Shown here: piece by piece, positions 1-64,000 of the stretch
Layout: the number at the start of each line of letters is the position of its first letter
Numbering within the stretch: the stretch's first letter is position 1
Source of the DNA: Streptosporangiales bacterium
GTDB lineage: Bacteria; Actinomycetota; Actinomycetes; Streptosporangiales; WHST01
DNA: 64,000 nt
NCBI GenBank assembly: GCA_009379825.1
Contig: WHTA01000004.1
Span: forward strand, 92,683 to 156,682
Reading direction: 5' to 3'
The notes under the pieces: generated by a model
Database searches by the model: none
Told to the model about the DNA's origin: nothing
The model's input: the letters and a program-made list of their open reading frames with translations, nothing else
Program-made: the position numbers and the translations under genes

Positions 1-1137
1 CGCGTGCAGCACGGCAAGGGCGAGCGCGCGCAGCGCAACCCGGTGACCGGGGAGCTGGTCGCCGGCCCGGCGACCATGACGGAGGAGGCGCTGGTCAGCA
101 ACCGCGCCGAGCCCGGCCACGACGTGCTGACCCGGCCGCTCGACGGCGAGTACTACCGCGAACGGTCACCGCACTACGAGCGGATCACCGTGCCGCTGCT
201 CTCGGCCGGCAACTGGGGCGGCCAGGGGCTGCACCCGCGCGGGAACATCGAGGGCTACCTGGCGGCGGCGTCCGAGCGGAAGTGGCTGGAGATGCACGGC
301 GACACGCACTTCTCGCCGTTCTACACCGACCGCGGTGTCGCCCTGCAGAAGCGGTTCTTCGGCCACTTCCTCAAGGGCGAGGACACCGGCTGGCAGCAGC
401 AGCCGCCGGTGGAGCTGCAGGTGCGCCATCCCGGGGAGAAGTTCGTGACCAGGGCGGAGCAGGAGTGGCCGCTTGCACGAACCCGCTGGACGAAGTACTA
501 CCTGCAGCCGGCCGAGCGCGGGCTGGCGACCGACCCGGCGGTCGAGGAGACCACGGTCAGCTATTCGGCGACGGATGCCGGCGTCACCTTCAGCACGCCA
601 CCGCTGGCCGAGGACACGGAGATCACCGGACCCGTCGCGGCGAGGCTGTACCTGTCGTCGGACACCACGAACGCCGATGTGTTCCTCGTCCTGCAGGTGT
701 TCGACCAGGCGAGCAACGAGGTGGTGTTCAACGGGTCCAACGACCCGCGCACACCGGTCGGCCTTGGCTGGCTGCGGGCCTCGCACCGCAAGCTCGACCC
801 GCAGCGGAGCCTGCCTTACCGGCCGTACCACTCGCACGACGAGGCGTGGCCGCTCACGCCGGGCGAGCCGGTGGAGCTCGACGTCGAGATCTGGCCGACC
901 TGCGTGGTGGTACCCGCCGGCTGCCGCGTCGCGCTGCTGGTGCGGGGCCAGGACTACGAGAACGAGGGAACCGTCGTGCCCAACGCCATGTACCCGCTGA
1001 AGGGCGTCGGGCCGTTCACGCACACCGACGAGCGCGACCGGCCAGCGGAGATCTTCGGCGGCACCAACACGCTGCACTTCGGCGCGGAGATGCGGCCGTA
1101 CCTGATGTTGCCGGTGATCCCGGACGCAGCCGGCTAG
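1..1137 (+). CDS. CocE/NonD family hydrolase (X-Pro dipeptidyl-peptidase-like), 5'-partial
   Basis: Frame is open from the window edge to TAG 1135-1137 (ORF track 4..1137). The translation (..PLLSAGNWGGQGLHPRGN.. and a C-terminal beta-sandwich-like region) matches my recollection of CocE/NonD C-terminal domains. The N-terminal catalytic part lies outside the window. Confidence 0.7.
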   Translation, partial: RVQHGKGERAQRNPVTGELVAGPATMTEEALVSNRAEPGHDVLTRPLDGEYYRERSPHYERITVPLLSAGNWGGQGLHPRGNIEGYLAAASERKWLEMHGDTHFSPFYTDRGVALQKRFFGHFLKGEDTGWQQQPPVELQVRHPGEKFVTRAEQEWPLARTRWTKYYLQPAERGLATDPAVEETTVSYSATDAGVTFSTPPLAEDTEITGPVAARLYLSSDTTNADVFLVLQVFDQASNEVVFNGSNDPRTPVGLGWLRASHRKLDPQRSLPYRPYHSHDEAWPLTPGEPVELDVEIWPTCVVVPAGCRVALLVRGQDYENEGTVVPNAMYPLKGVGPFTHTDERDRPAEIFGGTNTLHFGAEMRPYLMLPVIPDAAG

Positions 1138-1248
1138 GTGGCGCAGACATCGTCTCGCTATGGGAGCTACCGACCGGCCTGCTCTTGCGGGCGTCGCTGG
1201 AAGGATTCAGACTAGAACGAGACAGTGTTGCGATTTTACTCGTGAGGT

Positions 1249-1734
1249 GTGATGGCGGACGCCGCGATGGACGGATGGGCACGGACGGTGGGTACCAGCC
1301 GCACCATCCGGGTCAGCGCGCACGACATCGCCAGGTTCGCCGTCGCGATCGGGGCGCGCGACGAGGCGCACTTCGACCCCGCGGTCGCCAGGTCGCGTGG
1401 GTATCCCGACGTCGTCGCGCCCGAGCTGTTCTACGTCGCGCTACGCACGGGGGTGTTCAACCTGGTGCCGCAGGAGGAGCTGCACGAGGAGGGCACGCCG
1501 CGCGCCGACCTGCCGCCGATCGCGTTCGACCAGGCGATGGCCGGCGAGACGGCCGCCGACCTGCACCGGCGGTTCGTGGCCGGCGACGTGGTCGTCTGCA
1601 CCAGGTCGGTGGTGTCCACGGTCCGCAAGGAGGGCCGCAGTGGGCAGCTCACCTTCGTCTCGTTCCAGTACCGCTACGCCGACCTGGACGACGCGCCGTA
1701 CGTCGTCGAGCACTTCACCCGCATCTTCCGCTGA
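1249..1734 (+). CDS. MaoC-like dehydratase, N-terminal-type hotdog subunit
   Basis: ORF track 1249..1734, with GTG/ATG 1249/1252 after GAGG. Hotdog-fold-like sequence. A second hotdog ORF follows 11 nt later, the arrangement of heteromeric MaoC hydratases. Confidence 0.7.
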   Translation: MMADAAMDGWARTVGTSRTIRVSAHDIARFAVAIGARDEAHFDPAVARSRGYPDVVAPELFYVALRTGVFNLVPQEELHEEGTPRADLPPIAFDQAMAGETAADLHRRFVAGDVVVCTRSVVSTVRKEGRSGQLTFVSFQYRYADLDDAPYVVEHFTRIFR

Positions 1735-1745
1735 GAGGCAGTCCG

Positions 1746-2171
1746 ATGGAAGCGACCGACGTGCTGACCGACGGCCGGGTCCCTTCGGTGCGGCGCACGT
1801 ACCGCACCACGGAGCTGTTCCTCTTCAGCGCGGCGACCTGGAACCCGCACCGCGTGCACTACGACCAGAGCTACACCCGCTCCGTCGAGGGGCACGACGG
1901 GCTGCTGGTGCAGGGGCCGCTGCAGGCGGTGCATCTGTTCGAGGCGCTCGCCGGGGCACTGACGGAACGCGCGGAGCTGGTGTCGGTGCGGTACCGGCAC
2001 GTCGCGGCGCTGCCGGTCGACCAGCCGGTGGTCATCGACGGGCAGCTCGCCGAGCTGGACGAGGAGGCGGGCACCGCCACGGTCGAGATGTGGATGGCGC
2101 ACGGCTCCTCCGGTCAGCGGACGACGACCGGCACGGCGGTGGTGCGGGTACCACGAGACGAGGTGAGCTGA
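1746..2171 (+). CDS. MaoC-like (R)-specific enoyl-CoA hydratase, C-terminal-type hotdog subunit
   Basis: Last 141 codons of the 282..2171 frame, starting at ATG 1746. MaoC-like sequence (..FLFSAATWNPHRVHYD.., ..LLVQGPL..). The stop abuts the next start (TGAATG at 2169-2174). Confidence 0.7.
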   Translation: MEATDVLTDGRVPSVRRTYRTTELFLFSAATWNPHRVHYDQSYTRSVEGHDGLLVQGPLQAVHLFEALAGALTERAELVSVRYRHVAALPVDQPVVIDGQLAELDEEAGTATVEMWMAHGSSGQRTTTGTAVVRVPRDEVS

Positions 2172-3041
2172 ATGGAAGCCGTCCGCTCGATGTTGTTCAC
2201 GCCGGGCAACCGTCCCGACCTGGTGGCGAAGGCGATGCGCTCGGGCACCGACGCCGTCATCGTGGACCTGGAGGACGCGGCGCCGGTCGCGTCGAAGCAG
2301 CAGGCACGGGACGCTCTCGCCGAGCTGGACATCGGCGAGGTGCCGGTGTTCGTGCGCGTGAACGGCGGCGACACCGACTTCCTCTGGCCGGACGTCGCCG
2401 CCGCCGGGCGGGCCGACATCGCCGGCATCGTGCTGCCGAAGGCCGACGACCCGGAGCTGTTGCGGCGCATGGACGGCGCGCTCACCGTGCTCGAGCTGGA
2501 GTGCGGTCGCGAGGTGGGCTCCACGGCACTGCTGCCGCTGCTCGAGAGCGGCCTGGGCATCGTGCGGATCAACGAGCTGCTCACCAGCTCGCCGCGGGTC
2601 GAGTCGGTGCTGTTCGGCTCGGGTGAAGAGGGCGACCTGGTGGTCGACCTCGGATGCGAGTGGACGCCGGAGGGCACCGGGCTGCTCACCGCACGCTCGC
2701 TGGTGCTGCTCGCCGCCAGGGCGGCCGGCATCGAGCAGCCGCTTGACGCCGTGTTCATGGACTACCGCAACCTCGACGCGCTGCGTACGGAGTGCGAGCT
2801 GGCCAAGCGGGTCGGCTACGTCGGCAAGGTGGCCATTCACCCGGCGCAGGTGCCGGTCATCCACGACGTGTTCACGCCGACCGACGAGGAGGTGGTGTAC
2901 CAGCGCGACCTGCTGGAGAAGTTCGAGGCGGCGCTGGCCGAAGGGTCCGCGTCGATCGGGGTGAACGGGCGGATGGTCGACTACGCCGTCGCCAGGCGGG
3001 CCAGGCAGATCCTCGCTCGCGCAGCCGCGGCGCGACGGTGA
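2172..3041 (+). CDS. HpcH/HpaI aldolase / citrate lyase beta (CitE)-like acyl-CoA lyase
   Basis: ORF track 2172..3041. The motifs ..RSMLFTPGNRPD.. and ..VIVDLEDA.. are characteristic of CitE-type citryl/malyl/citramalyl-CoA lyases. Confidence 0.8.
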   Translation: MEAVRSMLFTPGNRPDLVAKAMRSGTDAVIVDLEDAAPVASKQQARDALAELDIGEVPVFVRVNGGDTDFLWPDVAAAGRADIAGIVLPKADDPELLRRMDGALTVLELECGREVGSTALLPLLESGLGIVRINELLTSSPRVESVLFGSGEEGDLVVDLGCEWTPEGTGLLTARSLVLLAARAAGIEQPLDAVFMDYRNLDALRTECELAKRVGYVGKVAIHPAQVPVIHDVFTPTDEEVVYQRDLLEKFEAALAEGSASIGVNGRMVDYAVARRARQILARAAAARR

Positions 3042-3055
3042 CGGGGAGGTGTGAG

Positions 3056-4153
3056 ATGAGCAGGAGCCGGCAGATCACCGAAGGGGTAGGTGTCGCGGTC
3101 ATCGGCTGCGGCACCATCGGGCGATTGCGCGCGCAGATCGCGCACCGGCACCCGAGCGTCGGTTACCTCGCCGTCTGCGACGTGGACGAGGCGAAGGCCA
3201 AGCCACTCGCCGACGACTGCGCCGCCGACGCCTGGAGCACGGACGCGTCGCGGTTGGTCGAACACGACGCGATCGACCTCGTCATCGTCGCGACCACGGA
3301 GGACGCGCACTTCCTGCCGGCGAGCGCCGCGATCGAGGCTGGCCACCAGGTGCTGGTGGAGAAGCCGCTGACCATCCGCCCGGAGGAAGGCGACAAGCTC
3401 ATCCACGCCGCGCACGATCGCGGGGTGGCGCTCTACACCGGTTTCACGCAACGGTTCAGGCGCCGCTACCTGGCCATGAAGGAGCACGTCGACGCCGGCT
3501 ACCTGGGCGAGCTGACCAGCGTGAAGTCGACCATCTACCTCACCCGGGCCGTGGCGAAGGCGGTGATCTCGCGGGCCGGCAGCACGACACCGGCGATCAA
3601 CACGCTCACCTACTGCATCGACCTGCTGCTGTGGTGTATGCCCGACCGCAGCGCCGGCACCGTGTATGCGCAAGGCGGCCGTGGCCGGATCCACGACAGG
3701 TACGACACCCCGGACTCCACCTGGAGTGTGCTCAGCTTCGACGACGGGCCGGTGGTCAACCTCGGCGTCAGCTGGGAGCTGCCGGAGTACTGGCCGGCGT
3801 ACGTCGCCAGCATGGAGTTCGAGCTGTTCGGCCGCGACGGTGTGCTGTCCATCAAGGACGACCACCGCGACGTGCTGCTCGCGTCCGACCGGGCTGTGCC
3901 TTCGCCGTACACACCTGACGTCAGTATGCCGGTGGCCATGCTCGGGTCCGCGATGCCGGGTGACTGGGCGCTCGGTGAGTACTTCGGGGCCATGAAGGAC
4001 GAGACGCACGCCCTCATCGAAAGCACCGGCACCGGCCGGGTCGACCCGATCCTCGCGACCGGGCAGCAGGGCCAGGAGGTGCTGCTGGTCTCGCGGGCGA
4101 TCGACGAGTCCGTACGTACCGGCGAGCTGGTGCCGCTGCGTTGGTCGGCGTAG
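3056..4153 (+). CDS. Gfo/Idh/MocA family NAD(P)-dependent oxidoreductase
   Basis: ATG 3056 inside the 2792..4153 frame, after GGGGAGG. Rossmann motif VAVIGCGTIG and the VLVEKPL motif are present. Confidence 0.8.
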   Translation: MSRSRQITEGVGVAVIGCGTIGRLRAQIAHRHPSVGYLAVCDVDEAKAKPLADDCAADAWSTDASRLVEHDAIDLVIVATTEDAHFLPASAAIEAGHQVLVEKPLTIRPEEGDKLIHAAHDRGVALYTGFTQRFRRRYLAMKEHVDAGYLGELTSVKSTIYLTRAVAKAVISRAGSTTPAINTLTYCIDLLLWCMPDRSAGTVYAQGGRGRIHDRYDTPDSTWSVLSFDDGPVVNLGVSWELPEYWPAYVASMEFELFGRDGVLSIKDDHRDVLLASDRAVPSPYTPDVSMPVAMLGSAMPGDWALGEYFGAMKDETHALIESTGTGRVDPILATGQQGQEVLLVSRAIDESVRTGELVPLRWSA

Positions 4154-4157
4154 CGCC

Positions 4158-5393
4158 ATGGCCACGACGACGAACGGAATGCTCGACGGCATCACCGTGC
4201 TCGAGCTCGGCCAGGTCATCGCCGGCACGTACGGCGGCGTGATCCTCGCCGACCTCGGCGCCGAGGTGATAAAGATCGAGCCGCTGACCGGCGACGCGAA
4301 CCGCAACCCGGGGATCGCGCCGCTGCACGGGGAGAGCGCGATCCACCTGTTCATGAACAGGAACAAGAAGAGTGTGGCGCTCGATCTGAAGAGCCCGGAG
4401 GGACGGGAGCTCTTCTACCGCCTCGTCGACCAGGCGGACGCGGTGATCGACAACTTCCGGCCCGGCGTGATGGCCAGGCTCGGCATCGACCACGCCTCCC
4501 TGCAAGCGCGGAACCCGGACCTCGTCACGGCGTCGGTCACCGGCTTCGGCGAGTACGGGCCGGCCAGGGACCGACCCGCGTTCGACCTGGTGATCCAGGC
4601 GTTCGCCGGACACCTGCACGTCACCGGCGAGCCTGGCGGTCCGCCGTCGCGGGCGGGGATACCGCTCGCGGACATCGCCGGCGGCCTGTTCGCGTGCATC
4701 TCCGTGCTCGGCGCGCTGTGCGGGCGGCAGCTGCACAGCAGGGGCGAGCACGCCGACGTCGGCATGCTCGACTCGCTGGTGTCGATGCTGTCGTACGACG
4801 CGCTCGACCACCTGAACAGCGGCCGGTCGGTCCACCGGCAGGGCACGGCACACGCGCACATGGTGCCGTGGCAGGCGTTCTCGGTACGCGACGGCTACAT
4901 CGTCATCGCCGCGCGCGAGGACAAGTTCTGGCAGCGGCTGTGCGACGCCATCGACCGTCCGGACCTCAAGGACGACGAGCGCACGGCGGTGAACAGCGCG
5001 CGTGTCGCCAACCGGGAGTTCGTCACCGACGTGCTGGACAAGACGTTCGCCACCCGCACGAAGGACGAGTGGATGCGGCTGCTCGACGCGTACGACATCC
5101 CGGCGGCGCCGGTGAACGACTTCGACGGGGTGTTCAACGACCCGCAGGTCGTCAGCCGCGGCCTTGTACGGACCTACGAGCACGCGACGCTCGGCCCGTT
5201 GCGCTACCCGGCGAGCCCGATGCAGTACCAGGATTGGCAGTTCCCCAACGCGCCCGCGCCCGTGCTCGGCCAGCACACCGCAGAGGTCCTGCGCGACCGG
5301 CTGGGTCTGGACGCGCCTGCGGTGGCGGACCTCGTGGCGCGCGGCGTCGTGACGGCCTGGGAGCCGCCGGGGACGGAAGGAGGGCAACCGTGA
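4158..5393 (+). CDS. CaiB/BaiF family III CoA-transferase
   Basis: ORF track 4158..5393. The sequence ..GITVLELGQVIAGTYGGVILADLGAEVIKIE.. is the canonical N-terminus of type III CoA-transferases. Confidence 0.85.
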   Translation: MATTTNGMLDGITVLELGQVIAGTYGGVILADLGAEVIKIEPLTGDANRNPGIAPLHGESAIHLFMNRNKKSVALDLKSPEGRELFYRLVDQADAVIDNFRPGVMARLGIDHASLQARNPDLVTASVTGFGEYGPARDRPAFDLVIQAFAGHLHVTGEPGGPPSRAGIPLADIAGGLFACISVLGALCGRQLHSRGEHADVGMLDSLVSMLSYDALDHLNSGRSVHRQGTAHAHMVPWQAFSVRDGYIVIAAREDKFWQRLCDAIDRPDLKDDERTAVNSARVANREFVTDVLDKTFATRTKDEWMRLLDAYDIPAAPVNDFDGVFNDPQVVSRGLVRTYEHATLGPLRYPASPMQYQDWQFPNAPAPVLGQHTAEVLRDRLGLDAPAVADLVARGVVTAWEPPGTEGGQP

Positions 5394-6259
5394 CGGCGGC
5401 AACGCACGCGGCCCGGCTGCGCGAGCTGATCGCTGCGCCGGAGACACTCGTCGCACCCGGCGCACAGGACGCGTTGAGTGCCCTGCTGGTAGAGCGCGCG
5501 GGTTTCGACGCGGTGTTCGTCGGTGACTACAACGCATCCGCGGTGCTGCTCGGCCGTCCCGACTACGGCCTGGTGACCACACCGGAGATGGTGCGGCTCG
5601 TCGACATCATCACCGCGACCGTCGGCACACCGCTGATCGCGGACGCCGGGTGCGGGTTCGGCAACGCGCTCAACGTGACGCGTGCCGTCGAGATGTACGA
5701 ACGGGCAGGCGCCGCCGCCATCACCATCGAGGACCAGGTGTTCCCGAAGCGCTGCGGGCACATGGAGGACAAGCAGGTCGTGCCCGTCGAGGAGATGGCG
5801 AAGAAGATCGAGGCCGCCGTGCGGGCCCGCCGCGACCCGGACTTCGTCGTCGTCGCGCGTACCGACTCCATCTACACCGGCGGCATGGCCGAGGCGGTCG
5901 CGCGCGGCAAGGTGTTCGCGGAGGCGGGCGCCGACGTCTTCTGGGCGGACGCGGTGCCGACGCTCGACGACCTCGCCAGGCTGGTGCGGGAGGTGCCGTT
6001 GCCCGTACAGGTCGCGATGATCGAGGGCGGCAAGACACCGCACAGCACCACCGCGCAGCTGCAGGAGATCGGGGTGGCCATCGAGCTGTGCGGGCTGACC
6101 ACGCTGTACGCGGCGGCGGGCGGCATGGCGGCCGCACTCTCGGCATTGCGCAGGGACGGCATCACCCGGGCAACGCTCGACCAGATGATCACGTTCGACG
6201 AGTTCAACCGGCTGGTCGGCCTGCCGGAGATGCAGCGCCTGGAACGCGAGCTCGGATGA
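5390..6259 (+). CDS. Isocitrate lyase/PEP mutase superfamily enzyme (2-methylisocitrate lyase-like)
   Basis: GTG 5390 in the 4694..6259 frame, overlapping the upstream stop (GTGA). Superfamily motifs ..DAGCGFGNALNV.., ..ITIEDQVFPKRCGH.. and ..ARTDS.. are present. Confidence 0.8.
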   Translation: MTAATHAARLRELIAAPETLVAPGAQDALSALLVERAGFDAVFVGDYNASAVLLGRPDYGLVTTPEMVRLVDIITATVGTPLIADAGCGFGNALNVTRAVEMYERAGAAAITIEDQVFPKRCGHMEDKQVVPVEEMAKKIEAAVRARRDPDFVVVARTDSIYTGGMAEAVARGKVFAEAGADVFWADAVPTLDDLARLVREVPLPVQVAMIEGGKTPHSTTAQLQEIGVAIELCGLTTLYAAAGGMAAALSALRRDGITRATLDQMITFDEFNRLVGLPEMQRLERELG

Positions 6260-6369
6260 CAGTGCTTCCCGCGGACCGCCGCCGCTGTGCTCCTCGCTCA
6301 GGCGCGGTGAGCGCGTGCGTCCAGGTGTCCGTTCTCGCTGCGATGCGCGCTTTGGCGGCCGGCTCATGA
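6256..6369 (+). other. 37-codon upstream ORF created by a duplicated copy of the acyl-CoA synthetase gene start
   Basis: ATG 6256 overlaps the upstream stop (ATGA). Its first ~29 nt (MTVLPADRRR) repeat the start of the gene at 6366 with one mismatch. Its TGA (6367-6369) overlaps ATG 6366. Confidence 0.4.
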
Positions 6370-8462
6370 CAGTGCTTCCCGCCGACCGCCGCCGTGCGTC
6401 TGGGAGCGCGGGCGCGTGGCGTGCCCTGCTGTCGCCGCGCAGGGTCGCGATCGTCGGGTTGTCCAGCGCTGAGGAGAAGCACGGCGCGCGGGTGCTGCGG
6501 CACCTGCGTGCGTCCGGGTTCCGCGGTGACGTCTCGGGCGTCAACCCGCGGGGCGTCGCCGTCGACGGGGTGCCGGTGGTGCCGACGCTCGCCGCGCTGC
6601 CCGGTGTGCCCGACGTCCTGGTGTGTGCGATCCCCGCGGCCGGGGTGTGCCAGGTGGTCGCGGACGCCGGTGCACTCGGTGTGCCTGCGGTCATCGTGTT
6701 CAGCGGCGGGTTCGCCGAAGCCGGTGCGGCCGGGCGCCAGGCCCAGGACGAGCTCGCCCGGGTCGCGCGGGCGAGCGGGGTGCGCGTGCTCGGGCCGAAC
6801 TCCGGCGGTGTCGTGCACCCGGAGGGCCGGTGCGCGCTGAGCTTTCTCACCTGCCTCGACCGGCCGCCGCACGAGGTGCGGACCGGCCCGGTCGGCGTGG
6901 TGACGCAGAGCGGCGGCACCGGGAGCTACCTGCACAACCTGGCGGCCGAGCGCGGCAGCGGGTTGGCGGCGTCGATCTCCACCGGCAACGAGGCCGATCT
7001 CACCGTGGCCGACGGCATCGTCGCGCTCGCCGATCAACCCGCGGTGCGGGTCGTCGCCGTCGTGCTCGAGACCGTACGCGAGGGGCGCGCGTTCGTGGAC
7101 GCCGTCAGGTACGCGCACGCAGGCGGCAAGCCGGTCGTCGCCTGCCGGCTGGGTACGAGCGAGACCGGCCAGCGTCTCGCGCGCGGGCACACGGGTGCGC
7201 TCGCGTCCGCGTCGCGGGTGGTCGACGGGGTGTGCGACGCGCTGGGGATCGTCCGTACGAGCACCCCGGGTGAGCTGCTCGACGTCGCCGAGCTGATGGC
7301 GTACAGCCGGGTACCCACCGGCGACCGGGTGGGTGTGGTCACCCACTCCGGCGGTACGGCGATCCTGCTCGCCGACCTGCTCACCGGCGAGGGGCTACGG
7401 CTGCTGCCACCGCCACAGGAGCTCGCCATCGACGTGGCCGCGTTCGTCGAACACGGCAGCCCGACCAACCCGCTCGATCTCGGCGCCATCGTCGGCGGGC
7501 CGCACCGGTTCGCCGAGGTGGTGCGCGGGTTCGCCGGCAGCGGTGCGTACGACGTGGTGCTCGCGGTGAGCACGCCGCATCCCCCGGCGCACTCGGTGGC
7601 CCGCGCCGAGCAGCTGATCCGGCTGCGCAACGGTGCCGGTCCGCCGGTCCTGCAGCTGTGGCTGGCCGGCGATCTCGGCGCGCCGGCACTGCGGCTGTTG
7701 CGCCAGCACGCGATGCCCGTGACGGAGGAGCCGCGGGCGGCGGCCCGCGCGCTCGCCGGGCTGCTCAGGTTCGCCGCGGCCGGCCGCGAGACCGAGCCGG
7801 TCCCCGACCCGCCAGGCGCACCCATCGACGGCGGGTCGCTCACCGAGCACCGGGTCAAGGACCTGCTGCGGGAGTGGCAGCTGCCCGTCGTGACAGGAGC
7901 GCTGGCGCTGGACGCGGACGAGGCGCGTACCGTCGCGGCGGGGATCGGGCTCCCCGTGGTGGTGAAGGTCAGCTCGCCGGACGTCCTGCACAAGGCCGAC
8001 GCCGGCGGCGTGCGCGTGGACCTGCGTACGGTCGACGAGGTCGGCCGCGCCCACGACGACGTACGCCGCGCGGTGCCAGGGGCGCGGGTCGACGGAGTGC
8101 TCGTCGAGCAGCACCGGCCCGGCCTCGAGGTGATCGTCGGCTGCCTGGTCGACGACGCCTTCGGCCCGGTGGTGATGGTCGGTCTCGGCGGGGTGGACGC
8201 GGAAGCCGTTGCGGACGTGGCGTTCGCGCCCGCGCCGCTGTCCGACGTCCGTGCCCACCGGTTGCTGCGCGGCTTCCCCGCCCTTGCGAACAGCCGCCGC
8301 GTACCGCCGCCGGACGTCGACGCGCTCGCGCGGCTGGTCGCCCTGCTGAGCCGGAAGTTCGTCGCGCACCCGGAGCTCGTCGAGCTCGAGGTGAACCCGT
8401 TGACGTGGTCGGAGCACGGCTGGCTGGTCGTCGACGCCCTCGCCCGCAAGAAGACGGAGTGA
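6366..8462 (+). CDS. NDP-forming acyl-CoA synthetase (CoA-binding, ligase-CoA and ATP-grasp domains)
   Basis: ATG 6366 in ORF 6315..8462. Motifs seen: ..RRVAIVGLS.., ..VIVFSGGFAEAG.., ..RVLGPNSGGV.., His-loop ..RGHTGALAS.. and a C-terminal ATP-grasp (..LPVVVKVSSPDVLHKADAGGV..). Confidence 0.85.
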   Translation: MTVLPADRRRASGSAGAWRALLSPRRVAIVGLSSAEEKHGARVLRHLRASGFRGDVSGVNPRGVAVDGVPVVPTLAALPGVPDVLVCAIPAAGVCQVVADAGALGVPAVIVFSGGFAEAGAAGRQAQDELARVARASGVRVLGPNSGGVVHPEGRCALSFLTCLDRPPHEVRTGPVGVVTQSGGTGSYLHNLAAERGSGLAASISTGNEADLTVADGIVALADQPAVRVVAVVLETVREGRAFVDAVRYAHAGGKPVVACRLGTSETGQRLARGHTGALASASRVVDGVCDALGIVRTSTPGELLDVAELMAYSRVPTGDRVGVVTHSGGTAILLADLLTGEGLRLLPPPQELAIDVAAFVEHGSPTNPLDLGAIVGGPHRFAEVVRGFAGSGAYDVVLAVSTPHPPAHSVARAEQLIRLRNGAGPPVLQLWLAGDLGAPALRLLRQHAMPVTEEPRAAARALAGLLRFAAAGRETEPVPDPPGAPIDGGSLTEHRVKDLLREWQLPVVTGALALDADEARTVAAGIGLPVVVKVSSPDVLHKADAGGVRVDLRTVDEVGRAHDDVRRAVPGARVDGVLVEQHRPGLEVIVGCLVDDAFGPVVMVGLGGVDAEAVADVAFAPAPLSDVRAHRLLRGFPALANSRRVPPPDVDALARLVALLSRKFVAHPELVELEVNPLTWSEHGWLVVDALARKKTE

Positions 8463-8466
8463 TGAC

Positions 8467-9618
8467 ATGTCCGAGGTGATGACAGAACCCGTTGCCGAGC
8501 ACGACATGCTGCGCCAGACGGTGCGCGACATGTTCGCGAAGCGGTACGACCGCGAGTACGTGCGGGAGTGCGACCGGGAGCATCGCGCGCCGACGGAGGC
8601 GTTCGCCGAGCTCGGCCGGCTCGGCTATCTCGGTGTGAACATCGACCCGGCGTACGGCGGCGGTGGTGGTGACACGAAGGCCGCGGCCGTGCTGCTCGAG
8701 GAGCTCGGCTACGGCTTCCTCGACCTCGCGTTCTGGGTGTTCCGGGCTATCGGTCACGGCGGTCACGCGATCCAGAGCCACGGCACGGACGAGCAGAAGC
8801 AGCGGTTCCTCCCCGCGATCGCGGACGGCCGGCTGTCGGTCTGCTTCGCGCTGACCGAACCGGACTCCGGGTCAGACGCGGCCGCGATCACCACGTCTGC
8901 CTCCGGCACCGACGCCGGCTATCGGGTCAACGGCGGCAAGATCTTCTGCTCCGGTTTCAAGGTGTCCGACTACGTCCTGACGGTCGCGAGGTCGAGCACC
9001 GGCGAGCGCAAGCACGAGGGCATCACGCTGCTACTGGTGCCGACGGACAGTGCCGGTTTGACCGCAAGGCCGCTCGACACCCTCGGCCACTGGCCGCTCG
9101 GCACCACCGTGCTGCACTTCGACGACGTGGAGGTGCCGGCGGAGAACCGGCTCGGCCCGCAGGACCGCGGCTGGCCGGTGCTGATGGACGTGCTGGAGTT
9201 CGAGCGGCTCTGCCTGTCGGCGGCACGTGCCGGCGCGGCCAGGGCGGCGCTCGACGACGCGCTGGCGTACGCGAAGCAGCGGCAACAGTTCGGCCAGCCG
9301 ATCGGGAAGTACCAGGCGGTCAGTCACAAGCTGGCCGAGATGCAGCTGCTCGTGGACATCTCGCGGATGCTGGTGAACCGCTACGCGGGCCTGCTCGACA
9401 CCGGCGACAACACCATCCGCGACGCCGCCGAGCTCAAGCTCTACGTCAGCGAGGCGTACAAGTCGGTGGCCGACATGGGACTGCAGATCCTCGGCGGGTA
9501 CGGGTACACGATGGAGTACGACCTGCAACGCCACCTGCGCGACTCACGGCTGGGCACGATCGGCGCGGGCACGTCGGAGATCCAGCGCAACATCATCGCG
9601 AAGACGATGGGCCTGTAA
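8467..9618 (+). CDS. acyl-CoA dehydrogenase
   Basis: ORF track 8467..9618. ACAD length and motifs (..FALTEPDSGSDA.., C-terminal ..GAGTSEIQRNIIAK..). Confidence 0.9.
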   Translation: MSEVMTEPVAEHDMLRQTVRDMFAKRYDREYVRECDREHRAPTEAFAELGRLGYLGVNIDPAYGGGGGDTKAAAVLLEELGYGFLDLAFWVFRAIGHGGHAIQSHGTDEQKQRFLPAIADGRLSVCFALTEPDSGSDAAAITTSASGTDAGYRVNGGKIFCSGFKVSDYVLTVARSSTGERKHEGITLLLVPTDSAGLTARPLDTLGHWPLGTTVLHFDDVEVPAENRLGPQDRGWPVLMDVLEFERLCLSAARAGAARAALDDALAYAKQRQQFGQPIGKYQAVSHKLAEMQLLVDISRMLVNRYAGLLDTGDNTIRDAAELKLYVSEAYKSVADMGLQILGGYGYTMEYDLQRHLRDSRLGTIGAGTSEIQRNIIAKTMGL

Positions 9619-9625
9619 CGCCGCC

Positions 9626-10810
9626 ATGTGGCTGACGGTGCTGCGGCGGCCCGGCAGCGCGTTCGCCCGCCGGCCGTTGTTGCTCGCCACCGTGACGGCG
9701 GTCGCGTCGATCTCGCCGCTGTTCCTCGTCGGCGCGCAGGCCGTGCAGATCGGGTCCGAGCTCGGGCTCAGCCCGGCGTCGCTCGGTCGTGCCGTCGCGT
9801 TGTTCTTCGGGCTCACCGCGCTGTCGTCGGCGACGCTCGGCCGGGCCGTGCAGCACTGGGGTGCGCGGCGGAGCCTGGTCGCGACGATGGTCGGCAGCAC
9901 GATCGCGCTTGTCAGTGCCGCGCTGTCGCAGTCGGTCGTCCACCTCGCGCTTTCGATGGCCGTAGGCGGGCTGGCCAACGGCGCCGTGCACCCGTCCACC
10001 AACCTGCTGCTCGTGTCGAACGGTGACGCGCCGCTTGGCACGTCGCTGGGCGTCAAGCAGGCGGCGCCAACGGTGGCCAGCCTGTTCGCCGGGCTCGCGG
10101 TGCCGGTCGTGGCGCTGACCGTGGGCTGGCGGTGGTCGTTCGTGACCGCGGCGGTGGTGAGCCTGTTCCTCGTGTACGCGGTGCGCATGGCGCCGGCGCC
10201 GGCCGGGCACGAGACGGCGGGCTTGTCCGGGCGCCGCGCCACGAGCATCGACGGGCGGCTGCTGCTTGTCGTCGCCGTGGTCTCCGGGTGTGGCGGCGCG
10301 GCGGGCAACTCGCTCGGCACGTTCCTCGTCGACTACGGCGTGCGTGCGGTAGGCCTCGCGGAAGCGGCCGCCGGCCTGGCGTTTGCGCTGGCCAGCGTCG
10401 CCGGGTTCACCGGCAGGGTCGCCGCCGGCTGGCTGATGGACCACACGTCCCGGCCGGGACCGTTACCGCTGGCCGGCGGGCTGCTCCTCGCCGGCGCGGT
10501 TGGACACGTGCTGATCGGTACCGGCGCGCCGGCGGGGTACGTGGTCGGCTCGCTCGTCGCGTACGGGCTGGGTTGGGCGTGGCCGAGCCTGCTGCACTAC
10601 GCGGTGGTCGTCGGCAGCCCTGGTGGTGCAGCACGCGCGACGGGAGTGCTGATGACCGGCTTCGCGACCGGCGCGTGCCTCGGGCCGCTGGTGCTCGGCC
10701 AGCTGGCACACGGTCTCGGCTACGCCGCTATCTGGTTGGTCGCGGCCGGGTCGAGCGCGCTCGCCGGCGCCGCGCTGTGTGTTGCACTGCGGCTGCGGAG
10801 GTCGCCGTGA
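9626..10810 (+). CDS. MFS transporter
   Basis: ORF track 9626..10810. About 12 hydrophobic segments, with Ala/Leu/Gly-rich MFS-like composition. Confidence 0.8.
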   Translation: MWLTVLRRPGSAFARRPLLLATVTAVASISPLFLVGAQAVQIGSELGLSPASLGRAVALFFGLTALSSATLGRAVQHWGARRSLVATMVGSTIALVSAALSQSVVHLALSMAVGGLANGAVHPSTNLLLVSNGDAPLGTSLGVKQAAPTVASLFAGLAVPVVALTVGWRWSFVTAAVVSLFLVYAVRMAPAPAGHETAGLSGRRATSIDGRLLLVVAVVSGCGGAAGNSLGTFLVDYGVRAVGLAEAAAGLAFALASVAGFTGRVAAGWLMDHTSRPGPLPLAGGLLLAGAVGHVLIGTGAPAGYVVGSLVAYGLGWAWPSLLHYAVVVGSPGGAARATGVLMTGFATGACLGPLVLGQLAHGLGYAAIWLVAAGSSALAGAALCVALRLRRSP

Positions 10811-10815
10811 ACCGG

Positions 10816-11862
10816 TCAGCGGAGGAACGTCTCGGCGTTGGCCGTGAGCACGGCCCGCTCGTCGGCGTCGTCGAGGTGCAGCTCCTCGACGGCACCGACC
10901 GGGTCGGCGCTCGCCATGTCGAACGGGTAGTCGCTGCCGAGCACGACGTTCCGCCAGCCCACCCGACGGCCGAGCAGCAGCAGCGACTCCCGGTCGTGGG
11001 TGAGCGAGTCGAAGAACATCCGCTCGACGTAGTGCGTAGGCGGTTGGTCGATGACGGCCCGTGGTTCCTGCCTGCATTGCCAGCCGTGGTCCCACCGGCC
11101 GCTCTGGTACGGCACGAACCCGCCGCCGTGCACGAACCCGAACCGCAGCCGCGGGTACGCGGCGAGCACCCCGCCGAAGATCAGGCAGGCGATGGCGATC
11201 GTGGACTCCAGCGGGTTGCCGATCAGGTTGGCCAGGTAGTACGAGGTGAGCCGCTCTGCGCCGGCGATGCTGCGTTGGTCGGGGTGCACCCACACCGGCA
11301 GGCCCACCTCCTGCAGCGCCGCCCACACCGGCGCCAGCTCGGCCGCGTCCAGGTTGGCCCCGTTGACGTTCGTGCCGAGCTGCACGCCCCGCACCCGGTC
11401 GTGCCCGGCCAGCCGCTCGATCTCGCTGACCGCAGCCGCCGGGTCCTGCAGCGGGAGGGTGCCGAAGACGTGGAGGCGGTGCGGGTACTTGGCGCTGACG
11501 TCGAGCATGGCGTCGTTCTGCAGCCGGGCGAAGTCGGCGCCGGGGCCGGCGGGCACGTGGTAGAAGAACTGCGGCGGCGGCACGGCGAGCACCTGCAGGT
11601 CGACGCGTTGCGTGGCCATCTCCGCCAGCCGCTCGTCCACGTCGAACATCGCCGCCCTGATCGGCCCGAGCGGGGCGCGGCCCGGGTAGGTCAGGTAGTA
11701 GTCCGTGCCGCGCTCCACCAGCGTCGGGCCGAGCTCCGGGTACGTACCGCCGAACTCGGTCAGTGCCGCCTCGGAGATCAGGTGCGCATGCACGTCGATG
11801 GTCGCGGTGCCTGCCGCGCGCTCCGTCACGGTGCCTCCTACGGCGACGGTGATATCAAACAT
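10816..11862 (-). CDS. amidohydrolase_2 family (ACMSD-like metal-dependent decarboxylase/hydrolase)
   Basis: ORF track 10816..11862. Metal-binding start ..IDVHAHL.. and C-terminal motif ..GSDYPFD... Confidence 0.8.
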   Translation of the reverse strand: MFDITVAVGGTVTERAAGTATIDVHAHLISEAALTEFGGTYPELGPTLVERGTDYYLTYPGRAPLGPIRAAMFDVDERLAEMATQRVDLQVLAVPPPQFFYHVPAGPGADFARLQNDAMLDVSAKYPHRLHVFGTLPLQDPAAAVSEIERLAGHDRVRGVQLGTNVNGANLDAAELAPVWAALQEVGLPVWVHPDQRSIAGAERLTSYYLANLIGNPLESTIAIACLIFGGVLAAYPRLRFGFVHGGGFVPYQSGRWDHGWQCRQEPRAVIDQPPTHYVERMFFDSLTHDRESLLLLGRRVGWRNVVLGSDYPFDMASADPVGAVEELHLDDADERAVLTANAETFLR

Positions 11863-11899
11863 GATGTATTGTACAGAATCCGAGGAGAAGGAGGCCCGG

Positions 11900-12343
11900 A
11901 TGTCGTCGTCGGGAGGGCTGCGGCTCGGGGTCGCGCAGCAGATCGCTGGCGGCGTGTTCGAGCTGCGGCAGCAGCGTGGCTACCTGCCGTTGACCGTGGC
12001 CGTGCTGGACGCGGGTGGGCACGTCGTCGTGCTGCAGCGCGAGGACGGGGCGAGCATCATGCGGCCGCAGATCGCCTCCGGCAAGGCATGGGGTGCGCTC
12101 GGCATGGGCCTGCCCAGCCGCGAGCTCGCCCGCCGCGCGCAGGGGCAGCCGCAGTTCTTCGCCGCGCTCGCGCCTGGTGGTCTGGTGCCGGTGCCCGGTG
12201 GTGTACTCGTCCGTGACCCACAGACCCGCGAGATCGTCGGCGCGGTTAGGGTCAGCGGCGACACGTCCGACCGCGACGAGGAGTGCGCGGTGGCGGCCAT
12301 CGAGGCCACCGGGCTGGTCGCCGACGCAACTGCCGAGTCGTGA
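11900..12343 (+). CDS. GlcG/HbpS-like (DUF336) haem-binding protein
   Basis: ATG 11900 in the 11705..12343 frame, after AGGAGAAGGAGG. Contains ..GAVRVSGDTSDRDEECA... Confidence 0.75.
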   Translation: MSSSGGLRLGVAQQIAGGVFELRQQRGYLPLTVAVLDAGGHVVVLQREDGASIMRPQIASGKAWGALGMGLPSRELARRAQGQPQFFAALAPGGLVPVPGGVLVRDPQTREIVGAVRVSGDTSDRDEECAVAAIEATGLVADATAES

Positions 12344-12365
12344 ACCCGCCGATGGGAGCCCGCCG

Positions 12366-12953
12366 ATGACCCGACTGCCGCAACTGCCACCTGACCAGCT
12401 CTCCGCCGAACAGCGTGCTGTGTACGACGCGATCGTCGGCGGCAAGCGGTCGTCCGGGCCGCAGCTGTTCGACCTCACCGCGCCGGACGGCAGCCTGTAC
12501 GGACCGTTCAACGCGATGCTGGTCAACCCGGCGCTCGGCGGCACGTTCCAACGGGTCGGCGAGATCCTCCGCTACGAGTCGTCGTTGTCGACCCGGGTGC
12601 GTGAGCTCGTCATCCTTGTGGTGGCGCAGGCCTGGCGGTGTGAGTTCGAGTGGTACGCGCACTCGAAGATCGCCAGGCATGCGGGCATGCCGGAGAACGT
12701 GCTGGCCGCGCTGCACCGCGGGGACCGGCCGGACGAGGTGTCCGGGCCGGAAGCCACCGCGTACGACGTGTGCCGTGCCCTGCTGCGTGACCGCACCGTC
12801 GACGACGAGCTGTACGCGTCCGCCACGGACGAGTTCGGCGACCGCGGGGTCGCCGAGCTGGTGTTCCTTTTCGGCTACTACACCAGCGTGGCCGCCGCGC
12901 TCAACACGTTCGCCGTGGCGTTGCCGCCGGGCGCGGAGTCCGCGTTCGACTGA
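12366..12953 (+). CDS. carboxymuconolactone decarboxylase (CMD/AhpD-like) family protein
   Basis: ATG 12366 in the 12015..12953 frame. Contains ..AQAWRCEFEWYAHSKIA... Confidence 0.75.
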   Translation: MTRLPQLPPDQLSAEQRAVYDAIVGGKRSSGPQLFDLTAPDGSLYGPFNAMLVNPALGGTFQRVGEILRYESSLSTRVRELVILVVAQAWRCEFEWYAHSKIARHAGMPENVLAALHRGDRPDEVSGPEATAYDVCRALLRDRTVDDELYASATDEFGDRGVAELVFLFGYYTSVAAALNTFAVALPPGAESAFD

Positions 12954-12958
12954 CGCCG

Positions 12959-13393
12959 TCAGTTCGCCTCGCCGTCCGGCAGCCGGCGCACCCGGCCGCC
13001 CACCACCAGGTAAGGGCCGTGCAGCCGTACGCCCTCGCGGCGGGCGCCCCACCGCAGGGCGCTGGCCCACTGCCGGTCGGAGAGGCAGACCTGCGGCGGG
13101 CCAGGTCGTTCGAGCGCCATGGCGACGCTGCCGTCGGGTGCGACGCTGGCGAGCGTACGGCGGAACAGTAGGAAGAGGTTGCCGGTGAACCGGGGTGCGG
13201 GGTCGGCCGGCACGTCGTCTACACAGGTGGCGGGGTCCAGCGGGTGCCCGTCGCCGTCGAGCATGAAGACCCACAGGTCCCTGCGCCCGGAGGCACCGTC
13301 CGCGGTCAGCAGCGCGCCGAGATAGCGCACCATGGCGGACTCGTCGTCGATGCGCTCGGGGAGCGGCAGCGGTGAGATTGACATGCCCCGCAT
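12959..13393 (-). CDS. hypothetical protein (last gene of the hydantoinase operon)
   Basis: Lower part of ORF 12959..13612, starting at ATG 13393 (or 13384) just downstream of the HyuB-like stop. No family recognised and the start is uncertain. Confidence 0.45.
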   Translation of the reverse strand: MRGMSISPLPLPERIDDESAMVRYLGALLTADGASGRRDLWVFMLDGDGHPLDPATCVDDVPADPAPRFTGNLFLLFRRTLASVAPDGSVAMALERPGPPQVCLSDRQWASALRWGARREGVRLHGPYLVVGGRVRRLPDGEAN

Positions 13394-13457
13394 GCTGACG
13401 CGATCCGGCCGGCTCCGTCGTCGCCCGCCCACAGCCGCGCGCGGGTCCTCCACAGAT

Positions 13458-15083
13458 TCAGGGCTGGTAGCCGTCGGCCAGGTCGGCTTCCACCGCGGCG
13501 GGCGCGCGGTCGGCCGGGTCGCCCCAGCCACCGCCACCGCCGGTGATGATCCGCACCAGGTCGCCGCGGCGCAGAGGTACGCCTGCGGCCTTGCCGAACG
13601 TCCGCGGCTCACCGCCTTCGGCGGGGACGACCTCGATCCGGTTCGGGGTGCCGGGCTCGCCGCCGGCGTGGCCCCACGGCGGTACGTCGTGCCGTCCGAG
13701 CGCCGCGGTCAACGTGGCCGACTCGGACAGGATCCGGTACTCGCGCACCAGCCCGAAGCCGCCGCGGTGCGCGCCCGCGCCCGCTCCCGGGTGGATCGCG
13801 TACCGCTCGACGCGCACGCCGTACCGTTGCTCGGCGACCTCGACGGGGATCACGTACGTCTCGCCGTCGCCGACGGAGACCAGGCCGCTCTGCCCGTCGT
13901 GGTCGGCGCCGGCTCCCCAGCCCCCGGCGTGTGGCTCGACGAGCAGCGCTGGCTCCCCGGTGCCCGGGTGGGTGAGCGCGATCGAGGTGGCGCAGACGGA
14001 GAGGAAGTGCCCCGCCGTCAGGTGGTCCTGGCATGCGTCGGCGAGCGCACGCCACACCAGGTCGCTGGCGATCTCCGTGCTCTCGAAGTACGAACCGACG
14101 GGGGCCGGTCGGGTCGCGGTGAAGAGCGTGCCGTCCGGACAGGTGACGGTCAGCGGCCTGAACCAGCCGTCGCTGGCCGGCTCGTGCGGCCCGGTGATCG
14201 CCTTGACGACCGTGTGCACACCGGAGTGCAGGCCGCTGCGGGTGCAGTTGATCGGCCCGGCCACCTGCGGGTGGCTGCCGGTGAAGTCGACGTGGATCTC
14301 GTCGCCGGCCACCTCTACGCGGACCTGGACGGGGAACGGGCCGTTGCCGAGCCCGTCGCGGTCGGCCAGGTCGCTAGCCAGGTACGTGCCGTCGGGCAGC
14401 TGGCGGATGGCAGCGCGCGCGAGCACCTCGCTGCGGTCCAGCGCACTGCGCATGGCGGAAGTGACGGTCGCCGGGCCGTACCTGTCGCACAGCGCGTGCA
14501 CCCGCCGCTGCGCCACCTCCAGGCAGGCCGCCTGCGCCGTGAGGTCGCCGAGTGCCTGCTCGGGCAGCCTGCTGTTCGCGCGGATGATGGCCGCGATGTC
14601 CGCGTCCAGCTCGCCGCGGCGGTACGCGCGGACGAACGGCAGCTGGAGACCCTCCTGGTGGACGTTGGTGCTCGTCGCGCTCCACGAGCCCGGGTCCTTG
14701 CCGCCCACCTCGGTCCAGTGCGCCTTGGCCGCGGCGAACGCCACCAGCTCGCCGGCGTAGAAGATCGGCCGCACCATGGCGATGTCGCTGAGGTGGGTGC
14801 CGCCGCCGGCGTACGGGTCATTGGTGACCACCACGTCGTCCGGCTGCAGGTCGGGCACCCTGACAAGCGTCGCCTGCACAGCCTCGCCGAGCAGCGCGAG
14901 GAAGCCAGCGACCCCGTTGCCCTGCGACACCAGCTCGCCGTGCGCGTCGGTGAGCCCGACCCCGCAGTCGAGCACCTCGTACACCACCGGGCTCTGCGAG
15001 GTGCGTTGCAGCGACACGAACATCTCGTCCGCGACGGCGAGGAACGCTTCGCGCAGGATGTCGTCGACGAACGGGTCAGTCAT
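13458..15083 (-). CDS. hydantoinase B/oxoprolinase family protein (HyuB-like)
   Basis: ATG 15083 in ORF 13458..15845. Motifs ..DPYAGGGTHLSDI.. and ..GGGGWGDP... It overlaps the upstream HyuA-like stop by 8 nt. Confidence 0.85.
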   Translation of the reverse strand: MTDPFVDDILREAFLAVADEMFVSLQRTSQSPVVYEVLDCGVGLTDAHGELVSQGNGVAGFLALLGEAVQATLVRVPDLQPDDVVVTNDPYAGGGTHLSDIAMVRPIFYAGELVAFAAAKAHWTEVGGKDPGSWSATSTNVHQEGLQLPFVRAYRRGELDADIAAIIRANSRLPEQALGDLTAQAACLEVAQRRVHALCDRYGPATVTSAMRSALDRSEVLARAAIRQLPDGTYLASDLADRDGLGNGPFPVQVRVEVAGDEIHVDFTGSHPQVAGPINCTRSGLHSGVHTVVKAITGPHEPASDGWFRPLTVTCPDGTLFTATRPAPVGSYFESTEIASDLVWRALADACQDHLTAGHFLSVCATSIALTHPGTGEPALLVEPHAGGWGAGADHDGQSGLVSVGDGETYVIPVEVAEQRYGVRVERYAIHPGAGAGAHRGGFGLVREYRILSESATLTAALGRHDVPPWGHAGGEPGTPNRIEVVPAEGGEPRTFGKAAGVPLRRGDLVRIITGGGGGWGDPADRAPAAVEADLADGYQP

Positions 15084-17106
15084 GGTGATCCACCAGCAGC
15101 AGGTTGCCGTGCCGGTCGGCACGGACGGACTGTCCGGGCAGCACGAGGGTGGTGGCCGCGGGCTCCTCCACCACGCACGGGCCGGGCAGCTCGACGTCGA
15201 CGGTGAGCGACCGCCGGTCCACGACCGACGCCTCGCGCCGGCCGCCGGCCTCGTCGAAGTCCACCAGCCGGCTGGTCGGCTCGACGATGGCCGCGCCGTC
15301 CAGGTCCGCTTCCGCCGCCGCAGTGGGATGGTCGAGGTGCGCGACCGCCTCGACGCGTGCCGCGACGACCTCGAGCGGTGCGTCCAGGGTGAACGCGTAC
15401 GCCTCCTGCGACGCCCGGTCGAAGTCGGCGCGCAGCCGGTCGACGAGCGCGGCGCCGACGGCGTCGGGCACGGCGATCTCCAGCGTGTGCTCCTGTCCCC
15501 GGTACCGCAGCTCGACGAATCTCCGTACGCTCTCCGCCTGCGCGGCCAGCCGCTGGCTGGCTTCCGCCGTGACCCGGTCGAGCAGTGCGGTGACGACGTC
15601 CGTGTCGAGCGGTGCGACGTGTGTCTGCACCGCATGTGCGGTGAGGTCGCCGACGAGCATCCCGTACGCGGAGAAGTGTCCGGGGCCTGGCGGCACGACG
15701 ATCCTCGTGATGCCGAGCTCGCGGGCGACGAGGGCGGCGTGCAGCGGGCCGTTGCCGCCGTACGCCACGAAGGTGAAGTCGCGGGGGTCGTGCCCGCGTC
15801 GCGAGGTGACCAGCCGCAGCGCGTTGGCCATGGTGGCGACCGCATAGCGCAGCGCGCCCCGCGCGGCGTCGCGTGCGCCGACCCGGAGCTGCCGGTCGAG
15901 CGCGTCGAACGCTTTCTCCGCCGCGTCCACGTCCAACGTCATCCGGCCGCCGAGGAAGTTGTCCGGGTCGAGCCGGCCGCACAGCAGGTTCGCGTCGGTG
16001 ACGGTGGGCGCGGTGCCGCCGCGGCCGTAGCAGACCGGACCCGGTTCGGCACCTGCGCTGCGCGGGCCGACGTGCAGGCGCCCCGCGGCGTCCACCTCCA
16101 CGATCGAGCCGCCGCCGGCACCGACCTCGACGATGTCCACGACGGGTGCCTGCACAGGGTAGCCGGCGTAGCTCGGGGTGCGCTCGACGTGGTGCAGCGT
16201 GTTGATCCGCACCCGGCCGTCCCGCACGGCCGACGTCTTCGCGGTCGTGCCGCCGACGTCGAAGCTCAGCACGTCGGTGTGGCCGAGCTGCCGGCCGAGC
16301 GCCACGGCGGCCGTCACGCCCGCGACCGGGCCAGACTCCAGCAGGGTGATCGGCGCCCGTGCCGCGACGTCGAACGGCGCCACCCCGCCGGACGACTGCA
16401 TCGCGTACAGCGAACCCGTGACGCCGGTGCCGGCCAGCCGTTCGCCGAGCACGCCGAGGTAGCCGGCGACGGTCGGCTGGACGTACGCGGAGAGCACCGC
16501 CGTGCTCGTGCGCTCGTACTCGCGCCACTGGCGGCTCAGCTCGTGCGAGGCAACCACCTCGACGTCGGGCAGCAGGGTGCGCAACAGCTCCGCCGCGCGC
16601 TGCTCGTGGTCGGGTTCGAGCCAGGAGTGCAGGAAGCACACGGCGACGGCGCCGACGCCGGCCGCGCGGAACTGCTCGGCGGCCTCCCGTACGTCGGCCG
16701 GGTCGAGCGGCCGCAGCACGTTGCCGTGGTGGTCGATGCGCTCGTCGGCCTCCAGCCGCAGTCTGCGCGGCACAAGTGGCGGCGGCTTCCGGTAGCTCAG
16801 GTCGTAGAGCGCGGGCCGGTTGGTGCGGGCGATCTCCAGCACGTCCGCGAAGCCGCTGGTGGTCAGCAGGCCGGTGCGGGCGCCCTTGCGTTCGGTCACC
16901 GCGTTGACGACGACCGTGCTGCCGTGCACGAGGTCGGTGACGGTCTCAGGCGGCAGCCCGGTGTCGGCGAGCACGGTGAGCACCGCGTCGTCCAGCGCCC
17001 GCGGCGTCGTGGCGGTCTTCGCCCGGTGCACCCGGCCGTCCGCGTCCACGGCGACCAGGTCGGTGAACGTGCCACCGATGTCGATGCCCACCCGGACCGG
17101 AGTCAC
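15076..17106 (-). CDS. hydantoinase A/oxoprolinase family protein (HyuA-like)
   Basis: GTG 17106 in ORF 15076..17241, preceded by AAGGAG. N-terminus ..[13 protein letters not shown]... GTGA overlap with the upstream ABC ATPase stop. Confidence 0.85.
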
Positions 17107-18070
17107 GCGTGCTCCTTTGCCGTCGTCAGGTCCGCCTGGCCGGTCAGCACCTCGTCGGCGCGATGGCAGGCGACCTGCCGGCCCGCACGGGTGACCAGTG
17201 GTGGCGCCTCCGTCCGGCACTTGTCGACGGCGAGCGGGCACCGCGGGTAGAACACGCAGCCCGACGGCGGGTCGGCCGGGTTCGCGGGGATGCCGGGGAG
17301 CACGATCCGCGCCCGCTGCTGCCCGTCGAGCCGCGGCACGGCCGACCGCAGCGCCGCGGTGTACGGTGCGCCGGCCGGTCGAGTACCTGCCTGGTCGGGC
17401 CGGCCTCCACCACGCGACCGAGGTAGAGCACGACGACGTCGGTGCAGAGCCGGCCGACGACGGCGAGGTTGTGCGAGATCAGCAAGTAGCCGAGGTCGCG
17501 GGAGTCCCGCAGCCGCTCGATCAGCGCGAGCACCCGGTCCTGCACGGTGACGTCGAGGGCGCTGGTCGGCTCATCCAGCACCAGCAGCTCAGGTTCGACG
17601 GCCAGCGCCCGCGCGATCGCCACCCGCTGCCGCTGCCCGCCGGACAGCTCGTGCGGGTACCGCTTGGCGTGCTCGGCTTCCAGGCCGACCTCGGCGAGCA
17701 GCTCGTGCACGCGGTCGCGTTCGGCGGCCCGCGCGACGACGCGGTGGGTGCGCAGTACCTCGCTGAGCGCGGGCCCGACGCGCATCCGCGGGTCGAGCAC
17801 GCCGTCCGGGTCCTGCAGCACCACCTGCACCCGCCGGCGGTACGCGGTGAGCGCCGTACCGCGCAGCGCGGCGACGTCGGTGCCGTCGAACGTGATCGTG
17901 CCGCCGCTGGGGTCGAGCAGCCGCACCAAGCAACGCGCGATGGTCGTCTTGCCGGAGCCGGACTCGCCGACCAGGCCGACCCCGTGGGCGCCTTCTGGCA
18001 CGTCGAGGTCCACGCCGGTCAGCACGGTCGTGCCGCCGAACGTGACCCGCAGGTCGCGCACCTCAAGCAT
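17103..18070 (-). pseudogene. peptide-type ABC transporter ATP-binding protein (DppF/OppF-like), frameshifted
   Basis: ORF pieces 17144..18070 and 17103..17339 are consecutive parts of one ATPase. Motifs: [24 protein letters not shown] and C-terminal ..[12 protein letters not shown]... Frames switch near 17365, where GG replaces an expected GGG (..RPAH|PYTAAL..). Confidence 0.8.
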
Positions 18071-18839
18071 CGGTGTCCTCCAGTACCGGCACCGCGGCGA
18101 TCAGCTCGCGGGTGTACGACGTGTGCGGCTCGTCGATGACGGAGCGGCCGGGGCCGGACTCCACCACCTCGCCGTCGCGCATCACCACCAGGTGGTCGGC
18201 GACCTCGGCCAGCGCCGCGAGGTCGTGGCTGATCATCAACACGGCCAGCTCGTCGGTCTCGCACAGCCGCCGCATCAGCGTGAGGATCTCCGCCTGCACC
18301 GTCACGTCGAGCGCGGTCGTAGGCTCGTCCGCCACCAGCACCTCGGCGCGCAGTGCGAGCGCCAACGCGATGGCCACCCGTTGCAGCTGACCGCCGGACA
18401 TCTGGTGCGGGTACCTGTCGAGCACGGCGGCGGGCAGTAGCACTTCCGCGAGTGCTTCCTCGGCGCGCCTGCGTGCGGCCTTCTTGGACCGCTCGCCGTG
18501 CAGCCGCAGCGCACGGCGGAACACCTCGCCCACCCGCAGCACCGGGTGGAACGACGCGCTCGGGCTCTGGAAGATCATCGCGATGCGGCGGCCGCGGATC
18601 GCCCGCAGCCTGGCCTCGGGGGCACCGACGAGCTCGTCCCCGTCGAGGGTGATGCTCCCGGTCACCGTCGCGCCGAGCCTTTCCGCCAGGCCGAGCACTG
18701 CCGTCGCGGTCATCGACTTGCCCGACCCGCTCTCGCCGGCCAGGCCCACGATGTGGCCGGGACGTACGGTCAGCTCAGGCACGTGCGCCACCGTACGCTC
18801 GCCGAAGGCGACCGTGAGGTCCTGTACGTCCAGGCTCAT
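18063..18839 (-). CDS. peptide-type ABC transporter ATP-binding protein (DppD/OppD-like)
   Basis: ORF track 18063..18839. Motifs GESGSGKS, MSGGQLQRV and DEPTTALD. It overlaps the downstream ATPase gene by 8 nt. Confidence 0.85.
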   Translation of the reverse strand: MSLDVQDLTVAFGERTVAHVPELTVRPGHIVGLAGESGSGKSMTATAVLGLAERLGATVTGSITLDGDELVGAPEARLRAIRGRRIAMIFQSPSASFHPVLRVGEVFRRALRLHGERSKKAARRRAEEALAEVLLPAAVLDRYPHQMSGGQLQRVAIALALALRAEVLVADEPTTALDVTVQAEILTLMRRLCETDELAVLMISHDLAALAEVADHLVVMRDGEVVESGPGRSVIDEPHTSYTRELIAAVPVLEDTDA

Positions 18840-18910
18840 CGCAGCGTCACCCGCCTCGGGTCGAGTGCGTCGCGCAGACCGTCGCCGAGCAGGTTGAACG
18901 CGACGGCGGT
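18836..18910 (-). pseudogene. 3'-terminal remnant (24 codons) of a DppC/OppC-type ABC permease
   Basis: The frame ending at TGA 18836-18838 (ATGA overlap with the dppD-like start) encodes ..TAVAFNLLGDGLRDALDPRRVTLR, the conserved permease C-terminal tail. Nothing permease-like precedes it. Confidence 0.7.
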
Positions 18911-20262
18911 TGCTCGGTGTGGAACAGGTTGATGAACCAGGAGTACGGCGACGCGTAGTCGGGCCACCAGTAGAAGAGCAGGATGTCCTGCCTGTTCTTC
19001 AGGTCCGACGACTTCGCCTTCGCCCACTGTGTCGGCCACTGCAGGCCGCGCGTGGTGAGCTTGACGTTCAGCTTCGCCAGGTTCGACTTGATCAGCGACG
19101 CCGCGAGCTGCTCGTTGGAGTCGCCCTCGGTGTACGTGAGGCTCAGCTTCAGCTGCTTCTTGCCAGGTCCGTACCCGGCGGCGTTGAGCAGCTGCTTGGC
19201 CTTGGCCGTGTCGCGCTCGTACTGCGGCAGGCGGGGGTCGTGGCCGAGCAGGCCGTCGGGCACCACGCCGGGGGTGCGGGTGCCCGCGCCCTTCAGCGCG
19301 GCGAGGATGCCCTCGTAGTCGATGGCGTGCGCCATGCCCTGCCTGGCCCGCTTGTCGGCGAGCGGTCCGCTCTCCGTGTTGAACAGCGCGAACAGGTTCT
19401 GCCACGAGTTACGGGCCGGCCTGGTCACGGACTTGTCGTCCTTGAACGTCTTCCACAGGTGCGGGCTCATCTGCTGTACGAAGCTCACCTCGCCGGACCT
19501 GGCGAGCTGTGCCGCCGTGGTGTCCTGCGGCACCACCCGGTACACCACCCTGCTGTACCTGTTACCGCTCCAGCCGCCCCAGTACTTCCCGTACTTGTCC
19601 AGGGTGAGCTCGATCTCCTCGCCCTGCTCCCAGTCGCCGGCGGTGTACGGGCCGGTGCCCGCGTCGTTGCCCTTGTTGAACCACTTCTGCAGGTCGGCGT
19701 CGCCGGCCGCCTCGGTGTCGTAGATGTAGGCCGCGTAGTCGGCGGAGCTGATCAGGTCCATCGGTGCCGGGTACTTCAGCTCGAGCACCAGCCGGTCGGA
19801 CTCCGGTGCCTGCACCTCCTTTACCGCGTCCCAGATGTACGCGGCGCCCTTGCCGAGCTTCCTGGTGCGGTCGATGGCGCCCTTCGCGGCCTCGGCGGTC
19901 AGCTTGCGCCCGCTGTGGAACGTGACGTCGTCCCGCAGCGTGAACGTCCACGTGCGGCCGCCGTTGCTGCTGTCCCACTCGGTCGCCAGCAGTGGTTCGA
20001 CCTTCTCGGTCTCCGCGTCGTACCGGGTGAGCGTCTCGTAGACGTTGCTCATGGCGATGATCTCGTTGGAGTACGAGATCGCCGGGTCCCACTCGGTCAC
20101 CACCTGCGAGTACGTGTCGTAGGTGAAGGTGCGCTGCTTGCCGCCGGTGTCGCCTTCGTCGACCGGCGAGCCGGCGGGCTTGCCGGTGCAGCCGGTCGCC
20201 ATGGCGGCGGTCAGCGCCGCAGCGGCGACCGCTGCCACCAGTCTGGTGGAGATGGTCCGCAT
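18847..20262 (-). pseudogene. family-5 (peptide/nickel-type) solute-binding lipoprotein, 3'-truncated and fused out of frame to the permease remnant
   Basis: ORF track 18847..20262, with lipoprotein signal ..AAMATGCTG... SBP similarity ends at ..PYSWFINLFHTEQ (about 18911). The frame then crosses the permease tail out of frame to TGA 18847. Confidence 0.75.
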
Positions 20263-20295
20263 GGTGTCCTCCTTGTTCCGGCTCGGTCGCCGCGG

Positions 20296-21862
20296 CTAGC
20301 CGGTGCCGAGTGGGCCGGCCGCCTTCGCACGGATGCGGACGGCCGGGTCGGTGAGGTAGCTGAGGGGTATCTCTTCGAGGTCGACCAGCTCGACCGCTGT
20401 GGGGTCGGCGCCGGCCCTGATGGCCTGGTCCCTTGCGGTGGCGCGGGCGTCGTCGAGCGCCTCCGCGCGGGTGCGTTCACCGAGCGAGTACACCCGGTCC
20501 GCCTGGCCGCTCACCGAGCCGATCGCGGCACCGATGGCGTTGGCGACGTCGTGGTGGTCGGGTCGTACGACCTCCGTGACGCCCTCGATCTCGTCCGGTA
20601 CGAGCACGCCGCCGCCACCGACCACCACAAGCGGAAGCGCGCCGCGGGCCAGCTTGATCTGGTCGACGGCGTCGGCGACCCGGTCGTCGGCGAGGCGCAG
20701 CGCCTCCTTCAGCGCGACGTGCAGCCGCGCAGGGACGTCCCGCGTGCCGATGCGCGTCCGCTGCCCGAGCACGGCGGCGTCGGTCAGCGTCGCGGTGTCA
20801 CCGCCGAAGACGAGCGCCTCGTCGGGCAGCCGGTAGCCGACGCTGTCCGGTCCGACGACCGCGCTGCCGTCCTGCGTCCGTACCACGGTGCCGCCGCCGA
20901 TCGCGATGCTGACCAGGTCGGGCATCCGGAAGTTCGTGTCGATGCCACCGATGCTGACGCCGAGCGTCGACTCCCGCGGGAAGCCGTTCACGAGCACGCC
21001 CACGTCGGTGGAGGTGCCGCCGACGTCGGCGACGATCGCGTCGGTCAGGCCGGACAGGTACGCCGCTCCTCTGATGCTGTTCGCGGGGCCGCTGCCGATG
21101 GTGAGCACGGGGAAGTCGATGGCGTAGTCGAGGGTCATCAGCGTGCCGTCGTTCTGGGCGAAGAACACCACGGCGTTGCTGAGGCCGTTGTCACCGAGCG
21201 CCTTGCGGGTCGCGGACGCCACCCCCTGCGCCGTGCGCACGAGCGCCTCGTTGAGCGCCGTGGCGTTCTCCCGCTCGAGCAGGCCGATGCTGCCGATCTC
21301 GTGGCTGAGCGAGACGTGGATGTCGTGGCCGCGTTCCCTGCGGACGATCTCCGCGGCGGCGAGCTCGTGGTCGGCCGAGACCGGCGCGAAGACGGACGTC
21401 ACCGCGACACCGTGGGTGTCGTCAGGCAGCCCGCCGAGGAACCGGGCGAGCGCATCGGTGTCGAGCGGCGCCAGGTCGCGGCCGTCCAGCTCGGCACCGC
21501 CGTCGACGATGATCTCGCCCGCGGACACGGTGCGGCGCAGGTCCTCCGGCCAGCCGAACAGCGGCCGGATGGCATGCGTGGCCGGGCCGCCTACACGGAC
21601 CACGGCGGTGCGGCACAGGCCGCGCCGTTCGAGCACGGCGTTGGTCGCGTGGGGTGGTGCCGATCATCACGTGGGTGATGCGGTCGGCCGGCACGTCCGC
21701 CAGCGCGACGACCCGCTCGACGGCGGTCTCCACACCCGTCGTGACGTCCTGGCTGGTGGGCACCTTCGCCTTCGCGAGCAGGGTGTCGTCGGCGGCCAGC
21801 ACGACCGCGTCGGTGTTCGTGCCGCCGACGTCGACGCCGAGGCGGAGGTCGAGCACGCTCAT
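20296..21862 (-). pseudogene. hydantoinase/oxoprolinase-family protein (HyuA-like), frameshifted
   Basis: The N-terminal ~70 codons (ATG 21862, ..LGVDVGGTNTDAV..) lie in the 21422..22495 frame. The rest is ORF 20296..21636. The junction ..HVMIGTT|HATNAVLERRGL.. requires removing one G from GGGG 21651-21654. Confidence 0.8.
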
Positions 21863-22938
21863 CGGACGGCCTCCCGGTGCAGCTCCTCCACCGGCACGTA
21901 GTCGAGGTCGTAGTCGAAGGCGCGCGGGCCGGTGAGCGCGAGGCCGCGCTCGGTGCGCCAGACGGGATCGCAGCCGAACGCGATCACCGTGACCCGCTGA
22001 CCGTACCTGAGCAGCTCGGTGGGGATGGCGTCCGCGGTCTGTGTGTCGAGCACGGTGATCAGGTCGGGCACGCACGCCCGCAGCTGGCCGTCCTCCAGCG
22101 CTATCAGGTTCTCGTTCTGCAGCTCGAGGCGCAGCAGCCGCCCGCTGTCGCCGCGCAGCCCCTCGACGATGACCGAACCCCGGACGAACCCGCCGGTCGT
22201 ACGCCGGTCCACGTCGGTGATCTTGCCCTCGATCAGGCGGAAGCCGCGCACCTTGTCGAGCAGGCTGTCGACCGGGTCGCCGACGGCGTCCTCCAGCGCC
22301 CGGCCGATCTCCATCGCCAGCGTCACGGAACCGCGTACGACGCTGTGCCGCGCCTGGGCCACGGTCATCAGGTACTCGCTGGAGACCGCTCGACCGCCGA
22401 AGGCGACCGCGTTGGCGCGGCAGATCCGCTCCAGCCAGGCACCGTCGGTGGGCCAGGTGACGAGCGTGTTGCGGCGTTCGTCGACCATCAGGCACGGTGA
22501 CGGGTCGACGCCGGCGACCTCCATGGCTACCTGCGGCATCTCGGGGAACGCCCGGCCCATGCCGTCACCGTCCACAAGCGGCAGCCCGAGCTTGGCCGCC
22601 CACGCGATCGGTGAGCAGCCGTTCGAGCCGCCGATCTCGGACGGCATGACCGCGGCGACCTTCCGCCCGGTGGTCTTCTCCACGGCATCGCGCAACCACA
22701 CCCCCTCGTCGCCGTTGCTGATCTTCTCGATCGAGACCGTCGGCGCGCCGAGCATGCCGATCGGCATCACCATCTCGTCGTCGGGGAGGTCGTCCAGGTC
22801 CACCAACGGCACGGGGCCGTGGTCGGCGATCGCCTGGCGCGCGGCGAGCAGCCCGATCTTCGGCGCCCCACCGCCGCCGGTGCCCAAGATGGCGCAGCCT
22901 CTGGCGTGGGCGGGGAGCACCTCGTCGTCGATCAACAC
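21859..22938 (-). CDS. DUF917 family protein (hydantoinase-associated)
   Basis: GTG 22938 in ORF 21859..23100. Contains ..GCAILGTGGGGAP... ATGA overlap with the downstream hydantoinase-like gene. Start uncertain. Confidence 0.7.
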   Translation of the reverse strand: MLIDDEVLPAHARGCAILGTGGGGAPKIGLLAARQAIADHGPVPLVDLDDLPDDEMVMPIGMLGAPTVSIEKISNGDEGVWLRDAVEKTTGRKVAAVMPSEIGGSNGCSPIAWAAKLGLPLVDGDGMGRAFPEMPQVAMEVAGVDPSPCLMVDERRNTLVTWPTDGAWLERICRANAVAFGGRAVSSEYLMTVAQARHSVVRGSVTLAMEIGRALEDAVGDPVDSLLDKVRGFRLIEGKITDVDRRTTGGFVRGSVIVEGLRGDSGRLLRLELQNENLIALEDGQLRACVPDLITVLDTQTADAIPTELLRYGQRVTVIAFGCDPVWRTERGLALTGPRAFDYDLDYVPVEELHREAVR

Positions 22939-22973
22939 ACGAGGACCGTACGGCCACCGGGGTGCCTCGCTCC

Positions 22974-22988
22974 TGTGCCACTGGCACA
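22974..22988. promoter_or_regulatory. perfect 7-1-7 inverted repeat TGTGCCA-C-TGGCACA, candidate operator
   Basis: Lies in the ~86-bp divergent region between the DUF917 operon start and the PucR-type regulator start. Confidence 0.45.
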
Positions 22989-23024
22989 AGACTTTCGCCG
23001 CTCGCGGGCGGAGCGCACAATATC

Positions 23025-24545
23025 GTGGTGCGAACCTTTGCCGAGGTGCTCCACTTCCCCGGTCTCGCCGGCGTGACGGTGCTGGCCGGCGAGCCGGCAC
23101 GCGTACACCCGGCGGCCGTCGTCGTGGTCGAGCGGCTCGCCGACCTGCGCGCGCTCGCCGCCGGCAGCGTCGCGGTGCTGTCCGATCTCGCCACCGCCGA
23201 CGCGTGGGGCTACCGGCTGGACGTCGCCGTACGTGAGGTGGCCGCGGTCCGGGTCGCCGGCCTGGTGCTCACCGGTGCCCGGGCGCCCGCCCAGGTGCCC
23301 GCCACGGTCGCGGGCATGGCCGAGTGTGCGGGTGTCGTCGTGCTGCGCGCCGACCAGGAGCCGCTGGCCGACCTGGTGGTGTCGCTGTCCGCCGCGCTCG
23401 TCGGCGGGCCCGGGGAACAGCTGCGGGTCGTCGCGTCGGCGCACGCCGCACTTGCGGACCTGGAGCGGCGCGGGGCGGAGGACCCGCTGGCCGAGGCGAC
23501 CCGGGTCGCGTCCGACGCCCTCGGCCGGCCGGTGGCGCAGCAGTACGACGCCGGTACGCAGACCGCCGAGCAGGTCGCGGAAACGGTGGAGTGCGAGGGC
23601 GAGCCGACCCGCTGGCTGGTCGTGGACGCCGGTGCGGCCGACCAGGTCACCGCGCGGCTCGTGCTCACGCTCGCGGCAGGTGCGGCAGGTGCGGCAGGAC
23701 GGCTGCTCGCCGCCAACCGGCGCAGGGAGGACGTGCCGGTGCGCTCGCGCTCCGCGGTGCTCGGCGAGGTGCTCGTGGCCAGCGGCGAGCGGCTGTCGCG
23801 GCTGCTGGACACGGCGCGCGCCGTCGGGATGCCGATCGACGGCTGGCACGAGGTCGTCCGGATCGAGTTCGACGACGGTCGGGGACGTGCACTCGACGAG
23901 GTCAGCCGCTTCGCGCTGCTGGAGTCGGCCACCCGGCTGGCGTTGCAGGTCGCGCGGGCCAGTGGCCGCACCTGGAACGTGGCGCAGGCCGATGGCGCCG
24001 TCGTGCTGGTACGCACGAGCAGGTACGACCCGGGCACTGCCGGCACCCGCGACACCGCGGCGGTCGCCGACCGGGTGCTCGCCCGGCTGGCCGACCTCGC
24101 GCCCGGCGGCGCGCAGTGGTGCGGCATCGGCACCGCGCACGACGGCGCGACCGGCCTGCTCGCGAGCGCTGCGGAGGCACGGGCGGCAGTATCCAAGGGG
24201 CGTGCGCTCGGACGTGCCGGTCAGTCGGTCGTTTACGACCTCACCGGCCTCGGCCGGATGCTGGTCGACTGGTACGCGTCTGACTCCGCCCGCCAGGCCG
24301 TGCACGACCTGCTGCGCCCGCTCGAGGCGCTCGACCGGCACCGGGCGGAGGCGGCGATCGAGACGTTGCACGTCTACCTGGACGAGCGCGGCTCGACATC
24401 CCGCGCGGGCGAGCGGCTGCACTTGCACAGGAATGCGGTGACGTACCGGATCAAGTCGATCACCGACCTGCTCGGCGTGGACCTCGACGACGCCGACCAG
24501 CGGCTCGCACTCCAGCTGGCCTGCCGCGCCCGCCTATTCCGCTGA
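23025..24545 (+). CDS. PucR family transcriptional regulator
   Basis: ORF track 22962..24545, with a likely start at GTG 23025/23028. C-terminal PucR-type HTH ..LHLHRNAVTYRIKSITDLLG... Confidence 0.8.
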   Translation: MVRTFAEVLHFPGLAGVTVLAGEPARVHPAAVVVVERLADLRALAAGSVAVLSDLATADAWGYRLDVAVREVAAVRVAGLVLTGARAPAQVPATVAGMAECAGVVVLRADQEPLADLVVSLSAALVGGPGEQLRVVASAHAALADLERRGAEDPLAEATRVASDALGRPVAQQYDAGTQTAEQVAETVECEGEPTRWLVVDAGAADQVTARLVLTLAAGAAGAAGRLLAANRRREDVPVRSRSAVLGEVLVASGERLSRLLDTARAVGMPIDGWHEVVRIEFDDGRGRALDEVSRFALLESATRLALQVARASGRTWNVAQADGAVVLVRTSRYDPGTAGTRDTAAVADRVLARLADLAPGGAQWCGIGTAHDGATGLLASAAEARAAVSKGRALGRAGQSVVYDLTGLGRMLVDWYASDSARQAVHDLLRPLEALDRHRAEAAIETLHVYLDERGSTSRAGERLHLHRNAVTYRIKSITDLLGVDLDDADQRLALQLACRARLFR

Positions 24546-25277
24546 CCCGGGCAGCAGCCGGGCGCGCAACCCGGCGAGGGTCGCGGCCGTGACGCCCGCG
24601 TCGACGAGCCAGCCGGCCGCCCCTGCGTGGTGGTCGTCGACGTGGTCGAGCACGCCGGTGAGCGCACGCGGGTCGACGTCGAGCAGCACCGGGTTGTCGG
24701 GCAGCCGGGTGCCGGTACGGGTCAGCCGCGGCCACAGCAGCGGCAGCCGTTCCCGGGTGCGCACGTAGTCGGCGAGCACGTCCCCGCGGCGTACGCCGAC
24801 CGCGCGCAGCAGGATGCCCACGATGATCCCGGTGCGGTCCTTGCCGGCCACACAGTGCACGAGCGCGGGCCCTGGGCCGTCAGCGACCGCCGTGACGGCG
24901 TCGGCGATCTGCGCGGCGCAGCCGCGGACCAGGCCGAGGTACAGCGGTGCCAGGTCGTCGACGGGGCCGCGGCGCAGCTTCGCGTCCGGCGTCAGCGTCA
25001 GGCCGAGCGGGAAGTGGTGCACCCGGGCGCCGGCGCCGGCGAGCGGGTGTGCGTCGTCGGCCTCCTTGTGCGACCGCAGGTCGACCACCGTGCGAACCGG
25101 CCAGGACGCTACGTCCGCCGGTGCGGCGTCCCCCGGCTGCGGTGCCTCGCTGCGGTACAACACCCCGGCGGCGACGGTTCGGCCCTCGTCGGTACGCAGG
25201 CCTGCGACGTCACGCAGATTGACCGGAGTCGGCGGTGTGTCGGTGGCCGTCATGGGCTCCTCTCGGCTCTCCGTCAT
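24534..25277 (-). CDS. protein-tyrosine phosphatase family protein
   Basis: ORF track 24534..25277. CX5R P-loop HCVAGKDRTG. Alternative start at ATG 25253. Confidence 0.75.
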   Translation of the reverse strand: MTESREEPMTATDTPPTPVNLRDVAGLRTDEGRTVAAGVLYRSEAPQPGDAAPADVASWPVRTVVDLRSHKEADDAHPLAGAGARVHHFPLGLTLTPDAKLRRGPVDDLAPLYLGLVRGCAAQIADAVTAVADGPGPALVHCVAGKDRTGIIVGILLRAVGVRRGDVLADYVRTRERLPLLWPRLTRTGTRLPDNPVLLDVDPRALTGVLDHVDDHHAGAAGWLVDAGVTAATLAGLRARLLPGSAE

Positions 25278-26059
25278 TGTGGTGCCGACCGATCGGCACG
25301 ACGAGCGGGGTACCCGAGACGGGGTCGGCGAGGATCCGAGCGGGCATGCCGAACACGTCCGCGACCGTCTGCTCTGTGATGACGTCCGTGGGCTCGCCTT
25401 CGGCGACGATCCCGCCGTCCTTCATCGCGATCAGGTGGTCGGCGTAACGGGCCGCGAGGTTCAGGTCATGCAGCACGAGCACGATCGTGGTGGCGTCGCG
25501 TCAGGTCGGTCAGCAGGTCGAGCACCTCGACGCCGTGGCTGACGTCGAGGAACGTGGTCGGTTCGTCGAGCAGCAGCAGCTCGGTCTCCTGCGCGAGCGC
25601 CATGGCGATCCACACCCGCTGCCGCTGGCCACCGGAGAGCTCGTCCACCGAGCGCGCCGCCAGGTCGAGGGTGTCGGTGGCGACGAGGGCACGTGCGACG
25701 GCCTCGTCGTCGCCCGCGGTGCGGCCACGGAACCAGCCCTGGTGCGGGTACCTGCCGCGGCCGACCAGGTCGGCCACCCTGATGCCTTCGGGCGCGACCG
25801 GTGCCTGCGGCAGCAGGCCGAGCCGCGCGGCGACGGCCCTGCTCGACAGCGTGTGGATGTCCTTGCCGTCGAGGAGCACGGCACCCGACCTGGGTGCCAG
25901 CAACCGCGCGAGCCCGCGCAGCAGCGTGGACTTGCCGCAGGCGTTGGCACCGACGATCACCGTCAGCCGGCCGGCAGGGATCTGCACGGACAGCTCGCTG
26001 ACGACCTCGCGGCTGCCGTACGCCAGCGACAGGTCCTGCGTACCGATGCTGTGCTCCAT
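25210..26059 (-). pseudogene. iron-siderophore ABC transporter ATP-binding protein (FepC/FecE-like), frameshifted
   Basis: Pieces 25466..26074 and 25210..25482, starting at ATG 26059 after GGGAGG. Motifs [18 protein letters not shown] and [11 protein letters not shown] lie in the first frame. The H-loop VLHDLN lies in the second frame. The switch is at about 25495-25502. Confidence 0.8.
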
Positions 26060-26070
26060 GGTTTCCTCCC

Positions 26071-27125
26071 TCACCCGCCGCGGCCGACCCGGTTGGTGAC
26101 GCGAGCAGCCACAACAGGTACGGCGCGCCGACGATGGCCGTGACCACCCCGACCGGCAGCGGTACGGACGGGATGGCGTGCTGGGCGGCGAAGTCCGAGA
26201 CGGTCAGCAACAGCGCGCCGACGAGAGCCGCTGGCACCAGGCCGATGCCGTCGTTGCTGACCAGGCGGCGGGCGATGGGGCCGGCCACGAACGCCACGAA
26301 CGGCACCGGCCCGACGGCCGCCGTCGCCACCGCCGCGAGCGCGACCGCGACCGCGACGAGCACGATGCCGAGCCTGCTCCGGTTGACCGCGACCCCCAGC
26401 GCGCGTGCCTGCTCGTCGCCGAGCTGGAGCGCCGCAAGCCAGCGGCCGGCCAGCAGGGCGAGCGGCAGGAGCACCGCGACGCTGATGCCCAGCAGCCGCA
26501 CCGTCGGCCAGGTCTTCTCGTTCAGGCTCCCGGTCAGCCAGGCCAGCGCGTCCTGCGCTGCGTAGACGTCCGCCCTGGTGAGGCTGTACGAAACGATGCT
26601 CGTCATGACGGCCGCGAGCGCGATGCCGATGAGCACCATCCGGTAGCCGGTCACCCGGTCGCGCCAGGCCAGCAGGTACCCGGCCGCCGCGATGCCGAGC
26701 GCCCCGCCGAAAGCGGTCACCGAGACGGCGAACCCGGCCAGCCCGAACGACAGCATCGCGATCACCGCGGCTGCGCTCGCGCCCGCGGTGATGCCGACGA
26801 TGTCCGGGCTGGCCAGCGGGTTGCGTACGAGGGTCTGGAACAGCGCGCCCGACAGGCCGAACGCCGCACCGGCGAGCACGCCGACCACGGCACGCGGCAG
26901 CCGCAGCTGCTGGACGATGAACGTCGTGCCGCCGTCCCCGGCGCCGAACAGCGTGCGTACGACGTCGACCAGCGGGATGTCGACGTCGCCGATGGACAGC
27001 GAGACACAACCGGCGAGGAAGCAGGCACCCGCGAGCGCGAGAGCCACCGCGGTGACCCGTGCCCGCTGCCGCAGGCGCACCCGCACCACAACACCGCGCG
27101 GCGATCGGTCGACGTGGGTGGCCAT
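26071..27125 (-). pseudogene. FecCD-family siderophore ABC permease, frameshifted near the 3' end
   Basis: ATG 27125 (ATGA overlap) in the 784-aa ORF 25461..27815. After the conserved end ..[10 protein letters not shown] the frame reads through the ATPase gene. The neighbouring frame gives ..[13 protein letters not shown] at 26071, just before the ATPase RBS. Confidence 0.7.
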
Positions 27126-28192
27126 CACAGCTCCAGCAGCCGTCGACGGCGGATGAGCAGGATGAGGAACGGCGCCCCGACGAACGCCAGGACGATGCCG
27201 ACCTGCACCTCGCCAGGACGGGCCACCAGGCGCCCGAGGACGTCGGCGAGCAACAGCAGCAGCGGCGCGAGGACCGCCGAGTACGGCAGGATCCAGCGGT
27301 AGTCGGGTCCGGTGACGAGCCGCGCGGCGTGCGGCGCGACCAGCCCGACGAACGGGATCGGGCCGGCCAGCGCGGTGGCGGCGCCGCAGAGCACTACCGC
27401 GCTTGCCGCAACCACGCCGCGGGTGCGCCCCACCCGCTGGCCGAGGGCACGGGCGACGTCGTCGCCGAGCGAGAGCACGTTCAGCGCCCGTCCCGTGCAC
27501 AGCGCCACCACCAGGCCGACGACGAGGAACGGGGCGAGCCGCCCCACCAGCTCCAGCTTCCTGCCGGTCAGCGCGCCGACCGTCCAGAACCTGAACTGGT
27601 CGAACGTGGCCGCGTCGGTGAGCAGTACCGCCGTAGTGACCGAGGTCAGCGCCGCCGACACAGCGGCACCGGCGAGCGCGAGCTTGACCGGTGTGGCGCC
27701 GTCGCGGCCCAGCGAGCCGACCGCGTAGACGAGCAGCGCCACCAGGGCGGCGCCGGCGAACGCGAACCATACGTAACCGGACGCGTTGCCGATGCCGAGG
27801 AACCCGATCGCGCACACCACGGCGAGCGCCGCACCCGCGTTCACCCCCAGCAGTCCCGGGTCGCCGAGCGGGTTGCGCACCACGCCCTGCATCACGGCGC
27901 CCGCCACCCCGAGCGCCGCACCGACACCGAGGCCGGCGAGCATCCGGGGCAGCCGCGAGGTCAGGATCACCACGTGGTCGTCGTTGGCCGGGTCGTAGTG
28001 GACGAGCGCCTGCACCACGACGTCGATGCCGATCGACCGGCTGCCGAGGAACAGGCTCCCCAAGGCCGTCGCCAGCAGGGTGACGGCCAGGACGCCGAGG
28101 CCGAGGGCGAGCAACGGGCGGGAGACACGCGCCGCCGGCTGGGCTCCCCCCTCGGGGGCCCAGCCGACGGGACGCAGCGAGGTCGTGTTCAC
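27125..28192 (-). CDS. FecCD-family siderophore ABC permease
   Basis: ORF track 27125..28192. Intact, with the typical end ..FVGAPFLILLIRRR... Confidence 0.85.
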   Translation of the reverse strand: MNTTSLRPVGWAPEGGAQPAARVSRPLLALGLGVLAVTLLATALGSLFLGSRSIGIDVVVQALVHYDPANDDHVVILTSRLPRMLAGLGVGAALGVAGAVMQGVVRNPLGDPGLLGVNAGAALAVVCAIGFLGIGNASGYVWFAFAGAALVALLVYAVGSLGRDGATPVKLALAGAAVSAALTSVTTAVLLTDAATFDQFRFWTVGALTGRKLELVGRLAPFLVVGLVVALCTGRALNVLSLGDDVARALGQRVGRTRGVVAASAVVLCGAATALAGPIPFVGLVAPHAARLVTGPDYRWILPYSAVLAPLLLLLADVLGRLVARPGEVQVGIVLAFVGAPFLILLIRRRRLLEL

Positions 28193-28208
28193 GCCGACAC
28201 GGCCCGGG

Positions 28209-29179
28209 TCACGCCTTCGCGGTCTTCTCGAGGTACGGGCGCAGCTTCTGCAGCGCGTACGGAGTGGACAGCGGGGACGGCGTGTTGATCCCCACGATGG
28301 TCGCGTAGTCGAGCACGGCGACCGTGCCTGGCAGCTCGTCGAAGCCGGTGATGTCGTCCAGGTCGCTCCTGTCCCCGCCGTTGACGAGGAACGCCAGCAG
28401 GTCGCTGCGTAACAGGTCGGACCGCTCGGTGCTGACGCTGACCCGCGCGTCCCCGGTCTTCTTACCCTGGCGGACCACCGGTGGGTACAGCTACATGCCG
28501 AGCTGCTGGAACAGCGCGCTCGACCCGTCCTTCTCGTCGGCCACGATGTACATGGCGTCGCCGACGATGTACTGGGCGAGTGCGAACGTCTTGCCCTTCA
28601 GGCCGGGCAGGTCCTCCGCCGTGGCGTCGATCTTGCTCTCCACGGACTCCACGACCGACTCGGCCTGCTGCTCCTTGTCCAGCACCTGGCCGGCCACGTC
28701 GACGAGGTCCTGCCAGGGCGTCACCTGCTTCGCGTCCAGCGTCGCGGTGGTCGGTGCGATGTCCGAGAGCAGCCGGTACGTCTCCTTGTCGGCGATGCTG
28801 AACGTGCCGACGATCAGGTCCGGCTCAGCTTGGCGATCTGCTCCATCGGCAGGCCGTCGGCCGTGGACAGCGGCTTGGCGTCGGCCGGCAGGTCCTGCCA
28901 CGGCACACCGGACTTCGGCATCAGCGGGTCGACGGTGTGCCCGACCGGCTCGACGCCCATGGAGAGCATGACGTCGGTCCACGGCATGTCGACGGTGACC
29001 ACGCGCTTCGGCACCTCGTCCACCTTCGTGGTGCCGAACCGGTGCTCGACTTTCACCGGTTCGTCCAGCGGGGTGCCGGCGGAGTCCTGCTCTTGCGACC
29101 CGCACCCTGCGGCGCCGACGAGCAGGGCGAGACCGAGCAACGGCGCGAGCAGGCGGCGTACGAACTGTGGCGGCAACAT
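28209..29179 (-). pseudogene. siderophore-type periplasmic-binding lipoprotein, frameshift plus in-frame stop
   Basis: Three pieces: 28814..29179 (lipoprotein signal ..LVGAAGCGS..), the 28491..29105 frame, and 28209..28478. There is a frameshift near 28825 (..MEQIAKL|.PDLIVGTF..) and an in-frame TAG at 28491-28493 (..FQQLGM*LYPPVVRQGKK..). Confidence 0.8.
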
Positions 29180-29197
29180 GAGGTTAGGCTAACCTAA
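29179..29197. promoter_or_regulatory. IdeR/DmdR/DtxR-type iron box
   Basis: TGAGGTTAGGCTAACCTAA matches the consensus TTAGGTTAGGCTAACCTAA at 18 of 19 positions. It overlaps the start codon of the binding-protein gene. Confidence 0.8.
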
Positions 29198-29249
29198 ACC
29201 TCGCCGTCACCATATGGCTTCGCTCACGCAGGCACGCGGCGTGTACCGG

Positions 29250-30362
29250 CTAGTGCTCGTGCACGATGACGCCGCGGATATTGCGGCCGGCACGCAGGTC
29301 CTGGTAGCCCTCGTTCACCTCGTCCAGGGCGTACCGCCTGGTCACCAGGGTGTCCAGCTCGAGCTTGCCGGCCTGGTAGAGACGCAGCAGCCGCACGATG
29401 TCGTACTGTGGGTTCGCGGAGCCGAACAGCGTGCCCTTGATCGTCTTCTCGAACAGCGTTAGCACGCCGCCGGACACGTGGATGGTCGCCTTCTCCGGGT
29501 TCGCCAGCCCCACCACCACGACCGTGCCGCCCTTGCCGACGGCGGCGAAGGCGGCGTTGACCACGTCCTCGTCGACGGTGCCTACGGTGACCAGCGCCTG
29601 GTCCGCTCCCTGTCCCCAGGTGACCTCGGTGATGGTCTCCTGTGCCTCCTCCGCGGTGGCGAACGCGTGCGTGGCGCCGAGGCGCAGCGCGGTGTCGCGC
29701 TTCAGCTCGACCGGGTCGACCACGACGACATGCTGCGCACCGGCGTGCACGGCGCCCTGCACGGCGTTGCAGCCGATGCCGCCGATGCCGTACACCACGA
29801 CGGTGTCGCCGGCGCGCACACCGCCGGCGTAGACCGCGCTCCCCCAGCCGGTGGGTACGCCGCAGCCGACGAGCACGGCGGTGTCGAGCGGCAGCGACTC
29901 GTCGACCTTGACCACGGAGTGCTGCGAGATCGTCGCGTACTGGCTGAACGTGCCCAGCATGCACATGCTGCCGTAGTCCTCGCCGGCGCTGTGGAACCTG
30001 AACGTGCCGTCGGCGAACGAGCCTTCGAGGGTGTTCGCGCCGAGGTCGCACAGGTTCTGCCGGCCGGTCGAGCAGTACCGGCAGGTGCCGCAGCTGGGGA
30101 TGAAGCTGCAGACCACGTGGTCGCCTGGTGCGACCTTCGTGACGCCGGGGCCGACCTCCTCGATGACGCCGGCGCCTTCGTGCCCGCCGACGATCGGGAA
30201 CCGCGGCACCAGGTCGCCGTCGGTGAGGTGCAGGTCGGAGTGGCACAGGCCGGCGGCCGTGTACCGGATCAGCACCTCCCCGGCGCCGGGGCCGTCCACG
30301 TCGAGCTCGGTGATCTCGAACGGTTTGCCGACGTCTCGCAGTACGGCTGCTTTCGTCTTCAT
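29250..30362 (-). CDS. zinc-dependent alcohol dehydrogenase (class III / mycothiol-dependent formaldehyde dehydrogenase-like)
   Basis: ATG 30362 in ORF 29250..30389. Motifs ..GLCHSDLH.., GHEGAGVIEEVG, CGTCRYC and GIGGIG. Confidence 0.85.
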   Translation of the reverse strand: MKTKAAVLRDVGKPFEITELDVDGPGAGEVLIRYTAAGLCHSDLHLTDGDLVPRFPIVGGHEGAGVIEEVGPGVTKVAPGDHVVCSFIPSCGTCRYCSTGRQNLCDLGANTLEGSFADGTFRFHSAGEDYGSMCMLGTFSQYATISQHSVVKVDESLPLDTAVLVGCGVPTGWGSAVYAGGVRAGDTVVVYGIGGIGCNAVQGAVHAGAQHVVVVDPVELKRDTALRLGATHAFATAEEAQETITEVTWGQGADQALVTVGTVDEDVVNAAFAAVGKGGTVVVVGLANPEKATIHVSGGVLTLFEKTIKGTLFGSANPQYDIVRLLRLYQAGKLELDTLVTRRYALDEVNEGYQDLRAGRNIRGVIVHEH

Positions 30363-30724
30363 CGGTGCTCCTCGGCGGGTTCCAGCCACTCGGTGACGAA
30401 CTCGTCACTGGCGTGGATGTTCACGCTCTCGAACCGGCCGGGTCCGAGGGTGCGGAACTTGTGTGGGGTATTCGCGGGCACCACGAGGATCTGTCCGGCC
30501 TGCCCGACGATCTCGTCGCTGCCCACGGTGAAGAGCGCGCGGCCCTGCCGGATGACGAACGTCTCCGGGTACGGGTGGCGGTGCAGGCGCGGGCCGCTCC
30601 CGACGTCCTCGGTGCTCTCCAGGATGATCGAGATGCCGGCGCCGTACGGCTTGCCCTGGTGGTTCTCGGTCCAGTCCTCGCCGTCGGCGCGACCGTCCTT
30701 GCGGTTGATGACGTGTGCGGTCAT
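30359..30724 (-). CDS. cupin domain protein
   Basis: ATG 30724 in ORF 30359..30985. Motifs ..RLHRHPYPETF.. and ..PANTPHKF... ATGA overlap with the ADH start. Confidence 0.7.
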   Translation of the reverse strand: MTAHVINRKDGRADGEDWTENHQGKPYGAGISIILESTEDVGSGPRLHRHPYPETFVIRQGRALFTVGSDEIVGQAGQILVVPANTPHKFRTLGPGRFESVNIHASDEFVTEWLEPAEEHR

Positions 30725-30832
30725 TGCTACGCCTCTCCACTTCCGACCACCTTGGCACGTTCCATGCGTCCGGCGCTGCCCCTTGGCCGATGTGTACTGG
30801 CCGTGGTCCGTACCGGCGGCTACCGTGCTGCC

Positions 30833-31459
30833 ATGGTGGAGCTGTTGCCGTTCCTCGGGCTGTGTCTGCTGATCACCGTCACGCCGGGGCTCGATACGGC
30901 GGTCGTACTGCGAAACACGATGCAGGGCGGCGTCGGTGCCGGCGTGCGTACCGGGCTCGGTTGCGCGCTTGGCCTGTTCGTCCACGCGGTGGCGGTCGCG
31001 TACGGCCTCGCCGAGCTACTGCTGCGCAGTGAGACGGCGTTCATGGTGGTCAAGCTGGTCGGCGCGGGTGTGCTGGTCGTGCTCGGCGGCAGGTCGTTGT
31101 GGTCGGCGGTGCGTACGAGGGACGCACACCAGGTGGCCGATGCGGCACCCGCCCGCGCCCCGCGTGGTACGCCGATGCTGCAGGGGCTGCTGACCAACCT
31201 CACCAACCCCAAGGCGACGCTGTTCTTCATGGCGAGCCTGCCGCAGTTCGTCCCCATGGACCGGCCGGCGCACGCGGTGCCGATCGCGCTCGGACTCGCG
31301 ATGATCGCCGTGCTGTTCAGCCTGACCGGCCTCGGCCTGGTCGCGGTCGGCGCCGGCAAGGTCAGGCACCTGCTGCGGTCGCGCCGGGTGCGGCGGATCC
31401 AGGAGGCGCTCTTGGGCACCACGTTGGTCGCCCTCGGCGTGCGGGTCGCCACCGAGTGA
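30833..31459 (+). CDS. LysE/RhtB family amino-acid exporter
   Basis: ATG 30833 in the 30365..31459 frame. Motifs ..LITVTPGLDT.. and ..LTNLTNPKATLFF... Confidence 0.8.
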   Translation: MVELLPFLGLCLLITVTPGLDTAVVLRNTMQGGVGAGVRTGLGCALGLFVHAVAVAYGLAELLLRSETAFMVVKLVGAGVLVVLGGRSLWSAVRTRDAHQVADAAPARAPRGTPMLQGLLTNLTNPKATLFFMASLPQFVPMDRPAHAVPIALGLAMIAVLFSLTGLGLVAVGAGKVRHLLRSRRVRRIQEALLGTTLVALGVRVATE

Positions 31460-31465
31460 CCGAAC

Positions 31466-31500
31466 CGCGGGCCGGCGCCCATGTGCGGCGCCGGCCCGCG
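31466..31500. terminator. 14-bp GC-rich hairpin between convergent genes
   Basis: CGCGGGCCGGCGCC - CATGTGC - GGCGCCGGCCCGCG, a perfect stem. It lies between the LysE stop (31459) and the carboxylesterase stop (31567). Confidence 0.5.
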
Positions 31501-31566
31501 CCCGAGGAGCGAGGTGCTCCTACCTGCCGGGAGGCGGGTGGGTGGTTTGCACTCCCGGCAAACCCG

Positions 31567-33059
31567 TCACACCGCGCGCCAGAACCCGCAGCGGTGTTCA
31601 CGAGCGATGTCCACCGGACCGACCCGTTCGCTGTGGAACGACATGGCGACGCCGTCGCGGTAGGTGCGCCAACCGGCCGCGGGATGCCCGGTCCTGGCGA
31701 ACGTCGTCCAGTGGTCGATGAGGTTCTGCGCTAGCCGTTGGCGCGGCTGCGACATCGGGGGCGCCGGAGGGCCAGGCAGGTAGCTGTCGAAGTAGTACGG
31801 GATATCCGCGCCGTGGGAGGCGAGGTACGGCATATCACCAACGACGGTGTCCATCGGTTCCGCGAACTCGTACGCGTAGACCGGAGCGCGCTTGTCTGCG
31901 GCGTCGTTGTACGGCAGCTGTGTGCACGTACCTACCTGCCCGCCCTCGTCGGTGAGTGCCGTCGCCAGCGCGATGCTGGGCGTGTCGAAGTCAGCGTGCG
32001 GGTACTCGGCGAGCACGCGGTTGGCGTCGTTGCCGAACATCTCCTCGACGACCTGTCGGTACTGCACGGCCGACACCGGTTCGCCGACGGCGTCGTACTT
32101 GCTCGCGATGATTGAGCGCATCTCCTCCCGGGTGCCACCGTGGATCAGCGGAACGCTGTTCGCCACCCCGGTGCGGAAGACCAACTGCCTGTCGGACCAC
32201 AGGGCCGCGAGCTCCCGCGCCGACCGGTTGCGCAGGCACGCCGCGACGTCGGCCGCCGCGCCGCAACTGAGCGCGCCGACGGCGTCCTGGCCACGGCGTT
32301 CGGCCTCGCGCCGGGTGAGCAGGTCGTTGCCGCACGGTGCGCTGTGCACGATGGCCTTGTCGAACAGTCCGCGGGCCGCCGGGGAGGAGAGCTGCGCGCA
32401 GACGCTGAAGCCACCCGCGGACTCGCCCCACAGCGTGACGTTGCCGGCGTCTCCGCCGAACGCCGCGATGTTGCCACGAACCCAGCGCAACGCTGCCTGC
32501 TGGTCGGCGATACCGAAGTTGCCTGCGAACGGGTCGCGCAGTGACGCGTGCCGGAGGAAGCCGAGTGCGCCGAGCCGGTAGTTCGCCGTCACGACGATGA
32601 CGTCGCCTGCCCTCGTGACCCGCCGCGGGTCGTAACCGGCGCCGGAGCCGCTGGTGAACCGCCGCCGTGGAAGAACAGCATCACCGGCAGCGGCCCCGTT
32701 GCGCCCTTCGGCACGTGGACGTTCAGGTCGAGGCAGTCCTCGTCACCGGTGAATGTCGGCGGTGAGCCGGGGGGATACACGTAGACCTGCGCACACGACG
32801 AGCCTGGTTCGGTGGCGTCCCGTATGCCGGTCCACGGCTGGTTCGGGCGGGGTGCGCGCAGCCGCAGCTCGCCGACGGGTGGCTGTGCGTACGGGATGCC
32901 TTGGAAGATCCGGTGATCCTCGGTCGCTGTGCCGCGAACCGCGCCGTCGGAGGTGCGGACGACGGCGCCGCCGGTGGCAGCGGCAGCCGGGCTGCCGACG
33001 GTGACCAGCAGTGTGAGCACGATTGGCACCACGAGCGCGAAGAGCCGTGACCTGTTCAT
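31567..33059 (-). pseudogene. secreted type-B carboxylesterase, frameshifted
   Basis: Pieces 32589..33059 (signal peptide, ..IFQGIPYAQPP..) and 31567..32592 (GESAGG nucleophile elbow). The junction ..FFHGGG|FTSGSGAGYDP.. lacks one nucleotide near 32659. Confidence 0.8.
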
Positions 33060-33161
33060 GCGGACACGATCGTGCCTACTGCTGCTCAGCGCGTCCCGCC
33101 GGCAGCGTATCCCCGGCTACGTCCGTCGACGTACGTGTCTCGCGCGCTGCTTCGGGGCAGA

Positions 33162-33998
33162 ATGTCGATGGTGCGGATAGCGGTGACGGGTGCGACCGGG
33201 CAGTTGGGCGGCCAGGTGGCGCGGATCCTGGCGGCCGAAGGACACCACGTGGTCGCGGTGTCCAGGAACCGGGCCGACTCGCTGCCTGGCGTCGAGCCTG
33301 CGGTGGCGGACTACGCGGACCCCGCCGCCCTCCGTGCCGCGCTGAGCGGCGTGGACGCGCTGGTCTTCGTCTCCAGCGACGGCGACGCCGCGAAGATGAT
33401 GCTCCACCACCGGAACGTCGTGCATGCCGCGGCCGACTCGGGCATCGCGCACGTCGTGGCACTCAGCGGCCTGGACGCCGACCTGGCATCGCCGTTCTGC
33501 TACGGCGTGACCAACGGCTACACAGAGCAGCTGCTGCGCGACACCGGCTGCCCGTACTCCGTCGTGCGGGCCTCGATCTTCACCGAGTTCTTCCTGCACT
33601 GGCTCACCGCGGCCAGGTCGTCGGGCGAGATCCGGCTGCCCGCAGCCGCCGCGCGCCTCTCGCTGGTGGCGCGCACGGACGTGGGCCGTTGCCTGGCCGC
33701 GCTCGCTGTGGCCGGGCCGACCGGCCGCCACCACGACGTGACCGGCCCGGCGGCGCTCGACCTGAACGTGATCGCCGCCGAAGCGGCGGCGCACTGGCGC
33801 ACACCGATCAGGTACGTCGAGGTGTCGCCGGCAGAGCACTGCGTGGAGATGGCGCGGGCCGGCGAGCATCCGTGGTGGATGTACGCGTACTCGTCGATGT
33901 TCACCTCGGTCAGGCAACACCGCTGGGCGGCGACCTCGGACGAGGTGGCGGCCCTCACCGGGCGCCCCGCGACCGCGCTGCGCGACCTGCTGACGTGA
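33162..33998 (+). CDS. NmrA-like / atypical SDR NAD(P)-binding protein
   Basis: ATG 33162 (or 33168) in ORF 33072..33998. Rossmann motif ..IAVTGATGQLGG... Confidence 0.75.
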   Translation: MSMVRIAVTGATGQLGGQVARILAAEGHHVVAVSRNRADSLPGVEPAVADYADPAALRAALSGVDALVFVSSDGDAAKMMLHHRNVVHAAADSGIAHVVALSGLDADLASPFCYGVTNGYTEQLLRDTGCPYSVVRASIFTEFFLHWLTAARSSGEIRLPAAAARLSLVARTDVGRCLAALAVAGPTGRHHDVTGPAALDLNVIAAEAAAHWRTPIRYVEVSPAEHCVEMARAGEHPWWMYAYSSMFTSVRQHRWAATSDEVAALTGRPATALRDLLT

Positions 33999-34065
33999 CG
34001 GCGGCCGTCATGCGGGTGCACAATCGAAGTGAGGTGCCTGCGGTCGGCGACCGGGGAGGTGACCC

Positions 34066-34305
34066 GTGCGTAGCGAGTCCTACGTCGAGAGGTATTCGTT
34101 CACTTGCGTACATTGCCGGCATCACTGGAGTGCCGAGTACGAGGTACGCCACGTCGAGGACGGGCACGGCCACGAGCACGACTACTACTCGCGTGACGGC
34201 CTGCCGGTGGTGACGCCCACCGCACCTGGCGGCCCGTGCTGTCCGCAGTGTGGGGCGCACTGGGTGTCGCCGGCGATCCAGGGACTCCGTACGACACGGG
34301 CCTGA
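34066..34305 (+). CDS. small zinc-ribbon-like protein (two CxxC pairs)
   Basis: ORF track 34066..34305, GTG after GGGGAGG. CVHC and CPQC pairs flank a His/acidic-rich centre. Confidence 0.5.
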   Translation: MRSESYVERYSFTCVHCRHHWSAEYEVRHVEDGHGHEHDYYSRDGLPVVTPTAPGGPCCPQCGAHWVSPAIQGLRTTRA

Positions 34306-34352
34306 GTGCGGTTGGATAGGGGCACCAGCCAGCACGAGCGAGAGGTGCCCCG

Positions 34353-35426
34353 ATGCCCCCGATCGTCGTCGACTGCGATCCCGGCCACGACGACGCGATC
34401 GCGCTCCTCCTCGCGGCGGCCAGCGATGCAGTGGAGCTGTTGGCCGTCACCACGGTCGCGGGCAACCAGACGCTCGAGAAGTGCACGCTCAACGCCCGCC
34501 GCATCCTGACCCTCGGTGGCATCGACGTGCCGCTTGCGGCGGGCGCCGACCGTCCGTTGGTGCGGCCACCGCGGGTCGCGTCCGACATCCACGGCGAGTC
34601 CGGGCTGGACGGCCCGGCACTCCCGACGCCGGCGGTGGACGTCGTCAGCGAGCCGGCTGTCGAGCTGCTCAGGCGCACCCTGCTCGACCATGGCGAACCG
34701 GTGACGCTCGTGCCTGTCGGGCCGCTGACGAACATCGCGACGTTGCTCGACCGCCATCCCGAGGTGCGTGAGCAGGTCGCCGCGATCGTCCTGATGGGTG
34801 GCTCGACCGAGCGCGGCAACTCCTCGCCGTACGCGGAGTTCAACATCCGCGTGGACCCCGAGGCGGCCGAGCTCGTCTTCGGCAGCGGCCTGCCCGTCAC
34901 CATGGTCGGGCTGAACGCGTCGCACCAGGCGCTGGTCACGCCGGACGTCGTGGCGCGGCTGCGCGGTCTCGAGACGCCGGCCGGGGACGTCTGCGCGGAC
35001 CTGATGACGTTCTTCGCGGACGCCTACCACCGGGTGTTCGGCCTGCCGGGGGCGCCGCTGCACGACCCGATCGCCGTGGCCAGGGTGATCGCTCCCTCCC
35101 TCGTCGAGTGCGTACGCGCGCCGGTGCGCGTGGAGACCGCGGGTACCTACACCGACGGCGCCACCGTCGTCGACCTCCACCACGTCACCGGGGAGCCGGA
35201 CAACGCCGACGTCGCCGTCCGGGTCGACGTCCCCGGCTTCTTCGACCTGGTGGTCGACGCCGTCGCCACGTACCGGCGAGTCAGCGGGTCACGCCACGGC
35301 GTTGACACAGCGCGTCGACGAGGTCCTCGGCGGTGCGCGTCGGCACGGACACGCCGAGCCGGTTGGCCAGCCGCAGTGCGGTGGGTGGGCGGACATGCGA
35401 GAGCGCCAGGTCCTCCTCCTGCCTGA
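34353..35426 (+). CDS. nucleoside hydrolase (IU-NH family)
   Basis: ORF track 34353..35426, with the N-terminal aspartate cluster DCDPGHDDA. The homologous part seems to end near ..DAVATY (about 35275). The last ~45 codons overlap the convergent gene. Confidence 0.8.
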   Translation: MPPIVVDCDPGHDDAIALLLAAASDAVELLAVTTVAGNQTLEKCTLNARRILTLGGIDVPLAAGADRPLVRPPRVASDIHGESGLDGPALPTPAVDVVSEPAVELLRRTLLDHGEPVTLVPVGPLTNIATLLDRHPEVREQVAAIVLMGGSTERGNSSPYAEFNIRVDPEAAELVFGSGLPVTMVGLNASHQALVTPDVVARLRGLETPAGDVCADLMTFFADAYHRVFGLPGAPLHDPIAVARVIAPSLVECVRAPVRVETAGTYTDGATVVDLHHVTGEPDNADVAVRVDVPGFFDLVVDAVATYRRVSGSRHGVDTARRRGPRRCASARTRRAGWPAAVRWVGGHARAPGPPPA

Positions 35427-36099
35427 GGACGTCGAGGGCCGGCCCGTCGAGCAGCACCCGTCCCGCGTGCATCACGACGATCCGGTCGGCGACCTTCGCG
35501 GCGAACTCCACGTCGTGCGTGCCGACGACCACCAGACGGTCGTCGGCGACGAGGTCGTGACACAGCCGTTCGAGCGCGGCCAGGCCGGCGGCGTCCTGGC
35601 CGGCGGTGGGCTCGTCGAGGACGACCAGGGGGGTGTCCATCGCGACGACGGACGCGATGGCGATGAGCTTGCGTACCGAGAGCCCGAAGTCCAGCGGGTT
35701 CCTGTCGTCCACGTCCGCGAGACCGAACCGTTCGAGCGCCGTGGTGGCCAGCTCGCCGGCACGCCGGTCGGGGATGCCGAGGTTCTTTGCGCCGTACTGC
35801 ACCTCCGCGCGGAGAGTGGAGTAGAACAGCTGGTCGTCCGGGTTCTGGAACACCAGGCCGACGGTGGCGGCGAGCTTCGCCACGCTCTGCCTGGCGGTGT
35901 CGACGCCGTCGACGTCCACCCGACCGGCGGTCGGCCGCAACAGGCCGTTCAGGTGTTTCATCAGCGTCGACTTGCCCGAGCCGTTCTGGCCGACCACGCA
36001 GACACAGCCGCGGGTCAGGTCGACGGTGACCTGGTCGAGTGCGCTCACGCTGCCCGGGTAGTCGTACGCGACCTCACGCAAGCCGATGGTCGGTGCCAC
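35281..36099 (-). CDS. ECF transporter ATPase (EcfA/CbiO-type)
   Basis: GTG 36099 in ORF 35281..36228. Walker A GQNGSGKST and Walker B VLDEPTAGQD. Confidence 0.8.
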   Translation of the reverse strand: MAPTIGLREVAYDYPGSVSALDQVTVDLTRGCVCVVGQNGSGKSTLMKHLNGLLRPTAGRVDVDGVDTARQSVAKLAATVGLVFQNPDDQLFYSTLRAEVQYGAKNLGIPDRRAGELATTALERFGLADVDDRNPLDFGLSVRKLIAIASVVAMDTPLVVLDEPTAGQDAAGLAALERLCHDLVADDRLVVVGTHDVEFAAKVADRIVVMHAGRVLLDGPALDVLRQEEDLALSHVRPPTALRLANRLGVSVPTRTAEDLVDALCQRRGVTR

Positions 36100-36100
36100 G

Positions 36101-36949
36101 TCACGCTCCCGGTAGCAGTTGTGCGACGAGCTCGGCCTCGGACAACGGCAGCGGCGAGGCATCCGGCAGCGCCCCAGGTCGCCGTGCGAGGTCGGCGATC
36201 TCGGCGACCGGCGGTATGCGCACCGCACCCGGGTCGTCGAGCAACCGCTCGACGACGGCGCGCGGATGGTCGTCGAGCTGGATCCGGCCGTCGGCGAGGA
36301 CGAGCAGCCGGTCCACGTGGTGGATGACCGGGCCGAGGTCCTGCGACACCAGCACCACCGTGTACCCCTTGTCGGTCAGCGTGAACACGTGCTCGAGCAC
36401 CTCTTCGCACCCGATCGGGTCCAGCTGCGAAGTGGGTTCGTCGAGGACGATCACCTCAGGGCGCATGGCGAGCAACGACGCGAGCGCGACCCGTTGCGCC
36501 TGGCCACCGGAGAGCTGCAGCGGCTCGCGCTCGGCGAGGTCGGTGATGTCGAGGTCGGCCAGCGCCTGGTCGACCCGGGCGGCGATGGCCTCCGGCTGCA
36601 CGCCGAGGTTCTCCAGCCCGAACGCGATCTCGTCGAGCACGGTGGTCGTGGCGCCGGTCAGCTGGTCGAACGGGTTGTCGAAGAGCAACCCGACCTTGTC
36701 CACTAGATGCTCGTGCTGAGCGCCGATGTCGGTGCCGTCGACGCTGACCGTGCCGGTGAACTCACCCTCGAAGAAGCGCGGGATGTAGCCGCCGATCAGT
36801 CGGCAGAACGTGCTCTTCCCCGCGCCCGCTCCTCCGGTCACCGCGACGAAGGAGCCCTCCTCGATCTCGCAGCTCACCTGTGCGAGCACCTGGGTGTCCG
36901 GGCGCGAGCCGTACGCGAAGGTGACGTCGTCGACCTTGATCACAGCCAT
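36101..36949 (-). CDS. ECF transporter ATPase (second EcfA-type subunit)
   Basis: ATG 36949 in ORF 36101..36988. Motifs GGAGAGKST, LSGGQAQRV and VLDEPTSQLD. Confidence 0.8.
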   Translation of the reverse strand: MAVIKVDDVTFAYGSRPDTQVLAQVSCEIEEGSFVAVTGGAGAGKSTFCRLIGGYIPRFFEGEFTGTVSVDGTDIGAQHEHLVDKVGLLFDNPFDQLTGATTTVLDEIAFGLENLGVQPEAIAARVDQALADLDITDLAEREPLQLSGGQAQRVALASLLAMRPEVIVLDEPTSQLDPIGCEEVLEHVFTLTDKGYTVVLVSQDLGPVIHHVDRLLVLADGRIQLDDHPRAVVERLLDDPGAVRIPPVAEIADLARRPGALPDASPLPLSEAELVAQLLPGA

Positions 36950-37725
36950 GTCGCCACCCGCCACGCGAGAGCTGCGACGGCCAGGCACACGACGCCGACG
37001 CGGGTGACCTTGTCGGTGCGCGTGTCGTTTAGCACGAGCAGCGACGTCCGTTCGCCCGTGTGGTTGAGGCCCCTGGCCTCGAGCGCGATAGCACGGGTCT
37101 CCGCGGTGACGAGCGCGCCGCTGAACAACGGGATGACGATGGACCGCAGGGACCGGAACCTGGTGACCAGGTTCGCGCGCACGTCGAGTCCGCGCGCCTG
37201 CTGTGCCTGCACGATGCGGCTCACCCGCGCCTGCGCGTCAGGCACGAACTGCATCGCCGCGAGCACGACGTACGCGAACTTCGGCGACAGACCCCGCTGG
37301 GTGAGGCCGACGGCCAGCTCCTTCGGCCTGGTCGATACGACGAGCAGGATCGCGCAGAGCATGATCACCGCGAGCCGCGAAGCGTACGTGGTCGTTGCGG
37401 CGATCCCTTCCATGCTGACCTCGAAGGGCCCCCAGCTCCCGAGGACGCCTTCGCGGTCCGGCTGAAGCAGCCCCTGGATCACGCACAGCGCGATGGCGAG
37501 CGGCAGGAAGAGCACTGCGGCCGCTCGCAGGAGCGGCCGCAGCGTGGCGGACGTGACGGTCAGCAGCAGGAGCACGCCGGTGATGCCGGCCGCGATCCAG
37601 TAGCCGGGCCCGAGGAACGCGGCGAGCGAGAGACCGACGGCCATCGTCAGTTTCGTCACCGGATGCAGTGGGTGCAGCAGTGATCGTCCCGGCAGGTAGC
37701 CGAAGGACGTGGTGCGTCTCGACAC
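36940..37725 (-). CDS. ECF transporter transmembrane T component (EcfT/CbiQ-like)
   Basis: ORF track 36940..37725. Polytopic membrane protein with two Ala-Arg-Gly coupling motifs (..QQARGL.., ..LEARGL..). Confidence 0.75.
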   Translation of the reverse strand: MSRRTTSFGYLPGRSLLHPLHPVTKLTMAVGLSLAAFLGPGYWIAAGITGVLLLLTVTSATLRPLLRAAAVLFLPLAIALCVIQGLLQPDREGVLGSWGPFEVSMEGIAATTTYASRLAVIMLCAILLVVSTRPKELAVGLTQRGLSPKFAYVVLAAMQFVPDAQARVSRIVQAQQARGLDVRANLVTRFRSLRSIVIPLFSGALVTAETRAIALEARGLNHTGERTSLLVLNDTRTDKVTRVGVVCLAVAALAWRVATWL

Positions 37726-37737
37726 GGCAGCACCTCG

Positions 37738-38394
37738 TCAACGGGTGAGGGCTCTGGTCGCGCGTGTGGTCCGGTACCTGGCCGGGAGCACCTTGATGAT
37801 GAGCACGGCGATGAAGACGCTGAGGATCTTGTCGATTGGTTCCACGATGAACTTCGACTTCACCACACTGGACCAGATCTGGTCGCCGGTTGCAAGGAAG
37901 AACGCAGTTATCGCGGACTCACCCGTGCCGCCCGCGCCGCCCGTGGTGGCGACGATGATGGGGGCGGCGATCACGGCTGCGGTCACCGTCAGGATCAATC
38001 CGACGACGAGGCGGCCGATGTTGGTTCGCATGAGGCCCTTGACGGCAAGGATTCCAGCGACGATCCCGATGATGGCCTGCAACGGTGCGTAGCAGATCCA
38101 GATCGGGTTGACGGCGGTCATCACCACGTTCGTGGTGATCCCGGTGACCGCTGCGACCCAGGGGCCGCACATGATCGCCACGAGGATGGTTCCGACCACG
38201 TCGAGGAAGATGGGCAGGTGCAGGGCCTGCACTACCGCTCCCAGGGCGACGTTGATACCGACCCCGACGGGGATGATCACCCATGCCCTCGTGTTGAAGT
38301 CGCTCTTCACGCCCTGCAGGAAGCCGACGGGTTCCGTGTCCGAAGACCGTGATGTGCTCATATCGGCCGAGACCTTTCTTCGGGGGGCGGGCAT
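37738..38394 (-). CDS. ECF transporter substrate-specific S component, substrate unknown
   Basis: ATG 38394 lies six nt after AAGGAG. Small protein with about 6 helices, directly upstream of the EcfT/EcfA/EcfA' genes. Confidence 0.65.
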   Translation of the reverse strand: MPAPRRKVSADMSTSRSSDTEPVGFLQGVKSDFNTRAWVIIPVGVGINVALGAVVQALHLPIFLDVVGTILVAIMCGPWVAAVTGITTNVVMTAVNPIWICYAPLQAIIGIVAGILAVKGLMRTNIGRLVVGLILTVTAAVIAAPIIVATTGGAGGTGESAITAFFLATGDQIWSSVVKSKFIVEPIDKILSVFIAVLIIKVLPARYRTTRATRALTR

Positions 38395-38427
38395 CGGGTG
38401 CTCCTTATGGTCGATGCCGCGTCGAAT

Positions 38428-38445
38428 ACGTCAAGCGCTTGACGT
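38428..38445. promoter_or_regulatory. LacI-type operator copy 1 (ACGTCAAGCGCTTGACGT, 18-bp perfect palindrome; core GTCAAGCGCTTGAC)
   Basis: The core sequence is identical at 42012-42025 and 44170-44183. It lies 32 nt upstream of the S-component start and overlaps the aminotransferase stop codon. Confidence 0.65.
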
Positions 38446-39599
38446 GAATCGGCGCAACTGTTCGGGCATCGCGTTGAGGCCGGCGCGGAGGCGCGCACAG
38501 CCCTTCTGGAGACGTTCGCCCTGCCCGCAGTACGACACGCGCAAGTGCCCTTCCCCGCCCGGACCGAAGCAGCTGCCTGGCATGACCAGCACACCTGCGT
38601 ACTCGGCGAGCCACCTGACGACGTCGGTCGACGAGCCGCCGGTGCGGGGGAACGCGTAGAAGGAACCCTGTGGTTCCACGACCTGGACACCGTCGATGTC
38701 CGCGAGCGTGTCGTGGACGATGTCCCTGCGAGCGCGGTACTCCGTCATCATTGCGTCTATCTCCGAACGCAGGCCGGTGAGTGCCGCGAGGGTGGCGTGC
38801 TGGGTAGGAGCGTTGAGCGAGCCGAGCTGGTGTTCCTGCACCAGGCAGACTGCTTCTGCAACCTCTTCCGGTGCGACGACGTAACCGGCTCGCCAGCCGG
38901 TCATCGCGTACGACTTGGAGAGCGTGAAGATGCCGACGACGTGCCGCAGCGGCCGCTGCAGCGAGCAGGGGCTGACGTGCTGGTTAGGCGGGAAGGCCAG
39001 GTGTTCGTACGCCTCGTCGGACACCAGCCAGCAGCCGTACTCCTCCGTGAGCCGGACGAGCATCCGCATGGTGTCGGCCGGGTACACGACACCGGTCGGG
39101 TTGTTCGGCGAGTTCACGACGAGTGCGCGGGTGCGCGGTGTGATGGCCGCCCGCAGCTCGTCCTCGTCCGGCAGGAAGCCTGCAGGGGTACGGGGACAGG
39201 AACGCCACCGGCCAGCAGGACGTGCGCCCGGTAGTTCGGGAACGAAGGATCGAGCAGGATCACCTCGTCCCCGGGTGCGGTGATGGCGCGGAGTGTGGCG
39301 GCAAGGCCGTTCATCGCGCCCGCGGTGAGCACCACCTGTCTGTCCGGGTCGACGTCGGACAAGCCGTTCTCGGTGCGGAGCTTCTGCGCGACCGCCGCGC
39401 GTACGGCAGCCAGGCCACGGACGTCCGTGTAGTGCGTCTGTCCTTCGGCTGCCGCCCGGTGTGCCGCGTGGATCACGTGCTGCGGTGTGGCAGCCGCGGG
39501 GTCGCCGCTGGCGAGGTCGACGACGTCCGCAGTTGCGTACTGCTCGAGCAGTGACCGGATCCCCGAGCGTGGAATGCGATCCGTGAGCGGCATTGCCAT
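38431..39599 (-). pseudogene. class I/II PLP-dependent aminotransferase, frameshifted
   Basis: The N-terminal part (ATG 39599, ..MPLTDRIPRSGIRSLLE..) is in the 39114..39737 frame. The C-terminal part is in the 38431..39609 frame (..VVNSPNNPTG.., ..TLSKSYAMTGWR..). The junction ..PVPLQ|GFLPDEDEL.. lacks one G near 39180. Confidence 0.8.
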
Positions 39600-41968
39600 C
39601 AGCGGCCACCCTCGGTGCGGGACAACCAGGCGTCGAGCACGACGGCGCCCTGCCCGGCAGGCAGCACGCGCACCGGGTTCAGGTCGAGCACACCAGGCCC
39701 ACCGGTGAGGGAGCGTGCGACGTCGGACAGGCGGCACAGCACGTCGACGAGGGCGTCGACGTCGGCAGCGGCTCCACGGACACCTCGCAGCAGTGCGTCG
39801 AGAACGCGCGTCTGCCCGATCATCCGTCGCGCAGCCGTAGGCGTGACGGGCGCTCGCCGGACGACCACGTCATCGAGCACCTCGGCGAGTACGCCGCCGG
39901 AGCCGCAGACGAGGAACGGTCCGAGGTCGGCGTCCACGAGGATGCCGACGAGCACGTCGACTCCTTGCGGCACCATCCGCTCGACGAGCATGGCGTCCTG
40001 CGGCTCGGTGAGATGCGTCCGCACCGCCGCGGTGATCTCGCGGTATGCGGTCCGCACCTCCTGGTCGGAGGCGAGGCCGACCCGGACCGCGCCGTACTCG
40101 GTCTTGTGCGCCAGCCGGGGTGACTGCGCCTTCATGACCACGGGGAAACCGAGCCGAGCCGCCGCAGCGGCAGCGTCGTCCTCGCTCGTGACCAGCGCGC
40201 CTTCCGGCACGGCGAAGCCGAGCTCGGCGAGTGCTCGCTTGAGGTCCGCCTCGGTGGCCGCCGGCCACGCGGGCGCCGGTAGGTCGTCGGTGACGTGGAT
40301 GTCGGGGTCGCGATCGGCGACCGCTGCCATCGCATGGAACGCGGGCCGCATCCCGGTGAGCACGGGTACGCCGTGGCGATGCGCTGTATCGGCGACGACG
40401 CAGTCGACCGGGCCGGAGCCCGACGTCACGATGGCATGGTGTCGTCGGCTGCCCGCGGCGTGCGAGCTGAACGCGTGCGCCAGCCGCCGGTACGTCTCCT
40501 GGTCCGCCTCGTCGGCTGCACTGGGCGAGTTGAGCAGCAGCACCAGGTCGTGCTCCGAGGGTGAGGCGTCCAACGTGCCGAGCACACGCGGCAGCACGGC
40601 GTCGTCGGTGGCGGCGACACCGGTGAGGTCGAGCGGGTTCGCCGGCGTGGTGGCGAACGGCAGCTGCTCCCTGAGCCCCGCCGATGTGGCGCCGTCCAGC
40701 TCCGCGAGCCGCACGCCGGCCTCCTCCGCGACGTCGGCCGCCAGCGCGCAGGTGCCACCGGAGATGCTCATCAGGACGCTGCGTCGCGACGGCTCGCGGC
40801 GGCCACGGGCGAGCAGCTCGCAGGCGTTCACCAGCTCGTCGACGTCCTCGACCAGTACGGCCGCACGACTGCGGCACGCGGCCGCGAGCACCCGCGACTG
40901 GGTGGCCAGTGCGCCGGTGTGCGCCGCGACGGCGAGCCTGCCGGCTTCGGTGCGGCCCGCCCGCAACACCACGACCGGTCGGCCGGCGCGCTGCGCGGCG
41001 AGCAGCGCGCGGTCGAGCGCGGCCGGGTCACGCACCGTCTCGAGGTAGCAGGCGATGACCTCGACCGCGGGTTCCGCGGCCAGCGCCTCGACGTAGTGGT
41101 CGAGGCGCAGCGACGCCTCGTTCCCCGTGGTGATCAGGTGGCTGAAGCCGAGCCCTCGTCCGCCCGCCGTGTCGATCACCGCGTTGAGCACACCACCGCT
41201 CTGCGACACGACCGCGAACGTGCCAGGCGTCGGGTCGGACGGCAGCGACCCGAAGTAGGCGGCGAACCCGTCGACCAGGTTCGCGACGCCGTAACAGTTG
41301 GGGCCGACCAGCCGGATGTCGTGCTGCTCGGAAACCTCGCGCAGCCGATCCTGTGTCGCTCGCCCTGCCGCGCCGCTCTCGGCGAACCCACCGGCGAGGA
41401 ACGAGACCGCGCGGGCACCGGCATCGGCGGCCTGTCGCAGGACGTCCTCGGCGTCGAACCTGTCCCCGGTGAAGTACAGGTAGTTCACCCGTTTCGGGTT
41501 GTTGGCGAACCACGGGAGCAGCAACAGCGGGGAGAGCGCATAGTGCCTGATCTCCGGCTCGGCGAACGTCGCCCGGCTCGACGCGATGACGATGTCCGCG
41601 AGCAGCGCCAGGTTCGCGCCCGCGGCTACGGCGTACCCGTCAACCGCGCTGACGACCGGCACACGCAGCTGCCAGATACGCATGAGCGCCTGGAAGTTCG
41701 CCTCGGTGGCCGCTGTGACGTCGTCGGTGCGGGTCGGCATGTCGAGCCCGTCGAGGTCGAACCCCACGGAGAACGCGCGGACGCCCGCACCGGTGAGCAC
41801 CACCACGCGTATCGACTTGTCGAGGTGTACCTCGTCGAGCACCTCGGTCAGCCGGGTGACCATCGACGGGGTCAGTGCGTTGAGCTTGTCCGGTCGGTCG
41901 AGTGTCACGACGGCGACACCTTCGACACGTTCGAAGCGAACCTCGTCTCGGCCTTCGACCATCATCAT
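39599..41968 (-). CDS. chimeric enoyl-CoA hydratase (N-terminal ~175 aa) fused to an N-terminally truncated NDP-forming acyl-CoA synthetase
   Basis: Last 789 codons of ORF 39599..43852, starting at the ATG triplet 41960-41968 after GAGGGG. The crotonase fold (..VVLTGAGVRAFSVGFD.., ..AVDGYAVAAGANLAL..) runs to ..YFTGDRFDAE. The sequence then switches to ..DVLRQAADAGARAVSFLAGGFAESG.., followed by ligase-CoA and ATP-grasp domains. Confidence 0.7.
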   Translation of the reverse strand: MMMVEGRDEVRFERVEGVAVVTLDRPDKLNALTPSMVTRLTEVLDEVHLDKSIRVVVLTGAGVRAFSVGFDLDGLDMPTRTDDVTAATEANFQALMRIWQLRVPVVSAVDGYAVAAGANLALLADIVIASSRATFAEPEIRHYALSPLLLLPWFANNPKRVNYLYFTGDRFDAEDVLRQAADAGARAVSFLAGGFAESGAAGRATQDRLREVSEQHDIRLVGPNCYGVANLVDGFAAYFGSLPSDPTPGTFAVVSQSGGVLNAVIDTAGGRGLGFSHLITTGNEASLRLDHYVEALAAEPAVEVIACYLETVRDPAALDRALLAAQRAGRPVVVLRAGRTEAGRLAVAAHTGALATQSRVLAAACRSRAAVLVEDVDELVNACELLARGRREPSRRSVLMSISGGTCALAADVAEEAGVRLAELDGATSAGLREQLPFATTPANPLDLTGVAATDDAVLPRVLGTLDASPSEHDLVLLLNSPSAADEADQETYRRLAHAFSSHAAGSRRHHAIVTSGSGPVDCVVADTAHRHGVPVLTGMRPAFHAMAAVADRDPDIHVTDDLPAPAWPAATEADLKRALAELGFAVPEGALVTSEDDAAAAAARLGFPVVMKAQSPRLAHKTEYGAVRVGLASDQEVRTAYREITAAVRTHLTEPQDAMLVERMVPQGVDVLVGILVDADLGPFLVCGSGGVLAEVLDDVVVRRAPVTPTAARRMIGQTRVLDALLRGVRGAAADVDALVDVLCRLSDVARSLTGGPGVLDLNPVRVLPAGQGAVVLDAWLSRTEGGR

Positions 41969-42011
41969 CCCCTCGACCGGTGCTCGATTTCTCTCACGAA
42001 ACGCCTGAGAC

Positions 42012-42025
42012 GTCAAGCGCTTGAC
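42012..42025. promoter_or_regulatory. LacI-type operator copy 2 (GTCAAGCGCTTGAC)
   Basis: Lies between the divergent starts at 41968 (-) and 42053 (+, the LacI regulator). Confidence 0.65.
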
Positions 42026-42052
42026 TAACTCGCCGGCCGTAGGCTGGGAGAC

Positions 42053-43102
42053 GTGAACAAGGCGAAGACAGCCCAGTACCGCGCGACCGCTACGGACGTC
42101 GCCGCCATGGCCGGTGTGTCGACCTCGACGGTGTCTCTGGTGATCAACGGGAAGGCTGCGGGTCGCGTCTCGCAGGAGACCCAGGACCGGGTGCATGCCG
42201 CCGTGCAGCATCTCGGCTACCGCATCGACGGGGTGGCCAGGAGCCTCGCCACGGGGCGGCGCAACTCCGTCGCGCTGACCGTTCCCGACCTCGTCAACCC
42301 GTACTTCTCGCAGGTGACCATGGGTGTCGCGGAGGGGCTCGGCGACTACCAGCTGATGTTGCTGGTGACGAGGGTGGACGACGACAGGTTCACGGTCAAC
42401 GTGGAGAACATGCTCGCCGAACGGGTCGACGGCGTGCTCGCCGAGGCTCCCGGTGCCCGGTTGGTGGAGGAGCTGGACGTGCCCTGCCCGGTGGTGGTGC
42501 TCGACCGGCCCACGCAAGGCACGACGCTGCCACACGTCGACTTCGACCTCGCGAAGGGCGTGCGGGAGCTCGCCGCGCACCTGGTCGAGCTCGGCCACCG
42601 CCACCTCGGGTACGTGGACGCCGCTCGCCAGGGGCCGACGTTCCAGACCCGCAGGCAGCTCCTGTTGCGGCGCATGCGCGGTCTCACCGAGGACCCCGTC
42701 ACGCTGTCGACCACCAGGTCCGCCACCACGGTCGAGGAGGCGGCGGCGGAGTTCAGGCAACGCTGGCCGCAGTGGCGCGCCGACGGGGTCAGCTGTGTCG
42801 TCTGCGCCACGGACATCCAGGCCTACGGGGTGGTGGATGCGGCGCAGGAGCTCGGCATTGCGGTGCCCGGTGAGCTGTCCGTGGCGGCCTTCGACGACCT
42901 GCCGTTCTCCAAGATCCTCGCCCCTGGCGGGCTCACCACGATCACCCTGTCCGGCTACGAGCTCGGCCTGCGGTCGGCGGCGTTGTTGCGCGAGCTGATG
43001 GACGGACGCCGGCCGGAGGAGACACACGTCCGGCTGTCGTGCGAGCTGCAGGTGCGCGGCACGACCGGGCCGAAGAAGGGCAGGCGCGCGAAGCGTGCCT
43101 AG
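42053..43102 (+). CDS. LacI family transcriptional regulator
   Basis: ORF track 42053..43102. N-terminal HTH ..ATDVAAMAGVSTSTVSLVING.. followed by a sugar-binding-fold core. Confidence 0.85.
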   Translation: MNKAKTAQYRATATDVAAMAGVSTSTVSLVINGKAAGRVSQETQDRVHAAVQHLGYRIDGVARSLATGRRNSVALTVPDLVNPYFSQVTMGVAEGLGDYQLMLLVTRVDDDRFTVNVENMLAERVDGVLAEAPGARLVEELDVPCPVVVLDRPTQGTTLPHVDFDLAKGVRELAAHLVELGHRHLGYVDAARQGPTFQTRRQLLLRRMRGLTEDPVTLSTTRSATTVEEAAAEFRQRWPQWRADGVSCVVCATDIQAYGVVDAAQELGIAVPGELSVAAFDDLPFSKILAPGGLTTITLSGYELGLRSAALLRELMDGRRPEETHVRLSCELQVRGTTGPKKGRRAKRA

Positions 43103-44123
43103 GACGGGATCGCGCCGGCGGCGATCTCCCCGAGCAGCCGCCGGTAGTCGATGGAGACACGGTCGACGCCGCGGATGTGTAGCTCGGCGCTGAGGTCGAT
43201 CGGGAGCTCCTCCGGCCGCTGTGACTCCACCACCACTCGGTCCTGTTCGAGCACGACCTCCTGGAAGGAGACGTACTCGGCGTCGTTGGCCGGGTCGAGG
43301 TCGTAGTTGCGCGCGCACATGCTGAACGAGCGCGTCTCCTTCCTGCCGACCGGGCACGAGGCCACGAACAGCACGAAGTGCCTGCCGTCGGGCAGGGCTT
43401 GGTTGAGGTACACGGAGAACGGTGCCGTCAGCACGTACGACGTCGGGTCGCGCTGGATGGTCACGGCGTCCGCAGGGTCGCCCTTCACCGGGTTGGCCGG
43501 CTCCTCTAGTCCCAGCGCGAACCGCAGTGTCCAGCCGTCGCGCACCACCTCGTGGTCGGGGATCTCCGGCCGGTCCGGTGACCCGAGGATGCCCTCGTGC
43601 ACGAACGGGAAGTGCGAGAAGTCGACGAAGTTCTCCACCCGCCGGGCCGCGCTGCAGTGCCAGTCGTAGGTGGGGATCTTTACCAAGCGGTACGTCTCGT
43701 CGTCGGCTTCCGGGAACTCCGGCAGCGGTAGTGCGGGCTCGTCGTCGAGGCAGACCCAGATCATGCCGGCGCCTCCCGAGCCTGGTGGCGCACGAGCCTG
43801 GCGCGGCGCGGGATGTTGTCGCCGTGCCGCGCGGGGATCCTGGTGCAGACACCGCCGGCGTCGTAGGTCCAGCCGTGGTACGGGCACACCAGTTCGTCGT
43901 CGACGACCTTGCCGAGCGAGAGTGCCGTGCCTCGATGCACGCACAGGTCGCGGAACGCGGCCACGCCGGCGGCCATCCGCACGACGACTACGGCCTCGTC
44001 GAGCAGCGTCACGCGCGCGGGTGCGGTGCCGAGCTCGTCGGCGAACAACACCGGATGCCAGAACCTGCGCAACTGCTGGTAGAGCGCTTCCTCGCCCACA
44101 GCGTCGAGTTCCCTTACCGGCAT
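43099..44123 (-). pseudogene. Rieske non-haem iron oxygenase alpha subunit (VanA-like), frameshifted between domains
   Basis: Piece 43761..44174 starts at ATG 44123 after GAGGAGG and carries the Rieske motif CVHRG..CPYHGW. Piece 43099..43944 carries the iron motif ENFVDFSHFPFVHEG. Frames switch between 43761 and about 43800. Confidence 0.8.
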
Positions 44124-44169
44124 CGTCCGCACCTCCTCGCCAGTCACCCTGGACGAGCGACCGGCACTA

Positions 44170-44183
44170 GTCAAGCGCTTGAC
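44170..44183. promoter_or_regulatory. LacI-type operator copy 3 (GTCAAGCGCTTGAC)
   Basis: Lies between the divergent starts at 44123 (-) and 44217 (+). Confidence 0.65.
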
Positions 44184-44216
44184 CCATTGCCTGGCACCGG
44201 ACTAGCGTCGCTCCTC

Positions 44217-45413
44217 GTGGAGCCATCGGACCTCGCCTTCGACAGCAAGCTCGTCTACTACGCGCCTGAGCCGGCGTCGCAGTCGATCAGCTACCCGATC
44301 TACATGTCGGCCAACTACCAGTACGCGGACGACATCTACGACAAGATCGTTGCGGGTGAGCGTCGGGATGTGAACATCTACAGCCGCTGCGGCAACCCGA
44401 CCGAGTACAAGCTCGAGGAGCAGGTGGCGAAGGCAGCGGGTGCCGACTCCTGCCTCGCGACGGCGTCGGGCATGGCCGCGGTGTCGCACGCGCTCTTCGG
44501 CCTGCTGAAGTCGGGTGACCACCTGGTCGCGGACTGGACGACGTACAGCAGCACGCACGAGTTCTTCGACCATCGCATCACGGACTACGACATCGACGTG
44601 ACGTTCGTCGACACCGCCGACCCGCTCGCGGTGACCAAGGCGATCACGCCGCGGACGAAGCTCGTCTACTTCGAGACGGTCGCCAACCCGACGATGAAGG
44701 TCACCCCGATCCCGCCGCTCGCCGAGATCGCGCACGAGCGCGGCATCCCGCTGGTCTGCGACAACACGTTCGCCAGCCCCGCGGTCTGCCAGCCGCATGC
44801 GTTCGGCGTGGACGTCGTGGTGGAGAGCGCCACGAAGTTCATCGGTGGACACAACGACGCCGTCGGCGGGGTGATCACGATGCGCTCGGACCTGCTCCCG
44901 CAGGACTGGCTGGAAGACGTTCGGTGGAACACGCTGAACAAGCTCGGCGGTGCGCTGTCGCCGTTCAACGCCTGGCTGCTGCTGCGCGGCCTCCAGACCC
45001 TGGGGCTGCGCGTGGACCGGCAGTCGGCGAACGCCATGACGCTGGCCCGGCATCTGGAGGAACACCCCGCGGTGGAGGCGGTGTGGTACCCGGGGTTGCC
45101 GTCGCACCCGCAGCACGGCGTCGCGTCCGAGCAGCTGCGCAACTACGGCGCGATGCTCACCTTCGCCGTCGCCGACGAGCGGGCGGCAGTCACCGTGCTC
45201 AAGGCACTGCGCCTGGCCAGCTTCGCCGCCAGCCTCGGCGGACTGCGTACGACCGCGCAGGTGCCTGCCACCATGGCGTTCCTGGACATCTCGCCGGAAC
45301 AACGTCAGCAGATGGGGGTACGCGACGGCGCCGTCAGGGTGTCCGTAGGCATCGAGGACGCATCGGACGTTCTCGCGGACTTCGACCGCGCCCTTGCCCA
45401 GGCGTACGAGTAG
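44217..45413 (+). CDS. Cys/Met-metabolism PLP-dependent enzyme (methionine gamma-lyase / cystathionine gamma-synthase-like)
   Basis: GTG 44217 in the 43422..45413 frame. Motifs ..SRCGNPT.. and ..ESATKFIGGHND.. (PLP lysine). Confidence 0.8.
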   Translation: MEPSDLAFDSKLVYYAPEPASQSISYPIYMSANYQYADDIYDKIVAGERRDVNIYSRCGNPTEYKLEEQVAKAAGADSCLATASGMAAVSHALFGLLKSGDHLVADWTTYSSTHEFFDHRITDYDIDVTFVDTADPLAVTKAITPRTKLVYFETVANPTMKVTPIPPLAEIAHERGIPLVCDNTFASPAVCQPHAFGVDVVVESATKFIGGHNDAVGGVITMRSDLLPQDWLEDVRWNTLNKLGGALSPFNAWLLLRGLQTLGLRVDRQSANAMTLARHLEEHPAVEAVWYPGLPSHPQHGVASEQLRNYGAMLTFAVADERAAVTVLKALRLASFAASLGGLRTTAQVPATMAFLDISPEQRQQMGVRDGAVRVSVGIEDASDVLADFDRALAQAYE

Positions 45414-45421
45414 CGCACGGT

Positions 45422-45501
45422 CAACACGTGTTGCGGGTAGAGGTCAAGATCTATCCTGACCGGTGATCCAGCGGTAATACTGGACGGCACATCTCATGTG
45501 C
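45422..45501. promoter_or_regulatory. cluster of short palindromes in the 230-bp leader upstream of the NRAMP gene
   Basis: CAACACGTGTTG (45422-45433, perfect 12-mer), GGTCA..TGACC (45442-45461) and GCACAT-CTC-ATGTGC (45487-45501). The GC content is locally lower. Confidence 0.25.
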
Positions 45502-45643
45502 ATCGAGGCGTTCCCGTCGCTAGTACCGCTGGGCTGGCCGGCGATCGGAGTCGGCGACCAGCGTCGATGCGCTTTTGGCAGCTGTCCCCCGCAACCTCGG
45601 CACGGCCGTGTCGTCGGTTCATGGCGCCAGGCAAAGGAGCCTC

Positions 45644-47044
45644 ATGGCCACCACCGAAGCGACTCCGGCGGACCCGTACCTCCTCACCGCCGAAGGCATA
45701 AAAGAACCCCCCGTCGGCTGGAAGAACAGCCTCAGGTATCTCGGTCCCGGCATGATCCTCAGCGCCTCCATCGTGGGGTCGGGCGAGCTGATCGCCACCA
45801 CCACGCTGGGCGCACAGGCCGGGTTCGTGCTGCTCTGGCTGGTGATCGTCAGCACGTTGGTGAAAGTCGCGGTGCAGATCGAGCTGGCCAGGTGGACGAT
45901 CGTCACCGGCGAACCGGCGCTCACCGGGTACGGCCGGGTGCCACCGAAGTTCGGCCGGATCGGCTGGGTCAACGTCCTCTGGATCGTGCTGGCACTCAGC
46001 AAGTTGTTGCAGCTCGGCGGCATCATCGGCGGCGTCGCCGTCGCGCTGAGCGTGTTAATGCCGCTGGGTAGCGCGCCACTCGGGCAGACGTCGCTGACGA
46101 TATGGACGATCATCGTCATGGTCCTCAGCATCGCCATGCTGTACTCCAGCAAGTACAAGCTGATCGAGCGCGGCGCCGTCGCCCTGGTGGTGCTGTTCTC
46201 GCTGCTGACCATCTTCATCGCGGTCGGGTTGCCGGTGACCGAGTTCGCCTACAGCGCCGGCGACATCGGCGGCGGCCTGAAGTTCCTCATCCCCGCCGGC
46301 ACGATCGGCGCCGCCGTCGCCATGTTCGGCATCACCGGTGTGGGTGCGGACGAGATCACGTTCTACACCTACTGGTGCGTGGAGAAGGGCTACGCGCGGT
46401 GGACCGGCCCCAACGACGGGTCCGAGGAGTGGCGGCGTCGCGCCAACGGCTGGATCAAGGTCATGAAGAAGGACGCATTGGTGTCCTGGCTGATCTACAC
46501 GTTCGGCACGCTGGCCTTCTACCTGATGGGCGCGGCCGTGCTCAAGCCGCAGGGTCTGGTGCCCGAGGGCAACGAGATGATCACCACCCTGTCGAGGATC
46601 TACACCGGCACGCTCGGCGACTGGGCGAACGTCCTCTTCCTGATCGGCGCGATCGCGGTGCTCGGCTCGACGATGTGGGCGGCCATTCCCAGCTGGTCCC
46701 GGATGTACTCCAACCTGCTGTCCACCCTGGGCGTGTTCGACTGGCAGAACGTGGTGGCCCGCAGGCGGTCGGTGCGCATCTTCACCGTCATCTTGCCGGT
46801 GCTGTGGGCTGCGGCGTTCCTCTATATCCAGGAGCCGGTGCTGATGGTCCAGATCGGCGGCGTGATGACCGGCATCTTCCTCGTGGCGGTCGTGATCGCG
46901 GTCTGGTATCTGCGCAACAAGGAGACCGACGCGAGACTGCACGGCACCAGGTGGTTCACGATCGCACTGACAATTAGTAGCGTCGCAATTGCCGCACTCG
47001 GCGTCTACAGCGTGTTGAGCGTGTTCGGCCTCGAGCTCGGCTGA
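45644..47044 (+). CDS. NRAMP family divalent-metal transporter
   Basis: ATG 45644 after AAAGGAG in ORF 45575..47044. Motif ..LGPGMILSASIVGSGEL.. and about 11 TM segments. Confidence 0.8.
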   Translation: MATTEATPADPYLLTAEGIKEPPVGWKNSLRYLGPGMILSASIVGSGELIATTTLGAQAGFVLLWLVIVSTLVKVAVQIELARWTIVTGEPALTGYGRVPPKFGRIGWVNVLWIVLALSKLLQLGGIIGGVAVALSVLMPLGSAPLGQTSLTIWTIIVMVLSIAMLYSSKYKLIERGAVALVVLFSLLTIFIAVGLPVTEFAYSAGDIGGGLKFLIPAGTIGAAVAMFGITGVGADEITFYTYWCVEKGYARWTGPNDGSEEWRRRANGWIKVMKKDALVSWLIYTFGTLAFYLMGAAVLKPQGLVPEGNEMITTLSRIYTGTLGDWANVLFLIGAIAVLGSTMWAAIPSWSRMYSNLLSTLGVFDWQNVVARRRSVRIFTVILPVLWAAAFLYIQEPVLMVQIGGVMTGIFLVAVVIAVWYLRNKETDARLHGTRWFTIALTISSVAIAALGVYSVLSVFGLELG

Positions 47045-47056
47045 CGGGGAGGTCAG

Positions 47057-48373
47057 ATGGATAAGGCAGCAGCTGGGCTCGGCCCCTTCGAGGCGGTCGG
47101 CGATCTCTCGTACGACGTGGCGTTCCCGGCGATGCTGCCGGTGCAGCAGAAGGTCGACGCCCCACAGGTGGCCGATGTCGCCGCCGCGACGCGGGCGGCG
47201 CTCGAGCCGTTACGCGCACGGGTCACCGCCGGTATGTCGGTCGCGATCACCGCGGGCAGCCGCGGCATCGCGGACAAGCCGGCCGTCGTACGCGCGGCCG
47301 GCGAGTGGCTGCGGTCGGTCGGCGCTGAACCGTTCGTGGTGCCTGCGATGGGGTCGCACGGCGGTGCGACCCCTGAGGGGCAGGTGGAGCTGCTCGGCGA
47401 GCTCGGCATGACCGAGCAGAGCGTGGGCATGCCGATCCGCGCGACGATGGACACGGCGCGGGTCGGCCAGGTGCCCGGTGGGCCCGAGGTCCATCTGGAC
47501 GCCTACGCTGCCGAGGCGGACGGCATCCTCGCCGTCAACCGGGTGAAGGCGCACACCGACTTCTCCGGCGAGCTGGAGAGCGGCGTGGGCAAGATCGTCG
47601 CGATCGGACTCGGCAAGCAACGCGGAGCCGAGGGCGTCCACCGGTTCGGGCCGGCGAACCTGGGCACCTGGATCCCGCGGGTCGCGCGGCACCTCGTCGA
47701 CACCGGGAAGGTGCTCGGCGGCCTGGCGATACTCGAGAACGCCCACGACCGGGCGGCGAGGATCGAGCTCCTGGAGCCGGCCGATATCGCGGGACCTGGC
47801 GAGGCGCAGCTGCTGCTCGAGGCGAAGCAGCTGATGGGGCGGTTGCCGTTCGACGACATCGACGTCGCCGTGGTGGACGCGATGGGCAAGAACGTGTCGG
47901 GTTCGGGCATGGACACGAACGTGATCGGCCGGATGATGATCCGCGGCAGCCCCGAGTTCGAGGGGCCGAACATCCGCAACATCGCCGTCCTCGACCTCAC
48001 CGACGAGTCCCACGGCAACTCCGTCGGAGTCGGCCTCGCGGACTTCGTCCCGTTCCGGCTGATGGCGAAGGTCGACCTGCGTGCGACGTACGTCAACGCC
48101 ATGACGTCCGGGCTCGGCGGCCCGCAGCGGGCGCAGCTACCGATCACGCTGCCCACCGACAGGGACGCCGTGGCCGCCGCGATCCTCACCTGCGGCCGCC
48201 CGGACACGGCCCAGGCCCGGGTGGTGCGGATGCGTAGCACACTGGACCTGGAAGACCTGCTGGTCAGCGAGGCGCTCCGCGACGAGGTGCTGGCGAACGA
48301 CCGGCTGACCATCACCGGCGAGCCGAGCCCACTCGCGTTCGGCCCGGACGGCCGCATCACCGGATGGTCGTGA
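47057..48373 (+). CDS. LarA-like / DUF2088-type domain protein (tentative)
   Basis: ORF track 47057..48373. The layout ..VAITAGSRGI.., ..PAMGSHGG.., ..VNRVKAHTDFSG.. resembles lactate-racemase N-terminal-domain proteins. The family call is tentative. Confidence 0.5.
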   Translation: MDKAAAGLGPFEAVGDLSYDVAFPAMLPVQQKVDAPQVADVAAATRAALEPLRARVTAGMSVAITAGSRGIADKPAVVRAAGEWLRSVGAEPFVVPAMGSHGGATPEGQVELLGELGMTEQSVGMPIRATMDTARVGQVPGGPEVHLDAYAAEADGILAVNRVKAHTDFSGELESGVGKIVAIGLGKQRGAEGVHRFGPANLGTWIPRVARHLVDTGKVLGGLAILENAHDRAARIELLEPADIAGPGEAQLLLEAKQLMGRLPFDDIDVAVVDAMGKNVSGSGMDTNVIGRMMIRGSPEFEGPNIRNIAVLDLTDESHGNSVGVGLADFVPFRLMAKVDLRATYVNAMTSGLGGPQRAQLPITLPTDRDAVAAAILTCGRPDTAQARVVRMRSTLDLEDLLVSEALRDEVLANDRLTITGEPSPLAFGPDGRITGWS

Positions 48374-48392
48374 GCGCAACAGTAAGGAGAGC

Positions 48393-51113
48393 ATGACCGC
48401 AGTCGAGTTCGACACCGTCGCCGTCCTTCCCGAGCCGGGCGACAACGTCGCCATCGTCTCCGCCGACCTGCCCGCGGGCACCGTGCTCGACCGCGACGGC
48501 CCGCGGATCACCGTTGCCCACCAGGTGCTCGAGGGACACCGCATCGTCGTGCAGCCGATCGCCGACGGCGAGCCGCTGCTCTCCTGGTCGACGCCGTTCG
48601 CGTACGCCTCAGGCGACCTGGCCGCCGGTGACTACGTGTGCACCGAGACCACGCTGCAGGCGTTGCGCACGCGCGGCGTCGAGCAGCTGCCGGACCAGCC
48701 GACCGCCGTGAACCGGCCGCTCGACCCGTTCCGGCTGGACGAGTCCCAGCTGGTGATCGGCCGGCAGGTCGACCCGGTCGAGCAGCCGGCCACCTTCCTC
48801 GGCTACCCGCGAGCCGCCGGCCCCGCTGGCACGCGGAACCACGCGGTCGTGGTCGGCACGACCTCGCGTACCGGGCCGTTCGTCACCGAGCTCGCGCGGC
48901 GGTTCGCCGGTCGTGCCACCGGCGGCTGCGACGGTGTGGTGCCGGTGGCGCACACCGAGGGCGGCGAGGACACCACTCCCAACAACGCCGACTTCGTGCT
49001 GCGGGCGCTGGCCGGTTTCCTCGTGCACCCCAACGTCGGCGCGGTGCTCGTCGTCGACGAGCCGGGAGCGGCGATCACCGGCAGCGACGTCACGGCGTTC
49101 ATGGCGGCGCACGGGTATCCGGAGATCGCCGTGCCGCATGCGTTCTTCACCCGGGCAGGCAGTTTCAGTGGTGACCTGGCTGCGGCCGCCGAGCACGTCG
49201 AGGCGTGGCTGCCTGCGCTTGCCGCGCAGGAACGCACCGAACAACCGTTGTCCGACCTTAAGATCGCGCTGCAGTGCGGCGGTTCTGACGCGTTCTCCGG
49301 CATCACCGCCAACCCGCTGGCCGGTGCCGTGGCACGCGAGGTGATCAGGCACGGTGGCGCGGCCGTGCTGGCCGAGACGGACGAGCTGATCGGCGCAGAA
49401 GGCTACGTGCTGGAGAACGTCCGCGACGTCGAGGTTGCACGCAGGTTCCTCCGTACGGTGGAGTCGTTCAAGGAGCGGGCAAGCTGGCACGGGCACACCG
49501 CGGAGGGCAACCCGTCAGGCGGCAACATCTACCGGGGGCTGTACAACATCGTGCTGAAGTCGGTGGGCGCCGCGCGCAAGCGCGACCGGCAGCTGCGCCT
49601 CGACCGCGTGGTCGACTACGCGGAACCGTTGCCTGGCCCCGGGTTCGTCTTCATGGACAGTCCCGGCAACGACCTGGAGTCCGTGGCCGGCGAGGTCGCG
49701 TCCGGCTGCACGATGATCTTCTTCACCACGGGCAACGGGTCGATCACCAACTTCCCGTTCGTGCCCACGCTGAAGTTCGTCACCACGACACCCAGGTACG
49801 AGCTGCTGCGGCACGAGATGGACGTCGACGCGGGCCGGTACCTCACCGGCACGTCGATGGCCGAGCTCACCGCGGAGACGTTCGACCTGACGCTGGCCAC
49901 CGCATCTGGCGCGAGGTCCGCCGGCGAGCGGGCCGGGCACAGCCAGGTGTCGATCTGGCGGAACTGGCAGCAGACCGAGCCGCGGCAGGCGGTCTCCGTC
50001 AGCATCGGGCGCGCGCCGTCGACCGACGACGAGATGGACACCGAGCTCGACGGCAAGCCGTTGCAGGTGCCGATGCCGCACGACCCGCCCGCGCCGTCGT
50101 TCATCATGTACGCGGCGGAGGGTTCCCGTGCGCCGGAACAACTCGCGCTCGTCCTGCCCACGAGCCTCTGCTCGGGCCAGATCGGCCTGCGGCTCGCCGA
50201 CCTCGCGAACCGGCAGAACTGGTACCGGCAGCAGGTGAGCAGGGCGGTGAGCCTCGCGCACACCGAAGGGTGTGGTGTCGCGAGCGGGTCCGCGGAGCAC
50301 ACGTACGCGCGCGTCATGACCGGCTACCTCACCCACCCGAGCGTGCGGATGGCGTTGTTGCTCGAACACGGTTGCGAGAAGACGCACAACGACTACTTCC
50401 GCAGCCGCCTGGTCGAGCAGGGCGTCGACCCGACGAGCTTCGGCTGGGCGAGCATCCAGCTCGACGGCGGGATCGACGCGGTCACCGCGAAGGTGCGGGA
50501 CTGGTTCGAGGCGACCGCAGGCGCGCTCGACGCGCCGGCGCGGATGCCGGCGGGCCTCGGTGACCTCAGCGTCGCGTTGGAGGCCCGCGGCCCGATGCGG
50601 CAGGACACGGCGGTCGCGCTCGCGACGGTCGGCAGTTGGATCGTTGCCAGCGGCGGCACCGTCGTGCTCACCTCGGCGGGCAAGCTGCTTGCCGACGCGG
50701 ACTTCCGCCGGCACGCGTTCGGCTCCACCGACCAGGTGTCGGCGACCCTGGCGCACGGGCAACGTCCCGCCGCGCCCGGCTGGCATGTGATGCGTACGCC
50801 GACGACCGACTGGACGGAGACCGGTAGCGGGCTCGGTGCCACCGGTGCGCAGCTGCTGCTGACGCACGTGGCAGGCGGTACCGTGTCCGGCCAGCCGCTG
50901 CTACCCGTCGCCCAGGTCACCGCCGATCCGTGGACGGACGAGACGTACGGCCAGGATCTCGACGGGGTGCTGCGCGGCGATGCGGATCGGCAGGCGCTCG
51001 ACCTGCTCGGCGTGGTGGCTGCGTTGGCGTCCGGTGAACGCGCACCGCGCACATTGACCAGCGGCAACGTGGGGTTCCAGATCACCCGCGGGTTGCTCGG
51101 CGTCTCGATGTAG
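48393..51113 (+). CDS. UxaA family (altronate/galactarate dehydratase-like) protein, 906 aa with an extra C-terminal UxaA N-type module
   Basis: ORF track 48393..51113. It has a SAF-like N-terminus, ..HTEGGE.., and the core ..LQCGGSDAFSGITANP..LAETDELIGAE... A second module follows (..LPTSLCSGQ.., ..HTEGCG.., ..LEHGCEK..). Confidence 0.75.
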   Translation: MTAVEFDTVAVLPEPGDNVAIVSADLPAGTVLDRDGPRITVAHQVLEGHRIVVQPIADGEPLLSWSTPFAYASGDLAAGDYVCTETTLQALRTRGVEQLPDQPTAVNRPLDPFRLDESQLVIGRQVDPVEQPATFLGYPRAAGPAGTRNHAVVVGTTSRTGPFVTELARRFAGRATGGCDGVVPVAHTEGGEDTTPNNADFVLRALAGFLVHPNVGAVLVVDEPGAAITGSDVTAFMAAHGYPEIAVPHAFFTRAGSFSGDLAAAAEHVEAWLPALAAQERTEQPLSDLKIALQCGGSDAFSGITANPLAGAVAREVIRHGGAAVLAETDELIGAEGYVLENVRDVEVARRFLRTVESFKERASWHGHTAEGNPSGGNIYRGLYNIVLKSVGAARKRDRQLRLDRVVDYAEPLPGPGFVFMDSPGNDLESVAGEVASGCTMIFFTTGNGSITNFPFVPTLKFVTTTPRYELLRHEMDVDAGRYLTGTSMAELTAETFDLTLATASGARSAGERAGHSQVSIWRNWQQTEPRQAVSVSIGRAPSTDDEMDTELDGKPLQVPMPHDPPAPSFIMYAAEGSRAPEQLALVLPTSLCSGQIGLRLADLANRQNWYRQQVSRAVSLAHTEGCGVASGSAEHTYARVMTGYLTHPSVRMALLLEHGCEKTHNDYFRSRLVEQGVDPTSFGWASIQLDGGIDAVTAKVRDWFEATAGALDAPARMPAGLGDLSVALEARGPMRQDTAVALATVGSWIVASGGTVVLTSAGKLLADADFRRHAFGSTDQVSATLAHGQRPAAPGWHVMRTPTTDWTETGSGLGATGAQLLLTHVAGGTVSGQPLLPVAQVTADPWTDETYGQDLDGVLRGDADRQALDLLGVVAALASGERAPRTLTSGNVGFQITRGLLGVSM

Positions 51114-51125
51114 AAGGAGTTCGAC

Positions 51126-52109
51126 TTGCGTGCTGGTTATCTTGCTGCCCAAGGCCGGATCGAGATCGATGACTTCCCGATCCCTGAGCCCGCTGCCGGT
51201 GAAGTGCTCGTGCGGATGCGCCGGGCCTCCATCTGTGGCTCCGACCTGCATATGGCGTACGACGGTTTCCACTGCGCGGACGCGATCGGCAGATCCGGAT
51301 ATCCCGGTCACGAGGGCATCGGCGAGGTCGTCGAGAGCAGGTCGCCGAACTTCGCTACCGGACAACGGGTGCTCACCGTGCCGCCCGGTGACTTCGGCGC
51401 CTGCTTTGCGGAGTACCAGCTCGTCGACGACCTGCATCTGGTGGCCCTGCCGGACGGTGACGAGCGCAGGTTGTTGATGGCCCAGCAGCTCGGCACCACC
51501 ATCTTCGCGATGCGCAGGTTCTGGCCGGCGGACAAGGTGGGTACCGGCAAGGTGGCCGCGATCCTCGGCATGGGCTCGGCCGGCCTGTTCTTCCTCCAGC
51601 AGGTCCGCCGGCTCGGGTTCGAGCAGGTGCTGGTCTCCGACCTGATCCCTGAGCGCCTGCGAGTGGCGAAGCGGTTGGGTGCCGACGTCGTGGTGCATGC
51701 GCCAGGCGAGAGCGTCGCGGAAGCCATCGGCGACGCGTCCGCCGGTCGAGGAGCCGACCTCGTCATCGAGGCAGCGGGCTTCGACAAGCTGCGGGCGGAG
51801 GCCGTCGAGGCGGTCGCCGACCACGGCACCGTCGGCTGTTTCGGCTTCCCCGAGCGCGACGGTGACGCGCCGTACCCGTCGTTCACGGCGTTCCGCAAGG
51901 CGGCGACTATCGCCTGGATTTCCGGTGCCCAGGCGGAACCCGGCCTGGTCTCGTTCCGCGAGGCGCTGGCCGGTATCAACGACGGCACCTACGAGGTCGA
52001 CTACTGCGGCGAGCCCAGTTACCCGCTGGAACGGATAGCCGAGGCGATGGCATTGGCCAGAAACGATGGCGACCGCACGATAAAGGTCGGCATCGACATC
52101 GGACCCTGA
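51126..52109 (+). CDS. medium-chain (zinc-type) dehydrogenase/reductase
   Basis: TTG 51126 after AAGGAG. Motifs ..CGSDLH.., ..GHEGIGEV.. and a GMGSAG Rossmann motif. Confidence 0.8.
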   Translation: MRAGYLAAQGRIEIDDFPIPEPAAGEVLVRMRRASICGSDLHMAYDGFHCADAIGRSGYPGHEGIGEVVESRSPNFATGQRVLTVPPGDFGACFAEYQLVDDLHLVALPDGDERRLLMAQQLGTTIFAMRRFWPADKVGTGKVAAILGMGSAGLFFLQQVRRLGFEQVLVSDLIPERLRVAKRLGADVVVHAPGESVAEAIGDASAGRGADLVIEAAGFDKLRAEAVEAVADHGTVGCFGFPERDGDAPYPSFTAFRKAATIAWISGAQAEPGLVSFREALAGINDGTYEVDYCGEPSYPLERIAEAMALARNDGDRTIKVGIDIGP

Positions 52110-52230
52110 CGACCCTATACCAGGACGCGCCGGCCAACGTGAAGGGATGTGCTTGTATCGCCACTGTGGGTAGTGGGATGATCGCGGATCGATAATCCCG
52201 CACGAAGCAGGGACGGAGGGGGGCTCCATA

Positions 52231-52950
52231 ATGGACACCTTGATCCAAGGTCTTGGTGATGCTTGGTCGGCCATCGCGGTCTTTGTACCCAAGCTCATCG
52301 GGTTCTTGGTCATCCTGTTCATCGGTTGGCTGATCGCGAAGGGTGTTTCCAAAGCGCTAGGTGCGCTGCTGAAACGCCTGGGCTTCGGCAGGCTGCTCGA
52401 CAAGGCAGGACTGGGGAACCTGGCGAGGAACTCGGCCGTAGACCCGGCCGGCATCATCGTGAAGATCGTGTACTACTTCATCCTGCTGATCGCGCTCCAG
52501 TGGGCGTTCAGCGTCTTCGGCACGAACAACCCGGTGAGCGGACTGCTCAACCAGGTGATCGCCTACCTGCCGAGGATCGCCATCGCGGTCGTTCTCATCG
52601 TCGTGGCCGCGGCCGTCGCCGGGGTGTTGCGCGACCTGATCCGGTCCGCGTTGGCCGGCCGGCCGTTCGGTCCGATGGTCGGCACGATCGTGTTCGCGTT
52701 CGTGGTGGCACTCGGCGTCATCGCTGCGGTGAACCAGCTCGGTATCGGTCTCGCGGTGACGACTCCCGTGCTCGTCGCCGTACTGGCGACCATCGGTGGG
52801 ATCCTCGTGGTCGGCGTCGGTGGCGGACTCATCCGGCCGATGCAGAGCCGTTGGGACAACTGGCTGAACCGCGCCGAGCGCGAGCTGTCCGAAGGTTCCG
52901 CACCGCGTACGCAGGAGATGCCGCAGACGACCGGCGAGCAGATTCCGTAA
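52231..52950 (+). CDS. membrane protein with conserved-TM-helix repeats
   Basis: ORF track 52231..52950. Four long hydrophobic helices, preceded by GGAGGGGGG. Confidence 0.6.
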   Translation: MDTLIQGLGDAWSAIAVFVPKLIGFLVILFIGWLIAKGVSKALGALLKRLGFGRLLDKAGLGNLARNSAVDPAGIIVKIVYYFILLIALQWAFSVFGTNNPVSGLLNQVIAYLPRIAIAVVLIVVAAAVAGVLRDLIRSALAGRPFGPMVGTIVFAFVVALGVIAAVNQLGIGLAVTTPVLVAVLATIGGILVVGVGGGLIRPMQSRWDNWLNRAERELSEGSAPRTQEMPQTTGEQIP

Positions 52951-52968
52951 CGCATACGAGGTCATTCG

Positions 52969-52998
52969 AAGGGGCGGTCGCGGCAGCGACCGCCCCTT
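52969..52998. terminator. 13-bp perfect hairpin, candidate bidirectional terminator
   Basis: AAGGGGCGGTCGC-GGCA-GCGACCGCCCCTT, between convergent genes ending at 52950 (+) and 52998 (-). Confidence 0.6.
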
Positions 52999-53387
52999 CA
53001 TCGTTGGTCGCGGCGTAACGGATGGTCGGCCGGTATCTCGACGAGGACGATGCGAATACCGTCCGGATCTGCCAGCCACATCTCGACCAGTCCCCAGGGT
53101 TCTCGCTGCGGCGGCCGGATGACATCGGCGCCCGCCGTCCGCAGTCGTCGGTGTTCTGCCTCGACGTCCCGTACCTGCAGCCACAACGCGACGTCGTCGC
53201 GCTCGGTCGGCTGGCTGCCGCTGCCGGACACCTCGAGGAAACCCTGGCCGAGGAAGAACACCACACCCGGATCACTGGCCGGCCCGAACTCGCGGTAGAC
53301 GGCGAGGCCGAGCACGTCGCGGTAGAACGTGCGGCTGCGCTGCGGGTCGGCCGGGCGGATCAACACCCGGCTGCTGAGTACCTCCAT
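52998..53387 (-). CDS. VOC (glyoxalase/bleomycin-resistance) family protein
   Basis: ATG 53387 after GAAGGAGG in ORF 52998..53453. Motifs ..FYRDVLGL.. and ..DPDGIRIVL... Confidence 0.75.
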   Translation of the reverse strand: MEVLSSRVLIRPADPQRSRTFYRDVLGLAVYREFGPASDPGVVFFLGQGFLEVSGSGSQPTERDDVALWLQVRDVEAEHRRLRTAGADVIRPPQREPWGLVEMWLADPDGIRIVLVEIPADHPLRRDQR

Positions 53388-53503
53388 CCGCACACCTCCT
53401 TCGCTGGTTGTCGACTCTAGGCCGCCGTGGCCGGAACAGGCCACGACGTACACGGTTGTTCGGCGGCTGCCGGGGTGTCGAACAACGTCGCCGCCGCATA
53501 GGC

Positions 53504-54055
53504 ATGACTCGTCCGATCACCTACGAAGGGGCAGATGCAGTCGTGTCCGTAACCAGGTCGGTGCTCACCGGCATCGCGGCGGCCGCCAGCAGCATGGCGT
53601 TGCTCGGCGTCGCCATGCCGGCACACGCCGACGTCAGCAGTGAGAAGCGGGTCGTCACCTGCGTGCTGAAACGCGGCGGCGGCGCGGAGTGCAAGCCAGG
53701 CCGGCTGCGCGCGGCGGACTACACGGCGGTGGCGCGTTTCTACCAACACCCGAACTACAAGGGCAAGATGCACGAGTACCTGCTGCCGAGTCTTGAGGCG
53801 AAGTGCACGTCGGCCTACGACGACGAGTATCACGCCAACATCCCGCACGGCACGTTCTGGGACAACCGGATCAGCTCGGTCGACACCGCGTTCGACCGCG
53901 CCAGCCGCCGCGCCAAGTGCGACGTCAAGCTGTACGACGGTCATCACCTCCACGCCGGCCGCAAGGGCAGCACCACGTGGATCCACGAGCACCCGCGGCT
54001 CAGTCGGCTCGGTGACGGGTTCGACAACAGGGCCAGCTCGTTCCGAGTTTCCTGA
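53504..54055 (+). CDS. secreted Cys-containing protein, beta-gamma-crystallin / inhibitor I36-like (tentative)
   Basis: ATG 53504 in ORF 53408..54055. Signal peptide ..ALLGVAMPAHA, four Cys, Greek-key-like YQHPNYKG and ..NRASSFRV. Confidence 0.55.
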   Translation: MTRPITYEGADAVVSVTRSVLTGIAAAASSMALLGVAMPAHADVSSEKRVVTCVLKRGGGAECKPGRLRAADYTAVARFYQHPNYKGKMHEYLLPSLEAKCTSAYDDEYHANIPHGTFWDNRISSVDTAFDRASRRAKCDVKLYDGHHLHAGRKGSTTWIHEHPRLSRLGDGFDNRASSFRVS

Positions 54056-54079
54056 CCAGAAAGGACCTTCCCTCCAGTC

Positions 54080-54609
54080 ATGTCAGCACACATCAAGCTC
54101 ATCGTGAGACGTATCGCAGTACCAGCCATCGCCGTCGCAGTCGCGCTCATCACCGCGGCGCCCGCGCAGGCCGCGCCGGCGGGAGCAGCGCGGAACCGCG
54201 AGCGGAGATCGGCCTGCAGTGCGTACTGAAGCCTGGCGGCGGTGCGAACTGCGAGCCGAACGCCGTCAAGGGACCGGCGGTCGCCAAGCTCTACCAGCAC
54301 CCCGAGTACAAGGGCTACTATCTCCGGCTGCACCTGCCCAAGGGCAAGCAGAGGTGCACGTCGCGCTACGACAAGGAGTACAGCTGGAACATCTGGCACG
54401 GCACGTACTTCGACAACCGCATCAGCTCGGTCGACACCAGCTTCAGTGCCGCCAGCAGGAACGCCAAGTGCGACGTCAAGCTGTACGACGGCCACAAGCT
54501 CAACCCCGACTTCGGCAAGGGCAGCACTACGTGGATCCACGAGCACCCGCGGCTCAGTCGGCTCGGTAACGGGTTCTACAACAGGGCCAGCTCACTGCGG
54601 GTGTCCTGA
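54080..54609 (+). pseudogene. tandem paralog of 53504..54055, frameshifted between signal peptide and mature domain
   Basis: Not in the ORF track. ATG 54080 plus the signal peptide MSAHIKLIVRRIAVPAIAVAVALITAAPAQA stops at TGA 54227-54229. The mature domain (..EIGLQCVLKPGGGANCEP..LYQHPEYKG..NRASSLRVS, TGA 54607-54609) is in the +1 frame and has no start codon. Confidence 0.65.
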
Positions 54610-54620
54610 CCTGCGAACCA

Positions 54621-54647
54621 GTCCTGGCCGCGGGCAGCGGTCAGGAC
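54621..54647. terminator. 11-bp hairpin between convergent genes
   Basis: GTCCTGGCCGC-GGGCA-GCGGTCAGGAC (one G-T pair). It spans the gap between 54609 (+ stop) and 54641 (- stop). Confidence 0.4.
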
Positions 54648-55057
54648 GGGTCGTAGCTCTCCGCCATCAGCTGCCACTGGTAGAGCGTGAGGCCGATCAT
54701 CCCGGCCGTCAGCGCTGCGGCCGGCACCAAGCGGTGCTTCCAGGCAGCTATGACACTGCCGGTGAGCAGGACGGATGCGACGGCGTTCACCGCCGCCACC
54801 CGGTCCAGCTGCCCGGCTTCGAGCCATTGTTCCTCACCGAGCATGGCTCGGGTCGCCCAGTTGCTGTCGTCCGCCGGTGCGGGGAACACCACGGCGTTCA
54901 GCGTCATCCACCCGACGACTGCGGCGAAGTGGCTCGGGCGGCGCGTCCAGAAGGGCACCAGGATCAGCGGCGTGGTCAGCAGCCGGCTCCAGGCGCTCCA
55001 CGGATTGCTGTGTCGCTCGAAGACCAGTCGACGGAGACGGGCAAGGGACTCTGCCAT
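54641..55057 (-). CDS. hypothetical membrane protein
   Basis: ATG 55057 in ORF 54641..55195. Hydrophobic segments are present. No family assigned. Confidence 0.55.
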   Translation of the reverse strand: MAESLARLRRLVFERHSNPWSAWSRLLTTPLILVPFWTRRPSHFAAVVGWMTLNAVVFPAPADDSNWATRAMLGEEQWLEAGQLDRVAAVNAVASVLLTGSVIAAWKHRLVPAAALTAGMIGLTLYQWQLMAESYDPS

Positions 55058-55079
55058 ATCCCCAGGGTAGGAGCGCGGC

Positions 55080-55340
55080 CTAGGCCGGCGGCAGGTGACC
55101 GTCGATGACCTGGTTGGTCTCGACGGTGCGCGGAGCCGCGTGCCAGTGGCTGCCTTCCTGGCAGTACCAGACCCGGTAGAGCGTGCGCCGGTCACCGTGG
55201 CTGCGGGCAGCGATCACGGCTTCGCCGTGGCTGTGGTACCACAGCAGGCCGTCGCAGCTTGGCGGCTGGAACGAAACCTCGTCCGACGTCGTGGCGGATA
55301 GCGGATGGGAAGGCGAAGCCTGTTCTGTCACCGAGGTCAC
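55080..55340 (-). CDS. hypothetical small protein
   Basis: ORF track 55080..55340. It lies 23 nt upstream of the previous gene on the same strand. No motif recognised. Confidence 0.3.
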   Translation of the reverse strand: MTSVTEQASPSHPLSATTSDEVSFQPPSCDGLLWYHSHGEAVIAARSHGDRRTLYRVWYCQEGSHWHAAPRTVETNQVIDGHLPPA

Positions 55341-55496
55341 CCGTAACAGCTGAGCAAGTTTGCAGCGGACTCAGCCCACCCGGTCAGGGTAGGCACCGCA
55401 GAATCATAGACAGCAGTTCGCCAAAGCCCAACCGAATCGCATCCGAGTGTACGGACCAGCTCCAGTGCTCACGCTGTGTTGGGCAACCGTCGTGCG

Positions 55497-55652
55497 TTAC
55501 TCGACGGTACCGTCGTCGAGCGGTAGGACGTCAGACAGCCAGGGGAACACCCACTCGACGCACGCAAAGACCACTGCGTCGGCGAGCACGACGAGGATGA
55601 CGACCTTCACCGGCCGTGGACCTGGTAACGCGCGCCAGAGTGCTGCGTACAT
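55497..55652 (-). CDS. small single-TM membrane protein (51 aa), absent from ORF track
   Basis: ATG 55652 lies five nt after GGGAGG, and the stop is TAA 55497-55499. The product is MYAALWRALPGPRPVKVVILVVLADAVVFACVEWVFPWLSDVLPLDDGTVE. Codon third positions are mostly G/C. Confidence 0.55.
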   Translation of the reverse strand: MYAALWRALPGPRPVKVVILVVLADAVVFACVEWVFPWLSDVLPLDDGTVE

Positions 55653-56812
55653 CAGCGCCTCCCGCGGAAGACCGATGGCTCTGGGCCGACGTCGCGCAGC
55701 TCGCGTCGTTCGCCGTTTTCGGTCTCACCTTCGCGGTACGCTTGCTTGGTGCGTTGTTCTTCGGCTCCCTGGGCGACCGGATCGGGCGGCAGCGGACCCT
55801 CGCCCTCGTCGTGCTGCTGATCTCGGGTGCGACGCTGCTGATCGGGTTGCTCCCTACGCACGCAACCGTCGGCGTGCTCGCCCCGATCCTGCTGGTGTTG
55901 TTACGTACGGCGCAGGGCTTCTCCGCGGGCGGCGAGACCGGCAACGCGTACACTTTCCTGACCGAGTACGCGCCCGAACACCGGCGCGGCTTCTTCACCA
56001 GCTTCGGCAACGTCTCTGCGTTCCTCGGTGCGCTGCTCGGTTCGAGCATCGTGACGGTCGAGTACCTCGTGCTCAGCGATGCCGCGATGGAGAGCTGGGG
56101 CTGGCGACTGCCGTTCCTCATCGCCGGGCCGATCGGCGTCATCGGGCTCTACCTACGCCTCAAGCTGGAGGACACGCCGCACTTCAAGGCGCTGGACGCG
56201 GAAGGCGCGGTCGAGCAGGCACCGCTGCGCGGAGCGCTTCGCACCGAGTGGCGTCCGATCATCCGCTGTGGCCTGATCGGCGCGATGCACGGAGTCGGCT
56301 TCTACATGGTCCTCACGTACATCCCCAGCTACCTCGCGGAGAAGGAGGCCGTCGGGTCTGCAGGCGCGTTCGTCGCCACCATGACGGCCCTCGTGGTCGC
56401 GATCGCGGTGTTGCCGCTGACCGGCTACCTGTCCGACCGCATCGGCCGGCGCAAGGTCACGATCGCTGCCTGCGTGGGCTATCTGCTGCTCTCCTACCCG
56501 GCGTTCTCGTTGATGCTCAGCGGGGAGCTGGCCAAGGCGATCCTCGGTGCGATATTCGGCATCTACGGGCGCGCCGTTCGCCTTCATGGCGGAGCTGTTT
56601 CCCACCGAGAGGCGGGTCAGTTCGTTCTCCCTCGGCTACAACATCTTCGTCGCGGCACTGGGTGGTACGACCCCGTTCATCGCCGCGTTCCTCGTGTCGC
56701 GCACCGCAACGAGCTGTCGCCCACCTGGTACCTGGGGGCGGTCGCCGTGCTGGCGCTGGTCTCCGCGCTGCTCAGCAAAGAGACCGCAGGACGTCCGTTG
56801 CGTCGCGCCTGA
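55616..56812 (+). pseudogene. MHS-type MFS transporter (ProP/KgtP-like), 5'-truncated with two compensating frameshifts
   Basis: ORF 55616..56812 plus the 56547..56894 frame. Motifs ..FGSLGDRIGRQ.., ..RTAQGFSAGGE.. and ..WGWRLPFLIAGP... Homology starts near 55664, so TM1 (~50 aa) is missing. An extra G near 56566 and a missing G near 56707 bracket ..APFAFMAELFPTERRVSSFSLGYNIFVAALGGTTPFIAAFLVSRT... Confidence 0.75.
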
Positions 56813-56827
56813 CCGGAAGAGGAGTCG

Positions 56828-58069
56828 CTACGGGGTGGCTGGTTTGTTCAGGGCGCTGCCGGCTACCCACGACTTCCAGGACTTCTGCCAGTAGCCCCAG
56901 CCGTTGTTCCACTCCAGTTTGCGCGGGGTGCCTTTGAGGATGACGACGTCGCCGGGGTGTGTGTAGTTGTAGAACCACTCGGCCTTCGCCGGCGGGGAGT
57001 TGATGCAGCCGTGGCTGACGTTCTGGCGGCCCTGTGCCCAGACGGTGCTCGGCATGGAGTGGATGTACTCGCCGCTGTTGGAGATGCGGACGGCGAAGTA
57101 GACCACTTCGTCGTAGTAGCCGGGTTCGCCCTTCTCGATGCCGGGCGAGATCATCCGCTCCGGGTTGGACTTGCCCATCGTCAGGTGGACGCCCGAGGTC
57201 GTGTAGTACTTCCACACCCCGCCCTGGCCCATGCTCACCGGCCAGCGGTTCACCTTCTTGCCATTCTCGTACACGGTCATGTGGTGCGTCTTCGCGCTCC
57301 CCTTGACGATGACGCGCTCGCCGACCTTGTACCTGGCGGAGTAGTTCTTCGCCCCGTAAAGCCCCTTGCCCGCCTTGACGCCGGCCAGGTGCGCCTTCAG
57401 CCGGATCTTCTGGTGGGCGGGCCAGTAGTGCTTCGGTCGGTAGACCACCTCGGTGTCACTGGTCCAGTGCCAGGCACCCTCGACCGGCTTCGACATGTCG
57501 ACGTCGAGCGCGCGCTCCACGGCCGTCTTGTTGGTGATCGGTGCGGTGAAGTTGAGGATGAGCGGGAAGCCGACGCCGACGGTCGAGCCGCTCGGCGCGA
57601 TGCCGCTCGAGTACGAGAACGCGGTGAACGTGGACGGCGGCGTCAGCGTGCGGAACGTCGAGCTCGCGCTCGTGGCCTCGTGGTCCCGGTTGGCGGCGAC
57701 CGCGTTGGCGACGTACTTCATGGACGGCTTCATCGACCACCTGGACGTCCAGGTGGTGCGGTCCGCGTTGTAGCTGCCCTCGAGCTCGCGACCGTTCTTC
57801 GACTCGACCGAGACGGCGGTGAGCCGCCCGCCCGTGGCGCGGATGACGACCCGGCCGTCCGGGCGCACCTTGCGCGTCTGGTCGGCCGGCTCGATGTTGA
57901 CACGTGCCTTTGGCGCCGTAGGTGTCGGCGTATGTGTCGCAGCCACCTCACGGGTCGCCGGGCCGCTGCTCCAACCGACGTCGATGTAGGTGAGCGTCAG
58001 CAGCGCGGAGAGCACCATGACGGCAGCTACGAAATACCGCGCGTTTGCGGCGTCGTCACGCATGTCCAT
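56828..58069 (-). CDS. L,D-transpeptidase (YkuD domain)
   Basis: ATG 58069/58063 in ORF 56828..58222. N-terminal TM anchor and catalytic motif ..HSMP..NVSHGCIN... Confidence 0.8.
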   Translation of the reverse strand: MDMRDDAANARYFVAAVMVLSALLTLTYIDVGWSSGPATREVAATHTPTPTAPKARVNIEPADQTRKVRPDGRVVIRATGGRLTAVSVESKNGRELEGSYNADRTTWTSRWSMKPSMKYVANAVAANRDHEATSASSTFRTLTPPSTFTAFSYSSGIAPSGSTVGVGFPLILNFTAPITNKTAVERALDVDMSKPVEGAWHWTSDTEVVYRPKHYWPAHQKIRLKAHLAGVKAGKGLYGAKNYSARYKVGERVIVKGSAKTHHMTVYENGKKVNRWPVSMGQGGVWKYYTTSGVHLTMGKSNPERMISPGIEKGEPGYYDEVVYFAVRISNSGEYIHSMPSTVWAQGRQNVSHGCINSPPAKAEWFYNYTHPGDVVILKGTPRKLEWNNGWGYWQKSWKSWVAGSALNKPATP

Positions 58070-58226
58070 CCCCGTCGCGAATCCCCGACTTGCCCGAAAG
58101 GGCCGAAGACCGAGTACGCCGTCGTCGACGTCTGGTCTGTGCTGAAGGATAGCGGAGCCGTCCGCGGGATGGCCTGCTGACGGCCCGCCGTTATCGAGGC
58201 GAGATCGGCTGGACGGGGTCACGCCA

Positions 58227-58352
58227 CTAGCCGTTGTCGTCTTCCTGGTCGTCGGGGCGGGGGCGGTACCACTTCCAGAGGCTGAAGGCGATGAGCAGCA
58301 GGGCGAAGATGGTCCCCCACGCCCAGATGGTGAGCATTGCGTTGATCCACAC
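58227..58352 (-). CDS. small single-TM protein (36-41 aa) downstream of the symporter, absent from ORF track
   Basis: GTG 58352 (or ATG 58337) to TAG 58227-58229. It starts 3 nt after the symporter stop. The product ..MLTIWAWGTIFALLLIAFSLWKWYRPRPDDQEDDNG has one TM helix and an acidic tail. Confidence 0.4.
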   Translation of the reverse strand: MWINAMLTIWAWGTIFALLLIAFSLWKWYRPRPDDQEDDNG

Positions 58353-58355
58353 GGT

Positions 58356-59861
58356 TCACTCCACCGGTTCCGTCACGGTCTGCACGGCGCTGTCCTCGTC
58401 CCCTCTCCGGTTCGGGAACGCGATGCTGGCCAGCACCATCGCTGCGACGCCGATGCAGACCGCCCAGGCGCCGGCGGCGAGGGTGCTCTCCTCCACCTCG
58501 GCGAGGTGGATCGTCAAGTACGACGCGAGGCCGGCGACGACGGAGATCTTGGCTGCGGTGGCACTCGCCCGGCGCGGCCAGAACAGCCCGACGATGATCG
58601 GGCCGAGCGTCGCCGAGGCGACACCGGAGATGCCGATCCAGATGAAGCTGCCGATGAACTCCGGCGGGTCGAGCACCATCAGCGTCGCGATCACGCCGGT
58701 CAGCAACGTCACGATCCGGCCGATCCGCAATGCCATCCGGTCCGCGTCGGACGCGGGGGTCGCCAGGTGCCCCCTGCCGACGAGGAACTTGCGGTAGATG
58801 TCGTTGGCGATCGACGTCGAGATGACGACGAAGATGCCGTCGCTGGTGGACATGGCCGCCGCGAGCACGGTGACGCCGAACAGGGCGACCATGATGGGCG
58901 GGAACGCGGCCTGGACGTACTCGAAGATTGCGCTGTCCGGGTTGTCCAGACCGGGAACGGTCGCGGCCGCGTACAGGCCGCCGAAGATGACGAGCAGGAA
59001 GGTCACGGCCGCGGCGACGTAGACGCCGATCATCTTCGCCATGTCGCGCGGTTCCTTCAGCGCGAGCACCTTGTTGAACAGCTGCGGCTGCGACGCGAAC
59101 GCGAACTGGATGATGAACGCACCGATGATGGCCGGGACGGAGTAGAAGATGCCCGAGTCCGGGTTGACCGTGGAGACCATCTCCGGGCCCTGCTCGGCGA
59201 GCTTGGCGGAGACGGTCTCCATCACGTCACCGAAGCCGCCGTTGAACACCCAGAAGCCGGAGGCGAAGACCAGGACGCCGACGACCGCCATGAGGACGGC
59301 CTGGAAGGCGTCGGTGTAGATGTCGGCGAACGAGCCACCGCCGACGGTGTAACCGACGACGATCACGGCGATGATGACGAGCCCGACCTTGTAGGGCATG
59401 CCCAACAGCTGCTGGAAGATCAGCGCGCCGGCGCTGAACTGCGCCGCGATGTAGAACAGGTTGAACAGCGTGGCGACGGCGACCACCACCCGGACGAAGT
59501 CGCTGCCGTACCGGTCCCCCAGCCAGTCCGGCAGGGAGAGCGACTTCTGCGCGACGTTCCTGCTCCGCGCGCGTTTGGCGACGACGATCAGGCCGAGCGG
59601 CGAGGCGAGGATGAGCGTCAGGAAGATCCAGAGCGAGGACAGCCCCCAGCCGTACGCCCATCCGGTGTAGCCGACGAAGGTTGCGGCGCTGAAGAACGTT
59701 GCCGCGAACGCGAGCCCGAGGACGACCGGGCCCATCTTCGCGCCGGCGATCGCGAAGTCCGCCATGTTGGTGGTCTTCTTGTAACCCAGATAGCCGAGGG
59801 TCAACATGACGACGAGGAAGAGGACGAGACCAATCGCCATGTAGGTCTGGGTGGTGTTCAT
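58356..59861 (-). CDS. sodium:solute symporter (SSF) family transporter
   Basis: ATG 59861 (ATGA overlap with the amidase stop) in ORF 58356..60008. About 13 hydrophobic segments. Confidence 0.8.
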   Translation of the reverse strand: MNTTQTYMAIGLVLFLVVMLTLGYLGYKKTTNMADFAIAGAKMGPVVLGLAFAATFFSAATFVGYTGWAYGWGLSSLWIFLTLILASPLGLIVVAKRARSRNVAQKSLSLPDWLGDRYGSDFVRVVVAVATLFNLFYIAAQFSAGALIFQQLLGMPYKVGLVIIAVIVVGYTVGGGSFADIYTDAFQAVLMAVVGVLVFASGFWVFNGGFGDVMETVSAKLAEQGPEMVSTVNPDSGIFYSVPAIIGAFIIQFAFASQPQLFNKVLALKEPRDMAKMIGVYVAAAVTFLLVIFGGLYAAATVPGLDNPDSAIFEYVQAAFPPIMVALFGVTVLAAAMSTSDGIFVVISTSIANDIYRKFLVGRGHLATPASDADRMALRIGRIVTLLTGVIATLMVLDPPEFIGSFIWIGISGVASATLGPIIVGLFWPRRASATAAKISVVAGLASYLTIHLAEVEESTLAAGAWAVCIGVAAMVLASIAFPNRRGDEDSAVQTVTEPVE

Positions 59862-61213
59862 GCCGCTCCCTGTGTCATCCGGAGGTCGTCGGCGGCGGAC
59901 AGCAGCAGCTCCGCCGCGTCGGCGCGCGCGATGAGCTGGGTGCCGACCGGCAGGCCGGCCACCGTACCGGTCGGCACGGAGACAGCCGGGAGGCCGAGCA
60001 GGTTCCACGGTGAGGTGAGTGAGAGCAGTGCGTCCCGCGTGCCGACCGTCGAGCCGAGGATGTCGACCTCGCGTTGCTGCAGCTGCGGCGCGACGATCGG
60101 CACGGTCGGCAGGGCGAGTATCTGGTGGTCGTCGAGCAGCTCGAGGACTGTGGCGCGCAACCGGTCCCGTTGCTCGATTCCCCAGGCGTGACGTGCCGCC
60201 GGTGTGTGGCTCGCGCCGCGCAGCCGGTCGAGCACCTCGGGGTCGTAGAGCTCGGGGCTATTCGCCATCATGTCGGCGTGCACCCCGGCCACCTCGTACG
60301 TCTGCACCGCGAGGAACGCCTCGCGCGTCTCGGTGGCCGCCGGCCACGTCACCTCGTCGACCTGGCCGAGTGCCTCGCGTGCGACCTGTTGTACGGCGGG
60401 ATCGACGCCGACGTCGCTGAACGGTCGCAGCCAGGCGATCCGGGTCGGCGTCGGCGCGTTCGCGGCTGGGCCCGGCGGCAGGCCGGCGAGCGTGCGCCAG
60501 GTGTGCAGGCAGTCGGCTGCGGTGCCGGCCAGCACTCCGACGGTGTCGAGCGAGCCGGCGACCGGGAACACCCCGTCGGTCGGCACGGTGCCGTACGCCG
60601 GCTTGAACCCGACCACGCCGCACAGCGCGGCCGGGATACGTACTGAGCCGCCGGTGTCGGTGCCGAGAGCGACCGGGACCATGCCGGCGGCGACCGCCGA
60701 CGCGCTGCCGCTGCTCGAACCACCTGACATCCGCCCGGGGTCGTGCGGGTTGCGGGTCGCGCCGGTGGCCGAACGGTCCCCTGTGGGACCGAAGGCGAAC
60801 TGGTGCGTCGTGGTCTTGCCGACGATGACCGCGCCGGCGGCGCGCAGCCGCCGCACGCACTCGGCGTCGGTCGTGGCGACGCGGTCCGCCAGGTGCGCCG
60901 AGCCCATGGTGGCGGGCAGGCTCGCGACGTCGACGATGTCCTTGACCGCCACCGGGATACCGTGCAGCGGCCCGCGGTCGATCCCGCTCGCGCGCTCCTC
61001 GTCCGCTTGCTGTGCCGCGGCCGTCGCACCGTCCTGGTCGACCGCTGCGAACGCGTTGAGCACCGGGTCGAGCTCGGCGATCGCGGCCAGCGAGTGGCGT
61101 ACCAGCTCGGTCGAGGACGCGCCGCTGGCGTGCAGGTCGGCGAGCGCGCGGCCGACGAAGTAGCCGCGGCGCACAGCAGGCAGGTGCGCGTCGGCGCCGT
61201 CGTGGGGGGACAT
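59858..61213 (-). CDS. amidase (amidase-signature family)
   Basis: ATG 61213 after AAGGAG in ORF 59858..61318. Motifs ..GGSSSGSASAVAAG.. and ..GTDTGGSVRIPA... Confidence 0.85.
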   Translation of the reverse strand: MSPHDGADAHLPAVRRGYFVGRALADLHASGASSTELVRHSLAAIAELDPVLNAFAAVDQDGATAAAQQADEERASGIDRGPLHGIPVAVKDIVDVASLPATMGSAHLADRVATTDAECVRRLRAAGAVIVGKTTTHQFAFGPTGDRSATGATRNPHDPGRMSGGSSSGSASAVAAGMVPVALGTDTGGSVRIPAALCGVVGFKPAYGTVPTDGVFPVAGSLDTVGVLAGTAADCLHTWRTLAGLPPGPAANAPTPTRIAWLRPFSDVGVDPAVQQVAREALGQVDEVTWPAATETREAFLAVQTYEVAGVHADMMANSPELYDPEVLDRLRGASHTPAARHAWGIEQRDRLRATVLELLDDHQILALPTVPIVAPQLQQREVDILGSTVGTRDALLSLTSPWNLLGLPAVSVPTGTVAGLPVGTQLIARADAAELLLSAADDLRMTQGAA

Positions 61214-61227
61214 CCGGCTCCTTCGAG

Positions 61228-61260
61228 TAACCCAAACGTTTGGCCCAAACGTTTGGGTTA
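61228..61260. promoter_or_regulatory. 33-bp perfect palindrome containing two tandem CCAAACGTTTGG boxes (LacI/PurR-like operators)
   Basis: TAACCCAAACGTTTGG-C-CCAAACGTTTGGGTTA has all 16 arm positions complementary. It lies between the amidase start (61213, -) and the LacI-family start (61288, +). Confidence 0.65.
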
Positions 61261-61287
61261 TCCTGGCGAGTATCTTCTGAGTTGTCA

Positions 61288-62343
61288 ATGCCCGCCCGAA
61301 GAGAGGACTGCGTGCCACGCCAGGGTCGACCGGTCACGCTGCGAGTCATCGCCGAGCGGCTCGGCCTGGATGTCTCGACCGTCTCGCGCGTCCTGAACGG
61401 CCCGGAGAACGCGAAGACCGGCGCCGCCTCCGCGGACACCGCCGAGCAGATCCGGCAGGTCGCCGCCGACCTGGGCTACCGCAGCAACCCGCATGCGACC
61501 AGCCTGCGCACCGGGTGCAGCCACCTCATCGGCGTGCTGGTCCCCAAGCTCACCGACCTCGTGCTCGCCACCATCTACGAGGGCGTCGAGGAGGCCGCGA
61601 CCCAGTACGGGCTGTCCGCCTTCGTCGCCAACACCCGCGACGACCCCGCCACCCAGCGGGCACGTACGGAGATGATGCTGGCCCGCCGGGTGGACGGGCT
61701 GATCTTCGGCGACGCCCACGTCGACGCGAGCTTCCTCGATGAGGTCGCCGGCCGGGGGACCAGGTTCGTGCTCGCCAGCCGCCGGGCCGGCGACCACACC
61801 TCGGTCACCTGCGACGACTACCTCGGCGGGCGGCTGGCGGCCGAGCACCTGCGCGAGCTCGGACACGAGCACGTTGCCGTGATCGCCGGCGAGCCGCACG
61901 CAAGCACCGGCATCGACCGCACCACCGGGTTCACCGACTACTACCGTGACTGCGGGTTGCCCGTCCCGACCGACCGGGTGCTGCACTCCCGGTTCGACAC
62001 CGCAGGCGGCCACGAAGCGGCGGCGAAACTGCTGAACGAGCAGGACCGGCCGACCGCGATATTCGCGGTGAACGACTTCGCCGCCATCGGAGCCGCCGGC
62101 TCCGCCCGCGAGCGTGGGCTCTGGTTGGGGCAGGACGTCGCCGTCGTCGGGTTCAACGACGTACCGCTCGCCGCCGAGCTGCCGGTACCGCTGACCACCG
62201 TGCGGTCCCCGATGTACGACATCGGTAGCCGGGCCACCGAGCTGCTCGTGCAGATGCTCGCCGGTGAGCAGCCGGAGTCCGAGCGGCTGGCGCCGGAGCT
62301 CGTCGTCCGCGCGTCCACCTGCGCGCCGCCGCAGCGGCGGTAG
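61288..62343 (+). CDS. LacI family transcriptional regulator
   Basis: ATG 61288 (or GTG 61312) in ORF 61240..62343. HTH ..LRVIAERLGLDVSTVSRVLNG... Confidence 0.85.
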   Translation: MPARREDCVPRQGRPVTLRVIAERLGLDVSTVSRVLNGPENAKTGAASADTAEQIRQVAADLGYRSNPHATSLRTGCSHLIGVLVPKLTDLVLATIYEGVEEAATQYGLSAFVANTRDDPATQRARTEMMLARRVDGLIFGDAHVDASFLDEVAGRGTRFVLASRRAGDHTSVTCDDYLGGRLAAEHLRELGHEHVAVIAGEPHASTGIDRTTGFTDYYRDCGLPVPTDRVLHSRFDTAGGHEAAAKLLNEQDRPTAIFAVNDFAAIGAAGSARERGLWLGQDVAVVGFNDVPLAAELPVPLTTVRSPMYDIGSRATELLVQMLAGEQPESERLAPELVVRASTCAPPQRR

Positions 62344-62461
62344 TGCCGCGGAGAATGGCGGAAGAAATCTCGGCCGCGTTGTCGATCTGGGGCGGGCCCG
62401 TTCGGCGAACAGGGTGAGAGGCGGGGAGCGTCCCCGCCCACCGGACACAGGAGGAACCACC

Positions 62462-62818
62462 ATGCCGCGCTATCTCGCGATCGTCCACCACGACGAGAAC
62501 GCCCCTGTCGAGGTCAAGCCGGAGCTCGCCGCCCGGATGAGCGCCCTGTACGAGGAGATCACCAAGGCCGGCGTGATGCTGGACATGGGCGAGCTGACGT
62601 CGACCAAGCAGAGCACGAAGATCGTCGCCAACGACGGCAAGACCAGCTACGTCGACGGGCCGTTCACCGAGGCCAAGGAAGTCGTCGGCGGGTACTCGAT
62701 CGTCCAGGCCAGGGACAAGGCGGAAGCGCTGGAGTGGACCAGGCGCTTCGCCGAGATCCAGTCGTACGTGGGGCCCCTGACGATCGAGGTCCGCGAGATC
62801 GTCGAAGGCTCCGACTAG
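62462..62818 (+). CDS. YCII-related (DGPF) domain protein
   Basis: ATG 62462 after AGGAGG in the 62264..62818 frame. Contains ..GPFTEAKEVVGGY... Confidence 0.7.
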   Translation: MPRYLAIVHHDENAPVEVKPELAARMSALYEEITKAGVMLDMGELTSTKQSTKIVANDGKTSYVDGPFTEAKEVVGGYSIVQARDKAEALEWTRRFAEIQSYVGPLTIEVREIVEGSD

Positions 62819-62823
62819 CAGCC

Positions 62824-64000
62824 ATGACCGAGGACCACGCGACCAGGGCGGTCGAGGCGGCGTACCGGATCGACGCCGCGAAGATCATCGCCGGCGTCAC
62901 GCGGATCGTCGGTGACGTCGGCATCGCCGAAGAGATCGCGCAGGACGCACTGGTCGCCGCGATGGAGAAGTGGCCGGAGTCAGGCGTCCCGGACCGGCCG
63001 GGCGCCTGGCTCATGGCCATCGCCAGGTACAAGGCCGTCGACCTCGTGCGCCGTAAGGACACCTACGCACGCAAGCTGGCGGAGATCGGCAGGTCGCTCG
63101 AGGACATGCCCTCGGCCGCCGTCGACGTCGACGACATCGAGGACGACCTGCTGCGGCTGATCTTCACCGCCTGCCACCCGGTGCTGTCCACGCAGGCGCG
63201 GATCGCGTTGACGATACGGCTGCTCGGCGGGTTGACGACCGACGAGATCGCGCGTGCGTACGTGACGTCCGAGGCGGCGGTCGCGCAGCGCATCGTCCGC
63301 GCGAAGCGCACGCTCGCCGAGGCCCGCGTCCCGTTCGAGGTGCCGTACGGGGCCGACCGGGAGGAGCGGTTGTCGTCGGTCCTCGAGGTCATCTACCTGA
63401 TCTTCAACGAGGGGTACGCCGCCACGTCCGGTGAGGACCTGCTGCGTCCCGCGTTGTGCGAGGACGCGCTGCGACTGGCCAGGGTGCTGGCCGGCCTGAT
63501 GCCGGACGAGCCCGAGGTGCACGGCCTGGTCGCGCTGCTTGAGTTCCAGTCGTCCAGGCTCGCCGCACGGATTCGCCCCGACGGCGAGCCTGTGCTGCTG
63601 GCCGACCAGGACCGGTCGAAGTGGAACCAGCTGTTGATCGGCCGCGGCGTGGACGCCCTGTTCCGCGCGGGCAACGGGCCGTACTCCCTGCAGGCGGCCA
63701 TCGCGGGCTGCCACGCCAGAGCCGTCCGCTACGCGGACACCGACTGGGCGATGATCGCCGCACTTTACGGCCGCCTGGCGACGTTGACGCGGTCGCCGGT
63801 GGTCGAGCTCAACCGCGCGGTGGCGGTCTCGATGGTCGACGGCCCGGCGGCGGGGCTCGAGCTCGTGGACGCGGTCGCGGCCGAGCTCGATGCCAAGAAC
63901 TACCACCTGCTGCCGAGCGTCCGCGGAGATCTGCTCGAGCGGCTCGGCCGCCCGGCGGAAGCCCGCGCCGAGTTCGAGCGGGCCGCATCGATGGCCCGTA
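62824..64000 (+). CDS. ECF-type sigma-70 family factor with long C-terminal extension, 3'-partial
   Basis: Not in the ORF track because there is no stop in the window. Starts at ATG 62824. Region 2 (..PGAWLMAIARYKAVD..) and region 4 (..LTTDEIARAYVTSEAAVAQRIVRAKRTL..) are followed by more than 200 further residues to the window edge. Confidence 0.7.
   Translation, partial: MTEDHATRAVEAAYRIDAAKIIAGVTRIVGDVGIAEEIAQDALVAAMEKWPESGVPDRPGAWLMAIARYKAVDLVRRKDTYARKLAEIGRSLEDMPSAAVDVDDIEDDLLRLIFTACHPVLSTQARIALTIRLLGGLTTDEIARAYVTSEAAVAQRIVRAKRTLAEARVPFEVPYGADREERLSSVLEVIYLIFNEGYAATSGEDLLRPALCEDALRLARVLAGLMPDEPEVHGLVALLEFQSSRLAARIRPDGEPVLLADQDRSKWNQLLIGRGVDALFRAGNGPYSLQAAIAGCHARAVRYADTDWAMIAALYGRLATLTRSPVVELNRAVAVSMVDGPAAGLELVDAVAAELDAKNYHLLPSVRGDLLERLGRPAEARAEFERAASMAR

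Follow-up and report, generated by a model that had tools for sequence, protein, structure and literature searches.

UriR of Corynebacterium glutamicum, AdeR, HpxR, and CytR are local LacI-type repressors that regulate their own genes through a CG-centred palindrome (PMC4052901), which is the arrangement that we propose here. These regulators of nucleoside utilization act on an operon for a nucleoside hydrolase or a transporter, and the likeness to the present system lies in a RihA/UriH-like hydrolase found in other loci of its regulator subfamily. CcpA with its cre sites represents the LacI-GalR architecture, sharing with the sites described below an even palindrome of 14 to 18 bp with a central CG. 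In a survey of the LacI family, a central CG was found for 1173 of 1303 regulators, more than three-quarters of local regulators were autoregulated, and more than 75% of sites lay 30 to 140 bp upstream of start codons (PMC4052901). The locus described here is an ordinary local LacI regulon in type, with an unusual gene set.

A palindrome repeated three times around a LacI-family regulator gene

The window, the whole 64-kb stretch of DNA that was analyzed, contains three exact copies of GTCAAGCGCTTGAC and no others, as the preliminary description had reported, and the sequence was absent from all 100 dinucleotide-preserving shuffles of the window. The sites and the adjacent regulator gene are as follows.

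38430 to 38443, no strand: operator 1, a candidate site with the core GTCAAGCGCTTGAC
42012 to 42025, no strand: operator 2, the predicted autoregulatory site, in the crotonase/LacI divergent region
44170 to 44183, no strand: operator 3, in the gap separating the Rieske oxygenase gene from the divergent Cys/Met-PLP enzyme gene
42053 to 43102, plus strand: apparently intact gene for a LacI-family regulator, 349 aa when counted from the GTG at 42053

When up to 3 mismatches to GTCAAGCGCTTGAC were allowed, the window yielded two extra matches, at 1705 and 50989, each with 3 mismatches, which is within chance. A weight matrix derived from sites in other loci scored the three window sites at 30.2, 29.2, and 25.2 bits, the best remaining position in the 64 kb reaching 7.6 bits.

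Operator 1 widens to a perfect 18-bp palindrome, ACGTCAAGCGCTTGACGT, at 38428 to 38445. It lies 35 nt, not 32 nt as first described, upstream of the ATG of the ECF S component (38394, minus strand), and it encloses the stop codon (TGA, 38431 to 38433) of the aminotransferase gene. The other two copies do lie between divergent genes, as described earlier. Operator 2 occupies the 84-bp gap from the crotonase start (41968, minus strand) to the LacI GTG (42053), at 43 nt and 27 nt, respectively, and operator 3 the 93-bp gap from the Rieske ATG (44123, minus strand) to the Cys/Met-PLP GTG (44217), at 46 nt and 33 nt; start codons thus stand 27 to 46 nt from all three sites. The palindrome is of LacI type, being of even length with CG at its centre, and, having no loop, cannot be a hairpin or a terminator. 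No mention of GTCAAGCGCTTGAC as an operator consensus was met in the literature searched.

A consensus promoter scan found no promoter, as expected for an actinomycete of 70% G+C. Two candidate −10 hexamers were noted.

42040 to 42045, plus strand: TAGGCT, 7 nt before the LacI GTG
44203 to 44208, plus strand: TAGCGT, 8 nt before the PLP-enzyme GTG, read from the sequence

The position of TAGGCT suggests a leaderless LacI mRNA, and its use as a −10 element would put operator 2 over the −35 region. CGTAGGCT is conserved in the orthologous contig L004; the stretch separating it from the operator is not conserved. Within operator 3, TTGACC lies 19 nt upstream of TAGCGT and would occupy the −35 position relative to it.

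The site is conserved beside homologous regulators

The regulator matched the Pfam LacI helix-turn-helix (3.4e-15) and Peripla_BP_3 (3e-24) domains, and its closest solved structure was CcpA (E value of 1.7e-30). The database gene call begins 18 codons downstream of the GTG at 42053. Conservation in the alignment extends upstream of that start, which would cut off part of the conserved helix-turn-helix.

The preliminary description had proposed phylogenetic footprinting of orthologous loci. At a 78%-identical orthologous locus, the exact palindrome was retained at both positions covered by its contigs, L004 and L005, which both end inside the Rieske gene, so that the comparison covers operators 1 and 2. 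The operator 1 counterpart is in the equivalent place (L004, 2685 to 2698) and those of operator 2 are at L004 5714 to 5727 and L005 1702 to 1715; the bases flanking these conserved sites differ. For operator 3, a related site, GTTAAACGGTTGAC, was observed at locus L008 ahead of an operon containing a 70%-identical Rieske gene.

Across 42 loci with regulators 36 to 78% identical, 44 near-identical sites were found, compared with 0.71 in shuffles. Thirty-three of the 44 fell in the 4% of bases that lie no more than 200 bp from the regulator gene, and 24 of the 42 loci had such a regulator-proximal site. Two Actinomadura genomes had one-mismatch sites ahead of psuG, beside homologs of 54 to 55% identity, and a Chloroflexota locus had five sites, all intergenic. 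In homologs of less than 60% overall identity, the DNA-binding domain was 60 to 73% identical compared with 40 to 52% for the effector domain. These data suggest a regulator subfamily spanning Actinomycetota and Chloroflexota in which the operator, with the consensus aCGTCAAGCGCTTGACGt, is kept while the adjoining nucleoside-catabolic genes vary.

On either strand the palindrome includes TTGAC, a pentamer resembling a −35 element, and it could in principle be a shared promoter element, a dispersed repeat, or the site of another protein. From the window and the loci compared, we consider this very improbable, since across both phyla the site accompanies the regulator gene rather than any target gene, is concentrated near that gene, has no counterpart with 2 or fewer mismatches in five control loci lacking a regulator homolog, and agrees in form with the LacI-family rule (PMC4052901). 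The lack of a loop and the different palindrome of the second LacI paralog in the window also argue against it. Position, LacI-type form, and above all the conservation of the site next to regulator homologs at dozens of unrelated loci instead lead us to pair the three palindromes, with high confidence, with the adjacent LacI-family regulator as its predicted operators. The fuller reading, in which they are putative operators through which the repressor encoded at 42053 to 43102 controls its own gene and the flanking units, is likely on the same evidence, and to that extent upholds the original proposal.

Genes adjoining the operators

The genes in this part of the window are as follows.

34353 to 35426, plus strand: RihA/UriH-like pyrimidine nucleoside hydrolase, adjoining the ECF operon
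35281 to 36228 and 36101 to 36988, minus strand: two ECF ATPase open reading frames
36940 to 37725, minus strand: ECF T component
37738 to 38394, minus strand: ECF S component (substrate-binding subunit), a relative of the CD3073 family
38431 to 39599, minus strand: AspAT-like class I aminotransferase gene, frameshifted near 39181 to 39186
39599 to 41968, minus strand: deletion fusion, in frame, of crotonase and ADP-forming acyl-CoA synthetase
41445 to 41452, no strand: deletion junction, with short microhomology at the joint
43099 to 44123, minus strand: Rieske/VanA_C oxygenase gene (NdmA/NdmB/HpxD clade), interrupted by a frameshift
44217 to 45413, plus strand: Cys/Met-metabolism PLP enzyme, gamma-lyase-type, intact

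The S component matched NCBIfam NF045596 (6.1e-29, below the cut-off) and is 87% identical in L004; the neighbors of its homologs were uninformative. Domains are complete throughout the T-component and ATPase block (35281 to 37725), with Pfam CbiQ covered at 2 to 210 of 216 and ABC_tran, twice, at 2 to 137 of 137; the best NCBIfam models for the ATPases were ECF_ATPase_1 and ECF_ATPase_2.

The PLP enzyme matched PF01053 at 12 to 380 of 381 (1.5e-125). Its earlier designation as methionine-gamma-lyase-like agrees with its best solved relatives, which are methionine gamma-lyases (4e-93), but its score against TIGR01328, the NCBIfam model for that enzyme, was 385 bits, below the cut-off of 549.7. 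True methionine gamma-lyases carry YGCT, which includes the specificity cysteine, where this enzyme has YSST; its PLP-lysine motif SATKF is present.

Three enzyme genes appear to be broken

The gene originally termed a hydratase/synthetase is indeed the divergent partner of the regulator gene, but it is not a natural fusion. It joins residues 1 to about 176 of a 277-aa crotonase to residues from about 87 to 705 of a 731-aa synthetase, which are encoded by separate genes in L004, and the Pfam matches are correspondingly partial (ECH_1 3 to 166 of 251; CoA_binding_2 67 to 114 of 116). About 560 bp present in L004 at 4577 to 5136 are missing at the junction, and the window synthetase lacks about 86 N-terminal residues. 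Blastn and BLASTP also supported a deletion product, and the fusion protein is probably inactive. The intact L004 synthetase had its best solved matches to 8wzu (2.2e-79), 7cm9 (DddX; 2.1e-77), and 9y43.

The start of the aminotransferase gene overlaps the synthetase stop (TGATG). The gene is the last of the crotonase/synthetase unit; it has no operator of its own, is frameshifted, and has no homolog in L004. The frameshift was seen by three-frame translation; Pfam and NCBIfam matches were confined to the C-terminal 60% of the open frame, and the repaired product was collinear with the Thermus AspAT 1gc3 (E value of 2.9e-74).

The VanA-like oxygenase does have Rieske and VanA_C domains, but in different frames, the gene having lost 1 nt between 43773 and 43772, where its alignment with the intact L005 gene shows a 1-nt gap. 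The window Rieske protein is 65 to 71% identical to the L008 enzyme. This intact L008 ortholog matched NdmA (2.5e-53) and was about 40% identical to annotated HpxD. Homologs occur in mixed gene contexts, and the genes scanned between 29 and 53 kb included no partner reductase.

The preliminary description had made no mention of this damage. Because each frameshift is a single-base event, the reading frame stays open across the deletion, and no damage is seen in the operators, regulator, importer, or PLP enzyme, as in a system still in use, both frameshifts and possibly the deletion might be sequencing or assembly errors in a fully functional regulon. This seems quite unlikely: base-calling errors do not remove about 560 bp and leave a clean microhomology junction, the Rieske frameshift is not in a long homopolymer run, and the three lesions lie within 4.6 kb while the 10 other window genes sampled gave full-length domain matches. 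We therefore regard the deletion fusion and both frameshifts as very likely genuine on sequence grounds. With three enzyme genes inactivated, the pathway has probably become incomplete, and the surviving circuit would consist of the regulator, three perfect candidate operators, the importer, and the PLP enzyme.

A possible link to nucleosides

Genes found near regulator homologs encode IU-nucleoside hydrolases (RihA/UriH-like), psuG and psuK (pseudouridine), pyrimidine-nucleoside phosphorylase, cytidine deaminase, Bmp-type ABC transporters, an ECF importer with a hydrolase, and an AdoHcyase-like (S-adenosylhomocysteine-hydrolase-like) enzyme, the last predicted to be controlled in one regulator sub-clade. 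At L008, the Rieske gene shares its operon with a pyrimidine-nucleoside phosphorylase gene downstream of the related operator, and the characterized Rieske relatives NdmA, NdmB, and HpxD have purine bases as substrates. Taking the subfamily's neighbors and the Rieske clade together, we regard a nucleoside or a nucleobase derivative, possibly with an N-alkyl or amino-acid-type side chain, as the most likely identity of the imported compound and the effector. This goes beyond the preliminary description, which could not assign a substrate. That the effector itself is nucleoside derived is put forward tentatively, at somewhat under an even chance, as the comparison is with paralogous regulators whose effector domains are only 40 to 52% identical.

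The window hydrolase (Pfam IU_nuc_hydro, 6.8e-100; RihA, 2e-106; UriH, 2.4e-99) had no operator in the weight-matrix scan, and no nucleoside-specific enzyme in the window is under one. By tblastn of related loci, hydrolases about 50 to 55% identical adjoin regulator homologs elsewhere, suggesting that it may be a former regulon member.

The earlier guess of an amino-acid-like, methylated, or thioether compound is retained as a less probable alternative, in which the regulon would serve a methionine/homocysteine derivative or a DMSP-like acid, for example, and only the DNA specificity was kept from nucleoside-sensing ancestors. In its favor are the operator-free hydrolase, the diverged effector domains, and the operator-adjoining genes (gamma-lyase-type PLP enzyme, AspAT-like aminotransferase, crotonase, and ADP-forming acyl-CoA synthetase), the best solved relatives of the synthetase being 4-hydroxybutyrate-CoA ligase, DMSP lyase DddX, and 3-hydroxypropionate-CoA ligase. 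It fits poorly with the L008 operon, the purine substrates of the Rieske relatives, the joint control of ECF/ABC importers and nucleoside hydrolases by other subfamily members, and the SAH-hydrolase-like sub-clade. That sub-clade also raises the possibility that nucleoside and amino-acid/thioether chemistry coincide rather than compete.

Proposed mechanism and comparison with known systems

We propose that a repressor dimer would bind each even, CG-centred palindrome (core 14 bp, up to 18 bp) and probably repress by promoter occlusion, repression rather than activation being assumed from family behavior. Operators 2 and 3, midway in the 84- and 93-bp divergent promoters, would cover the likely −35 positions, such that one bound repressor could shut two transcription units together: at operator 2 the regulator's own gene and the crotonase/acyl-CoA synthetase/aminotransferase unit, and at operator 3 the Rieske oxygenase and gamma-lyase-type PLP enzyme genes. 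Operator 1, 35 nt before the ECF importer genes, may serve an internal promoter or act as a roadblock. Binding of the effector in the periplasmic-binding-protein-like domain would release the repressor.

Among the target enzymes, the Rieske protein shares the two-domain Rieske non-haem-iron oxygenase fold of the methylxanthine N-demethylases NdmA and NdmB and the xanthine hydroxylase HpxD; the window copy, however, is frameshifted, and the similarity values come from the 70%-identical intact ortholog. The PLP enzyme has the full-length Cys_Met_Meta_PP domain of the methionine gamma-lyase and cystathionine gamma-lyase/synthase family but differs from methionine gamma-lyase in its motif and sub-cut-off score. 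The intact synthetase ortholog shares CoA_binding_2, Succ_CoA_lig, and ATP-grasp_5 with the ADP-forming 4-hydroxybutyrate-CoA and 3-hydroxypropionate-CoA ligases and DddX, but is paired with a crotonase gene, whereas the window copy is shortened and fused to a truncated crotonase.

Unlike CcpA, the window regulator looks local rather than global, with three sites around its own gene, and an HPr-type protein co-repressor is not indicated. Nor is it an ortholog of UriR, scoring 105 bits against the NCBIfam UriR model (cut-off of 550), and its predicted targets (ECF importer, crotonase/synthetase, Rieske oxygenase, and gamma-lyase-type enzyme) differ from the ribokinase-transporter-hydrolase operon of the UriR group.

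Three probable operators and a LacI-family regulator

An exact sequence search located three copies of the palindrome GTCAAGCGCTTGAC in the 64-kb window (~70% G+C) and none besides, as the preliminary description had reported, and 0/100 dinucleotide-preserving shuffles contained a copy. Allowing up to three mismatches to GTCAAGCGCTTGAC yielded two extra matches in the window, each with three mismatches, which corresponds to chance level. The predicted operators and neighboring genes are as follows.

38430-38443, operator 1, core of 14 bp (GTCAAGCGCTTGAC), 18 bp when extended; exact sequence search
42012-42025, operator 2, core GTCAAGCGCTTGAC; exact sequence search
44170-44183, operator 3, core GTCAAGCGCTTGAC; exact sequence search
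42053-43102, plus strand, LacI-family regulator (PF00356, 3.4e-15; PF13377, 3e-24; PF00532, 6.2e-12)
down to 35281, minus strand, CbiQ-type T component and two ABC_tran ATPases (Pfam/NCBIfam)
38394-37738, minus strand, ECF S component, NF045596-like
39599-38431, minus strand, aminotransferase with a frame change near 39181-39186
41968-39599, minus strand, crotonase/synthetase ORF (Pfam, frame translation)
44123-43099, minus strand, Rieske/VanA_C oxygenase (Pfam domains, frame translation)
44217-45413, plus strand, Cys/Met-PLP enzyme (Pfam)

Each operator is an even palindrome with a central CG, within the 14 to 22 bp of LacI/GalR operators, and contains TTGAC in each half-site. The gaps to the start codons are 27 to 46 nt, in keeping with LacI/GalR sites. 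Operator 2 lies near the middle of the 84-bp divergent region separating the crotonase start from the LacI gene, 27 nt before the GTG of the latter, and operator 3 is similarly central in the 93-bp divergent region between the Rieske and Cys/Met-PLP genes. Operator 1 lies ~35 nt ahead of the S-component start and includes bases of the preceding gene's stop codon, as does its counterpart in L004, one of two short contigs with the orthologous locus. A survey of the LacI family described operators as even palindromes, with CG as the consensus center of 1173/1303 regulators, placed more than 75% of sites 30 to 140 bp upstream of start codons, and found more than three-quarters of local regulators to be autoregulated (PMC4052901). 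Operators 1 to 3 fit all of these rules, in form, CG center, position and the presence of a putative autoregulatory site. The original proposal of LacI-type operators with autoregulation is supported by position, form and co-inheritance with the regulator, and it is refined with respect to substrate and gene integrity.

The palindrome was also considered as a hairpin terminator, which was rejected since it has neither a loop nor a T-run. An Rfam search of the window and of the regions upstream of S-component homologs returned no riboswitch or other RNA family. A second LacI-family gene in the window (61231-62343) was rejected as the controlling protein because it has sites of its own: an exact pair of the palindrome CCAAACGTTTGG, 13 bp apart at 61232-61256, located between this gene and a divergent amidase gene (59858-61333), behind which lies a gene for a sodium:solute symporter. 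Shuffles contained 0.03 copies of CCAAACGTTTGG. The paralog probably represents a separate small regulon, and its different tandem palindrome serves as an internal control for operator specificity.

The regulator has a LacI-type helix-turn-helix at the N-terminus and a type I periplasmic-binding-protein-like effector domain, as expected of the family, and its best solved relative is CcpA. The database protein comprises 331 aa from an ATG at 42107, a start that would cost part of the conserved helix-turn-helix; aligned homologs favor GTG 42053 as the predicted start, giving 349 aa. The regulator and operators 1 to 3 look intact.

The motif CGTAGGCT occurs 7 nt before the LacI GTG and is kept in L004, and TAGCGT occurs 8 nt before the GTG of the PLP enzyme. 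A consensus scan for promoters and terminators gave no match, and the promoters are placed here by our own reading. If CGTAGGCT and TAGCGT were the -10 boxes of leaderless transcripts, the -35 regions would be covered by operators 2 and 3. From this arrangement we infer that one dimer bound at operator 2 or 3 could block both divergent promoters, and that operator 1 might work as a roadblock or as the operator of an internal promoter.

Conservation of the putative operator with the regulator

Phylogenetic footprinting of orthologous loci, which had been put forward as a check of the operator reading, was carried out. The closest regulator homolog outside the window (78% identical) lies on two short contigs of an assembly, L004 and L005, with the genes arranged as in the window (ECF genes, synthetase, crotonase / LacI / Rieske). 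Exact copies of the 14-mer are found there in the gap between the synthetase and S-component genes and in the crotonase-LacI gap, with immediate flanks that differ from those in the window.

Related sites accompany more distant regulators. In two Actinomadura genomes, regulators 54 to 55% identical adjoin the pseudouridine-catabolism genes psuG-psuK as well as a gene for nucleoside hydrolase, and GTCAAGCGCTTTAC lies directly 5' of psuG. A 49% identical homolog is divergent from an operon for an ECF importer, nucleoside hydrolase, amidohydrolase and kinase, with GTCAAGCGCTTAAC in the 112-bp gap. In the cluster of a 48% identical homolog, a Rieske oxygenase shares an operon with pyrimidine-nucleoside phosphorylase, genes for a Bmp-type ABC importer and for a nucleoside hydrolase are also present, and a related site lies in the divergent promoter region. 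A Chloroflexota homolog has psuG, psuK and genes for a Bmp-type importer and a cytidine deaminase around it, and all five of its sites are intergenic. Among homologs with less than 60% overall identity, the DNA-binding domain is 60 to 73% identical versus 40 to 52% for the effector domain.

A metagenome scan with the subfamily alignment added 80 loci. Sites, defined as having at most two mismatches and a central CG, were counted in 42 loci (417 kb) whose regulators were at least about 36% identical. This gave 44 sites versus 0.71 in shuffles; 33 of them lay no more than 200 bp away from the regulator gene, in territory representing 4% of bases, and 24/42 loci contained such a site. Five control loci with no regulator homolog, obtained for other purposes, contained none. 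A scan with the single regulator against contigs returned only Inhella/Burkholderiaceae paralogs, 30 to 32% identical and devoid of the site. The subfamily consensus is an 18-bp palindrome, aCGTCAAGCGCTTGACGt. The operator is thus co-inherited with the regulator across genomes, as is expected for LacI/GalR, and the putative operator-regulator pairing is well supported by these comparisons. In eight related loci (L013, L016, L017, L019, L036, L039, L042 and L043) the hydrolase-LacI gap contains tandem operators spaced 23 to 24 bp start to start; the window has single sites only.

Probably damaged structural genes

The crotonase/synthetase ORF had been described as a hydratase/synthetase gene, which did not hold. 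L004 encodes the crotonase (277 aa) and the synthetase (731 aa) in two distinct genes, and positions 4577-5136 of that contig (~560 bp) are absent from the window, where the junction lies at 41445-41452. Crotonase residues 1 to 176 of the 277-aa ortholog are joined in frame to the synthetase from residue ~87 onward. Neither domain is complete: the window crotonase covers positions 3-166/251 of the ECH_1 profile, and the CoA_binding_2 match of the ADP-forming acyl-CoA synthetase (ACD) starts at 67/116, with ~86 residues missing relative to the 731-aa ortholog. A natural bifunctional hydratase-synthetase was therefore rejected in favor of an in-frame deletion joining two truncated genes. Annotation pipelines would call this deletion scar (39599-41968) a 'bifunctional' fusion.

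The intact L004 synthetase has 4-hydroxybutyrate-CoA ligase, the DMSP lyase DddX and 3-hydroxypropionate-CoA ligase as its nearest solved structures, and a plasmid tblastn with the synthetase returned only 29 to 36% 'acetate--CoA ligase family' matches. A second ADP-forming acyl-CoA synthetase paralog (6189-8462), intact with 3/3 domains complete, is directly upstream of an acyl-CoA dehydrogenase gene (8404-9618) and unrelated to the operators. The crotonases of the window (41500-41640) and L004 (4829-5662) both read AAGANLALLAD at the presumed place of the first catalytic glutamate of classical enoyl-CoA hydratases, and both retain the second catalytic glutamate (EPEI). The crotonase may therefore not be a simple hydratase.

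The Rieske gene lacks 1 nt at 43773/43772 compared with the intact L005 gene, placing its Rieske and VanA_C domains in different frames. One intact polypeptide of NdmA/HpxD type is encoded in L005 and in L008, the phosphorylase-linked locus, and not in the window. The repaired aminotransferase is collinear with Thermus aspartate aminotransferase (2.9e-74) and has no counterpart in L004. Since domain matches were full-length in ten other genes sampled across the window, the three lesions (one deletion and two frameshifts) are probably real. The pathway is partly decayed in this genome, with perfect operators and three damaged structural genes.

Both the ECF genes and the gene for the PLP enzyme appear undamaged. 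The S component, T component and two ATPases form one row (35281-38394, minus strand), the arrangement of a group-I (dedicated) ECF transporter, and the gene order is the same in L004. Homologs of the S component occur in stand-alone ECF operons whose neighbors are uninformative. The PLP enzyme had been called methionine-gamma-lyase-like. In methionine gamma-lyases of Pseudomonas, Citrobacter and Trichomonas, the motif YGCT with the active-site cysteine is typical. Unlike these, the window enzyme reads TTYSSTHEFF at that place, as assigned by eye, and scores 385 bits against the TIGR01328 cut-off of 549.7; the gamma-lyase-type assignment stands, and the specific family assignment does not. About 110 to 160 bp past the PLP gene, a tight gene row (45575-52109) encodes a transporter of the Nramp family, a group 22 nickel-pincer-cofactor isomerase that exceeds the NCBIfam cut-off, a zinc alcohol dehydrogenase and a 934-aa ORF with two full altronate/galactarate-dehydratase domain sets, which may be two fused genes.

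Substrate of the regulon

The genes accompanying the regulator subfamily were surveyed by tblastn of marker proteins on all fetched loci and by Pfam searches of genes 3' of orphan sites. The window itself encodes a nucleoside hydrolase.

34353-35426, nucleoside hydrolase, nearest NCBIfam families RihA (2e-106) and UriH (2.4e-99)

This ORF extends ~40 residues beyond the Pfam domain and overlaps the convergent ECF ATPase 3' end by ~146 nt. It has no operator; in related loci the hydrolase is the usual divergent neighbor of the regulator. RihA/UriH-like hydrolases ~50% identical to it were found in 12 metagenome-scan loci, both Actinomadura loci (L006 and L007) and L008, and psuG adjoined homologs in five metagenome-scan loci and in L006, L007 and L009. 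An S-adenosylhomocysteine (SAH)-hydrolase-like gene was present in eight loci (L025 to L029, L033, L035 and L040), with an operator just upstream in five (L026, L027, L029, L033 and L040), ~33 nt before the start in L029, where this was checked. Behind the regulators of this sub-clade, which are 39 to 41% identical, there is in every case a short (~382 aa), convergent SAH-hydrolase-like gene. A PLP enzyme of the beta-eliminating-lyase type is the divergent partner in L026.

The window Rieske sequence is 65 to 71% identical to the phosphorylase-linked L008 enzyme, whose best solved relatives are NdmA (2.5e-53) and NdmB (6.2e-45) and which is ~40% identical to plasmid genes annotated HpxD. NdmA and NdmB are methylxanthine N-demethylases, and HpxD is a molybdenum-independent xanthine hydroxylase. 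Other Rieske homologs have heterogeneous contexts, one standing alone, one beside a HAD hydrolase with UPRTase nearby, and a third 3 kb from a nucleoside hydrolase, which lends weak support to a nucleoside link. The search for a partner flavin/ferredoxin reductase turned up no reductase domain, either among ORFs of the operator-linked cluster (35281-45413) or in ten flanking ORFs sampled from 29 to 53 kb.

On the strength of the subfamily neighbors and Rieske relatives, we tentatively suggest a nucleoside or nucleobase derivative as both effector and transported compound, a reading to which we give slightly less than an even chance. The substrate, previously left blank, would be narrowed to this extent; the first guess of a regulon for an amino-acid or thioether compound still stands as an alternative. 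The two readings may coincide in an S-adenosylhomocysteine-like or aminocarboxypropyl-nucleoside compound.

It is also conceivable, though unlikely, that the operators are what is left of a catabolic route, so far undescribed, by which a conjugate of a modified nucleoside or nucleobase was degraded. Its side chain might be of the N-alkyl or the aminocarboxypropyl/homocysteinyl type, with methylated uridine or pseudouridine and molecules resembling acp3U or S-adenosylhomocysteine as candidates. In such a route, the compound would be imported by the dedicated ECF transporter, the base dealkylated or hydroxylated by the NdmA/HpxD-type Rieske oxygenase, the amino-acid side chain removed by the gamma-lyase-type PLP enzyme, and the short acid product handled by the ADP-forming CoA ligase and crotonase. 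If this were true, the GTCAAGCGCTTGAC-operator subfamily would be a widespread unrecognized sensor family for nucleoside salvage and catabolism, presiding also over pseudouridine genes and the SAH-hydrolase-like enzyme.

Significance and comparison with known regulons

These data provide a testable regulator-operator pair for a LacI subfamily recurring in soil Actinomycetota and Chloroflexota, and aCGTCAAGCGCTTGACGt can serve for regulon prediction wherever such regulators are encoded. The subfamily links pseudouridine genes, RihA/UriH-like hydrolases and the SAH-hydrolase-like enzyme with an NdmA/HpxD-like Rieske oxygenase and two kinds of importer. Modified-nucleoside catabolism in bacteria is so far sparsely described, one example being the 2'-O-methyl nucleosides of PMC12709175, and the subfamily is thus an entry point to uncharacterized enzymes. 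The window itself is a case of perfect regulatory sites beside three decayed structural genes. In the literature searched, no description of the regulator, operator or pathway was found.

LacI regulons for nucleoside utilization are known; the gene set here is unusual. Like those of UriR, AdeR, HpxR and CytR, this would be a local LacI-family regulon of the nucleoside-utilization type. Unlike UriR itself, the window regulator scores 105 bits against the NCBIfam UriR equivalog NF051853 (cut-off, 550) and by this score is not a UriR ortholog.
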